A stretch of 64,000 nucleotides of DNA from Rubripirellula sp. (GTDB lineage: Bacteria > Planctomycetota > Planctomycetia > Pirellulales > Pirellulaceae). Shown here in pieces: positions 1-64,000 of the stretch. Position 1 is the stretch's first letter. Each line of letters starts with the position of its first letter. The notes under the pieces are model-generated. The model ran no database searches and had not been told where the DNA came from. It was given only the letters and a program-made list of their open reading frames with translations. The stretch covers positions 6,208,001-6,272,000 of the forward strand of contig OZ244207.1 of the NCBI GenBank assembly GCA_965216875.1, in the 5' to 3' direction. The position numbers and the translations under genes are program-made.

Positions 1-2
1 GG

Positions 3-668
3 GAACAAAAGAAGATTGCTCAGTCGGTCGACCTTGGCGCCGAAGGAATGATTCCACTTGAAGTCCGTTTTCACCATGATCCCGACAGCACTCATGGGTA
101 CGTCGGCGCGGCGCTCAGCAGCGCAATCTTTCATTGGCACAAACATGCCGATCAATGGGTTGCCGAAAAAGTGGTTCAGGTCGAACCGATCGAAACCGAA
201 GGCTGGCCGTTCCCGGTTCCTGGATTGATCACCGATGTGATCCTGTCACTTGATGACAAGTACCTGTACTTTTCGAACTGGTTGCATGGTGATTTGCGGC
301 AATACGACATTAGCGATCCAAGCCAGCCAAAACTGACCGGCCAGGTTTGGCTTGGCGGCGTGGTCGGAAAGCCCTCTGAGCTGGCTGGCCGCAACACCAC
401 CGGCGGTCCGCAAATGATTCAGCTCAGCTTGGACGGCAAGCGTCTTTACGTCACCAGCTCACTCTATAGCGTTTGGGACAACCAGTTTTACCCTTCGATG
501 GCAGAGTCGGGTTCTTGGATGGTTGCGATCGATTGCGACACCGAAAACGGCGGGATGAAACTTCGCGATGATTTCTTTGTCGACTTCGGCAAAGAACCCG
601 GAGGCCCGGCTCGGGCTCATGAGATCCGCTTCCCGGGTGGCGACTCAACTTCCGACATCTGGGTCTAA
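3..668 (+). CDS. Selenium-binding protein SBP56 / methanethiol oxidase family (5'-truncated by window edge)
   Basis: Frame is open from position 3. Motifs [49 protein letters not shown] and C-terminal [15 protein letters not shown] are typical of SBP56/SELENBP1. Confidence 0.9.
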
Positions 669-757
669 GCCGACAACCAGTTCGTGGTGAAGCGTGGAGC
701 GGAGCAAACTCGCGCTTTGGACTACCGCTTCGACGTTGTTTCGATCATCCTCGATGC

Positions 758-2008
758 ATGAACGAATCCTCGTCAGAAGCACCGACACAACCTACGCCCA
801 TAGATCATGCAACCCAGACTTTCTGGGCATTCCCTCGATACTGGGCGGGATGCCTACTAGTTCTGATTGGTGTTTCCTATCGCCTCTGGATTCCACCCGA
901 CCTCTACCCTGCCCTTCCCTTGCACGGTGTCTTTGGTGCACTTCCGTCGGTGACTCACTGGCTCGCGCTCGGGTTTCTGATCGCATCGATCGTTGCCATT
1001 GCGATCGCCCCGATGCGTTTGCGACTGGCTTGGTGGATGGTCGCCTTTTCTCTGCTGATCTTGTTTGCGCTCGACCAACACCGACTACAGCCGTGGGCGT
1101 ACCAGTCTTTTATCTATGCGATCATCTTTGGATCGATGCGTGATCCGATGCTCGCTCGGCGTTTGGTTTTTCCGGTCGCGATTAGCGTCTACTTCTTCAG
1201 CGGACTCGGGAAGCTTGATTACCAATTTGCCTACTCGGTCGGCCAAGATTTTCTTCAGGCTGCTGCTGCGCCAATGGGTGGATTACCCGACGGCGTCTCT
1301 TTGGATCTTCGGGCGAAGCTCGCGCTTGTGATGCCGGCAGCAGAAGTGATTGCGGCCCTTCTGTTGGTGTTTCGAGTGAGTCGAACGATTGGTGGCGCGT
1401 TGCTGATTATCATGCATGTAAGTCTGATCGCGCTGCTGGGCCCTTGGAACATGGATCATTCCAACGGTGTGCTTGTTTGGAATGCAACTCTGATTGGTCA
1501 AGCATGGTTGTTGTTTCTCAAGAAACCAACTGACTCGGTCCCATCAACCAACTTACTGCGTCACACGCCGATTCCCACGATGGTGGTGGTCGCACTTGCC
1601 ACCTTGGCGCCACTGTCGGAACGCAATGGATATTGGGACCATTGGTTATCGTGGGCTCTCTATTCGCCTCATAGCAGTCGAGTGGACGCAGAGATCCATC
1701 AGTCGGCTGTCGGAAAACTCCATCCTTCGTTGGTAGCCTGCCTCGAAGAAGATCGCAACGAGGATGGTTGGCAAGAACTATCACTGACCCAGTGGTCACT
1801 TGATCAGCGTGGTGTGCCAACGTACCCGCAAGCCAGATATCAACTTGGCCTGCTCAGCGAAATCGCTGAGAGGGCCGAATTGAGACGTGCGATCCGAGGT
1901 CAAATCAAGAGTGTTTCCAATCGCTGGACGGGTGATCGCGAAACCAAGCCCCTCCTGGGAAACTATGAGTTTCTAACGGCCAAACGCGACTACTGGTTTC
2001 TGCCCTAG
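758..2008 (+). CDS. Multi-pass membrane protein (HTTM/DoxX-like)
   Basis: 416 aa with about 8 hydrophobic segments, plus DQHRLQPW and YFFSGLGK motifs. Confidence 0.6.
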   Translation: MNESSSEAPTQPTPIDHATQTFWAFPRYWAGCLLVLIGVSYRLWIPPDLYPALPLHGVFGALPSVTHWLALGFLIASIVAIAIAPMRLRLAWWMVAFSLLILFALDQHRLQPWAYQSFIYAIIFGSMRDPMLARRLVFPVAISVYFFSGLGKLDYQFAYSVGQDFLQAAAAPMGGLPDGVSLDLRAKLALVMPAAEVIAALLLVFRVSRTIGGALLIIMHVSLIALLGPWNMDHSNGVLVWNATLIGQAWLLFLKKPTDSVPSTNLLRHTPIPTMVVVALATLAPLSERNGYWDHWLSWALYSPHSSRVDAEIHQSAVGKLHPSLVACLEEDRNEDGWQELSLTQWSLDQRGVPTYPQARYQLGLLSEIAERAELRRAIRGQIKSVSNRWTGDRETKPLLGNYEFLTAKRDYWFLP

Positions 2009-2265
2009 ATACCCATCTGCTGGAGGATATCGGCGATCCGTCCAAGCGATTCTGTGAGCACAGGATGGGACTCTTCAAAGCGTTTCGCCGAGCTGGTCAC
2101 GCGGCTGCTTAGCGTTTCGCTGGCGTCTTCTTGCTGACTTAGAACAGCCTGAATTCGCGACACCGTTTCCTTGAGTCCGTCGACGTCCTCGTTATCGAGA
2201 TCGTCAGTGCTCGCCAACTCGTGACGCAAGGTTTCCAGCGCGGCCGTCAATTCTTCATGGCTCAT
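2005..2265 (-). CDS. DUF4404-like small helical protein
   Basis: C-terminal FEESHPVLTESLGRIADILQQMGI pattern; likely start is the ATG at 2265. Confidence 0.75.
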   Translation of the reverse strand: MSHEELTAALETLRHELASTDDLDNEDVDGLKETVSRIQAVLSQQEDASETLSSRVTSSAKRFEESHPVLTESLGRIADILQQMGI

Positions 2266-2413
2266 TGTCGAACATTCCAAGCATCGATTACAGATTCTTA
2301 AACGCCTCCATTCTAGCCGATCGCTCTCGCGGGTGAAGTTGAAGCGGAGAGCTGATTTCGAGTTAGAATGGATTCAGCAGGCGTTTCCCTTATCTTTTTT
2401 CATCATCAATGCC

Positions 2414-2749
2414 ATGCGTCTATTTCAAAACATCCAATCCAACCGATTGCTGTATGCCAAAGGCGTGCTCTTTCTGGTGTTGGCCGTCATTGCCGCTGCC
2501 ATGCTGATCAGCCGAGCACCGCGGCTTGATATTGCTGCGCTCTTGCTGATTTGTATTTGGGCGAGCTGCCGCAGCTACTACTTCGCATTCTACGTGATCG
2601 AGCATTACGTCGATGGCAAGTATCGATTTGCAGGTTTGTTCGACTTCTGCAAATACATCGCAGGTGGTCAAGGTGAATTGGCCAACGAGGTAGGCTGCAA
2701 CAACAATGACGTCGTCACCAACAACACTCAGGGCGAAGCTCATGAGTGA
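2414..2749 (+). CDS. Small hypothetical membrane protein
   Basis: Two TM segments and a CRSYYFAFYVIEHYVD motif; overlaps the next start. Confidence 0.6.
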   Translation: MRLFQNIQSNRLLYAKGVLFLVLAVIAAAMLISRAPRLDIAALLLICIWASCRSYYFAFYVIEHYVDGKYRFAGLFDFCKYIAGGQGELANEVGCNNNDVVTNNTQGEAHE

Positions 2750-4736
2750 TGCAGGTCCCTCGAACAAAGGTGCAAAGCCGTCAGGAAATGCGTCCAAGAA
2801 TCCCTGGAGCCTACGGGACGTCGATGGATCCATCACACAGCTAAGCGAGCAGAAGCTTTACAAGCGTTTGATCGCCGCTGGCGACGACATTGAAAAGATG
2901 TCGGTCCGTCGTAGCGACAGCGGCTGGCATCCTGCGAAAGCCGTTTTGCAGAAATATGAACGGCTACAGGCCGAAGGCATCTATTTGCGGGTCGACGGTC
3001 ACGTGGATGGCCCTTTCACTGCAATGAAAAGCATGGAGTTGTTGCGGGAGTCTGACTCGGTCAATCAGATGCAGGCCAAAGTGGGACTCCATTCGGATTG
3101 GTTTCCGGCCAAGCGTCTGTTACGAAGACTCGAAAAACTGACGGCCGAAAAGGAGGGTACCGAGCAAGCGAATCCGCCTGGCGATGACAAAAGCGGATCG
3201 TCAGACAGCTTGGGTGAATCGGACATCATCGACGCGCGACTCATCATCGATGATCTGGAGGATGAAGAGGTCATCGACGTCGACGTTGACCTGGACGATT
3301 CAGATACCGAAACCGAGCGGAAGCCCGACAATGATCACGATGAAGACGAACTGGTATCGGTTCAAATCATCGAGGACGCATCCGCTTCGAACTCAGACAA
3401 CTTGGTCAAGGTTGAATTGATTGAGGACGACGATCAGGTCAAGGTCGAAATCATCGAAGATCAACCGGCCAACAAGCCCGTCGTCGCGCCTGTCGTGGCG
3501 CCTGTCGCCACACCCGCGAACAAGACGGCTCAACCAATGGCGCCCGCGGCGAAAACGCCCGATACCAAGAAGGTCAAACCAACTCCAGCCGACACAAAAT
3601 CGGAAGCAGCGCAACCCACCACAACCGCTGACGACGCCGCAAAACTCCCCGTCGCAAAACCGGTGAAAGTCGAGGCCACCCCCGCAACGCCTGTTGCAAA
3701 ACCGGTCACCGCAACGCCTGTTGCCAAGCCGGTCACCGTAACACCTGTTACCAAGCCGGTCTCCGAAACGCCCGTTGCCAAAACGACACCCGTTGCGACG
3801 CCCGTGGTCGTGCAACCCGTTGTTGCAGCGCCTGTTGCACCCCAACCTGCGCCGGCCGTTCCCGTCGTCACACCAAAACCGAAGCGCCCCGATCGGTACA
3901 CGTCGACCACGCGGCGACCTGAGCCGAAAACGCGTCAGGCAAAGATCATCGCAGGCATCGGTGCTGCCGGGCTGTTCTTGTTGATCTGCATCGGCGGGGG
4001 CGTGATGTGGCTTGTCGCCAGTCTCAACAAAAACGCGCCAATTGAAGATTCAAACGCGTCGCTGACTTCCGCAGCGTCAGATCAGGATTCGATCGCCGAG
4101 GTCGCGTTGGAGCCGCCGGTCCTTCGCGAAGGCACGATCTATCGTCCAACGATTCGAACCGGGATCGGTGAAGCGAAAGGTGGGATTCTTTTTTCGGCCC
4201 GGTTGGGACGATCCAATCAGTTGCTTCTTATTGGCGCGGCCAGCTTGCTCGGTCCGAACAACGGTTTGGAACGTCAACTTCGTGGCGCCGAGGTACTGAT
4301 TCACTTCAAAGAGCTTACCGTCCAGGATTGCCTGAGTAAGAAGAGCGAAAAGGCAAACGGCAGTCCACTTCGCATTCGTAGCACCGCCGAATACCCCGAG
4401 TTTTCCCAAAGCGGCGACGCTTTTGCGTTCGCGACCGAAGGCCACATGGGTCTCGACCCTCTGTCAGTCGGCCGCCAGGACGCAAAGGTTGGCGATCGGA
4501 TTTGGTTGCTCGCGCCCGTCGCTGGGCGGGAAACGATGACGCATCCCGGCGAGATCATTGGCCGACAAGACGATTGGTTGCTGTACCAACTTGACAACGT
4601 CAACCTGTCGACCAGTTCCGTTGTTGGTGCGCCGATCATCACCGACGACCGCGAAGTGCTAGGCATTCATGTTGCGGTCGACGGTTCCACCAACGTCGCA
4701 TCGCCGATCAACATGTTGGTGCCGGCGATCGAATAG
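2742..4736 (+). CDS. Bitopic membrane protein: GYF_2-like N-terminal domains, acidic and Pro/Thr/Val-rich linker, TM helix, degenerate trypsin-like C-terminal domain
   Basis: IYLRVDGHVDGPF..WFPA pattern, PVAKPV repeats, TM IIAGIGAAGLFLLICIGGGVMWLV, and C-terminal VGDRIWL..GAPIITDDREVLGIH. Confidence 0.65.
   Translation: MSDAGPSNKGAKPSGNASKNPWSLRDVDGSITQLSEQKLYKRLIAAGDDIEKMSVRRSDSGWHPAKAVLQKYERLQAEGIYLRVDGHVDGPFTAMKSMELLRESDSVNQMQAKVGLHSDWFPAKRLLRRLEKLTAEKEGTEQANPPGDDKSGSSDSLGESDIIDARLIIDDLEDEEVIDVDVDLDDSDTETERKPDNDHDEDELVSVQIIEDASASNSDNLVKVELIEDDDQVKVEIIEDQPANKPVVAPVVAPVATPANKTAQPMAPAAKTPDTKKVKPTPADTKSEAAQPTTTADDAAKLPVAKPVKVEATPATPVAKPVTATPVAKPVTVTPVTKPVSETPVAKTTPVATPVVVQPVVAAPVAPQPAPAVPVVTPKPKRPDRYTSTTRRPEPKTRQAKIIAGIGAAGLFLLICIGGGVMWLVASLNKNAPIEDSNASLTSAASDQDSIAEVALEPPVLREGTIYRPTIRTGIGEAKGGILFSARLGRSNQLLLIGAASLLGPNNGLERQLRGAEVLIHFKELTVQDCLSKKSEKANGSPLRIRSTAEYPEFSQSGDAFAFATEGHMGLDPLSVGRQDAKVGDRIWLLAPVAGRETMTHPGEIIGRQDDWLLYQLDNVNLSTSSVVGAPIITDDREVLGIHVAVDGSTNVASPINMLVPAIE
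3684..3791 (+). repeat. Intragenic 27-bp tandem repeat (about 4 copies; ATPVAKPVT)
   Basis: gcaacgcctgttgcaaaaccggtcacc and three variants in tandem. Confidence 0.85.
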
Positions 4737-4747
4737 GCATCTGGGTC

Positions 4748-5887
<1,140 letters not shown>

Positions 5888-5947
5888 CGTTTTTGATTCA
5901 AAAGGTATTTACGTAGAAAGCTTGTTGTAAGGATCTGGTGAAGCGAA

Positions 5948-7003
5948 TTACTCGTTCCAGCCATGTGCATCTTGGACTGACAGCATCGCGGCGAGAATGC
6001 TGTTCCAGGTTTCAGGTTTGGACATGACGTCGTTGGGGAACATACAGCCGTCCCAACAGATATGGCGGCATGTGGTCAGCACGTCGCCATGCTCATCGCG
6101 CAACCAGAAGCCGGCGTCATGAGCAATGTCAAGTTTCCCATTGGGATCATCGGGCAAACAGTGGCGTCCCGTCTTGTCGTGACTGCCCGTGCCATGAACC
6201 GTCGCGTCATTTTGAGCGACGTGGAAGTCGATCGTCCAGGGGCGCAGTGCGTGCGTGAGTTCTTTCAGCGCCGCGTTCTTCTTTTCGACATCGTCCCAAG
6301 CGAATCCTTCCGGCAAGATCGCATCTTCAGGTGCGTTGTAGCCGAGAAGGTAAAGCAAGGTGTGAGCCATGTCAGCTTGGAACCCAAAGCGCTCTGGGTG
6401 ACCAACGCGTTCGAGCAAGTCGACCATCTTTCGCCAACTCTGCATGCCACCCCAGCAGATTTCGCCCTCGGCGGCCAAACGCTCGTCGTACTCTTCGGCA
6501 ATATCAACGGCTGCCTTGAGCGTGTCGGCAATCTTTGACTGATTCGCTTCAGGATCCTTGACCCATTCTTCGACCGAAGTCGCTGTGTCGAGTCGCACGA
6601 CCCCGTAAGGTCGCACACCGAGTTCACGAAGCTTCTTTGCAATCGTGCATCCCTTGCGAACCTGAGTAAGAAACGCGTCAATCGCGTCGCGATCACCAGC
6701 GGCCGAACCGCCGCCGGTCGGTTCCCAAACGGGAGCCACGACACTGCCGACGACCAAGCCGCGGCTCTTCACGCGTTCGGCCAAGTCTTCCAATTCGGCA
6801 TCGGTCGCATCAATCGAAACGTGCGGGTCGTAAAGAAAAACATCGACACCGTCAAACTTGCGACCATCCACTTCGGCAGCCGCGGTCATGTCCAACATGG
6901 TGTCGAGCTCGATGCAAGGATCATTGCCCTCGCCACCTTTGCCGACCACGCCAGGCCAAGCCGCATTGTGAAGTTTTGGAAATTGATTGGGGTGATCAGT
7001 CAT
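5948..7003 (-). CDS. Sugar phosphate isomerase/epimerase (xylose-isomerase-like TIM barrel)
   Basis: Metal-ligand pattern LAAEGE, QADMAH, DFHVAQND; start ATG 7003. Confidence 0.8.
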   Translation of the reverse strand: MTDHPNQFPKLHNAAWPGVVGKGGEGNDPCIELDTMLDMTAAAEVDGRKFDGVDVFLYDPHVSIDATDAELEDLAERVKSRGLVVGSVVAPVWEPTGGGSAAGDRDAIDAFLTQVRKGCTIAKKLRELGVRPYGVVRLDTATSVEEWVKDPEANQSKIADTLKAAVDIAEEYDERLAAEGEICWGGMQSWRKMVDLLERVGHPERFGFQADMAHTLLYLLGYNAPEDAILPEGFAWDDVEKKNAALKELTHALRPWTIDFHVAQNDATVHGTGSHDKTGRHCLPDDPNGKLDIAHDAGFWLRDEHGDVLTTCRHICWDGCMFPNDVMSKPETWNSILAAMLSVQDAHGWNE

Positions 7004-7057
7004 GATTCTATTTTTGCTTGAGGTTGGTTGGTGATTTTTTGTTTTTGTAGTTCCAGT

Positions 7058-7087
7058 CCTCGTTCCCACGCTCTGCGTGGGAACGCA
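7058..7087. repeat. REP family A, left of RAYT
   Basis: Hairpin cctcgttcccacgctctgcgtgggaacgca. Confidence 0.85.
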
Positions 7088-7119
7088 ATCTTGCCCGCTC
7101 CGCGGGCCGCCGCCTTCCT

Positions 7120-7653
7120 CTACATCCAGTCAGTCGTCACTTCGATCAGCCCAGGTTGCTGAGCAAAATTCCTGGCGCTGGAATAACGCCAATCCACAGG
7201 ATCATCAACGTAACCACGGCGGACTGGATTGTAGTGAATGTACTCGAGCTTCTGCCACATAATCGAATCGGTGCGCATTTGCTTGGGTTGCTTGCCCTCC
7301 TGCCAAAGCTGATACCGACGATCGGTTTTGTGACGCAAACGGTGCATGTTCAGTTGCCGTAGCAACGAACTCTCACCGCGCGCTTTTAAACCGTCAATAA
7401 CCTTTCGAGCTGTGTAGGACCGACACCTCGCGAACGTGTCTGCGATCCGGTCACCACAAGCGATGAGGTGCAAGTGGTTTTCGAGGATGCAGTATCCAAG
7501 TAGCTCTAGCTCGCTGTTTTCGTGAAGGAACCTCCAACTATTGAGGACTTCTTCCACTGCCCACGGTCGAGTAAAGACCGATAACCAGCCATTGATCGTC
7601 CAGGTGGTGAAATAAGGATATTCATTTTCAACAATCCGATATCGCGTTCGCAT
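7120..7653 (-). mobile_element. REP-associated tyrosine transposase (RAYT, Y1 HUH)
   Basis: PYFTTW, HUH motif ENHLHLI, LWQ, catalytic Tyr in KLEYIHYNPVRRG, WRYSS; flanked by inverted REP palindromes. Confidence 0.92.
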
Positions 7654-7701
7654 GTCTGCCCCACTTGCGTACGTCGGAGTAAGCCGCGGAGCGGCCGGTT
7701 A

Positions 7702-7731
7702 TGCGTTACCACGCGGAGCATGGTAACGAGG
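7702..7731. repeat. REP family A, right of RAYT (inverted)
   Basis: tgcgttaccacgcggagcatggtaacgagg; further copies at 45513-45542 and 60415-60444. Confidence 0.85.
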
Positions 7732-7743
7732 TTCGAGGTTCGC

Positions 7744-8994
7744 CTAGCTGCCGGCGGTTGGCAGGTTGGCGTGGGTATCGGGGCCAAAGTAGCGCAAACC
7801 AACAAGTGGCTCACTGCCCGTGTTTTCAATCTCAACACCAGCGGTCGCCGCCTTGTGTGAAATGAAGACTTCGTCCGTCGTGTTCTCGCCAAAGCGAATC
7901 ATCGCCGGCGTTTGCAAATCGAGCGAGCCGATCCGTCCTCGACCTTGAACCGTGATCCAGCTACTTGCACCTGGATCCTGCAGAGTGCATTTGGCTCCCG
8001 GCGCGAGCGTCAACTCTTTGGCGCTGAAAAGCTGGCGTCCATCAACGGTACCGTAGACGATCCATAAATCTTCGTATCCCTCGCCGCTGCGATCGTCATC
8101 ACGAACGGGTTCGAGATAATTGCTCTGTTTGAAGTGGGTATCGACGTTCTTGTCCCAATCGAGTTGGCCGACAATGAAGTCGAGGTCCTGGTGTTTGTCT
8201 TCTGGCATGTCTTTGACCAACAACGACCAAGGTACATAACGACCTTCGACAATCGACTGGTACATGCCAAAGACATCGCTGCCCCATTGCGGTTCGTATG
8301 TGCAAAGCGAACCCGGAGCGTGAAGCACGCCTGGTGGGATCAACCAACCTGTGCCCCGTTTGAGACGGTAGGCGCGGCTGAGATCAAGCATGCCGTTATC
8401 GCCGGCGTTCCAGTTTTCCAAACAGAGACGAACATCTTCGGGTGTCGTACCGGGCTCAAGCCCCATGAACGTGTAGGCAAAGTTGTTGTCAACATTGTTC
8501 AATTGAGGCGGGAAGTAGTAACTTTCCGGCTTGCCCTCTTGGCCGACCAAAGCCGCATCTTCAAAGCTTTGATGCATGTGGTGCGGAATGGGGCCCATGT
8601 TGTCGAAGAACTTGGAGTAGACGGGCCATCGTTTGTATTCGTCAAAGATCTTGGAACCGACAATGTCCGCGCCGCGTTCTTCGACCGCATCTTTCAGCAA
8701 AAACTTTTTGCCCTCGAAAAGACAAAAACTCAGACCTTCGTGCCATACGCGACCCTCGTTGGCCGCTTCGGTCGTGCTGCCGAACCAGCGTTCGTCGATG
8801 CCACCGCGGTCGGCACCAAACCGATAGTAGTCGCCGGGGTGCAACTTGATGCGGCGGCCAGGATGCAGAAAGGAACGCGGCACCCAAGTGGGCGTAAGTC
8901 GCAACAGGCCTCCGCCCGCATCGAGTGCTGAATCGAGAACGGACGCAACGCTGTCACCTTTGATCAGCCCTTCGTCCAAATTCACCGTGCTCAT
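7744..8994 (-). CDS. Cupin-fold protein, mannose-6-phosphate-isomerase-like
   Basis: PIPHHMHQ..GKPESYY and IPPGVLHAPG..YEPQ motifs resemble type I PMI metal-binding motifs. Confidence 0.7.
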   Translation of the reverse strand: MSTVNLDEGLIKGDSVASVLDSALDAGGGLLRLTPTWVPRSFLHPGRRIKLHPGDYYRFGADRGGIDERWFGSTTEAANEGRVWHEGLSFCLFEGKKFLLKDAVEERGADIVGSKIFDEYKRWPVYSKFFDNMGPIPHHMHQSFEDAALVGQEGKPESYYFPPQLNNVDNNFAYTFMGLEPGTTPEDVRLCLENWNAGDNGMLDLSRAYRLKRGTGWLIPPGVLHAPGSLCTYEPQWGSDVFGMYQSIVEGRYVPWSLLVKDMPEDKHQDLDFIVGQLDWDKNVDTHFKQSNYLEPVRDDDRSGEGYEDLWIVYGTVDGRQLFSAKELTLAPGAKCTLQDPGASSWITVQGRGRIGSLDLQTPAMIRFGENTTDEVFISHKAATAGVEIENTGSEPLVGLRYFGPDTHANLPTAGS

Positions 8995-9233
8995 GGATTT
9001 CGTCTTTTTCGGTTGGATGGGCCAGGCAGGAAGTTTGGGGACGACAATCGGCCCGTGTGGTGGCGTCGTCGGAGCTCATTGTTTTATTAGCTGATCCCGC
9101 GCGGTACAAGATTGCGAGCGATTGTCGCAGCCTATTGACCGCTAAAACGTCGCGAGCGGCCTTGCGTTTGCCGATCGCGTTGGCACACTGGTCAGGCTTC
9201 TTTATGACCCGTTTTTGTTCGGCTGAATCCCGC

Positions 9234-10412
9234 ATGACCACTCAAACGTCCACGCATCGCCATCTCGACGATCGCTCCGACAGCATCCAATGGGATGCGC
9301 AATCGCCTCTGACCATGCAAATCGAGACGCGTGCAGGGACAATCACGACCAAGCATGGGCGATTTATCGGCGGTGCAGCCGACCAAGTTGAGGTGATTGA
9401 GGTCGATACGGGCGCGGCCAGAGTCATGATTCTGCCGACCCGCGGGATGTCGATCTGGAAAATGGATGCCGGTGGCGTCACTTACGGTTGGAATTCGCCG
9501 GTTGCTGGCCCAGTTCACCCATCCCAGGTACCCGTTTTCGATCCCAGCGGCATTGGCTGGCTCGAGGGTTTTGACGAATTCGTCGTACGTTGCGGGCTGC
9601 ACAGCAACGGTGCGCCAGAGCATGATGACGCAGGACACTTGGTCTATCCGTTGCACGGACGGATTGGGAACCTGCCAGCCGATTCGCTTTCGATCGAATA
9701 CGACGAAGCGTCAGGGCGACTGGAGGTGATCGGCGAAGTGGTCGAATCGCGACTCTTCATCGGCCGGCTGCGTCTGCGAAGTCGTACACGGTTTCAAGCG
9801 GGCAAGCCCGACGTCGAATTGCTCGATGACGTGACCAACGATCTTTCCAAGCCCGCCAAGATGCAGTTGCTGTACCACATCAACATGGGCGCCCCCGTCC
9901 TGGGGAACGGTTCAGTCCTCGATGCTCCCGTCGAATCGCTGGCACCCAAGGATGACCTTTCGGCAAGCGAAATCGATTCTTGGAACAAGTATGGTCCGCC
10001 TCAATCGGGTTACGCCGAACGGGTCTATTTCGCTCGGCTGCACGCCGATGATTCGAAACGGACGGCAGCCATGCTCAAGAGTCCCGATGGTGATCGTGGA
10101 CTGGGTGTTCGGTTTCATGTCGGCGGATTGCCACGGTTCATTGTTTGGAAAAACACCGCGGCGGAAACCGATGGTTATGTGACCGGCATCGAACCGGCTA
10201 CGAATTTTCCGAACACACGCTCGTTCGAGGAAAACCAAGGACGTGTCGTCGAAATCCGCCCTGGCGATACCGCAGCCTTTCGTGTCTCGCTGCACCCACT
10301 GGTCAATGAAGAACAGGTCGAAGAGTTCGCGACCGGAATTGAGAAGTTGCGCGGTGATCTTGCGAGTGAGATTCACGACACGCCGCGGCCAGGATGGAGC
10401 CCCGGTGCCTAG
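9234..10412 (+). CDS. Aldose 1-epimerase family protein (DUF4432-like)
   Basis: ILPTRGMSIW, CGL..NG, PLHGRIGN, LLYHIN, GIEPATNFP. Confidence 0.82.
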   Translation: MTTQTSTHRHLDDRSDSIQWDAQSPLTMQIETRAGTITTKHGRFIGGAADQVEVIEVDTGAARVMILPTRGMSIWKMDAGGVTYGWNSPVAGPVHPSQVPVFDPSGIGWLEGFDEFVVRCGLHSNGAPEHDDAGHLVYPLHGRIGNLPADSLSIEYDEASGRLEVIGEVVESRLFIGRLRLRSRTRFQAGKPDVELLDDVTNDLSKPAKMQLLYHINMGAPVLGNGSVLDAPVESLAPKDDLSASEIDSWNKYGPPQSGYAERVYFARLHADDSKRTAAMLKSPDGDRGLGVRFHVGGLPRFIVWKNTAAETDGYVTGIEPATNFPNTRSFEENQGRVVEIRPGDTAAFRVSLHPLVNEEQVEEFATGIEKLRGDLASEIHDTPRPGWSPGA

Positions 10413-10415
10413 TGG

Positions 10416-11009
10416 CTATTTGACCGATTCGCCGTGGATTCGGAAGATTGCGAAGTGACTGGCGCCCCTTGGGCCAACACCGCCTGGATACTTGTACTTT
10501 TCCGTATCGACCTTGAATTTGCCTTCGACGGTAACGGGCCGAGTCACGAAATCGGTCGTCTTGCCGGGGACCATTTCGATAATCACGCAATCAAACAACG
10601 CGGCGCCCGGTCCAAAGCAACATTCTTGATTGTCCCGCACCAGCACAAACTGATCGATGTCGGTCTCTTTGAACAACGTGGCTGGCAAGATGTAGCCGCG
10701 AAGTTTGACCTTCTTTCCATCGAGTGATTTGACATCCTTGTTCAACATGCCCTTCTTGAACGGCTGATCCTTCTCGATCTCAAACTTGAGGTCATCGAAA
10801 TTGATTTCGCCCTTCTTGCGAGCTGCATCGCTGCTCTTTCGGTCAATCACCTCGTTCTTGCCACGAGGAACCACTTCACGAGGATTGGATTGTTCTTGAT
10901 CGTTTTCGACAGCGTAGGTCGCTGTGGGTTGAGCGACATCTTGTGTGCCAACCAGCAGGGTAGCGGCAAAGGCAAAACCACCAGCAAGCAACAGGCGAAC
11001 GGATTTCAT
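10416..11009 (-). CDS. DUF3299-like exported protein
   Basis: Signal peptide; LDGKKVKLRGYILP, FVLV..CCFG. Confidence 0.78.
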   Translation of the reverse strand: MKSVRLLLAGGFAFAATLLVGTQDVAQPTATYAVENDQEQSNPREVVPRGKNEVIDRKSSDAARKKGEINFDDLKFEIEKDQPFKKGMLNKDVKSLDGKKVKLRGYILPATLFKETDIDQFVLVRDNQECCFGPGAALFDCVIIEMVPGKTTDFVTRPVTVEGKFKVDTEKYKYPGGVGPRGASHFAIFRIHGESVK

Positions 11010-11181
11010 CTCGATTGACTCACCAAACTGAGTTGGGCTACGCGACCAGACGGGAAAGACCCTCGTTTCGGACAACCCTCGTTATAGCCCGTTATAGTCG
11101 GAACAAGTGTCTTGGTGACATACCAAACCAACCCCAATCGAGTGGGGGGCGGACCGCTGAAGGCGGAAGTGTGAGCCGCCA

Positions 11182-11244
11182 GTTCGTAGTACCGGCTTTA
11201 GCCGGAATCTTCATGCTCTTCCGCCTAAAGGCGGGACTACAAAC
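11182..11244. repeat. REP family D doublet (GTAG-type)
   Basis: gtagtaccggctttagccggaa...ttccgcctaaaggcgggactac; inverted copy at 50230-50293 and a partial copy near 17640-17665. Confidence 0.85.
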
Positions 11245-11258
11245 GGCAAAGATCGCGA

Positions 11259-11933
11259 CTAGCGGATGTAGTCGACTTTCATCCGGTAGAAGATTTTGTT
11301 GTCAAAGTCAGTGATGTTGTAGCCTTGGTTGACCCGAAAACTCCCGGCAAGCTTTTTCTTGATCAATCCTGCCTTGGTGGTCAATCCACCGCCCAAGGTG
11401 ATCTCGATCATATCGCTGCTTTTCGGTTGGCCACCAAAACAGCAAGTTCCAAGGTCAGGAACCAAAATGAACTGCCGCAACATTCCCGACCCAGACGAGG
11501 GGTGAATGTAACCTTTGAGAAAGACATCTTCACCGTCGATTTCGAGCGCTTTCGAGGTGGGGCCTTCCAGAGCACCCTGTGGCGTCTGTAGCTCCCAGAA
11601 CCCGACTCGCGTGTAACCATCGGGAACTTCGGTCAGGTAGATGTAGGTATGCAAGCCAACACCGCCGCCGAGGAGCAAAAGATTGGCCATCAAGCCGAAC
11701 TTCGCCAGGCTCTGGCCGCTGAATTCGTTTGGATAGCGCCGAATCGCTCGGAAACCCACGACTGCGGCAATGGCGCCAATCGGTGCCAGCACGAGCAACG
11801 CCGAGAAGAAGGGAAAAAGTCCTGGAAGCGCCAACGCGAAAAACACGACCGACGTCACAGCCCCTCGGCTGATCGCTCGGTAGGGAAACTCGTTCGAATC
11901 TTCGGCTGAAGAGACGGGCAACTCGGCTGACAT
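11259..11933 (-). CDS. Membrane protein with DUF4190-like TM region and DUF3299-like domain
   Basis: Three TM segments followed by DGEDVFLKGYIHP..FILVPDLGTCCFGG. Confidence 0.72.
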   Translation of the reverse strand: MSAELPVSSAEDSNEFPYRAISRGAVTSVVFFALALPGLFPFFSALLVLAPIGAIAAVVGFRAIRRYPNEFSGQSLAKFGLMANLLLLGGGVGLHTYIYLTEVPDGYTRVGFWELQTPQGALEGPTSKALEIDGEDVFLKGYIHPSSGSGMLRQFILVPDLGTCCFGGQPKSSDMIEITLGGGLTTKAGLIKKKLAGSFRVNQGYNITDFDNKIFYRMKVDYIR

Positions 11934-11977
11934 TTTTTACTCTGTGAACAAAAAATCGGCCGTCGAAGCACCGAGCG

Positions 11978-13366
11978 TTATTCGCTCGCGGGCTGGGGAC
12001 CGCCGGAAAGCAACAAGAATTGGAGAATCATGGCCGAAGCCATCGCCAAAGCCAATACGTAGCCTAGTCGCCAAGGGTTCGCTGGCGAGCCCGAAACCAG
12101 ATCAGCAACCTGCGGGACTTCGGCCAATGACGCGGTTGGGCCGGCTGGAAGGGTCGAGCCTCCATCGCCTGGCCGGGTGTCGGTCGCAATCGCCGCCAAA
12201 CCCTCTTTGGATTCATCTTCTACCGACGAGGTGCTCGGTTCCGTTTCGCGTGCAGGAATCGGAATCGTGAAGAAACTGTTAGCGCGTTTGATGCTCTCGG
12301 GATCCACCTCCTCAAGCTCCTTCAGGACCGCCTCCGCTTCCGGCTTGGGACAGGCTCGCAGGTATTGGACGACCGGAACACGCACCCAGTTGTTGTCTTC
12401 GTCTGCTTCGAGGAACAATCGCTTCAAGCGATCGATCTGGCTCCAGTCGCTCCAGCGTGCCAGGTCGGGAATCACAAGGTCTGCCAAGTCGGGGCGTTCC
12501 AACACATGGTGCAATGATTCGACGAGCGCCGTACGTGGGATCACACCACCTTCGGTCCCGTGGAAACGAATCGCCATGATCGCGGCATAGGTGTCGGCGT
12601 AGGGTGCTTTCTTATTGGCCAGGAAGAGTTCGTCGACGAGCGACAAACCTGATTCACCTGAAAGCGTCAGGTAACACGCGATCAAGGCATCGAGGCCGCC
12701 GCGCGTGCTCTTCTGAGTGCTGCGCAACATCTTTTCCAAAAACGGCAAGTCACTCTCATCGCCGCAAACACCAAGCATCGTCAAATAGAGACGCTTGCGG
12801 TCCGTCGTTAGCTCGGGATCGCTCAACCATTCGATGAGCTGGCCACGATCGATTTCAGGCGCGAGTTTCTTGATCGCGTCGTAAGGTGCGATTGCGAACT
12901 CGTCGTAGGTATCACGAGCGAGAATCGATTCGCTGTCGTGAAGGTGCTTGTAATAGAACTTCAGTCGCTCGACCGGGTCGTCCCCCAGTTCAGCAACTTT
13001 GCAGATGTAATCCTCGGCATGTTGGCTGACCGGCAAACAGGACCATTGCATGTCATCAGGATCGACCCCGGTCAACATGAAACGACGACCGATCGAAACA
13101 TCGCCGTAGTAGGTTGCGACGATCTCCTGGCCCACACGGACGTGCTCGCCACCTTTCAAGACCTTTTCGATCTTCATCAGGACATCGCCCGACTCTTTGT
13201 TTCGAGTCGCATCGGACTGAATCGATTGAGCGATCACCACCGCGTCCATCACTTCCATCTCTTGTCGCAGCGTTTGCGAGACTGCGTTGCAGAAGGGACA
13301 GGCATTTGCGATCGAAGCAGGAACCAGGAAGGTTGCTACTAGCAGCAGGGCAATCGCGCGTCGCAT
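11978..13366 (-). CDS. Exported hypothetical protein (CxxC after signal peptide, helical repeats, C-terminal TM)
   Basis: MRRAIALLL..ANA/CPFC and a C-terminal hydrophobic anchor; start ATG 13366. Confidence 0.7.
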   Translation of the reverse strand: MRRAIALLLVATFLVPASIANACPFCNAVSQTLRQEMEVMDAVVIAQSIQSDATRNKESGDVLMKIEKVLKGGEHVRVGQEIVATYYGDVSIGRRFMLTGVDPDDMQWSCLPVSQHAEDYICKVAELGDDPVERLKFYYKHLHDSESILARDTYDEFAIAPYDAIKKLAPEIDRGQLIEWLSDPELTTDRKRLYLTMLGVCGDESDLPFLEKMLRSTQKSTRGGLDALIACYLTLSGESGLSLVDELFLANKKAPYADTYAAIMAIRFHGTEGGVIPRTALVESLHHVLERPDLADLVIPDLARWSDWSQIDRLKRLFLEADEDNNWVRVPVVQYLRACPKPEAEAVLKELEEVDPESIKRANSFFTIPIPARETEPSTSSVEDESKEGLAAIATDTRPGDGGSTLPAGPTASLAEVPQVADLVSGSPANPWRLGYVLALAMASAMILQFLLLSGGPQPASE

Positions 13367-13976
13367 AACGGCATCTTCTCGGGAGGTGGATGGTTGGTTG
13401 TGATCGGGTGGCCGCAAAGCGCCAACGATCACTGTGTGGCCAGCCAGTCACTGGGTGGCCGGGCAATCACAGGGGATCCGCGGCAGGGTATTCGAATGAA
13501 CCCCACAAAGGAGATTCTAGCTCTTTTACCCAATGCACCTCTTCCAACCTTTGCGTCAACCTTGCTCTCTGGCAAAGAGAGTTCAGTTGTTCAGGTGATT
13601 CGGTGTTTCCCAATGATAGGTGGCACCTACCCCCGATGAGAAGTCGTTCTTGGCAATTGATGGCATTTCCGGTGGCGGCTGCGGCGTAAATGGCGTGCTC
13701 GCAGTGGGGCTGGCTGGCCGAAACCGTGAAAATAGACCGGTTGCGAAGAATGTCGGGAAAGCGGGGCTCCGTTTCGGTTCGAAAACGCTCCCTGAACGAC
13801 TCAACCGGTGCTACCGCATCTGCCGATAGTGACGGTACGTCGGGTTGATTGTGCGTCCCGTAACTCTGATCGCGCGTCGACTTGGTACCCATATGAGCGC
13901 TGGCCGTGGACCAGCGAATTGAATTCACACGCAACTGGCCCGTAAAACCTGGGTTGGGTGCTTCGAGGGGGAAGCA

Positions 13977-14303
13977 GTGATGATCCGTCATCTTTTGATT
14001 GCCGCCGTGCTCTCATGCAGCTACGTGGCCATGACTGAATCGGCTTCGGCTGATCAGCGCGCTTTTGGACGCAGTTGGGGGGGCCAGACTGACTTCCGTG
14101 ATTGGAATCGGTTCTATCACTACCCCTATGTTTACTATCCCCAAAACTTCTGGGGACAAGAATACTTCCGCAGCAGCGACAGCTTGTACCACCGCTATCC
14201 GCCAGAGATGCGCATCCCGGTTTACAACAAGCGTTGGCACAACGCGTACCCAAGCAATCGCCGCTTCCACAAGGGCCACCACTTCATCTTGGACACGTTC
14301 TAA
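13977..14303 (+). CDS. Small secreted Tyr/aromatic-rich protein
   Basis: Signal peptide ending ASA, FYHYPYVYYP, and a terminator directly downstream. Confidence 0.72.
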   Translation: MMIRHLLIAAVLSCSYVAMTESASADQRAFGRSWGGQTDFRDWNRFYHYPYVYYPQNFWGQEYFRSSDSLYHRYPPEMRIPVYNKRWHNAYPSNRRFHKGHHFILDTF

Positions 14304-14344
14304 GATCGATTTGGAAACTTGCCGAAAGCTAAAACGAGTTTGAT

Positions 14345-14372
14345 AGGGGCGTCCGCAAGGACCGCCCCTTTC
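14345..14372 (+). terminator. Rho-independent terminator
   Basis: Hairpin aggggcgtccgcaaggaccgcccc followed by tttt. Confidence 0.6.
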
Positions 14373-14505
14373 TGCTGTTGGTCCCATTCTGCTGTTGATC
14401 CCAGCGGTAGGTCTTCCGCAGGACGCGCGTTGGCGCGAGCATCGCGTGCCGGCCAATGAAGCGACTAAACTGAGATTGGGCGTTTCGTGACTGCGGCAGA
14501 ATCTT

Positions 14506-15897
14506 ATGGCGACGGGAACCAAGTTCAGAAACTTTGCGCGAATGTTGGATGCTTCCGACGTTCCGCTCTGGATCATTAGCTCCTCGGGAAAGCTTGTTTA
14601 TCTTTCCGCGGGCGTTGAAACTTGGCTAGGAATTGATCCCGAATCGCTGCTTGATCGTCATTGTGTTGCGGGCACACCTCTTTCCGATGATCCACTTGAT
14701 GCTGTCGCCGCATCAATGTCTCCACCGCCAGGCCTGCGAGAACGCGGCACCGCTTCGCTTAAAGTGCAGCCGCCAAGTCATGATGGGCGTCGCATCGAAT
14801 CGATGGAAGTTCGATTTGTGCGGATCGGAAAACAAGACCCAATGACCATCGCCGTCGCGGGCGAGTTTGATGACCGTGTTTTGGATCACGACCTGCACGA
14901 TGCGGTCGCTGTTCGCAACAAGCTCGATGCTTGGCGAAAACACCACCGACAACTCGCCGCGATCGCCACCGCGGGCGTCTCGAACCAATCGCGGAGGTTA
15001 CGATCACGGCTTCAAGTCGCTTCCACCGCGCGGTGCCACATTGCCTTCTTTGGACCGCCTGGGAACGGTGCCGAATCGATCGCCCTTCGAGTCCACCAGA
15101 GCTCTGCACCCGGCGAGCCGATTGTGACAGTCGATGGTCCGCTGATGGACGCCGAATTGCTTGACGCAATGGTGATGCCTTTGATCCATCGCTTGGCCGA
15201 CGCGAACGATGCAACCGCAACTGCGCTGATCCGTGGCCTGGACGAAATGCCATCGGAAGCCCAAAACCGGCTCGCCGAATTGGTCGCGTCCTATTCACCG
15301 CGACTTCGGTTGCTCTGTCTTTGCGGCGAGTGCCCCGAAGTCATGCGCGAGCCACTCGATCGATCGGAAACAGAGATAGCCGAAGTCAGTCTCGAAGAAG
15401 ACCCACGGGGAAAAATCCACCCTGGGTTGCAAGATGTGGTTAGCACATTGACGGTGACTTGCTATCCGTTGGCCCAGCGTGTCGAAGACATCCCGTTGCT
15501 TGCTGCGGCAATGGTCGATGCCCGCCATGCCGCCGGCGATGGAACGGCTCAGCGCCTCAGTCGAGCGGCGCTCGATGCCTTGGTCAGCTATCCATGGCCA
15601 AAGAACTTCGATGAACTTAGCGACGCGATGCGACATGCCGTGCGGACTGCCAATCGTGAATCGATTGGTGTCGAACACCTGCCACTGGCCATTCGCTCGT
15701 ATCGAACCGGCGAAACCAACCGCGCCGCTAAATTCGTCGGTTCCCTCGATGAAGCCGTCGGACGTTACCAACAACGTTTGATCAACGAAGCCGTCGAGGC
15801 GGCCGATGGCAATCGCGCCGAAGCCGCACGACGACTCGGCATCAGTCGTGCCCGATTGCTCCGAAAACTCGACGAAGCGGATGGCAAGAGTGATTGA
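14506..15897 (+). CDS. Degenerate NtrC/Fis-type regulator (PAS-like, AAA-like, HTH_8)
   Basis: PLAQRVEDIPLL, YPWPKNFDEL, and Fis HTH GNRAEAARRLGISRARLLRKL; no GAFTGA motif. Confidence 0.8.
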   Translation: MATGTKFRNFARMLDASDVPLWIISSSGKLVYLSAGVETWLGIDPESLLDRHCVAGTPLSDDPLDAVAASMSPPPGLRERGTASLKVQPPSHDGRRIESMEVRFVRIGKQDPMTIAVAGEFDDRVLDHDLHDAVAVRNKLDAWRKHHRQLAAIATAGVSNQSRRLRSRLQVASTARCHIAFFGPPGNGAESIALRVHQSSAPGEPIVTVDGPLMDAELLDAMVMPLIHRLADANDATATALIRGLDEMPSEAQNRLAELVASYSPRLRLLCLCGECPEVMREPLDRSETEIAEVSLEEDPRGKIHPGLQDVVSTLTVTCYPLAQRVEDIPLLAAAMVDARHAAGDGTAQRLSRAALDALVSYPWPKNFDELSDAMRHAVRTANRESIGVEHLPLAIRSYRTGETNRAAKFVGSLDEAVGRYQQRLINEAVEAADGNRAEAARRLGISRARLLRKLDEADGKSD

Positions 15898-16291
15898 GTT
15901 GCCACCCGAGATGGCCCACATTCGGCCTTGGGTCATTAGCGACCCGAGTGGACGGTGGCTTGAAGGAGCTCGCCGGTTTGCCCCCCAATTGACCCCCAAA
16001 CCTCTGGTGGCCTCCGTCACCGAAGCGACCAGCGACCAAGCGACCGCGCGAATTCGGGCCGAATCCAAGGGGGTCGTTCTGTGGGCCACACAACCGAATC
16101 AGTTTGCGGAACTCTGTGATTGCGTCGGTCGAGCAGCGATCGAGCGCCCAGAACTGCTCCGTCTTGTTGCCGTCGAAGGGCTATCCAACGACGAACTTCT
16201 TGTTTTGGGTGAGTTCCAGGTTTCGGCGATCGTTCGACATCCCGAGCAGCTTCCGGGACTCAAGGCGATGATTCGACGCTATTTCGCGTAG
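15881..16291 (+). CDS. Hypothetical protein, possible pseudo-receiver fold
   Basis: Overlaps the end of the regulator; alternating beta/alpha pattern. Confidence 0.55.
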   Translation: MARVIELPPEMAHIRPWVISDPSGRWLEGARRFAPQLTPKPLVASVTEATSDQATARIRAESKGVVLWATQPNQFAELCDCVGRAAIERPELLRLVAVEGLSNDELLVLGEFQVSAIVRHPEQLPGLKAMIRRYFA

Positions 16292-16383
16292 ACCTGATCA
16301 AGCTGCGACAGCGACGCAGATCCGGCATTTAGATCACTCTTTCCCCGGCGTTCCGCGTGTCGTTTACGGCCCGTCGCGACCAT

Positions 16384-16406
16384 CACGCTCTGGCGAGCAT
16401 AGCTAC
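16384..16406. repeat. REP family B single copy
   Basis: cacgctctggcgagcatagctac, matching copies at 43680-43756 and 44888-44964. Confidence 0.75.
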
Positions 16407-16544
16407 GGTGATGGGGGCCCGAACGCGGGCGGATTTGCCAACTACTGGACAATCTCTACCCTGACGTGCGACCCTTTGGTCTGCGCGAAAGCCATTCTCG
16501 GCCTCCAGACGGCTACCAACTCAAGATCCAACCAGCCACTCATC

Positions 16545-17639
16545 ATGAACAAGCCAACGGTCGAATCCGTTCGTCAACTCATCGGTCAACACCCTGATCC
16601 CGAAACGGGGCGCCCCTTGGAATCGACCGGTCAACTGGGCGATGTCGCGGTTGACGACACAACGATCAACGCGACGATCGGGTTGAGTTCCCATTCGGCG
16701 CCCATCAAGACCGAAGTTTGCGATGCAATTGAATCGAAGTTGGTCGCACAACATCCGGGTTGCAAAGTCAACTTGAACGTCATTGACCACGAACGGCCAC
16801 CCGCGCGTGTGGGCCAAATTGGTTTGCGAGCCAAAAGTGTGATCGCTGTCGGCAGTGGAAAGGGCGGCGTTGGCAAGAGCACCGTCGCCGCATCACTCGC
16901 ACTGACACTGCGCCGGATGGGTTCCAAAGTGGGCTTGATGGACGCCGATGTGTATGGGCCAAGTATTCCTCACCTGCTTGGACTGACCGGTCGTCCAACG
17001 GTTTCAGACAACAAGACGATCGAACCGATTCAATTGACCGGTCCATCAGCGGGTGGCGACATGCCAGTGATGTCGATGGGCTTTTTGGTTGAACCTGATC
17101 AAGCGGTCATCTGGCGCGGACCCATGCTGCACGGTTCGATCAACCAGTTTCTAAGCGACACCGATTGGGGACCACTCGATTACCTGATCATCGACATGCC
17201 TCCGGGCACCGGTGATGTTGCGCTGACCCTTTCACAAGCGATCCCACTTGCCGGCAGCGTTGTCGTTTGCACACCCCAAGAAGTGGCGCTGCTTGACGCG
17301 ATCAAGGCGATCAGCATGTTCCGCAAAGTGAACATCCCCATTCTTGGTATGGTCGAAAACATGAGCGGCTTCTTGTGTCCGGATAACGGCAAGACATACG
17401 ACATCTTTGGCCGTGGTGGAGCAAGAGAACGCGCTGAACAGACCGACGTGCCCTTCTTGGGCGGTTTGCCCATCGACATCAAGCTTCGAACCGCGGGCGA
17501 TGAAGGTCGGTTGGCCGAAGTGATCGAGTCGGACGAGGCTGCTCGAGCTCCGATCGATGCCATCGCAACTGCGCTTGTCCGAAATCTGGCTTCACGGTCG
17601 GCCGCCAGTCCCCCGAAACCAAGCCTGCCCACGCTGTAG
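16545..17639 (+). CDS. apbC: Mrp/NBP35 Fe-S cluster carrier ATPase
   Basis: SGKGGVGKST, DADVYGPS, WRGPM, DMPPGTGD, ENMS..CP. Confidence 0.95.
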   Translation: MNKPTVESVRQLIGQHPDPETGRPLESTGQLGDVAVDDTTINATIGLSSHSAPIKTEVCDAIESKLVAQHPGCKVNLNVIDHERPPARVGQIGLRAKSVIAVGSGKGGVGKSTVAASLALTLRRMGSKVGLMDADVYGPSIPHLLGLTGRPTVSDNKTIEPIQLTGPSAGGDMPVMSMGFLVEPDQAVIWRGPMLHGSINQFLSDTDWGPLDYLIIDMPPGTGDVALTLSQAIPLAGSVVVCTPQEVALLDAIKAISMFRKVNIPILGMVENMSGFLCPDNGKTYDIFGRGGARERAEQTDVPFLGGLPIDIKLRTAGDEGRLAEVIESDEAARAPIDAIATALVRNLASRSAASPPKPSLPTL

Positions 17640-17675
17640 TTTGTGGTATCGCCTTCAGGCGGAATGCGAGAGTCT

Positions 17676-17772
17676 CGGCTCCGCGGGAGCGTCGCCCTCC
17701 CAAAACCGCCTGAATCACGGCTCCGCGGGAGCGCCCTCCCAAATCGAGCGTCACTCTCCCCAAAACCGCCTG
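17676..17772. repeat. REP family F tandem cluster
   Basis: cggctccgcgggagcg(tcg)ccctccc twice and caaaaccgcctg twice. Confidence 0.7.
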
Positions 17773-17780
17773 TGGCGCAT

Positions 17781-17824
17781 AAAGAAAGCCGCCCCGGGAG
17801 ACACTCCCTGGTGCGGCTTTTTGT
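17781..17824. terminator. Bidirectional terminator between apbC and the histone-like gene
   Basis: aaagaaagccgc..gcggctttttgtt, a hairpin with A/T tails on both sides. Confidence 0.7.
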
Positions 17825-17889
17825 TCAACGTCGGGCAAGCGGCTTCGATTAAGAAATCGAAGCCGGCAAATTGCCTTTCGTACAGTTTA

Positions 17890-18144
17890 CTAGCGACGCT
17901 TTTTAGCGGCTTTTTTCTTAGCCGTACGCTTCTTAGTAGCTTTCTTCTTGGTAGCTTTCTTCTTAGCTGCTTTCTTTTTAGCAGCCTTCTTCTTAGTCGT
18001 ACGCTTCTTAGCGGCCTTCTTCTTGGTTGCTTTCTTCTTTGCAGCCTTCTTCTTGGTCGCTCGCTTCTTAGTTACTTTCTTCTTAGCGGCCTTCTTTTTG
18101 GTCGCTCGTTTTGTAACTTTCTTCTTCGCTTTTTTCTTGGCCAC
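17890..18144 (-). CDS. Histone H1-like Lys/Ala/Thr-rich DNA-binding protein (84 aa)
   Basis: GGAGG RBS (18151-18155) then GTG at 18144; about 15 pentapeptide repeats of the KK(K/R)A(A/T) type. Confidence 0.85.
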   Translation of the reverse strand: MAKKKAKKKVTKRATKKKAAKKKVTKKRATKKKAAKKKATKKKAAKKRTTKKKAAKKKAAKKKATKKKATKKRTAKKKAAKKRR

Positions 18145-18320
18145 GTTCTTCCTCCGCAAGAAAGGAAACGTTGGCGAGTCCTCGTGACTTTTAAAACGAA
18201 ACGCTTCAGAAGCCACCGGCCACGGCTCACCAACCGTTATTTGTGGTTGAATCTCCGAGCTTCGATGACTCCTTCATTGTCGACATCGGTTTTGCTCATC
18301 CTTTCAACCGTTCAGAAACT

Positions 18321-18420
18321 GCGCGTAACTTTACGCGCTTCTGTGGATTCCGCAACATCTTTTTTGAAAAAAAGTGCTTGCGTGGAAAAAGTTTTTTGTT
18401 ACGCAGACGCGTTTTTTCAC
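18321..18420 (-). promoter_or_regulatory. Candidate sigma70 promoter with UP-like A/T tracts and an operator palindrome over the -10 element
   Basis: TTGCGG-N16-TAAAGT on the minus strand (18355-18328); inverted repeat gcgcgtaa-ct-ttacgcgc at 18321-18338. Confidence 0.5.
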
Positions 18421-18509
18421 TGCGATTAGTCACTTCTTTGCGCAACACAACGTGCAAAACGTGCGCTATAGACAAGACAAACGCGCATGCGCGCGGTGTT
18501 GGACACTTC

Positions 18510-19397
18510 CTAGTAACGCCAACCACCACGTTGTTGCAGCATCTGAAAATTTGTGATCGCAAGTGACAAAAAAAGTATGCCCATGAACATTTGGTCGTTG
18601 CCAAAACCATACGCGGCAAGCAAACCCGCAGCGATCAAACTGATCCACGTTGCTTGATCGGTGTTACCACCACCAAGTACCACCGCCGATCGACAGATGC
18701 GCCCACCATCAAGCGGCCAAACAGGAACAAGGTTTAACAACCCCCAAAGAACACTTGGCCAAATGTAAAAAATGCTGAACGCAAACAGCCCTGCGTTCTC
18801 GATCGGTTTGCCTTGAACGATCCACTCGATGTTGCCCAAACCAGCCGGCATGAGCTTAAACGCAACGACTTGGTAGTCGCCCATCTTCAGTAAACCGATC
18901 AAGATTGCCGCCGATGCCAGTTGAAATGCCGGTCCAGCAAGCGCAATCCATAGCTCTTGAGACGCGGTCAACTGCGAATAGCTGCGGCCACCACCACCAA
19001 ACGAATCGCGCGGGATCGCCAAACCACCAAAGTGGTACAGCACGATCGATGATTCGATCCCACACATGCGAAAGGCGATCGAGTGGCCAAGTTCGTGGAT
19101 CAAAATCGACACCAGCATGCACAAACCCCAAAGCACATGCAGCGCCGCCAGACCCGGTCCTCGGTCGCCAAGCGAAAACTGAACGAGTTGGATCAATCCG
19201 AACCCAAAAACCAACGCGCCGAGCCAAAAAGACCACGCAACGCGAATCGGAAACCCGAGCAGATTGAAGCGGAGGTCGTAGGGCGACGGGGTCGGTTCTT
19301 GCAGCAACATCGGGTTGGAAAGCTCTGGATCTTTGTTGTCTGTGCCAAGCCGCAGGTCGGCTTGAATCACCGGCGTCGTAAGACCGGCTCCGGACAT
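18510..19397 (-). CDS. Site-2 protease (peptidase M50)
   Basis: HELGH, IALAGP, NLVPVWPLDGG. Confidence 0.93.
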   Translation of the reverse strand: MSGAGLTTPVIQADLRLGTDNKDPELSNPMLLQEPTPSPYDLRFNLLGFPIRVAWSFWLGALVFGFGLIQLVQFSLGDRGPGLAALHVLWGLCMLVSILIHELGHSIAFRMCGIESSIVLYHFGGLAIPRDSFGGGGRSYSQLTASQELWIALAGPAFQLASAAILIGLLKMGDYQVVAFKLMPAGLGNIEWIVQGKPIENAGLFAFSIFYIWPSVLWGLLNLVPVWPLDGGRICRSAVVLGGGNTDQATWISLIAAGLLAAYGFGNDQMFMGILFLSLAITNFQMLQQRGGWRY

Positions 19398-19468
19398 GAT
19401 GATCCTACGCCGTTATTCTGTCATCGTGGCACGGCGCATGGCTCACCTTTCCTGGCAACCGGATCCGT

Positions 19469-20698
19469 TCATGGCAATCGGAACACAGAATACCTTGAAT
19501 CAGCACCTAGGTTACCAAACGTCTTACCGTACTTCTCCTTCAAGGCACGTACCTTGCGGCGGCTGATCGGATTGTAGGCTAAGTGGATCTTCGTTCGCTT
19601 GCGGCGTTTCTTGGCTCGAGCCAATTGGTCAACGCCAAGATGACCGATTCGATTTCGACGCAAATTCAACTCGACCAGGTTTTCTAGCAGATCACTCTCG
19701 CAAAGTGCTTCGATCCCATCATCGCGTATGCGATTGGATGAAAGATCGAGTTGCCTAAGATGGGGGTAGTGCTGGCACAGCTCCATCAACACATTGCTTG
19801 GACACCTGCCGCCGTAGCTGAGCCGCGATAAGTTGGGCAACGGATCATCAACGTTGAAGACATCGGGATCCGGAAGCGATCGACTTCGGATCATCAGGTC
19901 TTCGAGTTCACGACACGAAGTTCCCGATTGCAGTTTCCGAATCGCATGTTGTCCAAAGACACCCGAAACGTGCAACGTCTTGAGTTGTCGCAAGTTTGGT
20001 GCCTCTGCGAACGCTTGCAACGAATCATCGTATTCGCTGGCGAGCGTTAGCGAACGCAAGCTAGTGAGCTCGCTTGAACCGGCGATGAACTTGCCCACAC
20101 CGTGGTTGTGCCTGATCAACGACAACGATTCGAGTTTGCGGAACGAAGGCTGGTTTGCGATCAGTCGACCGATTTGCTGGGGCAATTCCGATTCGTCAAT
20201 CAACAGCGATCGAAGGTTTCGCAGTCGGCCACAGGCGAACAATCCCTCAAGCTGGCTTTCACGTGCTCGCGTGTTGAGCAGCTTCAATGACGAAAGTTGT
20301 TCGAGGTGTTCGGACTTTTGCAGGTCATCGAACTTGGCGGACGTGTAGCGAAGCACAACCGAACGCACGGGAGAATTGGCAAAGATCTCGTCTTGGAGCT
20401 TCAAGAACTTTGCAACGGAAACTTCAACCTTGTCGATGAACCCGCCGCGAGTCCCAATCACTTTTACGAAGGTCGGCACACTTCCGAAATGCCCATATTG
20501 GCGCAGCAGTTTCAGTTCACGACTTCTTAGCTTGCGGCGTTTCGGATCCCACTTGTCGATGTCGGCAAGCTGAAACTGCAATCGAATCAACTCGCCGCGC
20601 GGATCACCCTGCTCTTCCAGATAGTCGGCAAAAACGAGACGCGCGGCATCTTCGTGCGGGTTCGCGATGATCGCAGCAATGAAGTCGTCAGGTGTCAC
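19469..20698 (-). CDS. TIGR02996 domain protein with leucine-rich repeats
   Basis: FIAAIIANPHEDAARLVFADYLEEQGDPRGELIRLQ; LRRs LRQLDLSSNRIRDDG and LVELNLRRNRIG; start GTG 20698 (or TTG 20734). Confidence 0.9.
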   Translation of the reverse strand: MTPDDFIAAIIANPHEDAARLVFADYLEEQGDPRGELIRLQFQLADIDKWDPKRRKLRSRELKLLRQYGHFGSVPTFVKVIGTRGGFIDKVEVSVAKFLKLQDEIFANSPVRSVVLRYTSAKFDDLQKSEHLEQLSSLKLLNTRARESQLEGLFACGRLRNLRSLLIDESELPQQIGRLIANQPSFRKLESLSLIRHNHGVGKFIAGSSELTSLRSLTLASEYDDSLQAFAEAPNLRQLKTLHVSGVFGQHAIRKLQSGTSCRELEDLMIRSRSLPDPDVFNVDDPLPNLSRLSYGGRCPSNVLMELCQHYPHLRQLDLSSNRIRDDGIEALCESDLLENLVELNLRRNRIGHLGVDQLARAKKRRKRTKIHLAYNPISRRKVRALKEKYGKTFGNLGADSRYSVFRLP

Positions 20699-20717
20699 GT
20701 CGAAACCCCGCGGCTTG

Positions 20718-23012
20718 TTAACCAATCTCGACAAGCGATTTCAAATCGATCACCAACGGTTGGTCGCCGTCGATCGCCAACAATCGTCGTGCGATCTTGG
20801 CTACGACCTCTTGTTCGATCACACGCTGCAGCGGACGAGCCCCAAGCAACGGATCAAAGCCGACAGCCGCAATCCGTTTGACCACGGAATCGTCCCAGAC
20901 CAACGTGACCCGCTTGTCGGTCAGCGTTTCACGTTGCTGAAGTGATTCAAGTTCTTTCTCAACGATCTTTTCGATCACATCGGCTGGCAACGCATCAAAG
21001 GTCACGACTTCGTCGAGTCGGTTCAAGAACTCGGGCCGAAACTCCTGTTCAATGGCTCGTTGCAGTGCGCGATTGTCTTCGCCCGTGAATCCAATCGACG
21101 CGCTGCTTTTGGCGCCCACGTTGCTCGTCATGATGATGATCGAACCACAAAGGGTGGTCGTTCGGCCAAAACGATCGGTCAACCTTCCCTCATCAAGGGC
21201 GGACAACAAACAATCGTGGACTTCGGTCGATGCTTTTTCAAATTCATCCAACAGCAACACCGACATTGGGCGTGCTCGCAATCGCGCAATCCAAGCGGCG
21301 ACCTCACCACTCGGCTCCATCAAGAACCGATCGACGGCGTCCCAACTTCCGTACTCACTCATGTCGAGACGGACGATCGTCTTTTCAAGTAGGTCTGTGT
21401 GGCCGAACAAATAGTCGGCCAAGCTTCGAGCAAGCTGTGTCTTGCCAACTCCTGTTGGACCGCAAAACAACATCGTTGCGACAGGACGACCGGGATCACA
21501 AAGGCCCGCCTTGAGTCGCAAGATCGTATTGGAAGCCGAATCGACAGCGGAATCTTGCCCGATCACCGATTGACGTAGCGAATCGCGAACCGACTCGGCC
21601 GAAAGCGTCACCGAGTCGCGGAGCATCGCTTCAGGCAATCCCGTCAACTTCGTAAAGCGGTCGACAATGTCTCCAACCGCGATCCGCATCTTACGGGTAT
21701 CTTGCTGATCGGCGCCGTTTTGTTGTTGCCAAGTTTGGGTTGATGAATCATCAAGGGTCTGCTGAATCAGATCACCAATCAATTCAACGGTGCCGCGCGG
21801 AGGCGATTGGTACGGCATGAATTGAGCGAACAGTCGCGTCACGGTTTCCGCCGCCGACTCTTCGATCTCGATTCGGTGGTTACGGCCAGCTCCCGAGAGC
21901 ATCGTCTCAGCAATGTCCCGTGTTTGATCATGGGTGAGCGTTGGAACATTGACGATCTGAAAACACTCAACCCAACCCGGTAACAGTCGCCGCGCAGCAT
22001 CAAGTTCTTCGTGAGTCGCTTCGGCGATCACGCGCACTTCGCGTCGACGGATGTAGGGCAACAAAAACGCGGCCAGCGAATCGGTCGGTTGTGAACCACC
22101 GAGGCGCACTAAGTCGACGAGCGATGTGAACGACAGGATTCCGGATATCGACTCCAACTCGGAGATCACTTGTTCAAGCCGCTGCTCCCATTCGCCCAAG
22201 TACTGCATGCCGGCGATCAGGTTCTCGGCCGAAGATTCCCACACCAGGGGCGGCGGAGTGCGATCACCATCGATCTTGGCCTGTTGGCGCGCGTTGGTTT
22301 GATGCAGTTGCGATGCCAAACGCACAACCGTTGATTTTCCACAGCCGGATGGCCCGACCAGAATCAGGCTCGAATCGATCATCCCGCTTAAAACTTGTGC
22401 CACTTCATTGTCGCGATGCTTCAGCGGAGCTGATTTCTGTTTGCGTTGGCGAACATCGATCGGAGAGGCAACGGTCGAAAGCGTTTCGGTGTTGTGCTGT
22501 GGCTTGCGGTCTTCGACGTCGCGCAGCTTGACGCGCACCACGCGCAGTTCCGAATCCGCGGGCGGGGTGGCTGCGAGAAGTTCGCGTGAATCGATCTGTG
22601 CCGTTGCGCCACGAACCGACTCTTCGATCAGTTTCGGCAGTTCGCGAATTGCTGGGCAATGAAAAACAACATCGAAGTCGGTTAGAAAACACTCGACGCT
22701 CTTGTCGACGTAGTGACCCAAGACATACCGAACCGGCAACTTGAGTTCTCGGCTGGCGGGAAACTGTCGGTTTTCGTCACGGTAATAAAGTCGTACGCGA
22801 ACGCTGGTTTCGTTTAGTTCGAACGAGTCGATTCGCGGCCAGTATTGATCGGGCTCGCGCATTCCCTGTTTGCGCAAGTAGTCTCGCACCCAGCTGAATG
22901 CTTCGGACGCAGACGTACCGGCAGCATCCGCGTCGGGTCCGTCAACCACGCGGGCGGTGAAGATGTCTTCGGCGTACTTCGTTACAAGAACGGGAACTTT
23001 TACACTTGTCAT
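20718..23012 (-). CDS. ClpA/B-like double-AAA+ ATPase 3 (HicB-like N-terminus, IGF loop, no C-terminal extension)
   Basis: GPSGCGKS, GPTGVGKT, LLLDEFEKA, MTSN, SIGF, FRPEFLNRLD, GARPLQR. Confidence 0.9.
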   Translation of the reverse strand: MTSVKVPVLVTKYAEDIFTARVVDGPDADAAGTSASEAFSWVRDYLRKQGMREPDQYWPRIDSFELNETSVRVRLYYRDENRQFPASRELKLPVRYVLGHYVDKSVECFLTDFDVVFHCPAIRELPKLIEESVRGATAQIDSRELLAATPPADSELRVVRVKLRDVEDRKPQHNTETLSTVASPIDVRQRKQKSAPLKHRDNEVAQVLSGMIDSSLILVGPSGCGKSTVVRLASQLHQTNARQQAKIDGDRTPPPLVWESSAENLIAGMQYLGEWEQRLEQVISELESISGILSFTSLVDLVRLGGSQPTDSLAAFLLPYIRRREVRVIAEATHEELDAARRLLPGWVECFQIVNVPTLTHDQTRDIAETMLSGAGRNHRIEIEESAAETVTRLFAQFMPYQSPPRGTVELIGDLIQQTLDDSSTQTWQQQNGADQQDTRKMRIAVGDIVDRFTKLTGLPEAMLRDSVTLSAESVRDSLRQSVIGQDSAVDSASNTILRLKAGLCDPGRPVATMLFCGPTGVGKTQLARSLADYLFGHTDLLEKTIVRLDMSEYGSWDAVDRFLMEPSGEVAAWIARLRARPMSVLLLDEFEKASTEVHDCLLSALDEGRLTDRFGRTTTLCGSIIIMTSNVGAKSSASIGFTGEDNRALQRAIEQEFRPEFLNRLDEVVTFDALPADVIEKIVEKELESLQQRETLTDKRVTLVWDDSVVKRIAAVGFDPLLGARPLQRVIEQEVVAKIARRLLAIDGDQPLVIDLKSLVEIG

Positions 23013-26000
23013 TTCGTTGCCTCTTTGTGATCGGGCAAGAATTCGACACTACGGCGCGACTGGCGAACCAATTTCATGAGCGCCACCTGGCCCAACGATT
23101 GGCTGACCGCTGCGCCGCTGACCAAGTCGACCAGTGGCCCACCCGATTGAAGCACGCGTCGAATCGGCGAGATTCGTTCAGGCTGTGGCTCGTTCATCCA
23201 GCGTTGGTGTGCATCGTCGTCTGATTCGTTCGCATCGAGCGGTCTTGCACTCACCTCAGCTAACAAAAACTCACCGGTTGGTCGGACGATCAGCCAGCCG
23301 CCGAGCAAATGGTCGATCGTGGCTTTGGCGAGTGCTCCTTGGACGATGTAAAAACAGACATCGCGACTCGCATCCGCAACAAGGTTTTCATCGCCAACCA
23401 TCCATTGGTGAATGATCGACGACACGATGCACGGTTCAACGTACGAATCGACTTCGGGCCATTGCTTTGACCATTCCGACGACGGTCGATGAAACTCGGA
23501 CCGTCCGTACCAACGGATCGACAGCGCCCACCGATGCGACATCCCACGTGCGGAGAGTTGTCCATGCAATCGCCCCATCTCGTTCAAGAACTGATCTCGC
23601 GTTTCGTCCAACTCGCCAGAATCAACATCAACGAGTGAATCCTGCAGGTAGTCCATGATGTCATCGACCGCTTGCAAATCGCGCATGTCGATTGTGCTGT
23701 TTGGTTCGAAGCGTTTTCCAACCATGCTCGATCCTGGAACAGGAACCGGTGTCGATTGCGGCTTCTGCAGCTTTGGTTTCTGCTGAGTCTCGGTCAGTTT
23801 GCGCAGCGTCTGGCGACACTCCAGCAAACTGTCGCGAAGTGTCATCGTTTCAAACTGTTTGGGATCGACGCCTTCGCCGCCGAGTTCGAAACTTAGTGGC
23901 ACGCCTTCGATTTCGTCGGCAATCTCGTCGAGCCACAATTGACTGCGTCGCAGAAGCTCGGTCAGCGGCATGTTGGCGTCAGTCGCAACCGGCTTGGCGT
24001 ATTCGATCGGCTGCCAGCGCGTTTGAACGGATTCGCCATCAAGGTAGAGGCGCAAGATCGTTGGTTGGTCCGTCGGTGTGGACGCGAGAACTTGCGACGC
24101 GGGTCCGACAAGATCACGTTCGATTTGACGCTTAAGCGCGCGAGCCCCCATCGACGGGTCGTAACCTCGCGACGCCGTCCATTTGATGGCCGCTTCGTCC
24201 ACATCGATCAAAACGCTGCGTCGCTGCAAACCGTCTCGTTGAAGCACATCATCCAATTGCATCCAGGCGATCGATTCCATCGTCTCGGTTGACAATCGCT
24301 CAAAGCTCAACACATCGTCGATACGATTGAAGAACTCGGGGCGAAAGAACTCTTGGGCCGCTTTGCGATGAACATCGCCGATGACTTTTTCATCGGTCAC
24401 ATCAGAAAAGCCGCTACCACGCCCGGACTGTCGTGACCCGAGGTTGCTTGTCATCAAGATCAACAGTCCTGACAGATCCACGGTGCGTCCCCGCGCATCA
24501 CTCAGCCGCGCTTCACCAATCGCGTGCAATAGGACATCAAGAACGGTTGGGTGCGCCTTTTCGATCTCGTCTAGCAACAGGACTGCGTGCGGTCGGCGGC
24601 GAACGGCACTGGTCAACATTCCGTCGGGGGCATCGAACGTTCCAATCAAGCGCGACGCGGAAGCCGGAGACGACAATTCGTTCATGTCCAACCGAATCAA
24701 CCCGCCGCTATCGAACATGCATTCAGCAACCGCCTTGGCAAGTTGCGTCTTGCCGACGCCAGTTGGGCCAACCAACAAAAAGGTTCCCAACGGCCGATTG
24801 GTATCATTCATCTGAGCCGCAGCGATCATGATTCGATCAATCAGTTTTTCGACCGCCGCATCCTGCCCAACGACTGACTGGCGAATCGAGCGGTCCATCG
24901 CAACGCGCGTTAACGCTTGACGGCGATCGATCATCGATGGAAGCAAGCCCGAACGCGATTGAAATTCGTTGATCGCCAACTCACGGTTGACCATTCGGCC
25001 CTGGGGGCGGGCGGCGAGTCGGTAAAGCGCCGCAGCCGCCTTGCCTGGCAACACCGAAGATCGATCAAATCGATCGTACAGCGACACGATTTCGGGGATC
25101 ACGTCGGTATCGAAAAACAATTTGCCATTGGCTTCGAGCTTGCGCTGAATGCCGACCAGCGTTTCCATGGTGCGGCGAGTGTCGAGCGCTTCGGTCGGTA
25201 CCACGACCATCCGATCGGCCAAAGTTCGATCACGTTCGCGAAGGATCGCCCAAGCTTCGGGAGTCATTTCAGCGAGAAGACGTACGGGCCGAATATCAAG
25301 TTGAGCGCGCAGCGTGTCGGCGACACACATACTGCTGTCTCTGCACTTGCCTGCCTCGTAAAGCCCAAGCAAGTCATCGAAGTACAAGATGTGATCGTAG
25401 CGATAGGCGTGCTTCAAAATCCCGAGCACACGCTCCTGCCATTGACCCAAGTAGCTCATGCCCGAAATCAAACGCGCGGGCGAAAGATGCCAAACTTGAC
25501 CCCGTGTTGCCGATTTCGATCGCAAGCGCCGACGCCGCACTGCACCTTCGATGCGCGCGGTCTTGCCGCTGCCGGATGGCCCGACCAAAACCACACCTCG
25601 CCGGTCGCCAACTTCCATCAAGTGCATGAGTCGTTGAACGTCGTCGCCCACACTGATCGGATCGCAAAGTTCGTCGATATCGACCCAGTTCAAACAACGT
25701 CCGACCTGGCGCAATTGCGAAGCACCATCCGAGACGTCTTGTCCGCCGAGTAGCGCTCGAAGCGGGTCGACCGCCTTCTTCTGTGCTTTCTGGGCCATCA
25801 CCTCGATCGTGACGTAGTCGACCCAAGCTTTGCCTTCGATGCTGTGGTGTTCCACAGGGTATTCAGGACGATCCTTACGAATCTTGCGAAAGTAGGACTC
25901 GTAGACTTCGGCTGCCCGCGTCTCGATCGATTCGCCTTCTTCAACGTCGAACCACGAGTCGAAAAGCGTGGGTGAAAACACCAGGCGACGTCCATGCCGA

Positions 26001-26299
26001 ATCATGCTGACGAGCAACAACTTGAGGTTGGCGGTGCGATCGCGGAGGTCTAGCGACAATTTGACCAATCGGTCATCCATCATGTCGGCTTCATGCCACT
26101 GCAATAGCTGTTGGTGGTCGCTCTCGCGCGCAAGTGGCGCCAGTTCGACGCGAAGTTTGTTTGTCAGTTTGGCGATGACCTTGCCCAATTCGGTTCCCCG
26201 CATGACGGGCTCAGGGAAAAAGAGTGGGCGCACCGTGATCGGCGGAGTGGTTCCCCGATTGCGGCGTTGCTGGACGTAAATAGGTATGGTGATTTTCAT
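23009..26299 (-). CDS. ClpA/B-like double-AAA+ ATPase 2 with diverged release-factor-like C-terminal domain
   Basis: GPSGSGKT, GPTGVGKT, LLLDEIEKAH, FRPEFFNRID, GARALKR; ATGA overlap with ATPase 3. Confidence 0.9.
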   Translation of the reverse strand: MKITIPIYVQQRRNRGTTPPITVRPLFFPEPVMRGTELGKVIAKLTNKLRVELAPLARESDHQQLLQWHEADMMDDRLVKLSLDLRDRTANLKLLLVSMIRHGRRLVFSPTLFDSWFDVEEGESIETRAAEVYESYFRKIRKDRPEYPVEHHSIEGKAWVDYVTIEVMAQKAQKKAVDPLRALLGGQDVSDGASQLRQVGRCLNWVDIDELCDPISVGDDVQRLMHLMEVGDRRGVVLVGPSGSGKTARIEGAVRRRRLRSKSATRGQVWHLSPARLISGMSYLGQWQERVLGILKHAYRYDHILYFDDLLGLYEAGKCRDSSMCVADTLRAQLDIRPVRLLAEMTPEAWAILRERDRTLADRMVVVPTEALDTRRTMETLVGIQRKLEANGKLFFDTDVIPEIVSLYDRFDRSSVLPGKAAAALYRLAARPQGRMVNRELAINEFQSRSGLLPSMIDRRQALTRVAMDRSIRQSVVGQDAAVEKLIDRIMIAAAQMNDTNRPLGTFLLVGPTGVGKTQLAKAVAECMFDSGGLIRLDMNELSSPASASRLIGTFDAPDGMLTSAVRRRPHAVLLLDEIEKAHPTVLDVLLHAIGEARLSDARGRTVDLSGLLILMTSNLGSRQSGRGSGFSDVTDEKVIGDVHRKAAQEFFRPEFFNRIDDVLSFERLSTETMESIAWMQLDDVLQRDGLQRRSVLIDVDEAAIKWTASRGYDPSMGARALKRQIERDLVGPASQVLASTPTDQPTILRLYLDGESVQTRWQPIEYAKPVATDANMPLTELLRRSQLWLDEIADEIEGVPLSFELGGEGVDPKQFETMTLRDSLLECRQTLRKLTETQQKPKLQKPQSTPVPVPGSSMVGKRFEPNSTIDMRDLQAVDDIMDYLQDSLVDVDSGELDETRDQFLNEMGRLHGQLSARGMSHRWALSIRWYGRSEFHRPSSEWSKQWPEVDSYVEPCIVSSIIHQWMVGDENLVADASRDVCFYIVQGALAKATIDHLLGGWLIVRPTGEFLLAEVSARPLDANESDDDAHQRWMNEPQPERISPIRRVLQSGGPLVDLVSGAAVSQSLGQVALMKLVRQSRRSVEFLPDHKEATK

Positions 26300-26315
26300 G
26301 TTGATCGCGGTCGTG

Positions 26316-29300
26316 TTACAGGGATTCCGCGTCTGTCAAATCGAACGTCTCGTCTCCGTCTCCTTCTGTCTCGTCCAACGCGGCCCACACACGACGCTTG
26401 GTTTCTTCTTCGATTGCGGCGTCGAGCCATCGCCCTTCGCGATCACTCTTGATCGTGTGGGTTGATGACAGCGTGAATTCCGAGACCAACCCCGTATCGA
26501 GGTCGTAATAGCGTCGTGGCGCCGCTGGCATTTGGTAGTCACGCGTCGGCAACCAGTTGGGCGCCACGTAATCGATCGGCGCCCCGGTGTGCTTGCTGAC
26601 CAAGATCGATTCACCGATTTGGTCGGTAATGCTCGACTTTCGAAACGTGTGGACGCCTTCCTCTGTGCTCATCGACAACTCCGCACCTTCACCCCGAAAT
26701 GTCATCATCAACGCCAACGTATTCTCCGGGATCAGGGGAAGCGTGGTCGGGTGCGTCATGAGGTACGCCGCCAAACTTGGCTTGGTATCGGAGGTTTTGT
26801 TCTCTTCCTTCAAGACTTCCAAGTTGTCTCTTTGCGTTGCGATTCGAAACGAAGCGTCTTCGGTCCATCCGTCACAATAGACTTTGGGATCCGCCTTGGA
26901 CTCTTTTTCGCGGCGAAGCAGCGCATGGACCTGCAGTTTCCACTCGCGCCGAGAGGCAACGTACGTGTAACCAGTCAGGAGGCGTTGAGCGACGTGAAAG
27001 TTCGGGCCTGACAGCACCAACGAGATCTGCTGGCGGCCCATCGGCTTTTCGCTATTGAGTTCGCATAGCAACCGCCACATTCGCTCTTGTAGGTCTTCGG
27101 TACGCTTTTTGGTCTCTTCAAGATCAATCTCCTCGTCAAGGTAATACTTCACCATGAAGTCGGATTCGATCGCGTTGATGCGCTCGGTGAGCCGTGCGAT
27201 GTCGCGCAGTCGGTTGCGTTTTTGTTCCAACTGCACAGCCAACGGGCCATGCGCAACTTTGTCGCGACGCTTTTCGTCGCGGACTTTGCGGCGCATCCGC
27301 TTGATCTTGCGCGAAATCAGAGTGCATTCGTTGCGGAGTTTGCGAACCGCGCTGCAGCGAGCAAGCGACTGACTGCGACGACGCAGCGTCAGCACATCGG
27401 TCAACATCGACCAAACGTTTTCGGATGCGCAATTGTCGTTGTGCCCCCGAATTGACTCGATCGAGACATTCACCTGTTCGTTTTGTTCGCTCGATTCCGA
27501 TAGTTGGACACTTGCTTCCAGCCTGTCAGAGCGCTTGTTGCAAATCGCTTCCGCTAACGGGACAAGGACCGTCTTTTCAATTTCGCGCGCAAGCGGACGA
27601 GCACCATACTTGGCTTGATAGCCATCGCTCGACAGTTGGCGGACGGCGTCCTCGCTGACGCTCAATCCACGACCTCGTTCCTTCCAACCGCTTCGACGTT
27701 GCAACTCGTCCAGACGCAATTTCGCGATCTGTTGAACGATCGCTGGCGACAACGGGTCGTACGTCAGAATTCGGTCAATGCGATTGAACATTTCGGGGCG
27801 CAAGAATTCACGCACCTTCTTTTCGAAGTGTCCGCGGTAGCGCTGCACCGATTGTGTGTCGGCGAGTCCAAGTGGGACTTCACGATACGACTCGACGCCC
27901 AGGTTGCTTGTCATGAGGACAATTGAATTGCGAAAGTCGGCGACGCGTCCATGACCATCGGTCAATCGGCCTTCACCGAGCACCTGAAGCAATAAGTCAA
28001 AGACCGAGGGATGCGCCTTTTCGAATTCATCCAAGAGCACCAGCGAAAAAGGTTGCGCGCGTACCGCCGAGGTCAAGATACCCTCAGGGTGCATCGCATC
28101 ACCAATCAATCGGCCGACGGCAGCCGGCGTCGACATTTCCGACATGTCAATCCGCACCAGCCGCGACACATCGCTGTAAATCAGCCGTGCCAGCGCCTTG
28201 GCGGTTTCGGTCTTGCCAACGCCTGTTGGTCCGATCAACAACAAGGAAGCCAGGGGACGATCGCCACGCGACAGGTCGGCCGCGAGCGTTGCAATCATGT
28301 CCACCAAGGTCTTGATGACCGATGGTTGGCCCAAAACCTGTGAGGCGAGTTTCTCTTCGATCTCATTTAGGTCGGGTCGCACACTGTCATCGATCAAGAA
28401 GGGAGGCAACCCGGTTTGGCGCCCGAATGACTCGATCACCCGCGCGACATCCAACGTGTCGCCGGGCTTAAGTTCGCTCATCGTTGCGTGAAAGAACGAG
28501 AGTGGACGGCCTGGCGAGGCGGCGTCCGTTCGAAAGCGTCGATGAAGTCGGTCGAGTACCTGCAGCGCGGACGGTTCGACTTCGGGAAGTCTTGAGTCTT
28601 GCACACGTGGCTTGACTCGCTTTCGTTTCTTTCGTTTCTTTGCAATTTCGGCCGTGATGTTCACTGGTCGCCACGCCGCCGCGGAATCGAGCAAGATCGA
28701 GCGCGTTTGATCGGGCGCCGGCTCTTCGATGCGCATCGTCGTCAATGCGGCGAGCAACCGTGGCTCGACGCGTTGCATTCTTGACAACTGTTCCGGCGTG
28801 CATTCGATCACCGCGCGCAGCGATCCACTCGCGAGTCGGGGTGCCAACAAGGAACCGCATCCACCGCTACCACGAAGCCTCCCCGACTCACTGAGTTCAA
28901 CCAGGTTCCCAAGGTGAACCACGGACGGAAAACGCGACGCCTCTTCGGCCATTTTTAAACATTGCTGCTGCCACATCCCGAATCCACTTTGGCCCGAAAT
29001 GAGCCTCGATCCGTCGGTCGCCCAGCATTGGATCGCTTGCATGCCAAATTCATCACGCTGGCGCACCCATTGGTGAAACACGGCCGTCTTGCCAACGCCC
29101 GAAGGTCCGACCAGCAAGACACTGCGCGCTCGGCTGCTCGAAAGAAGCGAAGCCAATTGCTGGACTTCGTCGTCGCGGTGGTAGGCAGGTCGCAAAGTGT
29201 CGCGGCGCAACCGAGTCGCAACCGTGCCGAGCGTTGGCGTCTTGCTTTTCGGTTTTTCGTTGGCTTTTCGCTTTTTCTCGCTGGGCGTCAGCAGGTCGAC

Positions 29301-29798
29301 CTTGAAACGGTGCTGCTCAAGCGAAGCAGTCTGGCTTTTTCCGAGCGCGGCCAATCCCATGAGCTCCCAAGAGCCTTGTCGGCGCAGCGCCGATCGAATC
29401 TGTTCCTGGACCAGACTTTCCACGTCCGTCTTTGGCGTCGAGACGATGGTCAGTGCGAGGGACGGAACGTAAGTCACGATCAAACTGGCGTCTTGTTCCC
29501 AAACGAAGGTGTCGAAGTCGACATCAATCGGTTCGCGCCAAGCATCCGATCGCTTGGGCGGCGCGATCTCGACGGTCACCCTTTCTTGGCGCGCAGGACC
29601 GCGGACAAGTAATTCGACCAGCTCGCCACCGTCACTGCCTTTGCAGGTATCGATGACATACCGACGAACCAAACGGTGCGCGTTGTCTGGATTTCCGGCG
29701 GCGATCGCAATCTCAGGAAAACCAATCGGACGAACGAGAGTGAGTTCACCATGAGGAACGATGACCAAAGGCAAATCGATGTTGATCGACTGGGGCAT
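26316..29798 (-). CDS. ClpA/B-like double-AAA+ ATPase 1 with release-factor (PCRF)-like C-terminal domain
   Basis: GPSGVGKT, GPTGVGKT, LLDEFEKAH, LRPEMFNRID, GARPLAR; C-terminal FRGEGAELSMSTEEGVH. Confidence 0.9.
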   Translation of the reverse strand: MPQSINIDLPLVIVPHGELTLVRPIGFPEIAIAAGNPDNAHRLVRRYVIDTCKGSDGGELVELLVRGPARQERVTVEIAPPKRSDAWREPIDVDFDTFVWEQDASLIVTYVPSLALTIVSTPKTDVESLVQEQIRSALRRQGSWELMGLAALGKSQTASLEQHRFKVDLLTPSEKKRKANEKPKSKTPTLGTVATRLRRDTLRPAYHRDDEVQQLASLLSSSRARSVLLVGPSGVGKTAVFHQWVRQRDEFGMQAIQCWATDGSRLISGQSGFGMWQQQCLKMAEEASRFPSVVHLGNLVELSESGRLRGSGGCGSLLAPRLASGSLRAVIECTPEQLSRMQRVEPRLLAALTTMRIEEPAPDQTRSILLDSAAAWRPVNITAEIAKKRKKRKRVKPRVQDSRLPEVEPSALQVLDRLHRRFRTDAASPGRPLSFFHATMSELKPGDTLDVARVIESFGRQTGLPPFLIDDSVRPDLNEIEEKLASQVLGQPSVIKTLVDMIATLAADLSRGDRPLASLLLIGPTGVGKTETAKALARLIYSDVSRLVRIDMSEMSTPAAVGRLIGDAMHPEGILTSAVRAQPFSLVLLDEFEKAHPSVFDLLLQVLGEGRLTDGHGRVADFRNSIVLMTSNLGVESYREVPLGLADTQSVQRYRGHFEKKVREFLRPEMFNRIDRILTYDPLSPAIVQQIAKLRLDELQRRSGWKERGRGLSVSEDAVRQLSSDGYQAKYGARPLAREIEKTVLVPLAEAICNKRSDRLEASVQLSESSEQNEQVNVSIESIRGHNDNCASENVWSMLTDVLTLRRRSQSLARCSAVRKLRNECTLISRKIKRMRRKVRDEKRRDKVAHGPLAVQLEQKRNRLRDIARLTERINAIESDFMVKYYLDEEIDLEETKKRTEDLQERMWRLLCELNSEKPMGRQQISLVLSGPNFHVAQRLLTGYTYVASRREWKLQVHALLRREKESKADPKVYCDGWTEDASFRIATQRDNLEVLKEENKTSDTKPSLAAYLMTHPTTLPLIPENTLALMMTFRGEGAELSMSTEEGVHTFRKSSITDQIGESILVSKHTGAPIDYVAPNWLPTRDYQMPAAPRRYYDLDTGLVSEFTLSSTHTIKSDREGRWLDAAIEEETKRRVWAALDETEGDGDETFDLTDAESL

Positions 29799-29978
29799 AT
29801 CGTTGTTGGGAAAAGTGATTGGGTGTCGGCTGGCGCAGCAGCGAACAAGGTTCGCTGTACCTCTGGGTCACCGAAATCGATCGGATCGGCGCGCAGTGGC
29901 AGCACCGATCTAAAACGAGTGTCACATTACAATCGACACATTCAAAACAGCGAGGTTCGTGCCCGTCGCCAGATCCAC

Positions 29979-32138
29979 TCAATCGCGCAAGTTATCGATC
30001 AAGAACGCCCAAAGATCGGCGTACTCATCAATGCTCTTGCTGACCGGCGTTCCCGCACCATGGCCGGCTCGTGTTTCGATGCGAATCAACGTTGGATTAT
30101 TGCATGATTGCGCGGCCTGTAGGGCAGCGGCAAACTTGAAACTGTGGCCAGGCACGACACGGTCGTCACGGTCTGCGGTCGTCACCAGTGTGGCCGGATA
30201 GCAAGTACCCGGTTTCAGATTGTGGAGCGGTGAATAGGACAACAAGTTGTCAATCTGATCCTCTTCGTCGCTACTGCCGTACTCGGTCACCCACGCCCAC
30301 CCGATGGTGAATTTGTGATAGCGAAGCATGTCCATCACGCCGACCGCAGGCAAACTCGCCCCAAACAACTCAGGTCGCTGTGTGATCGCCGCGCCGATCA
30401 GCAAGCCGCCATTGCTGCGGCCCGAGATGGCGAGTTTCTTGGGCTTGGTGTAACCCTCGGCGATCAGGTGTTCGGCAGCCGCAAAAAAGTCATCAAAGAC
30501 ATTTTGCTTCTTCAATCGCATTCCATCCTCGTGCCACTGACGACCGTACTCGCCGCCCCCACGCAGGTTCGCAACGGCATAGATGCCTCCACTTTCGATC
30601 CAACCAGCTTTGGCTGGCGAAAACGAGGGCGTGATTGAGATATTGAACCCACCGTACGCGTAAAGCAACGTGCGATTGTTCCCGTCAAGCTTCGAGTCTT
30701 TGTGACGCGTCACGATGATAGGAACCTTCGTTCCATCTTTGCTCTCGCAGAACAATTGTTCTGTCACATAATCGGAAACTTCAAAGTCGACTTTCGGTTG
30801 CCGCCAGAGATCCGCTTGATTGTTGCCAAGATCAAGTCGATAAATCGAACTCGGTGTGACATAGTTTGTGAAGCTAAAGAACGTTTCCTCGGCATCTTGT
30901 CGGCCACCAAAACCGCTGACACTGCCGACCCCGGGAAGCTCGAGTTCATCGATCAGGTTTCCGCCGAGTCCGTGCCGCGTCACCTTTCCTCGCGCATCTT
31001 TCAACGACCGACAGTAGAAGGTGTCGCCGAAAAGACTGACCGATTCGACAACATCATCCGATTCGGCAATCACACTTTTCCAGGCGTCACGGTCGGAGTT
31101 GCCAACTTCAACGGCGATCAGGCGACGCTTGGGCGCTTCGTTGTCGGTAAGGAAATAGAGCGTGTCGTCTCGAGAAGCGATCCATTCATAGTCCGCATCA
31201 AAGCCGGTGATAATCGGTTCGACTTCAGAATTAGGATCTCGCAAATCTTTGACGAAGATCTGCGACTTCGGTTCACTTCCCTTCCAGTTGTAAATCACCA
31301 AGTAACGACCGTCGTCAGTCACCGCTGGCGAGAACCCCCACTTGGGATGATCAGGACGTTGTAGAACCAGTGTGTCGTCGCTTTGGTCGTCACCGATTTT
31401 GTGGAAGTAGAGTTTTTGGTTTTCGTTGGTTCCGGTAAGCAACTCCCCTTCGGCAGGTGCTTCGTACCGTCCGTAAAAGAACCCACTGCCATCGGGCATC
31501 CAAGCAATTCCGCTGAATTTGACCCACTTGATTTCGTCTTCCAGGTCTTTGCCAGTGGCAACGTCACGAACTTTCCATGTTCGCCAATCGCTGCCGCCAT
31601 CAGCTAATCCGTACGCCAACAGTTTCCCGTCGTCACTTGGCGTCGCGCCCGCCAATGCGATCGTGCCATCCTTACTTAACGTGTTTGGGTCGATCAACAC
31701 TTCGCGTTCGGCATCAAGCGACGATGCCTTGTAAAAAACGCTTTGGTTTTGCAACCCGTCGTTGTGCGAATAGAAGTAGGTGTCGCCGCGACGACGCGGC
31801 AATCCGAATCGCTCGTAGTTCCAAAGTTGTTCCAAACGTTTGTGCATTGACTCGCGTTCAGGAATCGAATGCAAGTACTTGTCCGTGACTTCGTTCTGTG
31901 CCTTGACCCACGCAGCCGTTTCATCGCTTTCGGTGTCTTCCAGCCAACGGTAGGGATCTTTGACGACGCGCCCGTGATAGTCATCCTTTACGTCAACGGT
32001 CGTGGTTTCGGGATAAGTCATGGACGATTCGCTTCCTTTCGCGGGTTGTTGGCAGTAAGCACGTGGCATCGCCACGAGAACCGAACTTGCCGCGATGACA
32101 AATTGCCCAGCGATAAATCGAAATCGGCGAAAACTCAC
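29979..32138 (-). CDS. Prolyl oligopeptidase (S9A), probably exported
   Basis: DPYRWLED, GRSNGG nucleophile, DDRV, AGHG; start uncertain (GTG 32138 yields a signal peptide). Confidence 0.93.
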   Translation of the reverse strand: MSFRRFRFIAGQFVIAASSVLVAMPRAYCQQPAKGSESSMTYPETTTVDVKDDYHGRVVKDPYRWLEDTESDETAAWVKAQNEVTDKYLHSIPERESMHKRLEQLWNYERFGLPRRRGDTYFYSHNDGLQNQSVFYKASSLDAEREVLIDPNTLSKDGTIALAGATPSDDGKLLAYGLADGGSDWRTWKVRDVATGKDLEDEIKWVKFSGIAWMPDGSGFFYGRYEAPAEGELLTGTNENQKLYFHKIGDDQSDDTLVLQRPDHPKWGFSPAVTDDGRYLVIYNWKGSEPKSQIFVKDLRDPNSEVEPIITGFDADYEWIASRDDTLYFLTDNEAPKRRLIAVEVGNSDRDAWKSVIAESDDVVESVSLFGDTFYCRSLKDARGKVTRHGLGGNLIDELELPGVGSVSGFGGRQDAEETFFSFTNYVTPSSIYRLDLGNNQADLWRQPKVDFEVSDYVTEQLFCESKDGTKVPIIVTRHKDSKLDGNNRTLLYAYGGFNISITPSFSPAKAGWIESGGIYAVANLRGGGEYGRQWHEDGMRLKKQNVFDDFFAAAEHLIAEGYTKPKKLAISGRSNGGLLIGAAITQRPELFGASLPAVGVMDMLRYHKFTIGWAWVTEYGSSDEEDQIDNLLSYSPLHNLKPGTCYPATLVTTADRDDRVVPGHSFKFAAALQAAQSCNNPTLIRIETRAGHGAGTPVSKSIDEYADLWAFLIDNLRD

Positions 32139-32475
32139 GTCCAATCCTTTCAGTGCTCTATTGCGTTGATTCTTGGTGCTTTGCATGCAACCGAAGCGAG
32201 GCATCTGACGCCGGTTTCCCCGATCATGGGAGGTCCCCCATCGCCGGAATTCAACCATCGCCAATTTCGCTCACCTCGATGCTCCAACGTAACCGAATCG
32301 GACGCTACGATGTAGCCAATCGCTTTGCCCCTCCCATTGGCGGGCGTTAGCGAGTTGTGGGCAGACTTGATCGGGCGACAAACGGTCACGTTGATGAAAG
32401 CAGAATCTTTGGGCAGCCTTCATCAAACGCATCGGGCGCCGCGCCGCGTCATTTGAAAAAGTAGGAAGACACATT

Positions 32476-35016
32476 GTGTCTGGGGCAACTTCCATTGCGT
32501 CAGGGCGATCGGCTGCGCTGCGCAACCGATTCGTCGGTCTCGTGCACCGTCAACCGTTGATGCTTCTGGCAATCTCGGCATCCGTCGGTGTGTGCACGGA
32601 CCAATACCTTCAGCCGTCGCTGACCTTCTGGTTCATGATCACCGGAATGCTTGTGGCGGCTGCTCTTGTGATTCAACCGCTGCGATGGTGTTTGGTGGTG
32701 CTTTTGTTCGTGCCGCTTTTTGCCTTGCGGCACCAACAACATTGGCAGGACTTGTGGTCGGCTTCGATCTTGGAAGTCACCGACCCCAATGAGCGTATCG
32801 CAATCGTCGAAGGGCTCATCGACACGCCCGTGACACTTCGCCGCCACCCACTGGCTCGAGACACCCATGCCAAAGCGGGCGGCGACCGCGGTCGGCCTGA
32901 TCGTCGGCCGCAGTGGCAAACGCGCATCGAATTGAGCGTGCAGCGCATTCGATTGGCCAATTCACTTGAACCGACCGATGGCCGACTGTTGATTGTTTGC
33001 GATGGAAAGCTGGATCACCTTCGACCTGGTGATCGTCTCCGAGCGTTTGGAGCGTTGCGTGCTTTTGGAGCTCCGACAAATCCAGGAAGCCAAGACCTGC
33101 GGATCGCTTACCAACGCAAGGGGCTGCATGCCCGGTTTATGGTATCTGGTCCCAAGCAGATTGAATTGATTGACTCGAATCGTTTGCACGTTGGCCGTTG
33201 GGTTGCCGAACTTGCATCGTCCGGTCGTGAGTGTTTGATTCGCAATACCGATTCTACGACGGGACCACTCGCCGTCGCACTTGTGTTGGGCCAGCGCGAC
33301 TATGTCGATGCGAAGACACGCGACCAGTTGTTGGTGACCGGAACGGCTCACTTGTTATCGGTGTCAGGCTTGCATCTCGCCATTGTGGTTGTGCTTGCGC
33401 GGTGGGTTTCGTTCTTGATCCCTGCCCCCATGTTGATGCGAGCTTTATTTGTGGTTGCGGTGTGCGTTCTTTACACCATCGTCACCGGCGCTCGGCCTCC
33501 CGTCATGCGAGCTTCTGTTTTGGTGATGGCGATGGCATTGTCGACTTGGGTACGTCGTCCAGCACAACCTCTCAATTCATTGTCGCTGGCAGCGCTCGTA
33601 TTGCTCGCGACCAATCCGACACTTCTGTTTAGCGTTGGAGTTCAGCTTTCGTTTCTTGCGGTTGCAACGTTGATGAGCTTTGGTGCGTTGTCGGGTGCGG
33701 GCGATGCGCGTGACGCGTTGTCACAGCGATTGGAAGAGCTCGCTGAATCGTCCTACCGCCCCTCGGTACGTTGGATGCGAGCTGCATTGGCGAGCGTTCT
33801 GCAAATGGCAAAGTTCAGTCTTTTTGTCACGCTCGCATCGCTGCCGCTGATCTGGCAACACTTTCACGTGATCTCGCCGATCAGTGTGTTGACCAACGTC
33901 GCCCTTTGGCCATTGATGTTTGTCGCACTCAGCAGCGGTGTCGCTACCGTCACGCTCGGTTTGGTTTATGAACCGCTCGCCTTTTTGCCGGGACAAGTCT
34001 GCGAACTCGCTCTCCATGGAATGCGACTGGTCATCGAGACATCCGCCGAAATTCCTGGCGGTCATTTTTGGTTGCCGGCACCTCCAAGCGCCTTGGTCCT
34101 CTTGTACTACGTCGTCTTAGTTGCTTCGATCAGCTTGAAGCAAGAAACGGGCAATCGTCTCCGCTTGGTTTGGATTGCGTCGTGGATCATCGTCGCGGTC
34201 TGGTGCTCGCTGCAGCCCGCGCCGCTTCCCGATGGAACGCTCGAGGCCACCTTTGTCGATGTCGGGCATGGGACAAGCGTCGTGCTTCGGTATTCCGACA
34301 ACGATGTCTGGTTATACGATTGCGGACGCCTCGGAAATGACGTCGGAAGTAGCCGCGGGATCGACGAAACACTTTGGTCCCTTGACGTCACGCGATTAAA
34401 TGGCGTCTATGTTTCGCACGCTGATGCCGATCACTACAACGCACTTCCAGGATTGCTTGAGCGGTTTCGCATCGACCAAGTCCTTGTGTCGCCAAACATG
34501 TTGTCAAAACAGGAGAGCGGTCTTGAGGCGGTGCGCCGTGCGATTGAAAGTTCGGGCGTCGAGGTGAAAGAGATCTGCCGTGGCGATGTCATCAACGCAT
34601 GTCGATTCGAAACGAGCGTGTTGCACCCGCCCCGTGACCGGATCGACGGAAGTGACAACGCCAACAGTCTCGTGTTGCGGATCGCGCAAGGTGGAAAAAC
34701 GCTTGTCCTTCCGGGTGATCTCGAATCGCCTGGGACAGAAGCGCTGCTTTCGCAAGAGCGACCGCCGCCCGGCGGCGTTTTGATGGCGCCGCATCATGGA
34801 AGTTTGACCAAAGATTCGAGCGCAGTCTTACAGTGGGCTCGACCGCGGGAAACGATCGTCAGCGGGGGCCAGAGGGCTCGCCGGCCGGAGGTCGCTGAGA
34901 TGCTCTCGCTAACGGGGTCGAGTGTTCACGTGACCGCCAATGTGGGTGCGATTCGCGTCCGGATCGACAACCGCGGCGAAGTTGAAGTCCGATGTTGGAA
35001 AGTGGACCCTTGGTAG
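32476..35016 (+). CDS. comEC: ComEC/Rec2 competence protein
   Basis: GTAHLLSVSGLH, QLSFLA, DVGHG, SHADADHY, PHHGS. Confidence 0.92.
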   Translation: MSGATSIASGRSAALRNRFVGLVHRQPLMLLAISASVGVCTDQYLQPSLTFWFMITGMLVAAALVIQPLRWCLVVLLFVPLFALRHQQHWQDLWSASILEVTDPNERIAIVEGLIDTPVTLRRHPLARDTHAKAGGDRGRPDRRPQWQTRIELSVQRIRLANSLEPTDGRLLIVCDGKLDHLRPGDRLRAFGALRAFGAPTNPGSQDLRIAYQRKGLHARFMVSGPKQIELIDSNRLHVGRWVAELASSGRECLIRNTDSTTGPLAVALVLGQRDYVDAKTRDQLLVTGTAHLLSVSGLHLAIVVVLARWVSFLIPAPMLMRALFVVAVCVLYTIVTGARPPVMRASVLVMAMALSTWVRRPAQPLNSLSLAALVLLATNPTLLFSVGVQLSFLAVATLMSFGALSGAGDARDALSQRLEELAESSYRPSVRWMRAALASVLQMAKFSLFVTLASLPLIWQHFHVISPISVLTNVALWPLMFVALSSGVATVTLGLVYEPLAFLPGQVCELALHGMRLVIETSAEIPGGHFWLPAPPSALVLLYYVVLVASISLKQETGNRLRLVWIASWIIVAVWCSLQPAPLPDGTLEATFVDVGHGTSVVLRYSDNDVWLYDCGRLGNDVGSSRGIDETLWSLDVTRLNGVYVSHADADHYNALPGLLERFRIDQVLVSPNMLSKQESGLEAVRRAIESSGVEVKEICRGDVINACRFETSVLHPPRDRIDGSDNANSLVLRIAQGGKTLVLPGDLESPGTEALLSQERPPPGGVLMAPHHGSLTKDSSAVLQWARPRETIVSGGQRARRPEVAEMLSLTGSSVHVTANVGAIRVRIDNRGEVEVRCWKVDPW

Positions 35017-35219
35017 GACATTGCGGATCGCCTGACGGTTTTCCGGTTTTTCCGAATATTCGGGCAGGTAAACCGGCGTATCGGTGGTGGAGCCAACGTG
35101 ACAATTTTCGCTGAATGTGTAGGATTGAGAGGATTGGCGACGCCACGTTGGGGTTGGGTGTTGCCAGGGCCTAGCTCACTTGCTCGGCGACTCTCTCACC
35201 CATTTACCTGCCTCGAGAG

Positions 35220-36194
35220 TTGATGCTCGCTGTTCTCCGCGAGATATCGGTAACGTGCTTTTTCACCAGCTACCTTGTGGTGCTTGTGCTGGAATTGCTG
35301 CGCGTGTTGGGCAGGATCCCAGGGCGTGCGTTGCTCGTGATCGCGATGACCGCGATTGGCTTGTTCACCCACGTCACTTTCTTGATGTTGCAGGCGTCGG
35401 CCGAAGCCGAAGCGGTTGGCACAGGGTTATTCGCAACCTGGTCCGATTGGTCACTGCTGATCGCGCTCGGACTGGCGATTTGTTTTTTGATCCTGTATCT
35501 GCGACGCCCCGACACCATTGTCAGCTTCTTTTTTCTGCCCTGCGTTTTGGCTCTGATCGGATTGTCGCTGTTGCTACGCGACTTGGCACCGTTTTCCAGA
35601 AGCGAAGCGGTCGAACTTTGGCGCAGCATCCACGGCATTTCGATGACCGCCGGTTCGATCGCGGTCTTGATCGGGTTCATCGCCGGAGTGATGTACCTGG
35701 TCCAGTCATGGCGTTTGAAACACAAGCGTGCTGGATCTTCGTTTCGTCTGCCCACACTGGAATCGCTCGGCAAACTTAACCGCCGATGTCTGGTCACCAG
35801 TACGGCTGCGGTCGCCGCTGGCTTGGTGGCCGGTGTCGTGATGAACTTGAATCGCTTCGGGCACGTCGGTTGGACCGATGGCGGAGTCCTGTTGAGCGTC
35901 TTGTTGTTTGTCTGGTTAGCAGTCGCGACGAGCGTCGAGTATTTCTACGAACCGGCGAGTCATGGACGCAAAGCGGTCTACCTGACCCTTGCGAGTCTTG
36001 GCTTTCTCGTGTTGGCCATGATCGGCGTTCTGAGTGGATCGCATGGCGAATCGGTCAACGATCCGGTGCCACCAGCAAACGTCGAACTCTCAACCGATTC
36101 AGCGACCGTCCCTTCTCCTTCGACGATCGAAAGCGCTCCTTCGGTGACGGAAAGCGCTCCTTCGACAACGGAAAATGAAGGAGACCCGGCGTGA
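35220..36194 (+). CDS. Cytochrome c assembly (CcsA/HemX-like) membrane protein
   Basis: About 8 TM segments, MYLVQ..LK..LPTLE; coupled to hemA. Confidence 0.8.
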   Translation: MMLAVLREISVTCFFTSYLVVLVLELLRVLGRIPGRALLVIAMTAIGLFTHVTFLMLQASAEAEAVGTGLFATWSDWSLLIALGLAICFLILYLRRPDTIVSFFFLPCVLALIGLSLLLRDLAPFSRSEAVELWRSIHGISMTAGSIAVLIGFIAGVMYLVQSWRLKHKRAGSSFRLPTLESLGKLNRRCLVTSTAAVAAGLVAGVVMNLNRFGHVGWTDGGVLLSVLLFVWLAVATSVEYFYEPASHGRKAVYLTLASLGFLVLAMIGVLSGSHGESVNDPVPPANVELSTDSATVPSPSTIESAPSVTESAPSTTENEGDPA

Positions 36195-37480
36195 ACATGA
36201 AGTTGCAAATGATCGGCTGCAGCCATCATGATGCTGCAGTTGAATTCCGCGAGCGTGTTTCGTTCACGGCGGAACAGGTCAGCGAAACGCTCAGCGCCTT
36301 TCGAAAACGCTTCCCGAAAGGTGAGCTGGTCCTGATCAGCACGTGCAACCGTGTTGAGCTTTACGCTTCGGGTGGCGACGGCGATGTTCTCGATCATGAA
36401 TCGGTCGCAAAGTTTCTAGCCGACCAACAACACCTTCGCGCCGACGAAGTTGTCGACCAGATGATTTACCGAGCCGGTTCGGAAGCGGTCGAACATCTGT
36501 TTACGGTCGCCGCCAGCTTGGACAGCATGGTTTTGGGCGAGGCTCAGATTCTGTCACAGGTCAAACAGGCGTACGACCTTGCGTTGACCAGCGGATCGGC
36601 TGGACCGTTGACCAACGCGGTTTTTCAAGCGGCACTGCGGACGGCTAAGCGGGTCCAGGACGAAACTTCGATTCACCGGCGTCGTGTCAGTATTCCGAGC
36701 GTGGCAGTTGGCGAGGTCGTCCCCGAAGTCTTCGATTCGCTTTCGAACAAACGGGTCGTCCTTTGCGGTGCCGGTGAAATGGGCGAAGAAACGCTCCGCT
36801 ACCTCAAGCAAGCTGGCGCTACGAACATCTGCATTCTCAATCGTAGCTTTGAACGCGCCGTCGCGTTGGCCAAAGCTTTTGGCGCCGAAACGGCTCCTTG
36901 GGAATCATTGAACGAACACGTCGTGGAAGCTGATTTGATGATCGGCACGACGGCGGCGACCGAGCCCATTTTGGATGATGCGACGTTTCGCGCGCTGCAC
37001 GCCAAGCGGCACGGCCGGGTGATGCTGATCCTGGATCTGGCCGTTCCACGCGACTTTGATCCGTCCATTGGCGACCACGCTGGAATCTATCTTTATCAAA
37101 TCGATGACCTCGAATCGGCCTGTGAACGAAATCGCACCGAGCGAAAGAAAGAGTGGCCAAAGGCGAAAAAGATCATCGATGATGAAACGCAACGTTTCAT
37201 TCAAGCGATCAACCACCGCGCATCAGGACCGGTGATCCAGCGACTTCGCAGTCAGGCTCAAGAAGTCAAACAGGAAGAGCTTGAGCGATTGCTTAACAAG
37301 CTCGAAGGTGGCCAGCTTGATGACGCCGAAGTTGGCAAAGAGATCGAAAAGTCGTTCGATCGATTGGTCAACAAGCTGCTGCACCCGCCGCTAAGTTCGA
37401 TTCGGGACGACGCGGCCGAAGGACACCGTCACGGTTTGCTCGATGCGATGCGAAGGCTGTTCAATCTGGGTGATGAGTGA
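36191..37480 (+). CDS. hemA: Glutamyl-tRNA reductase
   Basis: STCNRVE, SLDSMVLGEAQILSQVK, GAGEMG, DLAVPRD. Confidence 0.96.
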   Translation: MNMKLQMIGCSHHDAAVEFRERVSFTAEQVSETLSAFRKRFPKGELVLISTCNRVELYASGGDGDVLDHESVAKFLADQQHLRADEVVDQMIYRAGSEAVEHLFTVAASLDSMVLGEAQILSQVKQAYDLALTSGSAGPLTNAVFQAALRTAKRVQDETSIHRRRVSIPSVAVGEVVPEVFDSLSNKRVVLCGAGEMGEETLRYLKQAGATNICILNRSFERAVALAKAFGAETAPWESLNEHVVEADLMIGTTAATEPILDDATFRALHAKRHGRVMLILDLAVPRDFDPSIGDHAGIYLYQIDDLESACERNRTERKKEWPKAKKIIDDETQRFIQAINHRASGPVIQRLRSQAQEVKQEELERLLNKLEGGQLDDAEVGKEIEKSFDRLVNKLLHPPLSSIRDDAAEGHRHGLLDAMRRLFNLGDE

Positions 37481-37582
37481 TCACTTTGGGCGATAAGTGA
37501 TCACGGGAGTTTCGTCGTTCTGCCTCGGGGCAAATTCTTCGGCTGAAACTGCGACGAAGATCAAGAGTTGATTGCTGGGTGA

Positions 37583-38788
37583 TCAGTCCCAGTCTTCATC
37601 CTCGTCTTCTTCTTCTTCGTCCCAATCCTCGTCGTCGTCTTCATCTTCGTCGTCTTCGTCCCAGTCTTCGTCGTCGTCGTCGACTTCTTGCCACTCATCG
37701 CCTTCGTCATCGATGTCGTCAAGATCTTCGTCGTCGTCATCGTCGTCGAGGTCGTCTTCGTCCTCTTCGTTGTCCCATTCATCGTCGAGGTCATCGCCGA
37801 AGTCATCTTCCTCGTCGTCGTCCTCGTCGTTCCAGTTGTTCTCCTCGTCATCGTCATCGATGGAGGCGTTGGGATCTTCGATCACAGCCGTATCCGACTG
37901 AGCGTTCTGAGGATCGCTAAGCAACGAGGTTTCGGATTCGGACTCAGAGAGAACCGGCGCGACGGCAATACTCACGACAGACTCCTTCGGGGATGTCGAC
38001 AAATCATCAGTGGGAGAATCGATTGATGCAGGTTCAGGATCGTCTTCGACCTGGTCTGGATCGTCTTGCAGAGTCTGCCATTGGATCGGTGGCAGTGCAT
38101 CTGCACTAGTCAGTCCAAAAAGTTGTAAAAAACGTTTCGTGGTACCGTAAAGATAGGGGCGCCCCAACTCCTCGCTACGTCCAGCGATACGAATCAAATC
38201 ACGTTCCATTAGCTGACGCAACAGCTCACCGCAGGCGACCCCCCGAATTGCTTCGGCGCTGGCTCGGGAAACCGGCTGGCGGTAGGCGACCACGGCAAGC
38301 GTTTCCATCATCGGCGTCGACAAGCGAACTGCTGGAGGCAAATGGCCAAGTTTCGTGAGCCAAGGTGCCAAAGCAGATCGGGTCATTAACCGATACCCGC
38401 CCGCAACCAGTTCCACCCGCAACGCTCGAGCGTGGGTTTCGTAGACGCGGTTGAGTTGGCGGACAAGTGTACGGGCCTCCGTGGCGTCCGCCAAGTCAGC
38501 CAATTGAGCTAACTTTCGGGTCGAGAGTGGTCCTTTGGCCAATAAAAGTATGGCCTCCACACGCATCTGCTTGATTCGCGGGTCATCCTCTTGGCCCGAA
38601 GGGGCCAATTCAGCCGTCGTGGTCGGCTGGGGTGTCGCACGGCAAACATCGTACGGACGAACCGGACGCAAGTTTTTTTGGCTGCCCGACAGCAGATTCG
38701 CCAACGGATGACCGCACAAACTGGACGAACTTGATTTCGACCAATCAGCGGCGTTTGCAAATTCGGCGGGGGATCCTGTCCGCTTCAT
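37583..38788 (-). CDS. scpB: SMC-Scp complex subunit ScpB with long acidic C-terminal tail
   Basis: VEAILL, ETLAVVAYRQPVSR, IRGV, GRPYLYGTTKRFLQLFGL; start uncertain. Confidence 0.92.
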   Translation of the reverse strand: MKRTGSPAEFANAADWSKSSSSSLCGHPLANLLSGSQKNLRPVRPYDVCRATPQPTTTAELAPSGQEDDPRIKQMRVEAILLLAKGPLSTRKLAQLADLADATEARTLVRQLNRVYETHARALRVELVAGGYRLMTRSALAPWLTKLGHLPPAVRLSTPMMETLAVVAYRQPVSRASAEAIRGVACGELLRQLMERDLIRIAGRSEELGRPYLYGTTKRFLQLFGLTSADALPPIQWQTLQDDPDQVEDDPEPASIDSPTDDLSTSPKESVVSIAVAPVLSESESETSLLSDPQNAQSDTAVIEDPNASIDDDDEENNWNDEDDDEEDDFGDDLDDEWDNEEDEDDLDDDDDDEDLDDIDDEGDEWQEVDDDDEDWDEDDEDEDDDEDWDEEEEDEDEDWD

Positions 38789-38831
38789 GGCTTACATTAG
38801 AGGTTGAACTGGCGTCGCCGGTTCGGTTGAT

Positions 38832-39692
38832 TTGGTTCGATCAGTCTCTTCAACCGTCCTGCACGTCCCATCGGCGTCCAAAAAAGCAACATCCCGCAAC
38901 AAAGCTCCCGTGTCCACCTCGGTTTCCAACTCCACCGCCAAGCCGCGCAAACGCAAGAGCAAGCTGCGAATTTGGGTTTCTGTACTCGGTGGCCTGTTCG
39001 CGATCGTCATCGTTGGCATTGTCGTGCGAACGCAGGGGCGTGTTTCTGGCGTCGAATTCACGCCGACCCACTTCCAACAGCGGGAGTTCAGCTTCTATGA
39101 GATCCCGATCCTGCACCTGCAAATCACCCCCATCAAACGCCGCTCGAGTACGCCCGCGACCGCGCTTTACCTGCGACAAAACTCCCTCGTGAAAATTGCC
39201 AAGGGCCCGCCGACAGACGACTCCTGGCACGTCGTGAGCGTTTCACGAGGGCTCGCAGGACAACGGCCCATCGATGCAAAGTTGCTCGTCGATCAACTCG
39301 AAGCCCAACCCCAAAGTGATCCCTTCTGGGAAAAATGGAGTATCGACAATCCAGAGCACGCAAAAGTGCTTTGGCCCGTCATTCAGAAACTGGCCCAGCG
39401 GGAACTCTACGTTCTGATTCCCAAGGTCTTTGAGCTCGCCCGACAAGACTCTCAACCCGATGAGCTCGCCGAGCGGATTGACGAGTACCTTCGCCAGGAA
39501 TACTCGCAATTGATCACCGACATGCGCGATGCAAACCGCGACGAGCTGGCTGACGGTCTGGTGGCGGAAATCCTCGCCGATTTTCCTGATGACCCTGAAC
39601 TCGCCAAGCTTCGACAGTCATCGAGTGCTGCGGCCGACAGCGACGGGGACAGCGGGGTCGATCGTGAGGATGCGGCGAGCACTGGCCGCTAG
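38832..39692 (+). CDS. Hypothetical bitopic membrane protein
   Basis: Basic N-terminus, one TM segment, 286-aa ORF. Confidence 0.65.
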   Translation: MVRSVSSTVLHVPSASKKATSRNKAPVSTSVSNSTAKPRKRKSKLRIWVSVLGGLFAIVIVGIVVRTQGRVSGVEFTPTHFQQREFSFYEIPILHLQITPIKRRSSTPATALYLRQNSLVKIAKGPPTDDSWHVVSVSRGLAGQRPIDAKLLVDQLEAQPQSDPFWEKWSIDNPEHAKVLWPVIQKLAQRELYVLIPKVFELARQDSQPDELAERIDEYLRQEYSQLITDMRDANRDELADGLVAEILADFPDDPELAKLRQSSSAAADSDGDSGVDREDAASTGR

Positions 39693-39789
39693 TCCCCAAC
39701 TGGCCCCTGATCCTCAATCTTTGCGGTTTGTGTAATCTCTGCGATTGGTTTTGGACTCGCCGCTCTTACTTCCCTGACTTCCGTTTGTC

Positions 39790-40929
39790 GTGATCTACTT
39801 AGACAACAATGCGACCACCGCGATCGACCCGCGCGTTGCCGATCTTGTCGTTGAATCGTTGCGGTCAGGACCTGCGAACCCTTCAAGCCTTCACCAGCGC
39901 GGACAGAACGCCCAATTCGAAATTGACGAAGCGCTTGCCGTCATCGGTCATTCCCTCGATGCCTCATTCGACCAACCGGGCGGTCCACGACTGATTCTGA
40001 CCAGCGGCGGTACGGAATCGAATAACCTGGCCCTCTTTGGAATCGGTGACCCCGATAAGGCGGTCGTCGTCTCGCGGATCGAACACCCCAGTGTTTTGGA
40101 AGCGGCCAAAGCACTCGAGGCCGCCGGCCGCTCGGTCGTGTGGATCGAAGCCCTACCAAGCGGCGAGGTCGACCTGACGTCGCTTCCCGAAATCCTGGCC
40201 ACCAATGACGTTGGCTTGGTTTCGATCATGTCGGCCAACAACGAAACCGGTGTGATTCAGCCGTTCAAAGAAGCCGCGCAGATCTGTCGCGATGCGGGTG
40301 TACCGATGCACGTCGACGCAACCCAATCGATCGGCAAAGTCCCCTTCTCGCTCACAGATTCCGGTGCCGCCGCCGTCACTTTTACGGCGCACAAGTTTCA
40401 CGGGCCGGTTGGGATCGGTGCTCTTTACCTGGACGCTGGAATCAAAGTCCGACCGATTTTCCACGGTGGTCAACAACAACTCGAGTCGCGTCCGGGAACG
40501 GAATCAGTCCCCTTGGTACGAGGCATGGCCGAGGCGGTGCGACTGGCGGCCGACGAGTTATCCACATCGGCCGAGAGGATGCAGACGCTTCGTGACAAGC
40601 TCGAAGCGGGACTCCTTGGCCGCCATCCAGAGATCGTGATCCAGGGGGCCACGGCCAAGCGAATCCCCAGCACCAGTTGCATCTCCTTCACGGGGACCGA
40701 TCGCCAATCGATGCTGATGGCTCTCGATATGGCGGGGATCGCCTGCAGCAGCGGTTCGGCGTGCAGCAGCGGCAGCAGTCCTCCAAGCCACGTTTTGCTC
40801 GCGATGCAGGCAGAATCGAGCCAGGTGGAATCGGCAATCCGGTTTGGTGTCTCGAAGTTTTCCACCACCGAAGAAATTTCTAAAGCAATCGACACTATCT
40901 CCAATGTTTTCAACAGGTTAAGTCGCTAG
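39790..40929 (+). CDS. Cysteine desulfurase (IscS/NifS type)
   Basis: IYLDNNATT, TSGGTESNN, NNETG, HVDATQ, AHKFHGP, SSGSAC. Confidence 0.95.
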   Translation: MIYLDNNATTAIDPRVADLVVESLRSGPANPSSLHQRGQNAQFEIDEALAVIGHSLDASFDQPGGPRLILTSGGTESNNLALFGIGDPDKAVVVSRIEHPSVLEAAKALEAAGRSVVWIEALPSGEVDLTSLPEILATNDVGLVSIMSANNETGVIQPFKEAAQICRDAGVPMHVDATQSIGKVPFSLTDSGAAAVTFTAHKFHGPVGIGALYLDAGIKVRPIFHGGQQQLESRPGTESVPLVRGMAEAVRLAADELSTSAERMQTLRDKLEAGLLGRHPEIVIQGATAKRIPSTSCISFTGTDRQSMLMALDMAGIACSSGSACSSGSSPPSHVLLAMQAESSQVESAIRFGVSKFSTTEEISKAIDTISNVFNRLSR

Positions 40930-41052
40930 AAAATGGTGGAAAACTCGGACAATTTTACTCGCCTTGTCCGACCCTCCGCGCTAAAATGACGGCTCAAGAG
41001 AAGACTCCAGTTTTCCTCTCTTGGCAAACTTGACCTGTTTTGCGTTCTTGCC

Positions 41053-42171
41053 TTGTCATCCGCAGCAACCATCGTGGCCGAGCCTGTCGAAAGCTCGCAG
41101 ATCACAACGTTCCCGCTCGAGCGGCCGTCGCTACGCGTGCGTCGTCGCGGATCGGTTGCGCACGGACTCTCGCTGCCCTACTTCATCGCAGGACCCGAGA
41201 ATCGAATGGTTTCGTTTGTGGCTCAGTCACAGAGCGAAGTCTTTGAACTAGGAAATCCGATTCTGCTGATCGGTCAAAGCGGCGTCGGCAAGACGTCGAT
41301 CGCCCTTCACTTGGCGGCGCGACATGCGGTCGAAATCGGCGACACATCGAGCGCGGCGGTGCATTACTTGCCAGCTGTCGATTTCGCCCGTCAGTACGCC
41401 GAAGCAGTCGATGCGGATGATATGCCGCCGCTGCGGGCTTCGCTTGACGATCCTCCGGTCCTGGTGATCGATGACCTGCACTTGATCGCCGACAAAGCAT
41501 CGGCCCAGGACGAATTGACGCGTCGCATCGACGCTCGGATTCAAGCCGGCAAAGCGACGCTGCTAACCTGTCGACGACTACCCGGCGAAGTTCGTGGAAT
41601 GCGACCGATGCTGGTTTCACGTGTGTTGCCGGGGCTCACGATTTCGATGAACCCGCCGATCGGCGACGCTCGCACCCTCCTGCTTCGCGAGTTTGCCATT
41701 CAGCACGACCTTGAACTTGGTGACGATCTTGTCGAGACACTTTCCTGTGGTCTCGATACCAGCCTGCCGACACGTTCGCTCGAGGCGGCGATCAAACAGC
41801 TGGCTCTTTGGTGTCGGATGAAGGATTCCGAGCCAACGATCGATGGTGTCCGTGCGACGATTGAGCTCATCGGCAAAGGTGACGAAGTGTCGCTCAGTTC
41901 GATCACCAATGGTGTTTCGCGTTACTTTCGGCTTAAGTCGGCCGATTTGCGAAGCAGTTCTCGCAAACAACAGATCGTCCGCGCCCGCTCTCTGGCAATG
42001 TTCCTTGCCCGCCGGATGACTTCCAAGAGCATGCACCAAATCGGAGCCTACTTTGGTGGTCGCGATCACACGACCGTCCTGCATGCGATCCGCAAAACCG
42101 AGTCTCTGGTCGAAGAGGACGTCGATTTGCGCCGTGCCGCCGAAGAGTTAACAGAAAAACTTGCTCGCTAG
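41053..42171 (+). CDS. dnaA: DnaA-family replication initiator lacking domain I
   Basis: FIAGPEN, GQSGVGKT, LVIDDLH, LVSR, domain IV IGAYFGGRDHTTVLHA; lies upstream of dnaN. Confidence 0.85.
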   Translation: MSSAATIVAEPVESSQITTFPLERPSLRVRRRGSVAHGLSLPYFIAGPENRMVSFVAQSQSEVFELGNPILLIGQSGVGKTSIALHLAARHAVEIGDTSSAAVHYLPAVDFARQYAEAVDADDMPPLRASLDDPPVLVIDDLHLIADKASAQDELTRRIDARIQAGKATLLTCRRLPGEVRGMRPMLVSRVLPGLTISMNPPIGDARTLLLREFAIQHDLELGDDLVETLSCGLDTSLPTRSLEAAIKQLALWCRMKDSEPTIDGVRATIELIGKGDEVSLSSITNGVSRYFRLKSADLRSSSRKQQIVRARSLAMFLARRMTSKSMHQIGAYFGGRDHTTVLHAIRKTESLVEEDVDLRRAAEELTEKLAR

Positions 42172-42553
42172 ATCCGGTGGATAAGTTGTTCACCGACCGT
42201 TGGATCTTGGTTGGCCCATCTGTTCGTCTTTTGCCAACCACCCTGACCCCCCGTTGATCGATGTCGGAAACCGGACTGTTTTCACACATCAATCCAACAG
42301 AAACCAACGAGTTTTCCACGGCTTCGGAGAGCACGTAAATCGTTTTCAGCAAGCGACTTGAGTGCGACACCAACAGGGTTACTGACGATTTTGGCCGACA
42401 CATTACGATGACGACGATATAAATAGAAATACTCTCTTAATGGAAGCACCACAGTGATTTTGGAAGGGACGCTGTACTAGGTGCTGTCTTTTGCAGCGAC
42501 AGGCGGTAAAACATCACCTTCGAAACAAAAGACCTCGGACCAGATCGGCTTCC
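42172..42553. other. Candidate replication origin (oriC) between dnaA and dnaN
   Basis: DnaA-box-like ggtggataa (42176-42184), gttttcaca (42278-42286) and ttttccacg (42312-42320); AT-rich tract at about 42415-42440. Confidence 0.6.
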
Positions 42554-43672
42554 ATGAAGATCACTTGCCAACGCGAACCACTTACCGCTGCTTTCTCACT
42601 CGCAGCCAGCATCGCACCTGCACGATCGCCCAAAGAGATCCTTCAAAACGTGAAGGTCACTGCCGCAGGCGGCAAGATCACGCTCACAGCAACCGATATG
42701 GAAGTCGGCATTCGGCTCGACCTCGAAGAGGGTGTTGAAGTCGAGACCGAGGGAACGGCATTGTTCCCCGTCAGCCGTACGATGGCGATCTTGCGGGAAA
42801 GCAACGACGAGAAACTTGAATTCGAAACCGACGACTCAGGAATCTTGGTTCGCGGCAGCCGCAGTAAGTTCAAACTGCCCGGCAACAATCCCGACGAGTT
42901 TCCGACCGTCGCCTCCTTTGACGAAGACAAATACCACGTCATTCCAACCCGCCTGTTCCGTGAGTTGGTCAAACGAACCGTTTTTGCGACCGATGCCGAA
43001 AGCAGTCGCTACGCACTCGGCGGTGTTCTGCTGGAGATGGAAGAAAGCAGCGTGATCGCGGTTGGCACCGACGGTCGACGATTGGCTCGCATGGAAGGCG
43101 AAGGCGAACCCCACGGCGGCCACCAGACGTCCGGAACAAGCACAATCGTTCCAACACGTGCAATCCAGCTGATGGAACGTGCACTTAACGACAAGGACGA
43201 AACGGTCGACGTTGCCGCCCGCAGCAACGACCTGCTGCTTCGCACCTCACAAGCGGTCATCTACTCGCGATTGGTCGAAGGTCGCTATCCAAACTGGCGA
43301 CAAGTCTTTCCGACGCGGGAATCGAGTGTTCAGCTCGACATGACGATCGGGCCATTGTTCGCCGCACTGCGTCAGGCTGCGATTGTGACCGACCACGAAA
43401 CGCGTGGAATCGATTTCACCTTTGCCGACGGCACACTCAAATTGGAAGCCAACACTGCGGACGTCGGTGAGTCGCATGTGGAACTGCCGATTCCCTACGA
43501 TGGCGAACCGATCACGCTGACGATGGACAACCGGTACGTTGCCGACTTCTGCAAAGTCCTCGACAACGAAGCCGCATTCGTGATGGACATCGAATCGAGT
43601 GCCGCTCCGGCCGTGTTGACCACCGAAGACGGTTACGGCTACGTCATCATGCCAATGGCCCGCGACCGCTAG
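42554..43672 (+). CDS. dnaN: DNA polymerase III beta clamp
   Basis: ATDMEV, GTDGRRLA, SRLVEGRYPNW, YVIMPM. Confidence 0.96.
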   Translation: MKITCQREPLTAAFSLAASIAPARSPKEILQNVKVTAAGGKITLTATDMEVGIRLDLEEGVEVETEGTALFPVSRTMAILRESNDEKLEFETDDSGILVRGSRSKFKLPGNNPDEFPTVASFDEDKYHVIPTRLFRELVKRTVFATDAESSRYALGGVLLEMEESSVIAVGTDGRRLARMEGEGEPHGGHQTSGTSTIVPTRAIQLMERALNDKDETVDVAARSNDLLLRTSQAVIYSRLVEGRYPNWRQVFPTRESSVQLDMTIGPLFAALRQAAIVTDHETRGIDFTFADGTLKLEANTADVGESHVELPIPYDGEPITLTMDNRYVADFCKVLDNEAAFVMDIESSAAPAVLTTEDGYGYVIMPMARDR

Positions 43673-43679
43673 TTTGTTT

Positions 43680-43756
43680 GTAGCTACCTTCGCCAGAAGG
43701 TGGTCCGTGCAAGCCGACCGCTCTCAACCACCCCACGCTCTGGCGAGCGTAGCTAC
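43680..43756. repeat. REP family B inverted doublet (GTAG-type)
   Basis: gtagctaccttcgccagaaggtgg ... ccacgctctggcgagcgtagctac. Confidence 0.85.
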
Positions 43757-43804
43757 GGGACTTCTAGACGAAACGGTGTTGGGACTTCGTAGGGACATGG
43801 TAAA

Positions 43805-44218
43805 TTGACTCTCGTGAGCGACTCGAACCAACCACCCTCGTCCCAGCCTTCCAAGCCAACGAAACGGTACCCCGCTTCGTCCTCTCAGCGTTCGTCTTCT
43901 CGAACCTCTCAAGTCCAAGAAGCCAAACCTCGGGTTCGCAAGATTGGATCGCTGGTCGGCCAGTTGATGTCGCGCCGCGGCTACGCTCAAGTCGCCGTCA
44001 ACGACGAACTGCAAGCGGTCATCGTTTCGGTAGTCGGAAGTGAAGTGGCAAACAGTCTGCAGGTTGGTAACCTCAAACGGGGCGTGCTGCAGGTGTATGC
44101 TTCCGATTCGGTGACGCTCCAGGAACTGAATTTTCAAAAGCGTCAGATCCTGAAAAAGATCCAAAAGGAAATGCCACAAAGTGGTGTGACCGATCTGCGA
44201 TTTCGCATCCAGGCGTGA
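43805..44218 (+). CDS. DUF721 / DciA-like protein
   Basis: LKRGVLQVYASDSVTLQELNFQKRQIL..LRFRI; follows dnaN. Confidence 0.8.
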   Translation: MTLVSDSNQPPSSQPSKPTKRYPASSSQRSSSRTSQVQEAKPRVRKIGSLVGQLMSRRGYAQVAVNDELQAVIVSVVGSEVANSLQVGNLKRGVLQVYASDSVTLQELNFQKRQILKKIQKEMPQSGVTDLRFRIQA

Positions 44219-44856
44219 TGTCCAAAACCGATCAAATCATTCGCGGCGAAGACGGGACACGTCGCTGTTGGTGGTGCGGCAGCGATCCTCTTTACGTTTC
44301 CTATCATGACAACGAATGGGGCCAGCCGGTCGCAGATGACAACCGCCTGTTCGAGAAGATCTGTCTCGAAGGCTTTCAGTCGGGGCTCAGCTGGATCACC
44401 GTGCTGCGAAAACGCGAAGCCTTCCGCGAAGCCTTTTCCGATTTTGATTTCAACAAGGTTGCCAAGTTTGGCAAAGCTCGCGTCGACAAATTGGTCACCA
44501 ACGCCGCGATCATTCGCCATCGCGGCAAGATCGAATCGACCATCAACAACGCCAACCGTGCGATCGAGATGCAAGCCGAGTTCGGATCTCTTGCTGCCTT
44601 CTTCTGGCAATACGAACCGGCTCGGCCGCCAGTGCTAAAGAACCGCGCCGAGATTCAGGCAACCACCGAAGAGTCGACAGCGCTCAGCAAAGAACTCAAA
44701 CGTCGTGGTTGGAGCTTCGTCGGACCCACCACCTGCTACGCCTTCATGCAGGCAATGGGAATGGTCAACGATCACCTCAAAACATGCGACGCATGGAAAG
44801 TGATCGACCAGGCAAGAAAGAACTTCAAGCGACCTCCCGTGAGCCGAACGCGCTAG
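44218..44856 (+). CDS. tag: DNA-3-methyladenine glycosylase I
   Basis: RCWW, YHDNEWG, LEGFQSGLSW, IIRHRGKI, FVGPT, GMVNDHL..C. Confidence 0.95.
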   Translation: MSKTDQIIRGEDGTRRCWWCGSDPLYVSYHDNEWGQPVADDNRLFEKICLEGFQSGLSWITVLRKREAFREAFSDFDFNKVAKFGKARVDKLVTNAAIIRHRGKIESTINNANRAIEMQAEFGSLAAFFWQYEPARPPVLKNRAEIQATTEESTALSKELKRRGWSFVGPTTCYAFMQAMGMVNDHLKTCDAWKVIDQARKNFKRPPVSRTR

Positions 44857-45484
44857 CTAGCGTCGGGCCTTAGAGTTTTTATTCCTCGTAGCTACGCTCG
44901 CCAGAGCGTGGGGAAGTGGACGCCGGCGTGCCATTGTGAATCACCTTCTGGCGAAGGTAGCTACGGACCTTTCTTGGTATGTTGCAATACTGGCGGCTAG
45001 ACCTCCGCCGCCGAATTCAACGATAGTGACCAGGTCGATCCTACCTAAGGAACACCTATGCGATTCGGATTGAAATCTGCATTGCTGATTGTCATGGCCG
45101 CAGCCTGTGTGTTTGCTTTCGCAACCGCCATTCAGAGGTACAAAATCCAACGCCTTGAAAAAATGCGTGCAGACCTAAGGATAGCGCCAAATGCGACGCT
45201 AGAAATCCTTGACCGTAAAGACGATCACTACCTCATGCTTGTAGGATTCAAGAATAAGTATGAACTGATAGTATCCGTGAACTATAACCGTGGTCGTACC
45301 TGGGGCATTGTGAGAGGCTTCCCGGACGGCTCCTCTGTTGACAGGGATGTCGACTATTGGCAGGAATACGATGGACCTCCGACTCCAAGGCAAATCATGT
45401 TGTTTCGCGACCGCTACTTCCGCTAGCGTCGGGCCTTGCAATATTGCTTTCTCGTAGGGCCCGACGCTAGCGCGTTCGGCTCAC
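44839..45484. repeat. REP family C doublet enclosing a REP-B doublet and a cargo gene
   Basis: Left arm gtgagccgaacgcgctag(ctag)cgtcgggcctt; right arm ggcccgacgctagcgcgttcggctcac; gene-free counterpart at 62826-62945. Confidence 0.75.
45058..45426 (+). CDS. Small membrane-anchored or exported hypothetical protein
   Basis: AAGGA RBS, N-terminus MRFGLKSALLIVMAAA; more AT-rich codons than its neighbours. Confidence 0.65.
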   Translation: MRFGLKSALLIVMAAACVFAFATAIQRYKIQRLEKMRADLRIAPNATLEILDRKDDHYLMLVGFKNKYELIVSVNYNRGRTWGIVRGFPDGSSVDRDVDYWQEYDGPPTPRQIMLFRDRYFR

Positions 45485-45556
45485 AAAGAGAGGACGCGGG
45501 GAGGTCTGAGAGTGCGTTCCCACGCAGAGCTTGGGAACGAGGGTGAGGCCGAGTGT

Positions 45557-46921
45557 TTATGCGAACACGTCTCGTACCGTTTCGCCGCCGATCACGAGCG
45601 GTCGATTGCTGCGGTCATAGATTTCCGTCAACGGATCGATGCCCATCAGTTCATAGATCGTCGCGGCCAAGTCTTCGGGTTTGACAGGATTTTCCTCGGG
45701 GAACTTGGCTCGTGCGTCCGACCGACCGTGAACGTAACCCCCCTTCACTCCCCCGCCCGCCAGCAGCGTCGTATAGCACTGGGGCCAATGATCGCGACTC
45801 AGGTTCTTGTTGATCTCGGGGGTACGTCCAAACTCGCCCATCCAAACGACAAGGGTTTCATCGAGTAGTCCCCGTTCTTCTAAGTCATCAAGCAAGGTCG
45901 GCAAGGTTTGATCGGTGATCGGCAAGTGATAGTTGTTGACGATTTTGTACATCCGCGTGTTATCAAAACCGTGCGTGTCCCAACCGCCAGAACCAACCTT
46001 TCGGCCGCCGATACTGTTGGAGAAATAGACCGTCACAAACTTCACGCCCGATTCGACCAATCGTCGAGCCATCAAGCAGCTTTGTCCATACGAGGTTCGT
46101 CCGTACCGATCACGCATCGCTTCACTTTCGGACGACAAATCGAATGCCTTTCGAACGCGATCCGACGTGAGCATGCCGATCGCACGTTCGTAGTACTCGT
46201 CGAAACCTTGAGCTTCACCCGAATACTCGAGCAGTCTGGCTTGTTGGTCGACAAGCTTTTGCATTTCGCGGCGACGGTGCAAACGATCAATCGTCAAGCC
46301 GCTCGGCAGGCTCAATTCGGGCAATTTGAAATTGGGATCGTTTGGATCTTCAAGGAACAACAGTGGGTCATGACGCTTGCCGAGAAAACTGGCATGTTGG
46401 GCGGGAACAATCGACCCGTCACGAATCACATGCGGGTAGGCGACGGAGGTGGGCATGCCGTTGGTGTTGGGCGCCAAGTGATCCACAACACTGCCATAGG
46501 CTGGATAGAGATCAAGCGAATCGCGTAGACGTTGATCATCGGAAGGAGGTTCATGACCACTGAGTGCATAGTAGCCCGCCGAGGCATGATTCTTCATCGT
46601 GTGCGTCATCGTACGAATCAGCGACACGTGATGCATTCGCTTGGCCATCTCGGGAAGCAACTCACAGACCTGAATGCCATCGGCACTCGACGAGATCGGT
46701 CGATAGGGACTGCGAACGGTATCGGGAGCGTTCGGCTTCATGTCGAACGTATCAAGCTGGCTGGGACCGCCCCATTGAAACAAAAAGATGACCGACTTGG
46801 CACGTTTTTTGAGTTTTTGGGTTCGATCGGAACCGCGCAAGATTCGCGGCATCGATAGTCCCAACATCCCTGCACCGCAGGCACGCAGGATTGAGCGGCG
46901 ATGATAGGCAGCCGGATTCAT
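45557..46921 (-). CDS. DUF1501 domain protein (Tat-like signal)
   Basis: RRSIL, GGPSQLDTFDMKP, ARRLVESGV, WDTH, GEFGRTP, RDHWP. Confidence 0.93.
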   Translation of the reverse strand: MNPAAYHRRSILRACGAGMLGLSMPRILRGSDRTQKLKKRAKSVIFLFQWGGPSQLDTFDMKPNAPDTVRSPYRPISSSADGIQVCELLPEMAKRMHHVSLIRTMTHTMKNHASAGYYALSGHEPPSDDQRLRDSLDLYPAYGSVVDHLAPNTNGMPTSVAYPHVIRDGSIVPAQHASFLGKRHDPLLFLEDPNDPNFKLPELSLPSGLTIDRLHRRREMQKLVDQQARLLEYSGEAQGFDEYYERAIGMLTSDRVRKAFDLSSESEAMRDRYGRTSYGQSCLMARRLVESGVKFVTVYFSNSIGGRKVGSGGWDTHGFDNTRMYKIVNNYHLPITDQTLPTLLDDLEERGLLDETLVVWMGEFGRTPEINKNLSRDHWPQCYTTLLAGGGVKGGYVHGRSDARAKFPEENPVKPEDLAATIYELMGIDPLTEIYDRSNRPLVIGGETVRDVFA

Positions 46922-46940
46922 GTCGTCGTTTTCCTATCGA

Positions 46941-49166
46941 TCAATGGCGGAACAAAAACTCTTTCGCGTTCAGCAATGCCCAGGTGATGTCCTGGAGTGC
47001 GACAACACGCTCTTTCGAAGCTTCGATCATCTTCAACGCGGCCGCTTCTTCCGAGGGCGATGGAGCACGCGACAACGCCGTCCAATAAAGTTCATCGATC
47101 ACTTCGGTATTGGATTGAGTCGACGACGCTAACTTGCCAAGACGACTTTGCTGATCATCAAGTCGTTCACTGAGCCCAGAGCCGATCAGTGTGAACACTT
47201 GCTTGAGTGTTGTTTCGTTGCTTCGTTCGCAATCACACGCCAGGATGCGTTCCGGTTTGCCAAACGTTTTCAAAAAACGATCACCCGATTTGGGCGCTTC
47301 GTCACGCGGCCGTTTCTTATGCACGCCAGGAAGCTGCACCGCTCGAATCGCATCTTTGTAGCCTACAAACTTTGCCGGTACGCCAAGGACATCACTTTGC
47401 ATGTCCAAAATCACTTCGGCCGGCAGCCGTCGAACCAGTGCCCGCGAATAGCTTGTCGTGTCATCACGATTGCTGGCCGTGGGGTACGTAGACAATTGGT
47501 AGGTCGTGGAATTCATGATCGTGCGAACGAGCGATCGCAGATCGAATCCACTGGCGACGAATTGATCGGAAAGCCAATCCATCAAGGGTGGGTTTGACGG
47601 GGGATTGGTTAGCCGAAAATCATCAATCGGGTCGACGAGGCCCCGGCCCATAACGTGATACCAAACGAAGTTGGTCTGCGACTGTGCAAACAATCGGTTC
47701 TCTGGCGACGTGAGCCACTGGCCGAGTGCCGGCAACCGCTTGTTGATGTCACCATCATCAAACGAACTTCCACCCAGGAATTTCGGGGCGGCAACCTTTC
47801 CCGTTGTTGGGTTGCGAACTTCGTTTTGCTTGGAAACCAAGACGGTCTGTTCGCCTACAAACTCATTCTTGTCTAGCTTGTCGGCCCGCTTGTTCTCGCC
47901 AACTTCGTAGTCAATTTGCGAAAACAGATTGCTCCACCGGTAGTAATCGTCCTGGGTCCAGCGATCAAACGGGTGGTTGTGGCACTTGGCACATTGCAAC
48001 CGTGTTCCAAGAAACAACCGAGCGGTGGTTTCGCCGCGTGTGCTTGGATCACGATTGGCACGATAGAAGTTTGCGGGCGGTTCTTTGAACGTGCTTCCCG
48101 TTCCGGTGACCAATTCACGAACGAACTGGTCTACCGGTTTCGCTTCGGCAATGCTCTTTCGGATCCAACTGTGAAAAAGGTCGACCCCTTTGGGATCCAA
48201 CACTTTCTCTTCCGTTCGCAGGATGTCTGCCCATTTGAGTGCCCAATAATCAGCAAACTCTTCTCGCGACAACAGTGAATCAATCAGCTTGCTTCGCTTG
48301 TCTGTCGACGAGTCAGCAACAAAGTCTTTCGCTTCATCGGCGGTGGGGAGCCGGCCGATTGCATCAAGGAAAGCTCGCCGAACGAAGACGTTGTCCGAGC
48401 AAACCTCCGAGGGATTGATTCGAAGTTTCTTGAGCTTGGCGAAAACATGTTGATCGATCGCGTTGTTTTCTTTCGGTGCGTTCCAACGAAAATCGGGACG
48501 CTCGTCGATAAACGCAATCGACACAGGCACCTGCTTGTTCAGGTAGCGAACAATCAAAGTGGTCTCGCAGAACTTGTTACGAGAAACCACACCGGAAGGG
48601 GCAACGGTTGCATCAAGATTGGAGAGCTCGTAACAAGCACGATCGGTGACATCGCGAGTGGATCCATCGGCAAAGTATGCCGTGACACTGACGGCGACTT
48701 GCTCGTTGGGAGCGGCAACGATCGCTGATTTGGGTTCGACGTCAAGACGCACGACTCGCGGCGTGTCGTGCGACGGCGCTTTTGTGCCTTGAACGATCCA
48801 GTCCAATAGAACGCCATACTCTTTTGAATCTTGTTTGAATCGTTGGCCGCCTCGGTGTGGGGTTTCGCCCGTTGCTTTTCGCAACAACAGGCTCTGGGCC
48901 GGCGCGTTTGCATTGACGCGGCGACCACGCGACGCAAGAACAAGAGCGTGGTAATCAAAGACGGGGTCCTCCCCGCGCAGCGACAACTTCATGCCACCTT
49001 TGCCATTCAAATTGCCGTGACAGGTACCCGCGTTGCAGCCAGCCTTGGACAAAACGCTCATCACATCAACTGAGAAGTTGACTGGCAGTTCAGCTTGAGG
49101 CTCGGCAGAAGTGGTGTTGGAAACCGAGGCGGCAAGCAAAACGATTCCGAGTAAAACGCGGATCAT
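46941..49166 (-). CDS. DUF1549/DUF1553 (PSCyt2/PSD1) domain protein
   Basis: GCNAGTCHG, RRAFLDAIGRLPT, CAKCHNHP, GRGLVDPIDD, CDCER, WALLNAKEF; start uncertain (49166 or 49193). Confidence 0.92.
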   Translation of the reverse strand: MIRVLLGIVLLAASVSNTTSAEPQAELPVNFSVDVMSVLSKAGCNAGTCHGNLNGKGGMKLSLRGEDPVFDYHALVLASRGRRVNANAPAQSLLLRKATGETPHRGGQRFKQDSKEYGVLLDWIVQGTKAPSHDTPRVVRLDVEPKSAIVAAPNEQVAVSVTAYFADGSTRDVTDRACYELSNLDATVAPSGVVSRNKFCETTLIVRYLNKQVPVSIAFIDERPDFRWNAPKENNAIDQHVFAKLKKLRINPSEVCSDNVFVRRAFLDAIGRLPTADEAKDFVADSSTDKRSKLIDSLLSREEFADYWALKWADILRTEEKVLDPKGVDLFHSWIRKSIAEAKPVDQFVRELVTGTGSTFKEPPANFYRANRDPSTRGETTARLFLGTRLQCAKCHNHPFDRWTQDDYYRWSNLFSQIDYEVGENKRADKLDKNEFVGEQTVLVSKQNEVRNPTTGKVAAPKFLGGSSFDDGDINKRLPALGQWLTSPENRLFAQSQTNFVWYHVMGRGLVDPIDDFRLTNPPSNPPLMDWLSDQFVASGFDLRSLVRTIMNSTTYQLSTYPTASNRDDTTSYSRALVRRLPAEVILDMQSDVLGVPAKFVGYKDAIRAVQLPGVHKKRPRDEAPKSGDRFLKTFGKPERILACDCERSNETTLKQVFTLIGSGLSERLDDQQSRLGKLASSTQSNTEVIDELYWTALSRAPSPSEEAAALKMIEASKERVVALQDITWALLNAKEFLFRH

Positions 49167-49471
49167 TGGTGCATGGGGCGTGACGGTGGGCAACGCAAAG
49201 GTGGGTCGTTTCAGCCGAGTTGCGGCCGAAGTCAGCGTTGGCGGTGGGATCTCATTCTACTGACAACCGCCAGCCGAGGCGCGGTCAGAATCGCAGGAAT
49301 CGCAGCTCGTCTTGGCAAGTTAGGTCGGAAAATCTCACAAAATTGAGCCGAGACACGCGTAATGTGGCCGAGACCCTTTCGCGCGTGGGATAGGGGCCCG
49401 AGTGGACAGGGGCCCGAGGCCTCACGGACAGCGGATCATGATTTGCGCAAGAAGTTGTTCTGGTCCAGCAA

Positions 49472-49576
49472 TCACCCTCCCGCTTGCGGGAGGGTCGGAC
49501 GCAAAGTCCGGGGAGGGTCTTGGATGTGCTAGCCCTCTCCGGGCCTTAGAGCCCGACTCTCCCAAGGGAGAGTGTT
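49472..49576. repeat. REP family E composite hairpin element
   Basis: caccctcccgcttgcgggagggtcggac..ctctcccaagggagagtgtt; inverted near-identical copy at 52868-52977. Confidence 0.85.
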
Positions 49577-49602
49577 AACGTGCAAGATTGCAATCCTCAG
49601 CA

Positions 49603-50148
49603 CTAGGCCCCTTCCGGCCCAATTTCCCGCTGAACGCAAACCGCCAGCTTGTCTCTCAAGCGACCGAGCAGCTTGTAGAGCGAATTGACCGACTTGTTGC
49701 AGTCCTCGGCGATCTTCTTCACACGTCCGTCGCCCGCATAGGGTGCGAGAAGTAGCTGTTGGTGGTGATCCGAGAATTTGGCCAGGCAAACGTTCAATGC
49801 TTGTCGAACGGCAACCACACTTTCGTTGTCGATGGCGTCGGCTTCATCGGCGATCAGTTTCAACACCTCGTCGCTCAAGACGTGGCGATCACGGCGCACC
49901 GAAGCAATCGCGGAGAGGCATTTGAAGCGCAGGATGACCTTGGCCCAGGGAAGAAACCCATCTTCGCCGTTGAGTTGGCCGAGCTTTTCCCACATCGTCA
50001 CGCTGGCTTCCTGGAGGGCGTCGTCGACCGTATTCCAATCGGGCAACATCGACCGCGCGTAGGCTCGTAGCGCCGGCTCGTGCTTGACGAACAGCCGCAT
50101 GAAGTCGCCTTCAGAAAGCGGGTTCGATTCGGAGGTAGAAGAAGCCAT
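49603..50148 (-). CDS. ECF sigma-70 factor (Rhodopirellula/Verrucomicrobium type)
   Basis: DDALQEASVTMWEK, FLPWA, region 4 KIAE..SVNSLYKLLGRLR. Confidence 0.9.
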   Translation of the reverse strand: MASSTSESNPLSEGDFMRLFVKHEPALRAYARSMLPDWNTVDDALQEASVTMWEKLGQLNGEDGFLPWAKVILRFKCLSAIASVRRDRHVLSDEVLKLIADEADAIDNESVVAVRQALNVCLAKFSDHHQQLLLAPYAGDGRVKKIAEDCNKSVNSLYKLLGRLRDKLAVCVQREIGPEGA

Positions 50149-50335
50149 AACGTCCTATTCAAGTCCGGCGACAAACCTGCCGCAAGTTTTTTGCAGGTCA
50201 AACAGAACCTGCTCCGCGTGGTCAGGACCGTTTGTAGTCCCGCCTTCAGGCGGAAGAGTCTGAAGATTCCGGCTAAAGCTCGGTACTACGAACTGCGCGG
50301 CTCACAAGAGCGTCTCTCGAGCTCCACGAACTGGC

Positions 50336-51940
50336 TCAATCGAGCGCGTACGGTGGATGCTCAAAAATGATGTTGTCCGATACACGGGGGTCGCCAGTGC
50401 TCTTCAGCTCGGACATCAACCGTTTGTGAAGTGATGTCTTCACTTCGGCATGATCATCGTCGTCGGCGAGGTTTTTCATGCAGTGTGGGTCTCGTTTGAT
50501 GTCGTAAAGTTCAAACTCAGGTCGACGGCCCACTGCAAAATCGAACGAGATCGGATCCTCTTCACGGTGTTTGACGACCCAAGCTTTTGTCGGACTGGCG
50601 TCGAGGTCACCGAAGGCGGCAAAGGTGTTTTCGCGAAGCTTGACGAAGTCTGGCATCGCACTCGCTTGCGTTCCGAACCCTGGCCCCGTTCCCATCGGCC
50701 AACGATTGGGTTCGAAGTTAATGATGTAAAGGTATTGGTCGGTTCGAATTGCGCGTTGGGGGTAAGGTTTTTCTTTCGTGCGTGCCTTCGCAACATGACG
50801 TTCACGGCCGGTGAAAACAGCATCTCGTTTCGGATCGACCGTTCCCTGTTTGTTGCTCTTGAGAACATCGACAAGTGACCGAGCGATCATCGTGTCAGGC
50901 GAGTCGACACCAGCGATTTCAAGAAACGTCGGGGCAAGATCCGGCAATGAGACAAAATCATCGACCACACGACCGGGCGTCTTGATCCCACTGGGCCAGC
51001 GGATCGCAAGGGGCACTTGAGTGCCAAAGTCGTAGAGGTTGCACTTGCCTCGCGTGACTCCGGGGATTCCGTGATCGCCACTGACAACAAGGATCGTGTT
51101 CTCATAGGCTCCGATACGTTTGAGTTCTTCGATGATCACGCCGAGCCCCTCGTCAAACGCTCGCACTTCGCCCAAGTAGTCAGCAAAGTCTTCCCGGACG
51201 ATCGGAACATCGGGAAGAAACGGTGGCAGTTTACCTTTGAGGTCATCGGGGTCGATGTTCCAGAGTTTCTTACCACTCCCCGCGATCCATTTGCGATGCA
51301 CATTGGTTGGACCGAACCAATAACAGAACGGTTGGTCGCCATCGAGCTTGCCGTCGTTGTCGGCATCAAGGAACGAACGAATGTTGCCACGAACTTCATT
51401 GAGAAGCTGTTGTTTTCCTTTTTCTGGATCCTTCGCTTTCATTGCCGACTGCGAAAAACCATTGAACCGCCGGCCGGCGCTATTGAATGCTCGAGCCGCG
51501 CCACCGTGAGGTTCGTCCCTTGGCGAACCGGGACTCCAAACCTTGTAGGTGTGACCGATACGGTAACCATCTTCTTCCAGCAACAACGGGTAGCTGGGAA
51601 TGGAGCGATCCCAAATGGCGCCTTGCAGAATGGCCCCGCGCTCGCAGCGCCAAAAGTGTTGTCCGGAAAGGAGTGAACTGCGGCAGGGTGTGCACGACGG
51701 TGCGCTGACAAAGGCACGGGTAAACAAGACGCCTTCACCCGCGACCTTGTCAAAGTTGGGTGTGACGGCGACATCGTTGATACCGCCAGGTTCGAGTTGC
51801 CCGTAGACGCTGGCGTATTTGCCCCAGTCGTCGGCAAAGGCCATCACAATGTTGGTACGCTCGGCAGCTCTTGCGGATGCACAGCAGGTGACGGCAAACA
51901 GGCAAATCGAAAAGAGAAATCGATCGCAGTGGTGGGGCAT
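50336..51940 (-). CDS. Sulfatase (formylglycine-dependent S1)
   Basis: [29 protein letters not shown]. Confidence 0.94.
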
Positions 51941-52139
51941 GGAAGCAGATCTGATGGAGGGAGGGGATTGGGAGGGAAGCGACAGTTTAGCTACTGGGAC
52001 TGGCGAAAGGTAATCTTCTTGGCAGACGGTATTGGCCCAGAATCCACTTCAAGTGTTGGACTGATTCCCAAGTTTGGTCTCGTCTGAGAGAATACGAACA
52101 GACAGAAACCTCGATCGAACACAGGTGGGTTGCCCCTCG

Positions 52140-52814
52140 ATGAACGACACAGAAGCCAGCGAAGAAAAACAAGGTCCCGTGCCTCTTTCGGAAAACGCAC
52201 GCCGCGTTTTGGGCGTCCTGGTCGAAAAGGCAAAGACGACTCCTGATAGCTACCCGTTGACGCTTGCAGGCATCGTGACGGGAAGCAACCAAAAATCGAA
52301 TCGGAATCCGAAACTTGACTTGGATGACGAGGACGCGCTCCTAGCACTAGATGAACTGCGTTCGGTTGGCGCGGCTCGTGAAGTCCAAGGGTCGGGACGG
52401 GCCACCAAGTACCGACATGCTGCCTATGAGTGGCTTGATGTCGATAGCCCAGGCGCCGCCGTGATGACGGAATTACTTTTGCGCGGACCGCAAACGATCG
52501 GCGAGATACGAACACGAGCATCGCGCATGTACGCGTTGGCCGATTTGCAAGCGGCCCAACAAGTGATCGACGAGCTGGTCGAAAAAGGGTTGGTCGAAGC
52601 CCTTTCCCCACCGGGACGCGGACAAACGTTCGCCCACACGTTGTACACGCCCAACGAACGCCAATACCTCGAGGCACGCGTTGAAAAGCAAGCCGCTGCC
52701 GCTCCGACGCCGAAGGTTTCGAAGACCGTCGTGGATCAGCTCATCGATCGTCTCGATGCCGTGACCGAGCGAATCGAAACGCTCGAAAAGCGGTTGGAAG
52801 ATCTGGAGAGCTAG
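52140..52814 (+). CDS. DUF480 (YceH) family protein
   Basis: RVLGVLVEK..TPDSYPLTL, NQKSNRNP, LLLRGPQTIGE. Confidence 0.9.
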   Translation: MNDTEASEEKQGPVPLSENARRVLGVLVEKAKTTPDSYPLTLAGIVTGSNQKSNRNPKLDLDDEDALLALDELRSVGAAREVQGSGRATKYRHAAYEWLDVDSPGAAVMTELLLRGPQTIGEIRTRASRMYALADLQAAQQVIDELVEKGLVEALSPPGRGQTFAHTLYTPNERQYLEARVEKQAAAAPTPKVSKTVVDQLIDRLDAVTERIETLEKRLEDLES

Positions 52815-52867
52815 GCGTCGTTCGTAGCACCCGGCTCGAGTGCCACAGATTGCCGCTAGGCTTCGAA

Positions 52868-52977
52868 AACACTCTCCCTTGGGAGAGTCGGGCTCTAAGG
52901 CCCGGAGAGGATTCGTCTATCTGGGGATCATCCCTCCCCGGACTTTGCGTCCGACCCGCCCGCTTGCGGGAGGGTGA
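52868..52977. repeat. REP family E, inverted copy
   Basis: Reverse-complement match to 49472-49576. Confidence 0.85.
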
Positions 52978-52990
52978 GTGACAGACCGTG

Positions 52991-56304
<3,314 letters not shown>

Positions 56305-56308
<4 letters not shown>

Positions 56309-57165
56309 TTCGCCTCCGGACGACGTGCCAAAAGGTCGACGAGATTGGTCAGGATTTCATCACGGTCGTTACCGGAGAGTCCGATTGCCAACTGCGCTTT
56401 CAAGACTCCGTATTTGACGCCAAGATTGCAGCGTCGTCCCTGAAGTTGACAAGCAAGGTAGCGCGATCGAGTTAGACACAGCGAAGCAGCATCAGAAAGG
56501 GTTGGCTTGGTTGCTTGCGGATTCTCAGTCCACTTGGCCAGTAGTTCTTCGATGGCCTGCATCATGTCGTCGGTCAGCACATGCATTCCAAAGAACCCCA
56601 GGTAGTGCCCTGCCCTCAAACCAGGTGTGACGAGTTCCTGTTCGGCAAGGGTTGGGGTTGGTTTTTCAACAACACGTTCAACTTCGTAAAGGCGTGAGTG
56701 TCTTGGAACATGTGGGCCGCTAACCACGCCGAAATAGGGCAAGTTGTTTTCGCGAGTCGATTCGACTGCAGACACATTGCACTGAAACTCTTCGGCAACT
56801 TGAATCAACTGCGTGGCACACGCGACATCGGTGTCGCTTAGATAAAGATGGTCACCGACTAGGTGCAAAAAGGCTTGCCCAGCCGTGAAGTCCCGCGCCC
56901 TGAAGATTGCATCGGCGTAGCCAAGCGGCTCAGGTTGCTCCACAAAATGAAGGCTGCCAATCTGATTGCCCGCCGCGGCTGCAAAGGCATCACGGTCACC
57001 GGGACGAATGACGACGCAGATTTCCTCGATCCCGGCTGCGACCGTCTCTTCGATCACCAATTGCAGAGCCGTTTTGTCCTCACCACTTCGGTCGACAAGT
57101 TGTTGAAGTGGTAGCCGGTTTTGTTTGGGTGCAGCGGCCGTGATGACCGCTTTGCTGACTTGCAT
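56305..57165 (-). CDS. GalU-like sugar-phosphate nucleotidyltransferase (degenerate N-terminal loop)
   Basis: KAVITAA, QPEPLGYADA, LVGDH, VVEKP. Confidence 0.8.
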
Positions 57166-57354
57166 GGTTACGGTGGTTGATGTCGATAGCTACGAAACGA
57201 AGACCGCTGGGCGATTTCCCCGATCTGTCACAGAATTGGCGCATGGCCAAGTGTTTCGATGCAGCTTAGTTGCTTACACCTCGTCCGAACGGGCTGGTCA
57301 ATTTGAACCTACCATCGCGGGGGGATAAAGCACAAATGGTGAGGGCTTTGACGA

Positions 57355-58614
57355 TTATGCCGACGCTCGTTTTCCCAGAACCAAGAAGGTCGGGTTCAGG
57401 GCATCAAACCGGACGCGGTCAAGTTGATGTTGTCCACGAGCAATGTTGATCATTCGGACGTCACTTCGCAGACCAGCTTGGTCGATGACCGATTGCACTG
57501 CGACCAAATTGTCGGGGCTCGAAACGTTGACCACAATCGATCCATTTTGGCTCAACCGGGACAGTGCGCCGCGTACCAGATCGGGTACGACTCGGCCGCT
57601 GCCGCCAACAAAGATCGAGTCGGGATCCGGCAGGTCGTTCCATGCGTCGGGAGCTTGGCCGTGAATCGGGACCAACGAAGGAACATCAAACATCTTCGCG
57701 TTTTCGATCATCAAGCCGTAATCTTCGGCGTCCATTTCGATCGCAAAGACCTTGCCGTCACTTGCAATGGACGCGGCTTCGATAGCGAGAGATCCACTAC
57801 CCGCACCGACGTCCCAAACGACACTCGATTTGGACAAGTTCATTTCCGCCAAAGCGATGCAACGAACTTCGCATGGCGTCAACAATCCACGTTTAGGACG
57901 CGACTGTAAAAAGAGATCGTCCGGGTTACCAAAGAGTCGTCGATTTTGACTTCCCGAGGGTTGATCGGCGGCGCCCTGCCTGCGAACCAACACCATCACG
58001 TTCATTGCCGAAAAGCTCTGATCACGAATCGATTGCAAATCACCCTGTGTGACCGTTTCGTCAGGCGTACCCAAGTTCTCGCAAACGTAAACGGTGAAAT
58101 AGTCGATGCGGCGATCCAGCAATGCTTCGGCGACAACCGATGGCGAGATCGATTCGGTGGTGAACAATCCAACGCGCTCGGCCGTCCGAATCTTGTCGAC
58201 AACACGATCAAGTGATTGCGTCGCCAGACTCGTCAAATAGGCGTCGTCCCAACTCTCTTTCACACGGGCAAACGCAAGCTGCATGCTGCTGACGTGCGGG
58301 ACGACTTCGAAGCGATCTTTGCCGAACGACTCAGTCAAAAAACGGGCGATGCCATAAAAGAGCGGGTCACCCCCGGCCAGCATGACGGTGGGGGCATCGG
58401 GCAGGTCGAGAAGCTTCTTTTGCAGCTCTTCCAAGTTGCTGCCCGTTTCGATTCGCTTGGCGTCCGACGTGGGTATTTTGTCAAGCAACGCAGCATTGCC
58501 AACCAACACACCTGCCGCGTCGATCAACTCGCGAGCGTAACCGGTCAGGCCATCCAGTCCATCGTCGCCAATTCCAACAATGTGTATGCGTGCAGTCAAC
58601 GAATTACTCTTCAA
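57355..58614 (-). CDS. cbiET: Bifunctional precorrin-6Y C5,15-methyltransferase (CbiE-CbiT / CobL)
   Basis: IVGIG, GDPLFYGI, VCENLG..E, WDVGAGSGS, FVGGSG. Confidence 0.92.
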   Translation of the reverse strand: MKSNSLTARIHIVGIGDDGLDGLTGYARELIDAAGVLVGNAALLDKIPTSDAKRIETGSNLEELQKKLLDLPDAPTVMLAGGDPLFYGIARFLTESFGKDRFEVVPHVSSMQLAFARVKESWDDAYLTSLATQSLDRVVDKIRTAERVGLFTTESISPSVVAEALLDRRIDYFTVYVCENLGTPDETVTQGDLQSIRDQSFSAMNVMVLVRRQGAADQPSGSQNRRLFGNPDDLFLQSRPKRGLLTPCEVRCIALAEMNLSKSSVVWDVGAGSGSLAIEAASIASDGKVFAIEMDAEDYGLMIENAKMFDVPSLVPIHGQAPDAWNDLPDPDSIFVGGSGRVVPDLVRGALSRLSQNGSIVVNVSSPDNLVAVQSVIDQAGLRSDVRMINIARGQHQLDRVRFDALNPTFLVLGKRASA

Positions 58615-58658
58615 TAGGTCTTAGGTGTCACGTTTGGCAGATTCAGAATCCGAGTTCG

Positions 58659-59264
58659 TCAACTCTTTGAAAGCCTGCGAACTTCTTTCAGGATCTCTTC
58701 GGCAGTGCTTCGACCGGCGTGACTTTCGCTAATCTTGGACCAACGCACACGGCCGTTCTTGTCAACAATAAAGGTTGCTGGATAGGCGGTCTCACTTCGC
58801 TTGTTCCAACGCAATCCCCAGTCGTCGACCATTTGCATGTCTTGGTCACGAACGACGACGAACGATTCGGGTAGCTTTCTGGATCCGACGAATCGCTTGG
58901 CGTTCTGTTTTAAGGTTGAGCCTTCACCGGGATACACAAAGACGACCCGATGTACATGTTCGCCAAGCACGCGAGCCCGATTGCGGAGCGTCGAAAGTTG
59001 CCGACTGCAATTGACGCATTGGTAATTCGGATAGCCGCGCAGAACGATGACGACCACAATCCCTTGATCGTATTCGTCGCTGAGCTGCAAAAAGGAGTCC
59101 TCTTGACCAACCACCGGCAGGTCAAAGTCAGGGACCTTTTCGCCAACCTTTGGCGCATTGGAAGGACCAGCGGCAAACGTCTGCTCGGTCGCGCTTGTCG
59201 CCAACCAGCAAACCGCTAATGCCAGAGTGAAACAACAAGGCAACGATTGAATTCGAATCATCAT
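58659..59264 (-). CDS. Exported redoxin (AhpC/TSA-like)
   Basis: Signal peptide, VGEKVPDFDLP, RG..CVNC, PATFIVDKNG. Confidence 0.85.
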   Translation of the reverse strand: MMIRIQSLPCCFTLALAVCWLATSATEQTFAAGPSNAPKVGEKVPDFDLPVVGQEDSFLQLSDEYDQGIVVVIVLRGYPNYQCVNCSRQLSTLRNRARVLGEHVHRVVFVYPGEGSTLKQNAKRFVGSRKLPESFVVVRDQDMQMVDDWGLRWNKRSETAYPATFIVDKNGRVRWSKISESHAGRSTAEEILKEVRRLSKS

Positions 59265-59273
59265 GTTCGTTTC

Positions 59274-60197
59274 TTACATCCCGCGTTTTTCTCGTTGTCG
59301 CCGACTGTAGCGTTCCAACGTTTTTCGTTCCGAAGAGGTCAGACTTTCTTCGCCTTCGCGATGGATCTTTTCCAAAATGCGATCAGCTTCGGCCGCGTCT
59401 TGTTCCAGTTTGCGATCAGGATCGTGAAGCTTCAATTTCATCCGTCGCGATCGTTGCCGCAAACGCTGGGGTATCTCCCCGATCGCGGCAAGGTTAAGCC
59501 AGCGAAGATTCCAACGCCTGAAGTAATACCCGAGCGCAAAGAATGCACCGGCAAGGTGGACGGTAAACGCCGTGTTGGATTCGATACCGATGCCGAATCC
59601 GAATGCACCACCCAGGTTCATCGCCACAAAGAAGACAGCCAAGACCCAGGCTTTCACCGGGAAGACGAACATCAACAGGATTTCGGCTTGCGGGTAGTAA
59701 CACGCAAACAGGATCGTCACGGCTACCACCGCACCGCTAGCTCCGACCGTGTAGGTCGGCGTTCCGGTCATGTTGACCGCGATCATGTTCGAAACGGCGC
59801 CAACGATCCCACCGAGCACAGTTGCTAGCAAATAGAACCGAAGGAATTCCATTCGGCCGAGTCGTTGTTCGATCGTTCGCCCGAAAAAGAACAGTCCAAT
59901 CATGTTGAAAAGCACATGGTTGATGCTGTTGATATCGTGCAGAAAGCCATACGTGAGGAACTGGAACCACATCCAGGGTCGCATCAACGTGTTGCCATCG
60001 ATCGCCAAATATTCGGCAAGATTGCTGATGAATAAGATGCCACTGCCGGTGTCGGCTGAGAGGCGGTCGACGAAGTAGACGACCACATTGATCACGATCA
60101 GGGTGATGGTGATACTGCGTGGCGCGCTCGATTGGCCGCCACTTGCCCAGGGCGGTCCTTCGTCGTCTCGTCCGTAGTCTCGGTCGTATAGCCCCAT
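59274..60197 (-). CDS. Rhomboid family intramembrane serine protease
   Basis: HVLFNM, VGASGAV, HLAGA; C-terminal DRILEKI..G..SLT domain. Confidence 0.93.
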   Translation of the reverse strand: MGLYDRDYGRDDEGPPWASGGQSSAPRSITITLIVINVVVYFVDRLSADTGSGILFISNLAEYLAIDGNTLMRPWMWFQFLTYGFLHDINSINHVLFNMIGLFFFGRTIEQRLGRMEFLRFYLLATVLGGIVGAVSNMIAVNMTGTPTYTVGASGAVVAVTILFACYYPQAEILLMFVFPVKAWVLAVFFVAMNLGGAFGFGIGIESNTAFTVHLAGAFFALGYYFRRWNLRWLNLAAIGEIPQRLRQRSRRMKLKLHDPDRKLEQDAAEADRILEKIHREGEESLTSSERKTLERYSRRQREKRGM

Positions 60198-60458
60198 GGA
60201 TGGTCTGTCTCTGAGAGGCGGCGGAAGTCGCGTAAAACAAATCGATCAGGAAAGATGCATCGTAGCAATCCATCCCCTTCGGCGTCGAGGCATTCCCAAA
60301 CGGTGGAGTCGGGTGTGCGCTTGCACGGACCTTTTTTCTCGTCCTAAGCCTCTTGGTGGGGCCCCACGCTAACGCGTACGCCTCAGGCCAAGTGGACGCG
60401 GAGCGTCCGAAGAGTGCGTTCCCACGCAGAGCGTGGGAACGAGGTCGAAAGGCGACAT

Positions 60459-61616
60459 TCAAAAGTCCGACTTGATCCAGCCGCCGCCGAGGACGCGTGT
60501 GCCGTCGTAGACCACCGCTGCTTGGCCGGGGGCTACGGCGTTTTGAGGCTCGTCGAATTCGACCGAGAACCGTTCCGGATCGTCGAGGTCGATCGTTACT
60601 TTGGCTGGTTTCGGCATCCCGTTGTAGCGGATCTGCACGGCAAGGCCTTCGCTGGGCAATTCCTCTGGTTCGACCAGCCAATTGGCTTCGTCTGCTTCCA
60701 AGCCATCGCGGCCGAGGGCCTCTTTGGGTCCGATGACGACCTGACGTGTTTCGGGCGCGATTCGAGTGACGAAAAAAGGCTCGCCCATGGCCACGCCGAG
60801 ACCTTTTCGTTGGCCGACGGTAAAAGCCTCGTAACCATCGTGTTGTCCGACGACTTCACCATCGACGGTCACGATCTCGCCTGCCGTCTCAGCGGACCGA
60901 TCGGGCTCGCGCGCTCGAACGAAGTCGCTGTGATGTCCCTGGGTGACGAAACAGATTTCTTGGCTGTCCTTTTTGCCGGCGACGCCGAGATTCAATTGTG
61001 CGGCGATCTCGCGGATGCGTGGTTTTTCGAACCCGCCGACTGGCAACAGCATCCGAGGCAAGCGGTCGCGCCGGATTCCGAACAGCGCGTACGATTGGTC
61101 CTTGTGCGAGTCGAATCCACGATGCAGCTGGCCGGCTTTCAGAGCATCCTCTTCGTTCAAGCTGGTGCGTGCGTAGTGACCTGTCGCGACGAATTCGGCA
61201 TCAATGTCATCGGCGTAATCGAAAAGACGCCCGAACTTGATCCAATGGTTGCATTTGACGCAGGGATTGGGCGTCCGGCCATTCAAATAGTCATCAACGA
61301 AATAGTCGACGATGCGACGAAAATCTTGCTGGAGATCGAGGGCGTAGAACGGGATTTTCATATTCGCGGCGACCCGTCGCGCATCGGCGGCATCCGAGGC
61401 GGTACAGCAGCCTTGCTTGTGATCAGCCCGCCCCTGGGCCAAACCACCCAAGACAGGTAGGCCGTCGGCCTTTCCCGGTTCGACCCGGCACTGCTGGCTC
61501 GACTCTTCGCCATGCCGCATGAAAACGCCGACAACTTCGTGCCCCGCCTCCAACAGCAGGTGCGCGGCGACACTCGAGTCGACGCCACCACTCATCGCTA
61601 GAACCACGCGTGCCAT
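60459..61616 (-). CDS. mnmA: tRNA 2-thiouridine(34) synthase MnmA
   Basis: AMSGGVDS, TPNPCVKCN, ATGHYA, KDQSY, DSQEICF, PGQAAV. Confidence 0.96.
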   Translation of the reverse strand: MARVVLAMSGGVDSSVAAHLLLEAGHEVVGVFMRHGEESSQQCRVEPGKADGLPVLGGLAQGRADHKQGCCTASDAADARRVAANMKIPFYALDLQQDFRRIVDYFVDDYLNGRTPNPCVKCNHWIKFGRLFDYADDIDAEFVATGHYARTSLNEEDALKAGQLHRGFDSHKDQSYALFGIRRDRLPRMLLPVGGFEKPRIREIAAQLNLGVAGKKDSQEICFVTQGHHSDFVRAREPDRSAETAGEIVTVDGEVVGQHDGYEAFTVGQRKGLGVAMGEPFFVTRIAPETRQVVIGPKEALGRDGLEADEANWLVEPEELPSEGLAVQIRYNGMPKPAKVTIDLDDPERFSVEFDEPQNAVAPGQAAVVYDGTRVLGGGWIKSDF

Positions 61617-61718
61617 GTATATTTCCTACAAAGTTCAATCGAAGGCGGGGCCGATCCCCTCTTCGCCTTCTTCACCACATCATACGCCCCCATCATAGGT
61701 TCGGAGCCGGAAACGAGA

Positions 61719-62820
61719 ATGGATGCTGAATTGGTCCAGCGCAGCGAAAAGATCCGTCAGCGCCTGAAACAACTCGGAGACTCTCTTTGACCACGCTGGC
61801 AAGCGTGATCAGATCAAGGCGATTGAGGCCCAAATGGGGGAATCCGGCTTCTGGGATGACAACGAAGCGGCTCAAAAGGTGATCTCCGAATTGAAGGGAC
61901 TGAAGGTCGTGGTTGGACCGCTCGATGAGCTGTCCAGTTCGGTCGAGGACTTCGAAGCGCTCTTTGAGATGGCTGATGAGGACGAATCGTTGGCCGAGGA
62001 AGTGACTTCGGAAGTCGGCCGCCTCGAAGGGATTCTGGACGATCTGGAACTCAAAGCTCTGCTGAACGGTCCCAACGATTCGGCTGGCGCGATCGTGTCG
62101 ATCAACGCCCGCGATGGGGGTACTGACGCCAACGACTGGGCCGACATGCTGCTGCGCATGTATTCGGCATGGGCCGTGGGCCAAGAGTACAAGATCGAAC
62201 TGATGGACGAACAGAAAAACGAAGAGGCGGGGATCAACCACGCCACGATCGCTGTTCGTGGACCGATGGCCTACGGCTACCTCAAAGGTGAGGAAGGCGT
62301 CCATCGGTTGGTGCGGATCAGCCCGTTCAACAGCGAAGGTAAACGACAAACGAGTTTTGCAGCTGTCACCGTCTCGCCCGAAATCGATGACTCGATCGAA
62401 GTCGATATCGAAAAGAAGGATGTTCGTGAGGACACCTATCGCGCGGGCGGTGCCGGTGGTCAACACGTCAACAAGACAGACAGTGCCATTCGTTTGACGC
62501 ACTTGCCAACCAATGTTGTCGTTCAGTGCCAAAACGAACGCAGCCAGCATCAAAACCGCGCAACGGCTTGGAAGATGTTGCGCGCCAAAATGGCGCGTTT
62601 GGAAGAAGAACGCCGCGAAGCGGAAGAGGCCAAGAAATATGGAACTCAACCGAAGACCGGTTTCGGAAGCCAAATTCGCAACTACTTCCTGCATCCTGAC
62701 CAACGGGTCAAAGATGCACGCACCGGACACTACGTCGGTAACTTCAACAGTGTCCTCGACGGAAGCGAGCTGCAAGGATTCTTTGACGCCTTCCTCCGCT
62801 GGAAAGCGGGCGAAGAATAG
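61719..62820 (+). CDS. prfB: Peptide chain release factor 2 with programmed +1 frameshift
   Basis: ATG 61719, in-frame CTT-TGA-C at 61785-61791; the +1 frame continues into an ORF with SPF and GGQ. Confidence 0.96.
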
Positions 62821-62825
62821 TTCTC

Positions 62826-62945
62826 GTGAGCCGAACGCGCTAGCGTCGGGCCTTACGCTCTTTGCGGATCTTCCAGGGCCCGACGCGGATGTCGCAGGAC
62901 CCGATGCGGATCTTCCAAGGCCCGACGCTAGCGCGTACGGCTCAC
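62826..62945. repeat. REP family C doublet with internal 21-bp tandem repeat (3 copies, 62864-62926)
   Basis: gtgagccgaacgcgctagcgtcgggcctt ... aggcccgacgctagcgcgtacggctcac; gcggatcttccagggcccgac-like units. Confidence 0.85.
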
Positions 62946-63009
62946 GTGCTCCGCAGTTTGTGGACGCTACTTTCGCGGAGCGAAAGGCGACACTTAAGGA
63001 GTCACAACG

Positions 63010-63549
63010 TTACTCGATGAAAGTTGGCGGCACGTGGTCGACCAGCCAGACACCGTTGTCGGACACAAAGAATTCAAATCCCTCTTGGTGCATTCGTCCG
63101 CTGTAGACTTTCAGCAGCACCGGTTTGCCGCGTCGGCTACCCACCGTTGTCGCAACTTCAACGTCGGGATGCAGATGAACGTGGTGACGTTGCATTTTTT
63201 TCAGTCCCTCGTTTCGGATGGCATCAACAAACCGCTCGGTGGTGCCGTGCCAGAGAAACTCAGGCGGCTCGGTTGGCAGGAGCTCAAGTTTAACCTCGAC
63301 CGAGTGCCCCTGGTTGGCTCGAATGAGCGTCCCGTCATCACTAAATGCGAAACGCTGTTTATCGTTTTCTCTCACGACCGTTTCCAGTTCTTCACGCGAA
63401 AGTGGTCGTTTGTTTTTGGCCAATGCGGCCAGGAGTTCTTCGACCGCGACCCATCCCGAATCATCCAACTCGATGCCAATCGTTTCAGGTTGGTGACGCA
63501 GGACGAGGCTGAGGAATTTGCTGGTCCGTTTCTGTTGTTTCTTTTCCAT
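63010..63549 (-). CDS. kptA: RNA 2'-phosphotransferase (Tpt1/KptA)
   Basis: SKFLSLVLRH, KQRF, IRANQGHS, WHGT, RHHVHL, NGVWL; start ATG 63549. Confidence 0.95.
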   Translation of the reverse strand: MEKKQQKRTSKFLSLVLRHQPETIGIELDDSGWVAVEELLAALAKNKRPLSREELETVVRENDKQRFAFSDDGTLIRANQGHSVEVKLELLPTEPPEFLWHGTTERFVDAIRNEGLKKMQRHHVHLHPDVEVATTVGSRRGKPVLLKVYSGRMHQEGFEFFVSDNGVWLVDHVPPTFIE

Positions 63550-63707
63550 GGAGTCGTTTTCTTTTTTCCTTCTGCTTTTCATTTGATTTGAAGGATCGAG
63601 ACACAAAAGTGCGTCCGGCGGTTCTCGGCAGCGGAAAAAAAAGTGACAATACGTATCGCAGTAGCAGGTTGTCACGAATACCCGGTTTCACGTTTGCCAG
63701 TGCGATT

Positions 63708-64000
63708 ATGCCTTCTATTTTCACCAAGATCATCGACCGCGAAATCCCGGCTGACATCGTTTACGAAGATGATGTTTGCTTGGCATTTCGTGACATCAAT
63801 CCCAAAGCACCGACGCACCTGTTGGTGATTCCCAAGAAAGAGATTGTGTCGTTGGCCGACCTCAGCGACGAAGATGAACAGATTGTTGGCCGCTGTGTCC
63901 TCGTGGCCTCTCGAGTTGCTGCCGACGAAGGCCTCGGCGATGGCTATCGACTGGTTTGCAATTGCGGCGACGATGGTGGCCAAGAAGTCCCGCACCTTCA
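63708..64000 (+). CDS. HIT family nucleotide-binding protein (3'-truncated by window edge)
   Basis: Translated by hand: MPSIFTKIIDREIPADIVYEDD..AFRDINPKAPTHLLVIPK..GGQEVPHL; missing from the ORF track because no stop lies in the window. Confidence 0.93.
   Translation, partial: MPSIFTKIIDREIPADIVYEDDVCLAFRDINPKAPTHLLVIPKKEIVSLADLSDEDEQIVGRCVLVASRVAADEGLGDGYRLVCNCGDDGGQEVPHL

Follow-up and report, generated by a model that had tools for sequence, protein, structure and literature searches.

We identified three divergent, two-ring Clp/Hsp100-type ATPases, here called A, B and C, whose genes form a conserved, co-inherited unit, the pattern expected of the subunits of one complex. Our best explanation, which we hold tentatively and rate as plausible though short of probable, is that the three assemble into a hetero-oligomeric unfoldase, probably coupled to ClpP and directed at the ribosomal A site. 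The genes lie at 19469..29798 on the minus strand of the window (the whole 64,000-nt stretch of DNA analysed), co-oriented with a fourth gene that encodes a TIGR02996+LRR protein.

Gene A (26316..29798, minus strand; 1160 aa) encodes a HicB-like N-domain, a degenerate D1, a predicted active D2 with ClpB_D2-small and a C-terminal release-factor module lacking GGQ. Gene B (23009..26299, minus strand; 1096 aa) has the same kind of N-domain, a D1 with the Walker B sequence FDD, a predicted active D2 and a diverged release-factor-like C-terminal domain. Gene C (20718..23012, minus strand; 764 aa) combines a HicB-like N-domain with a degenerate D1, a predicted active D2 and a SIGF loop, and has no release-factor module. 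The TIGR02996+LRR gene (19469..20734, minus strand) encodes 421 aa from a TTG start, and an alternative GTG start preceded by a GGGG run is present at 20698. A and B are separated by 16 nt, and B and C share an ATGA overlap. The junction between C and the LRR gene is a 17-nt overlap from the TTG and a 19-nt gap from the GTG. The tight, co-oriented packing described in the original prediction was thus borne out, its 19-nt figure corresponding to the GTG start. Pairwise identity among A, B and C was 27-34%, and each type was recovered as a single clade (SH-aLRT 98/98/99), the branching within the three clades running in parallel, as expected from the earlier claim of highly diverged paralogs.

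The AAA+ core is of the Clp type. In a domain-profile search, all three proteins matched AAA_2 (E 1e-33 to 7e-41) and ClpB_D2-small (E 2e-12 to 2e-17), an AAA_2-type D2 plus D2-small arrangement that they share with ClpA and ClpC. Each protein has two Walker A motifs, spaced 271-298 aa apart; in the ClpB and ClpC of the same genome the spacing is 418 and 337 aa, respectively. The spacing relative to ClpB indicates that A, B and C lack the ClpB middle domain; the D1-D2 spacing resembles that of ClpA, which likewise has no long middle domain. Clp_N was absent from all three in a whole-protein domain search and in a scan of the N-terminal 200 aa at E ≤ 10. Domain matches and motif spacing therefore agree with the earlier description of two AAA+ modules per protein and neither Clp_N nor a middle domain. 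NCBIfam ClpA/ClpB models scored the three proteins at 260-308 bits, against cut-offs of 993-1232. The top-scoring model was ClpB TIGR03346 (292-308 bits over D2; cut-off 1232).

D1 retains a Walker A motif and an aromatic pore loop in each protein. In A (motifs at 28902..29108, minus strand) these are GPSGVGKT (aa 231-238) and SGQSGFGMWQQQ (aa 268-279), followed by a degenerate Walker B, VVHLGNL (aa 293-299). In B (ATPase motifs at 24401..25582, minus strand) the Walker A motif (aa 240-247) and the pore loop SGMSYLGQWQER (aa 279-290) precede the Walker B ILYFDDL (aa 304-310). In C (ATPase motifs at 21081..22355, minus strand) we found GPSGCGKS (aa 220-227), the pore loop AGMQYLGEWEQR (aa 267-278) and a degenerate Walker B, ILSFTSL (aa 292-298). 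The aligned Walker B consensus is hlGnL in A-type and yFDDl in B-type proteins, and C-type proteins have no conserved acidic pair. The D1 arginine fingers present in ClpA and ClpC are lost, the ERRF position being unconserved in the A, B and C alignments. These data suggest that the D1 of each subunit probably binds ATP and does not hydrolyse it.

Judged from its motifs, D2 is a fully equipped motor in each subunit: Walker A, Walker B, sensor 1, the arginine finger and sensor 2 are all intact in the A, B and C types. In A (27858..28232, minus strand), D2 comprises a Walker A (aa 523-530), a shortened pore loop, GDAMHPEG (aa 566-573), a Walker B, LVLLDEFEK (aa 586-594), and a ClpP-type loop, VPLGLAD (aa 641-647). 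The corresponding elements of B are at aa 511-518, 553-560 (pore region GTFDAPDG), 573-581 and 627-633 (loop RGSGFSD), and those of C at aa 518-525, 565-574 (pore region MEPSGEVAAW), 585-593 and 638-644 (loop ASIGFTG). Compared with ClpA and ClpC, the D2 pore loop has been shortened by 4-5 residues and lacks GYVG. No conserved aromatic residue was present at this loop in the printed A (20 of 22) or C (22 of 23) sequences; the B loop was assessed from the alignment consensus alone. Such a pore would be odd for threading substrates into ClpP, which counts against our preferred reading.

An h-G-F/L loop follows sensor 1 in the D2 of all three subunits. Tallied by eye from the alignment rows, its tripeptide contains G-F in 23 of 23 C-type and 19 of 22 A-type proteins (LGL in the remaining three); the 21 printed B sequences carry G-[FLVM]. 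In the alignment, the A, B and C loops coincide with QFGFQ in the genome's own ClpC, whereas its own ClpB has no such loop. Two clpP genes are present elsewhere in the genome. The machine is thus probably ClpP-coupled, as far as loop sequence and position can tell.

At its C-terminus, A carries a class-I release-factor module that retains domain 1 together with superdomain 2/4, which serves the decoding site, and from which the GGQ peptidyl-hydrolase domain (domain 3) has been deleted. The module (26364..27416, minus strand; approximately aa 795-1145) carries an E-G-H motif (aa 1046-1052) and RRYY (aa 1094-1098). A PDB profile search matched it to RF2 (E 1.6e-5). Foldseek returned 38 matches at E ≤ 1e-3 (best 2.2e-7), and the rows listed were class-I release factors. 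VIA Z-scores reached 14.6, with ~148 residues aligned over RF1 106-357, and hhalign aligned the module with RF1/RF2 at 94.9% (E 4.6e-8). The motifs L..MY..A...G..VEV and G..A...L..E.G.H are common to both. Across the structure and profile searches, only ribosomal A-site binders were matched: RF1, RF2, mtRF1 and PrfH. PrfH retains GGQ and lacks domain 1.

The module nevertheless departs from RF1 and RF2, and the loss of domain 3, the missing codon-reading motif, the sub-threshold Pfam PCRF matches and the indirect link of B weigh against our preferred reading. No GGQ occurs at a conserved position, only scattered instances in 5 of 22 A-type and 2 of 22 B-type sequences, and the distance from E-G-H to RRxY is ~45 residues in A-type proteins compared to ~130 in release factors. 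In the A-type C-terminal alignment, an invariant Gly and a near-invariant His are not followed by any conserved column resembling the SPF/PxT codon-reading motifs. The Pfam PCRF threshold was not reached: 1 of 22 A-type C-termini matched (E 0.045), and a six-frame family search gave no match for A or B at E ≤ 1. The B C-terminal domain (23012..24064, minus strand; aa 746-1096) appears to be a more diverged relative of the A module, similar around the G..A...L..E.G.H motif (hhalign 94.3% over 46 columns). Compared directly with release factors, it reached an hhalign value of only 13% (E 0.002), so its link to them is transitive; the top four ESM-Atlas sets were all PCRF (scores 0.75-0.82), which we treat as leads only. 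The release-factor-like C-termini proposed earlier for two of the ATPases are hence strongly supported for A, and only indirectly for B. Both domains evolve fast, and a single-sequence search returned only three proteins. A profile of the A module recovered ~994 clusters at 50% identity. The A-module family is not rare and includes cultured organisms, making the idea directly testable.

The N-domains of A (29199..29798; aa 1-200), B (25676..26299; aa 1-208) and C (22458..23012; aa 1-185), all minus strand, are mutually homologous by profile comparison: hhalign aligned those of A and B to that of C at 96.4% (E 1.2e-9) and 94.6% (E 7e-8), respectively. The A N-domain matched no Pfam family (N-terminal 200 aa, E ≤ 10). 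The C N-domain gave weak profile matches to TTHA1756 (2yzt, E 2.6e-4) and HicB (6u0i, E 0.76). Its AF2 model (pLDDT 87) best matched HicB 6g1c_V (Z 7.9, rmsd 2.6 over 80 of 85 residues). The top seven structural rows held five HicB entries (VIA Z 7.9/7.5/6.5/6.2/6.0) and two uncharacterised small proteins. These Z-scores are middling, and the model supports a HicB assignment at the level of fold only. To that extent the HicB-like N-termini first proposed for all three proteins stand, the C model fitting HicB folds and the A and B domains aligning with it. Unlike the HicB antitoxin, the C-type domain has a long inserted beta-hairpin, and in A, B and C the domain has no DNA-binding C-terminal domain and runs directly into D1, preceding the AAA+ ring in the place of Clp_N.

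The original prediction had also divided the labour among the three subunits. The release-factor module restricted to A and B and the acidic D1 Walker B (DD) restricted to B fit this idea; the h-G-F/L loop and the HicB-like N-domain, found in all three, do not.

Gene order was conserved. The order A>B>C was complete at 28 of the 33 loci holding a C-type gene; these loci are planctomycetotal apart from those of a single Prosthecobacter (Verrucomicrobiota) record. Across 21 loci, all A|B and B|C gaps fell between -14 and +79 nt, and 4-nt overlaps occurred at 14 of 21 A|B and 10 of 21 B|C junctions. Tandem sets of three matching frames are also found in two Acidobacteriota genomes (G795 and G767), as read from coordinates only. 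Linkage of A, B and C is not universal, since the C-type gene stands without A or B at two loci (L102 and L105) and the three genes are dispersed in two Acidobacteriota genomes. Within one Planctomycetota family the module was found in 19 of 23 genomes, including 6 of 6 that are at least 90% complete, at identities of 45-94%, which indicates vertical inheritance. It occurred in 4 of 41 relatives, 28 of 401 Planctomycetota, and 1 and 5 of 301 in the Verrucomicrobiota and Acidobacteriota samples, respectively. Flanking genes are housekeeping (for example TsaD, PNPOx, URO-D, cytochrome bd and an epimerase). Among the loci surveyed there was no translation or RNA-repair gene as a conserved neighbour.

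A related architecture occurs as single genes. These solo proteins join HEAT repeats, a Clp core 32-36% identical to A, B and C, and a PCRF domain that passes the Pfam cut-off (26-46 bits against 24). They share the h-G-F loop and a C-terminal release-factor module without GGQ. The HEAT repeats are N-terminal in two of the three solo proteins examined, and a degenerate domain 3 remains in two of three, as read by eye from the alignment. Profiles of the A and B C-termini missed the solo protein at L143 (E ≤ 10) and those at L002 and L025 (E ≤ 1e-3).

The release-factor module in A makes a link to the ribosome reasonable to infer. In our preferred reading, A, B and C would co-assemble into a mixed hexamer (A2B2C2, for example) that docks on ClpP via its G-F loops. 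The dead release-factor arms would contact either the A site or the factor-binding site of ribosomes that are stalled, vacant or hibernating, and so recruit an ATP-driven unfoldase or protease to them. The recruited machine could strip off a bound factor, pull out a nascent chain or a ribosomal protein, or split the ribosome itself, with the HicB-like N-domains serving as a substrate- or adaptor-binding collar. Beyond the unusual pore and the reduced module described above, the C-terminal position of the arms, on the ClpP-docking face of the ring, raises a possible steric clash, and neither the neighbouring genes nor the incomplete linkage of A, B and C helps this reading.

Hetero-hexameric AAA+ rings are known in the proteasomal Rpt1-6 and Pex1/Pex6 systems, in which paralogous subunits hold fixed positions and some nucleotide sites are inactive; A, B and C resemble them in both paralogy and inactive sites, and those systems are eukaryotic. 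In Pelota-ABCE1, Vms1-Cdc48 and Balon, a release-factor-type A-site binder either acts with an ATPase or occupies the A site without cleaving peptidyl-tRNA, and both Pelota and Balon lack GGQ. It is conceivable, if somewhat doubtful, that A, B and C are a counterpart of Pelota-ABCE1 or Vms1-Cdc48 assembled from bacterial components: a hetero-hexameric, three-paralog, ClpP-coupled ring that places dead arms in the A site of stalled or idle ribosomes and spends ATP to extract and degrade stuck material or to dismantle the ribosome. The likeness to Pelota-ABCE1, Vms1-Cdc48 and Balon is a functional analogy and implies no homology; theirs is the archaeo-eukaryotic aeRF1 fold and the A module has the bacterial release-factor fold, and none of them is fused to its own ATPase. 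If true, ribosome quality control or turnover would gain a new pathway, with the HEAT-Clp-PCRF proteins as its single-gene sister form.

Textbook Clp/Hsp100 ATPases, including all those characterised so far, are homo-hexamers encoded by one gene that choose targets via N-domains and adaptors, and known rescue routes reach ClpXP indirectly, via tags. A, B and C depart from this in their apparent ring of three anciently fixed, obligate paralogs, their putatively dead D1 ring and odd D2 pore, and the fusion of a release-factor-derived module to the motor. Should the arms bind ribosomes, an AAA+ unfoldase or protease would be physically and directly connected to the A site in bacteria. Literature searches found no such connection, no description of the A/B/C system, no bacterial Clp/Hsp100 ring in which three paralogs combine and no paper on HEAT-Clp-PCRF proteins. 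Release factors normally end protein synthesis, and the catalytically dead relative carried by two of the three subunits hints at an undescribed bacterial way of acting on ribosomes.

A specialised proteostasis unfoldase, ClpP-coupled or stand-alone, would need no ribosome link, with release-factor- and HicB-derived domains re-used as adaptor or substrate scaffolds. The N-domains and extra domains of Clp proteins (ClpA, ClpC and ClpX) commonly dock substrates or adaptors. The loss of domain 3 and of any recognisable codon-reading motif, the unrelated housekeeping flanks and the fast evolution of the C-terminal domains, with that of B barely recognisable, also fit this view. Against it, domains 1 and 2/4 matched only A-site binders in the structure and profile searches, and the module is retained across ~994 clusters and in an independent solo architecture. 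We therefore consider it unlikely, though a serious contender.

An anti-phage or conflict system is improbable; in such a system the release-factor arm would monitor translation or target it during infection, with the AAA+ rings as its effector or activator. A, B and C are each hit by the PADLOC models DolB and PDC-M37B (E 1e-16 to 5e-30), the distribution is patchy outside one family, an LRR gene is inserted behind the operon in this genome, and a TIR-WD40 gene adjoins one solo relative. For A and B, however, the PADLOC matches cover only ~128-301 of 375-390 profile positions, corresponding to the shared AAA_2 motor, whereas those for C extend as far as the C-terminal end of the profile. Near-universal, vertical inheritance in one family argues against a conflict role, as do neighbours that are not defence islands and the lack of any effector domain, be it a nuclease, TIR or another type, that is fused to the proteins or conserved nearby. 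The anti-phage role suggested at the outset consequently found no specific support.

Still less probable is a ribosome hibernation or parking factor, in which dead arms fill idle A sites and D2 hydrolysis releases them with no role for ClpP. Balon is described as such a GGQ-less release-factor relative that binds the A site as a hibernation factor (PMC10901736). The pore without a threading aromatic, the predicted catalytically dead D1 and the occurrence of the module mostly in large-genome, slow-growing phyla agree with this proposal. A machine of ~600 kDa would be an expensive plug, and unless ClpP or something like it is the partner, it is difficult to see why all three subunits conserve the h-G-F/L loop where ClpP docks. 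There is an equally slim chance that A, B and C form three separate homo-hexamers with different clients, co-regulated only: known Clp/Hsp100 ATPases, the lone C-type genes and the solo Clp-PCRF proteins speak for it, whereas gene order and 4-nt overlaps conserved across phyla, parallel trees, and arginine fingers lost in all D1s with an acidic Walker B in B only fit fixed ring neighbours better.

The fourth gene was correctly recognised at the outset as TIGR02996-LRR: its product scored 63.3 bits against a cut-off of 29.05 for TIGR02996, followed by LRR_6 and other LRR families, and is one of 15 TIGR02996 copies in the genome. It is probably co-transcribed with A, B and C. No homolog was present at the other 32 C-type loci, and the gene is accordingly a lineage-specific local insertion outside the conserved module. 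The neighbourhood survey thus upheld the A>B>C triad and not the LRR partner (0 of 32), and the proposed role of the LRR protein as adaptor or sensor falls with it. In two genomes of the same genus, a Peptidase_M50 gene directly follows C.

The genome around the window is a single contig of 8,264,643 bp. The minus strand of the window carries gene A (26316..29798, 1160 aa), gene B (23009..26299, 1096 aa) and gene C (20718..23012, 764 aa), which encode the three two-ring Clp/Hsp100-type ATPases of the triad. They are followed on the same strand by a fourth gene for a TIGR02996 and LRR protein (the LRR gene; 19469..20734, 421 aa). All four genes are tightly packed: 16 nt separate A from B, and B overlaps C in an ATGA. 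The LRR gene starts either at a TTG, which creates a 17-nt overlap with C, or at a GTG that lies 19 nt behind C and is preceded by a GGGG run. A prolyl oligopeptidase gene (29979..32264) lies upstream of the operon and a Peptidase_M50 gene (18510..19397) downstream. Divergent from the oligopeptidase gene is a ComEC-type gene (Competence, DUF4131 and metallo-beta-lactamase; 32476-35016, plus strand) that is syntenic in same-genus genomes. A promoter and terminator scan returned sites that were not in excess over shuffles (2 versus 5.4; 24 versus 18.8 +/- 4.2).

We observed that each ATPase contains an AAA_2 module (E = 1e-33 to 7e-41) and ClpB_D2-small, with weaker P-loop matches at the first module (Pfam). 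Clp_N was absent from all three in the same search, and also when their first 200 residues were scanned at E <= 10. The nearest NCBIfam models were ClpB and ClpA, with scores (260-308 bits versus cut-offs of 993-1232) so far below threshold that A, B and C belong to none of the named Clp types. Pairwise identity among the three was 27-34%. The distance from the first to the second Walker A was 271-298 aa, versus 418 in ClpB and 337 in ClpC of the same genome; this short spacing indicates that the middle domain is missing.

Motif states were compared in an alignment of 22 A, 22 B and 23 C orthologs together with the genome's own ClpB and ClpC. The first AAA+ module (D1) retains Walker A. Its pore loop is still aromatic (consensus GM.Y.G.W; F in A), and its Arg-finger pair is gone from A, B and C. 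The acidic Walker B of D1 is gone from A and C and retained as FDD in B. The second module (D2) has an intact Walker A, Walker B (DE), sensor 1, Arg finger and sensor 2 in all three proteins. Compared with GYVG, its pore loop lacks 4-5 residues, and A and C have no conserved aromatic residue there (pattern printed for 20/22 A, 22/23 C and no B rows). Behind D2 sensor 1, A, B and C carry an h-G-F/L loop that lines up with QFGFQ in the genome's own ClpC; its ClpB has nothing at this position. Tripeptides read by eye showed G-F in 23/23 C and 19/22 A, the remaining three A, all of the window's genus, having LGL. The 21 B rows printed comprised 13 GF, 4 GL, 3 GV and 1 GM.

The first 200 residues of A, B and C matched no fitting Pfam family. 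Alignments of the N-domains of C (A2), A (A3) and B (A4) matched one another (hhalign, 96.4% and 94.6%). Against PDB sequences, the C profile matched TTHA1756 (2yzt, E = 2.6e-4) and HicB (6u0i, E = 0.76). An AF2 model of the C N-domain (pLDDT 87) gave an empty Foldseek result against the PDB at E <= 1e-3. An exhaustive VIA search with this model placed the HicB N-domain 6g1c_V first (Z 7.9, rmsd 2.6, 80/85 residues), followed by 6g1n, 6u0i, 5yrz and 4p78, interspersed with two uncharacterised small proteins. Because a VIA Z below 8 is middling, we state the likeness to HicB at the level of the fold only. At that level, the fold and profile matches agree with the original prediction of HicB-like N-termini.

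Pfam gave nothing usable on the C-terminal pieces, and a search with a single sequence of the C-terminus of A found only 3 proteins. A profile of the last 406 residues of A (alignment A5, 22 sequences) matched Thermus and E. coli RF2 in the PDB (E = 1.6e-5 to 1e-3) over RF2 residues 3-173 and then a G..A...L..E.G.H motif. A5 also matched an alignment built from the RF1/RF2 proteins of related genomes (A7, 22 sequences; hhalign 94.9%, E = 4.6e-8). An AF2 model of this region (pLDDT 77.8) gave 38 Foldseek matches at E <= 1e-3 (best 2.2e-7), all class-I release factors among those listed, and the first 41 VIA rows (Z 10.9-14.6) were all RF1, RF2 or mtRF1. Matches restricted to domains 2/4 covered ~148 residues (rmsd 3.1) over RF1 106-357. 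We observed no counterpart of RF domain 3 (~100 residues), and only ~45 residues separate E-G-H from RRxY in A5. GGQ occurred at scattered places only (5/22 A, 2/22 B), and no codon-reading tripeptide was conserved in A5. By profile and model, A thus has RF domain 1 together with the decoding-site superdomain and lacks the hydrolase. With the profile of this module, we recovered 994 clusters at 50% identity (734 at 1e-10, 307 at 1e-30); among the 150 clusters listed, the module was always at the protein C-terminus, in full-length proteins of about 1060-1200 aa.

The C-terminal domain of B (A6) matched that of A over 46 columns around the shared motif (hhalign 94.3%). Its four nearest ESM-Atlas sets were all PCRF (scores 0.75-0.82), which we treat as leads. 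A direct comparison with release factors gave 13% (E = 0.002) over the homologous stretch, and the profile had no significant PDB match. These profile comparisons suggest that B probably, though not certainly, ends in the same module as A. A complex prediction for the A and B C-terminal domains scored 0.00, which is evidence neither way. C terminates directly behind D2-small.

A six-frame search with Pfam PCRF recovered the canonical genes for RF1 and RF2; A and B gave no match at E <= 1. It also recovered a 1200-aa frame, which lies in a related genome without the triad. This frame and two found earlier are solo Clp-PCRF genes, each a single-gene Clp-type ATPase (L143 9065-12640, minus strand; L025 1458-5042, plus strand; L002 9128-12550, plus strand). 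Their PCRF matches were above the Pfam cut-off (26-46 bits versus 24), and N-terminal HEAT repeats were present in 2/3. GGQ was found in 0/3 and the h-G-F loop in 3/3, and a degenerate domain 3, read by eye, remained in 2/3. These proteins look like a sister architecture of the triad. Their occurrence beside it shows that dead release factors have been joined to Clp motors more widely than in the triad, in two or more architectures. At L002, a Hyphomicrobium record, a 1335-aa TIR and WD40 protein (1785-5792, plus strand) is encoded two genes upstream of the solo gene, and RecG and Mfd are encoded downstream.

The first 460 residues of C retrieved 152 proteins, which by source name came from Pirellulales, other Planctomycetota, Verrucomicrobiales, Acidobacteriota and Eremiobacterota. 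All three genes were present in 4/41 relatives (three of the window's genus and one of another); the remaining relatives gave weak matches only, to frames of canonical Clp size. In a phylum sample, C-type matches occurred in 28/401 Planctomycetota genomes (17/288 genera). One Planctomycetota family had the triad in 19/23 genomes, and in 6/6 of those at least 90% complete. The phylum of a Prosthecobacter record had a C-type match in 1/301 genomes; the other hits there were lone ones close to 1e-17, and almost all of them fell in frames as long as a canonical Clp gene. For an Acidobacteriota record, the phylum had 5/301, each with two further frames of 1098-1261 aa; the three frames form a tandem set in G795 and G767 and are scattered in G845 and G833, and G995 is resolved in part.

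We compared gene order at 33 C-type loci (the window, five found earlier and 27 from the phylum sample). A, B and C were complete and in this order at 28/33, including one locus with C in two frames. This locus, in a same-genus genome (L083 12277-14647, plus strand), has C broken into a 600-aa and a 210-aa frame, either by a frameshift or through misassembly. Three of the 33 end at contig edges (4-7 kb), one with a B-type and another with an A-type C-terminal fragment. At the other two, C stands alone and other genes fill more than 9 kb upstream. One of these two is L102 (2185-9639, plus strand), in a Planctomycetota genome that is 59% complete; directly before its C-type gene are genes for a kinase-WD40 protein (1097 aa), an unassigned 476-aa ORF and a DO-GTPase2-like protein. 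With corrected starts at 21 loci, a 4-nt overlap was found at 14/21 A-B and 10/21 B-C junctions, and all gaps were -14 to +79 nt.

In a quick IQ-TREE of 69 cores, a single branch sets the A cores apart from the rest, and likewise those of B and of C (SH-aLRT 98, 98 and 99), with sub-groupings alike inside the three clades. Six complete triads (L088, L093, L095, L098, L099 and L100) were omitted from alignments and tree to keep down redundancy with close relatives, by no formal criterion, as were split or truncated loci; the domain profiles matched all six. These profiles had no match at E <= 1e-3 in the compared loci other than the triad loci. A two-pattern search of genome contigs found triads only at L001 and L014 and otherwise mostly canonical Clp genes, because one pattern was the universal D2 Walker B.

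The LRR gene matched TIGR02996 (63.3 bits versus a cut-off of 29.05) and LRR families. It had been proposed as an adaptor or sensor partner of the ATPases. A BLASTP search at E <= 0.01 gave no homolog at any of the other 32 loci, and at both same-genus loci the M50 gene lies directly behind C with no LRR gene between; we therefore reject this role. The genome holds 15 scattered TIGR02996 copies, this one among them. The lowest G+C of the window falls at 18001-20000 (0.515 versus 0.53-0.585 elsewhere), spanning the LRR and M50 genes. The LRR gene is a local insertion, not a conserved partner, and is probably co-transcribed with the operon. There was no conserved fourth gene among the loci; neighbour families recurred among close relatives only, and flanking genes were unrelated housekeeping genes (Pfam: cytochrome bd, ABC transporter, S26 peptidase, TsaD, PNPOx, URO-D, epimerase and the like).

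Beside the domain make-up, motif states and conserved linkage that we observed, we propose a ClpP-coupled unfoldase aimed at the ribosome. The h-G-F/L loop suggests that the ring would dock on ClpP. Homology suggests that the arms of A and B may engage the ribosome, and the structure and profile searches matched the module of A to A-site binders only. Pelota-ABCE1 and Vms1-Cdc48 are analogies to such a pairing of release-factor arm and ATPase. Balon, a release-factor relative without GGQ, is described as sitting in the ribosomal A site (PMC10901736). Several observations speak against the ribosome and ClpP reading: the D2 pore has no aromatics, the arms are on the ClpP-facing side of the ring, codon-reading features are all gone, the case for B is weak, and there are no translation-related neighbours. 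The rival readings are ribosome-independent proteostasis, hibernation and defence. As for the ring of the proposed ribosome-directed unfoldase, the linkage, overlaps, parallel trees and uneven D1 decay suggest that A, B and C may co-assemble in it; the rival reading here is separate homo-hexamers.

We class the triad with Clp/Hsp100 unfoldases, as an architecture and operon for which we found no earlier description. A literature search, which took in few subscription journals, turned up no paper describing a Clp protein fused to PCRF, a HicB-like N-domain on a Clp protein or a Clp operon with three paralogs. A term search of the text of a 2019 survey of release-factor evolution by Burroughs and Aravind (PMC6514570) gave no occurrence of "Clp".

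Two tandem clpP genes lie at C1 3440706-3441906 of the window's genome, G000 (245 and 286 bits); they are its only CLP_protease matches and show no linkage to the triad. A canonical class-I release-factor gene lies in the window ~32 kb from the triad (61807-62367, plus strand; PCRF 183 bits, 350-aa frame) and groups with RF2-type rows. The distance between release factor and triad is similar in same-genus genomes (2536747 versus 2497-2506 kb in G002; 105908 versus 136-145 kb in G001), and the nearness of the two is probably plain synteny.
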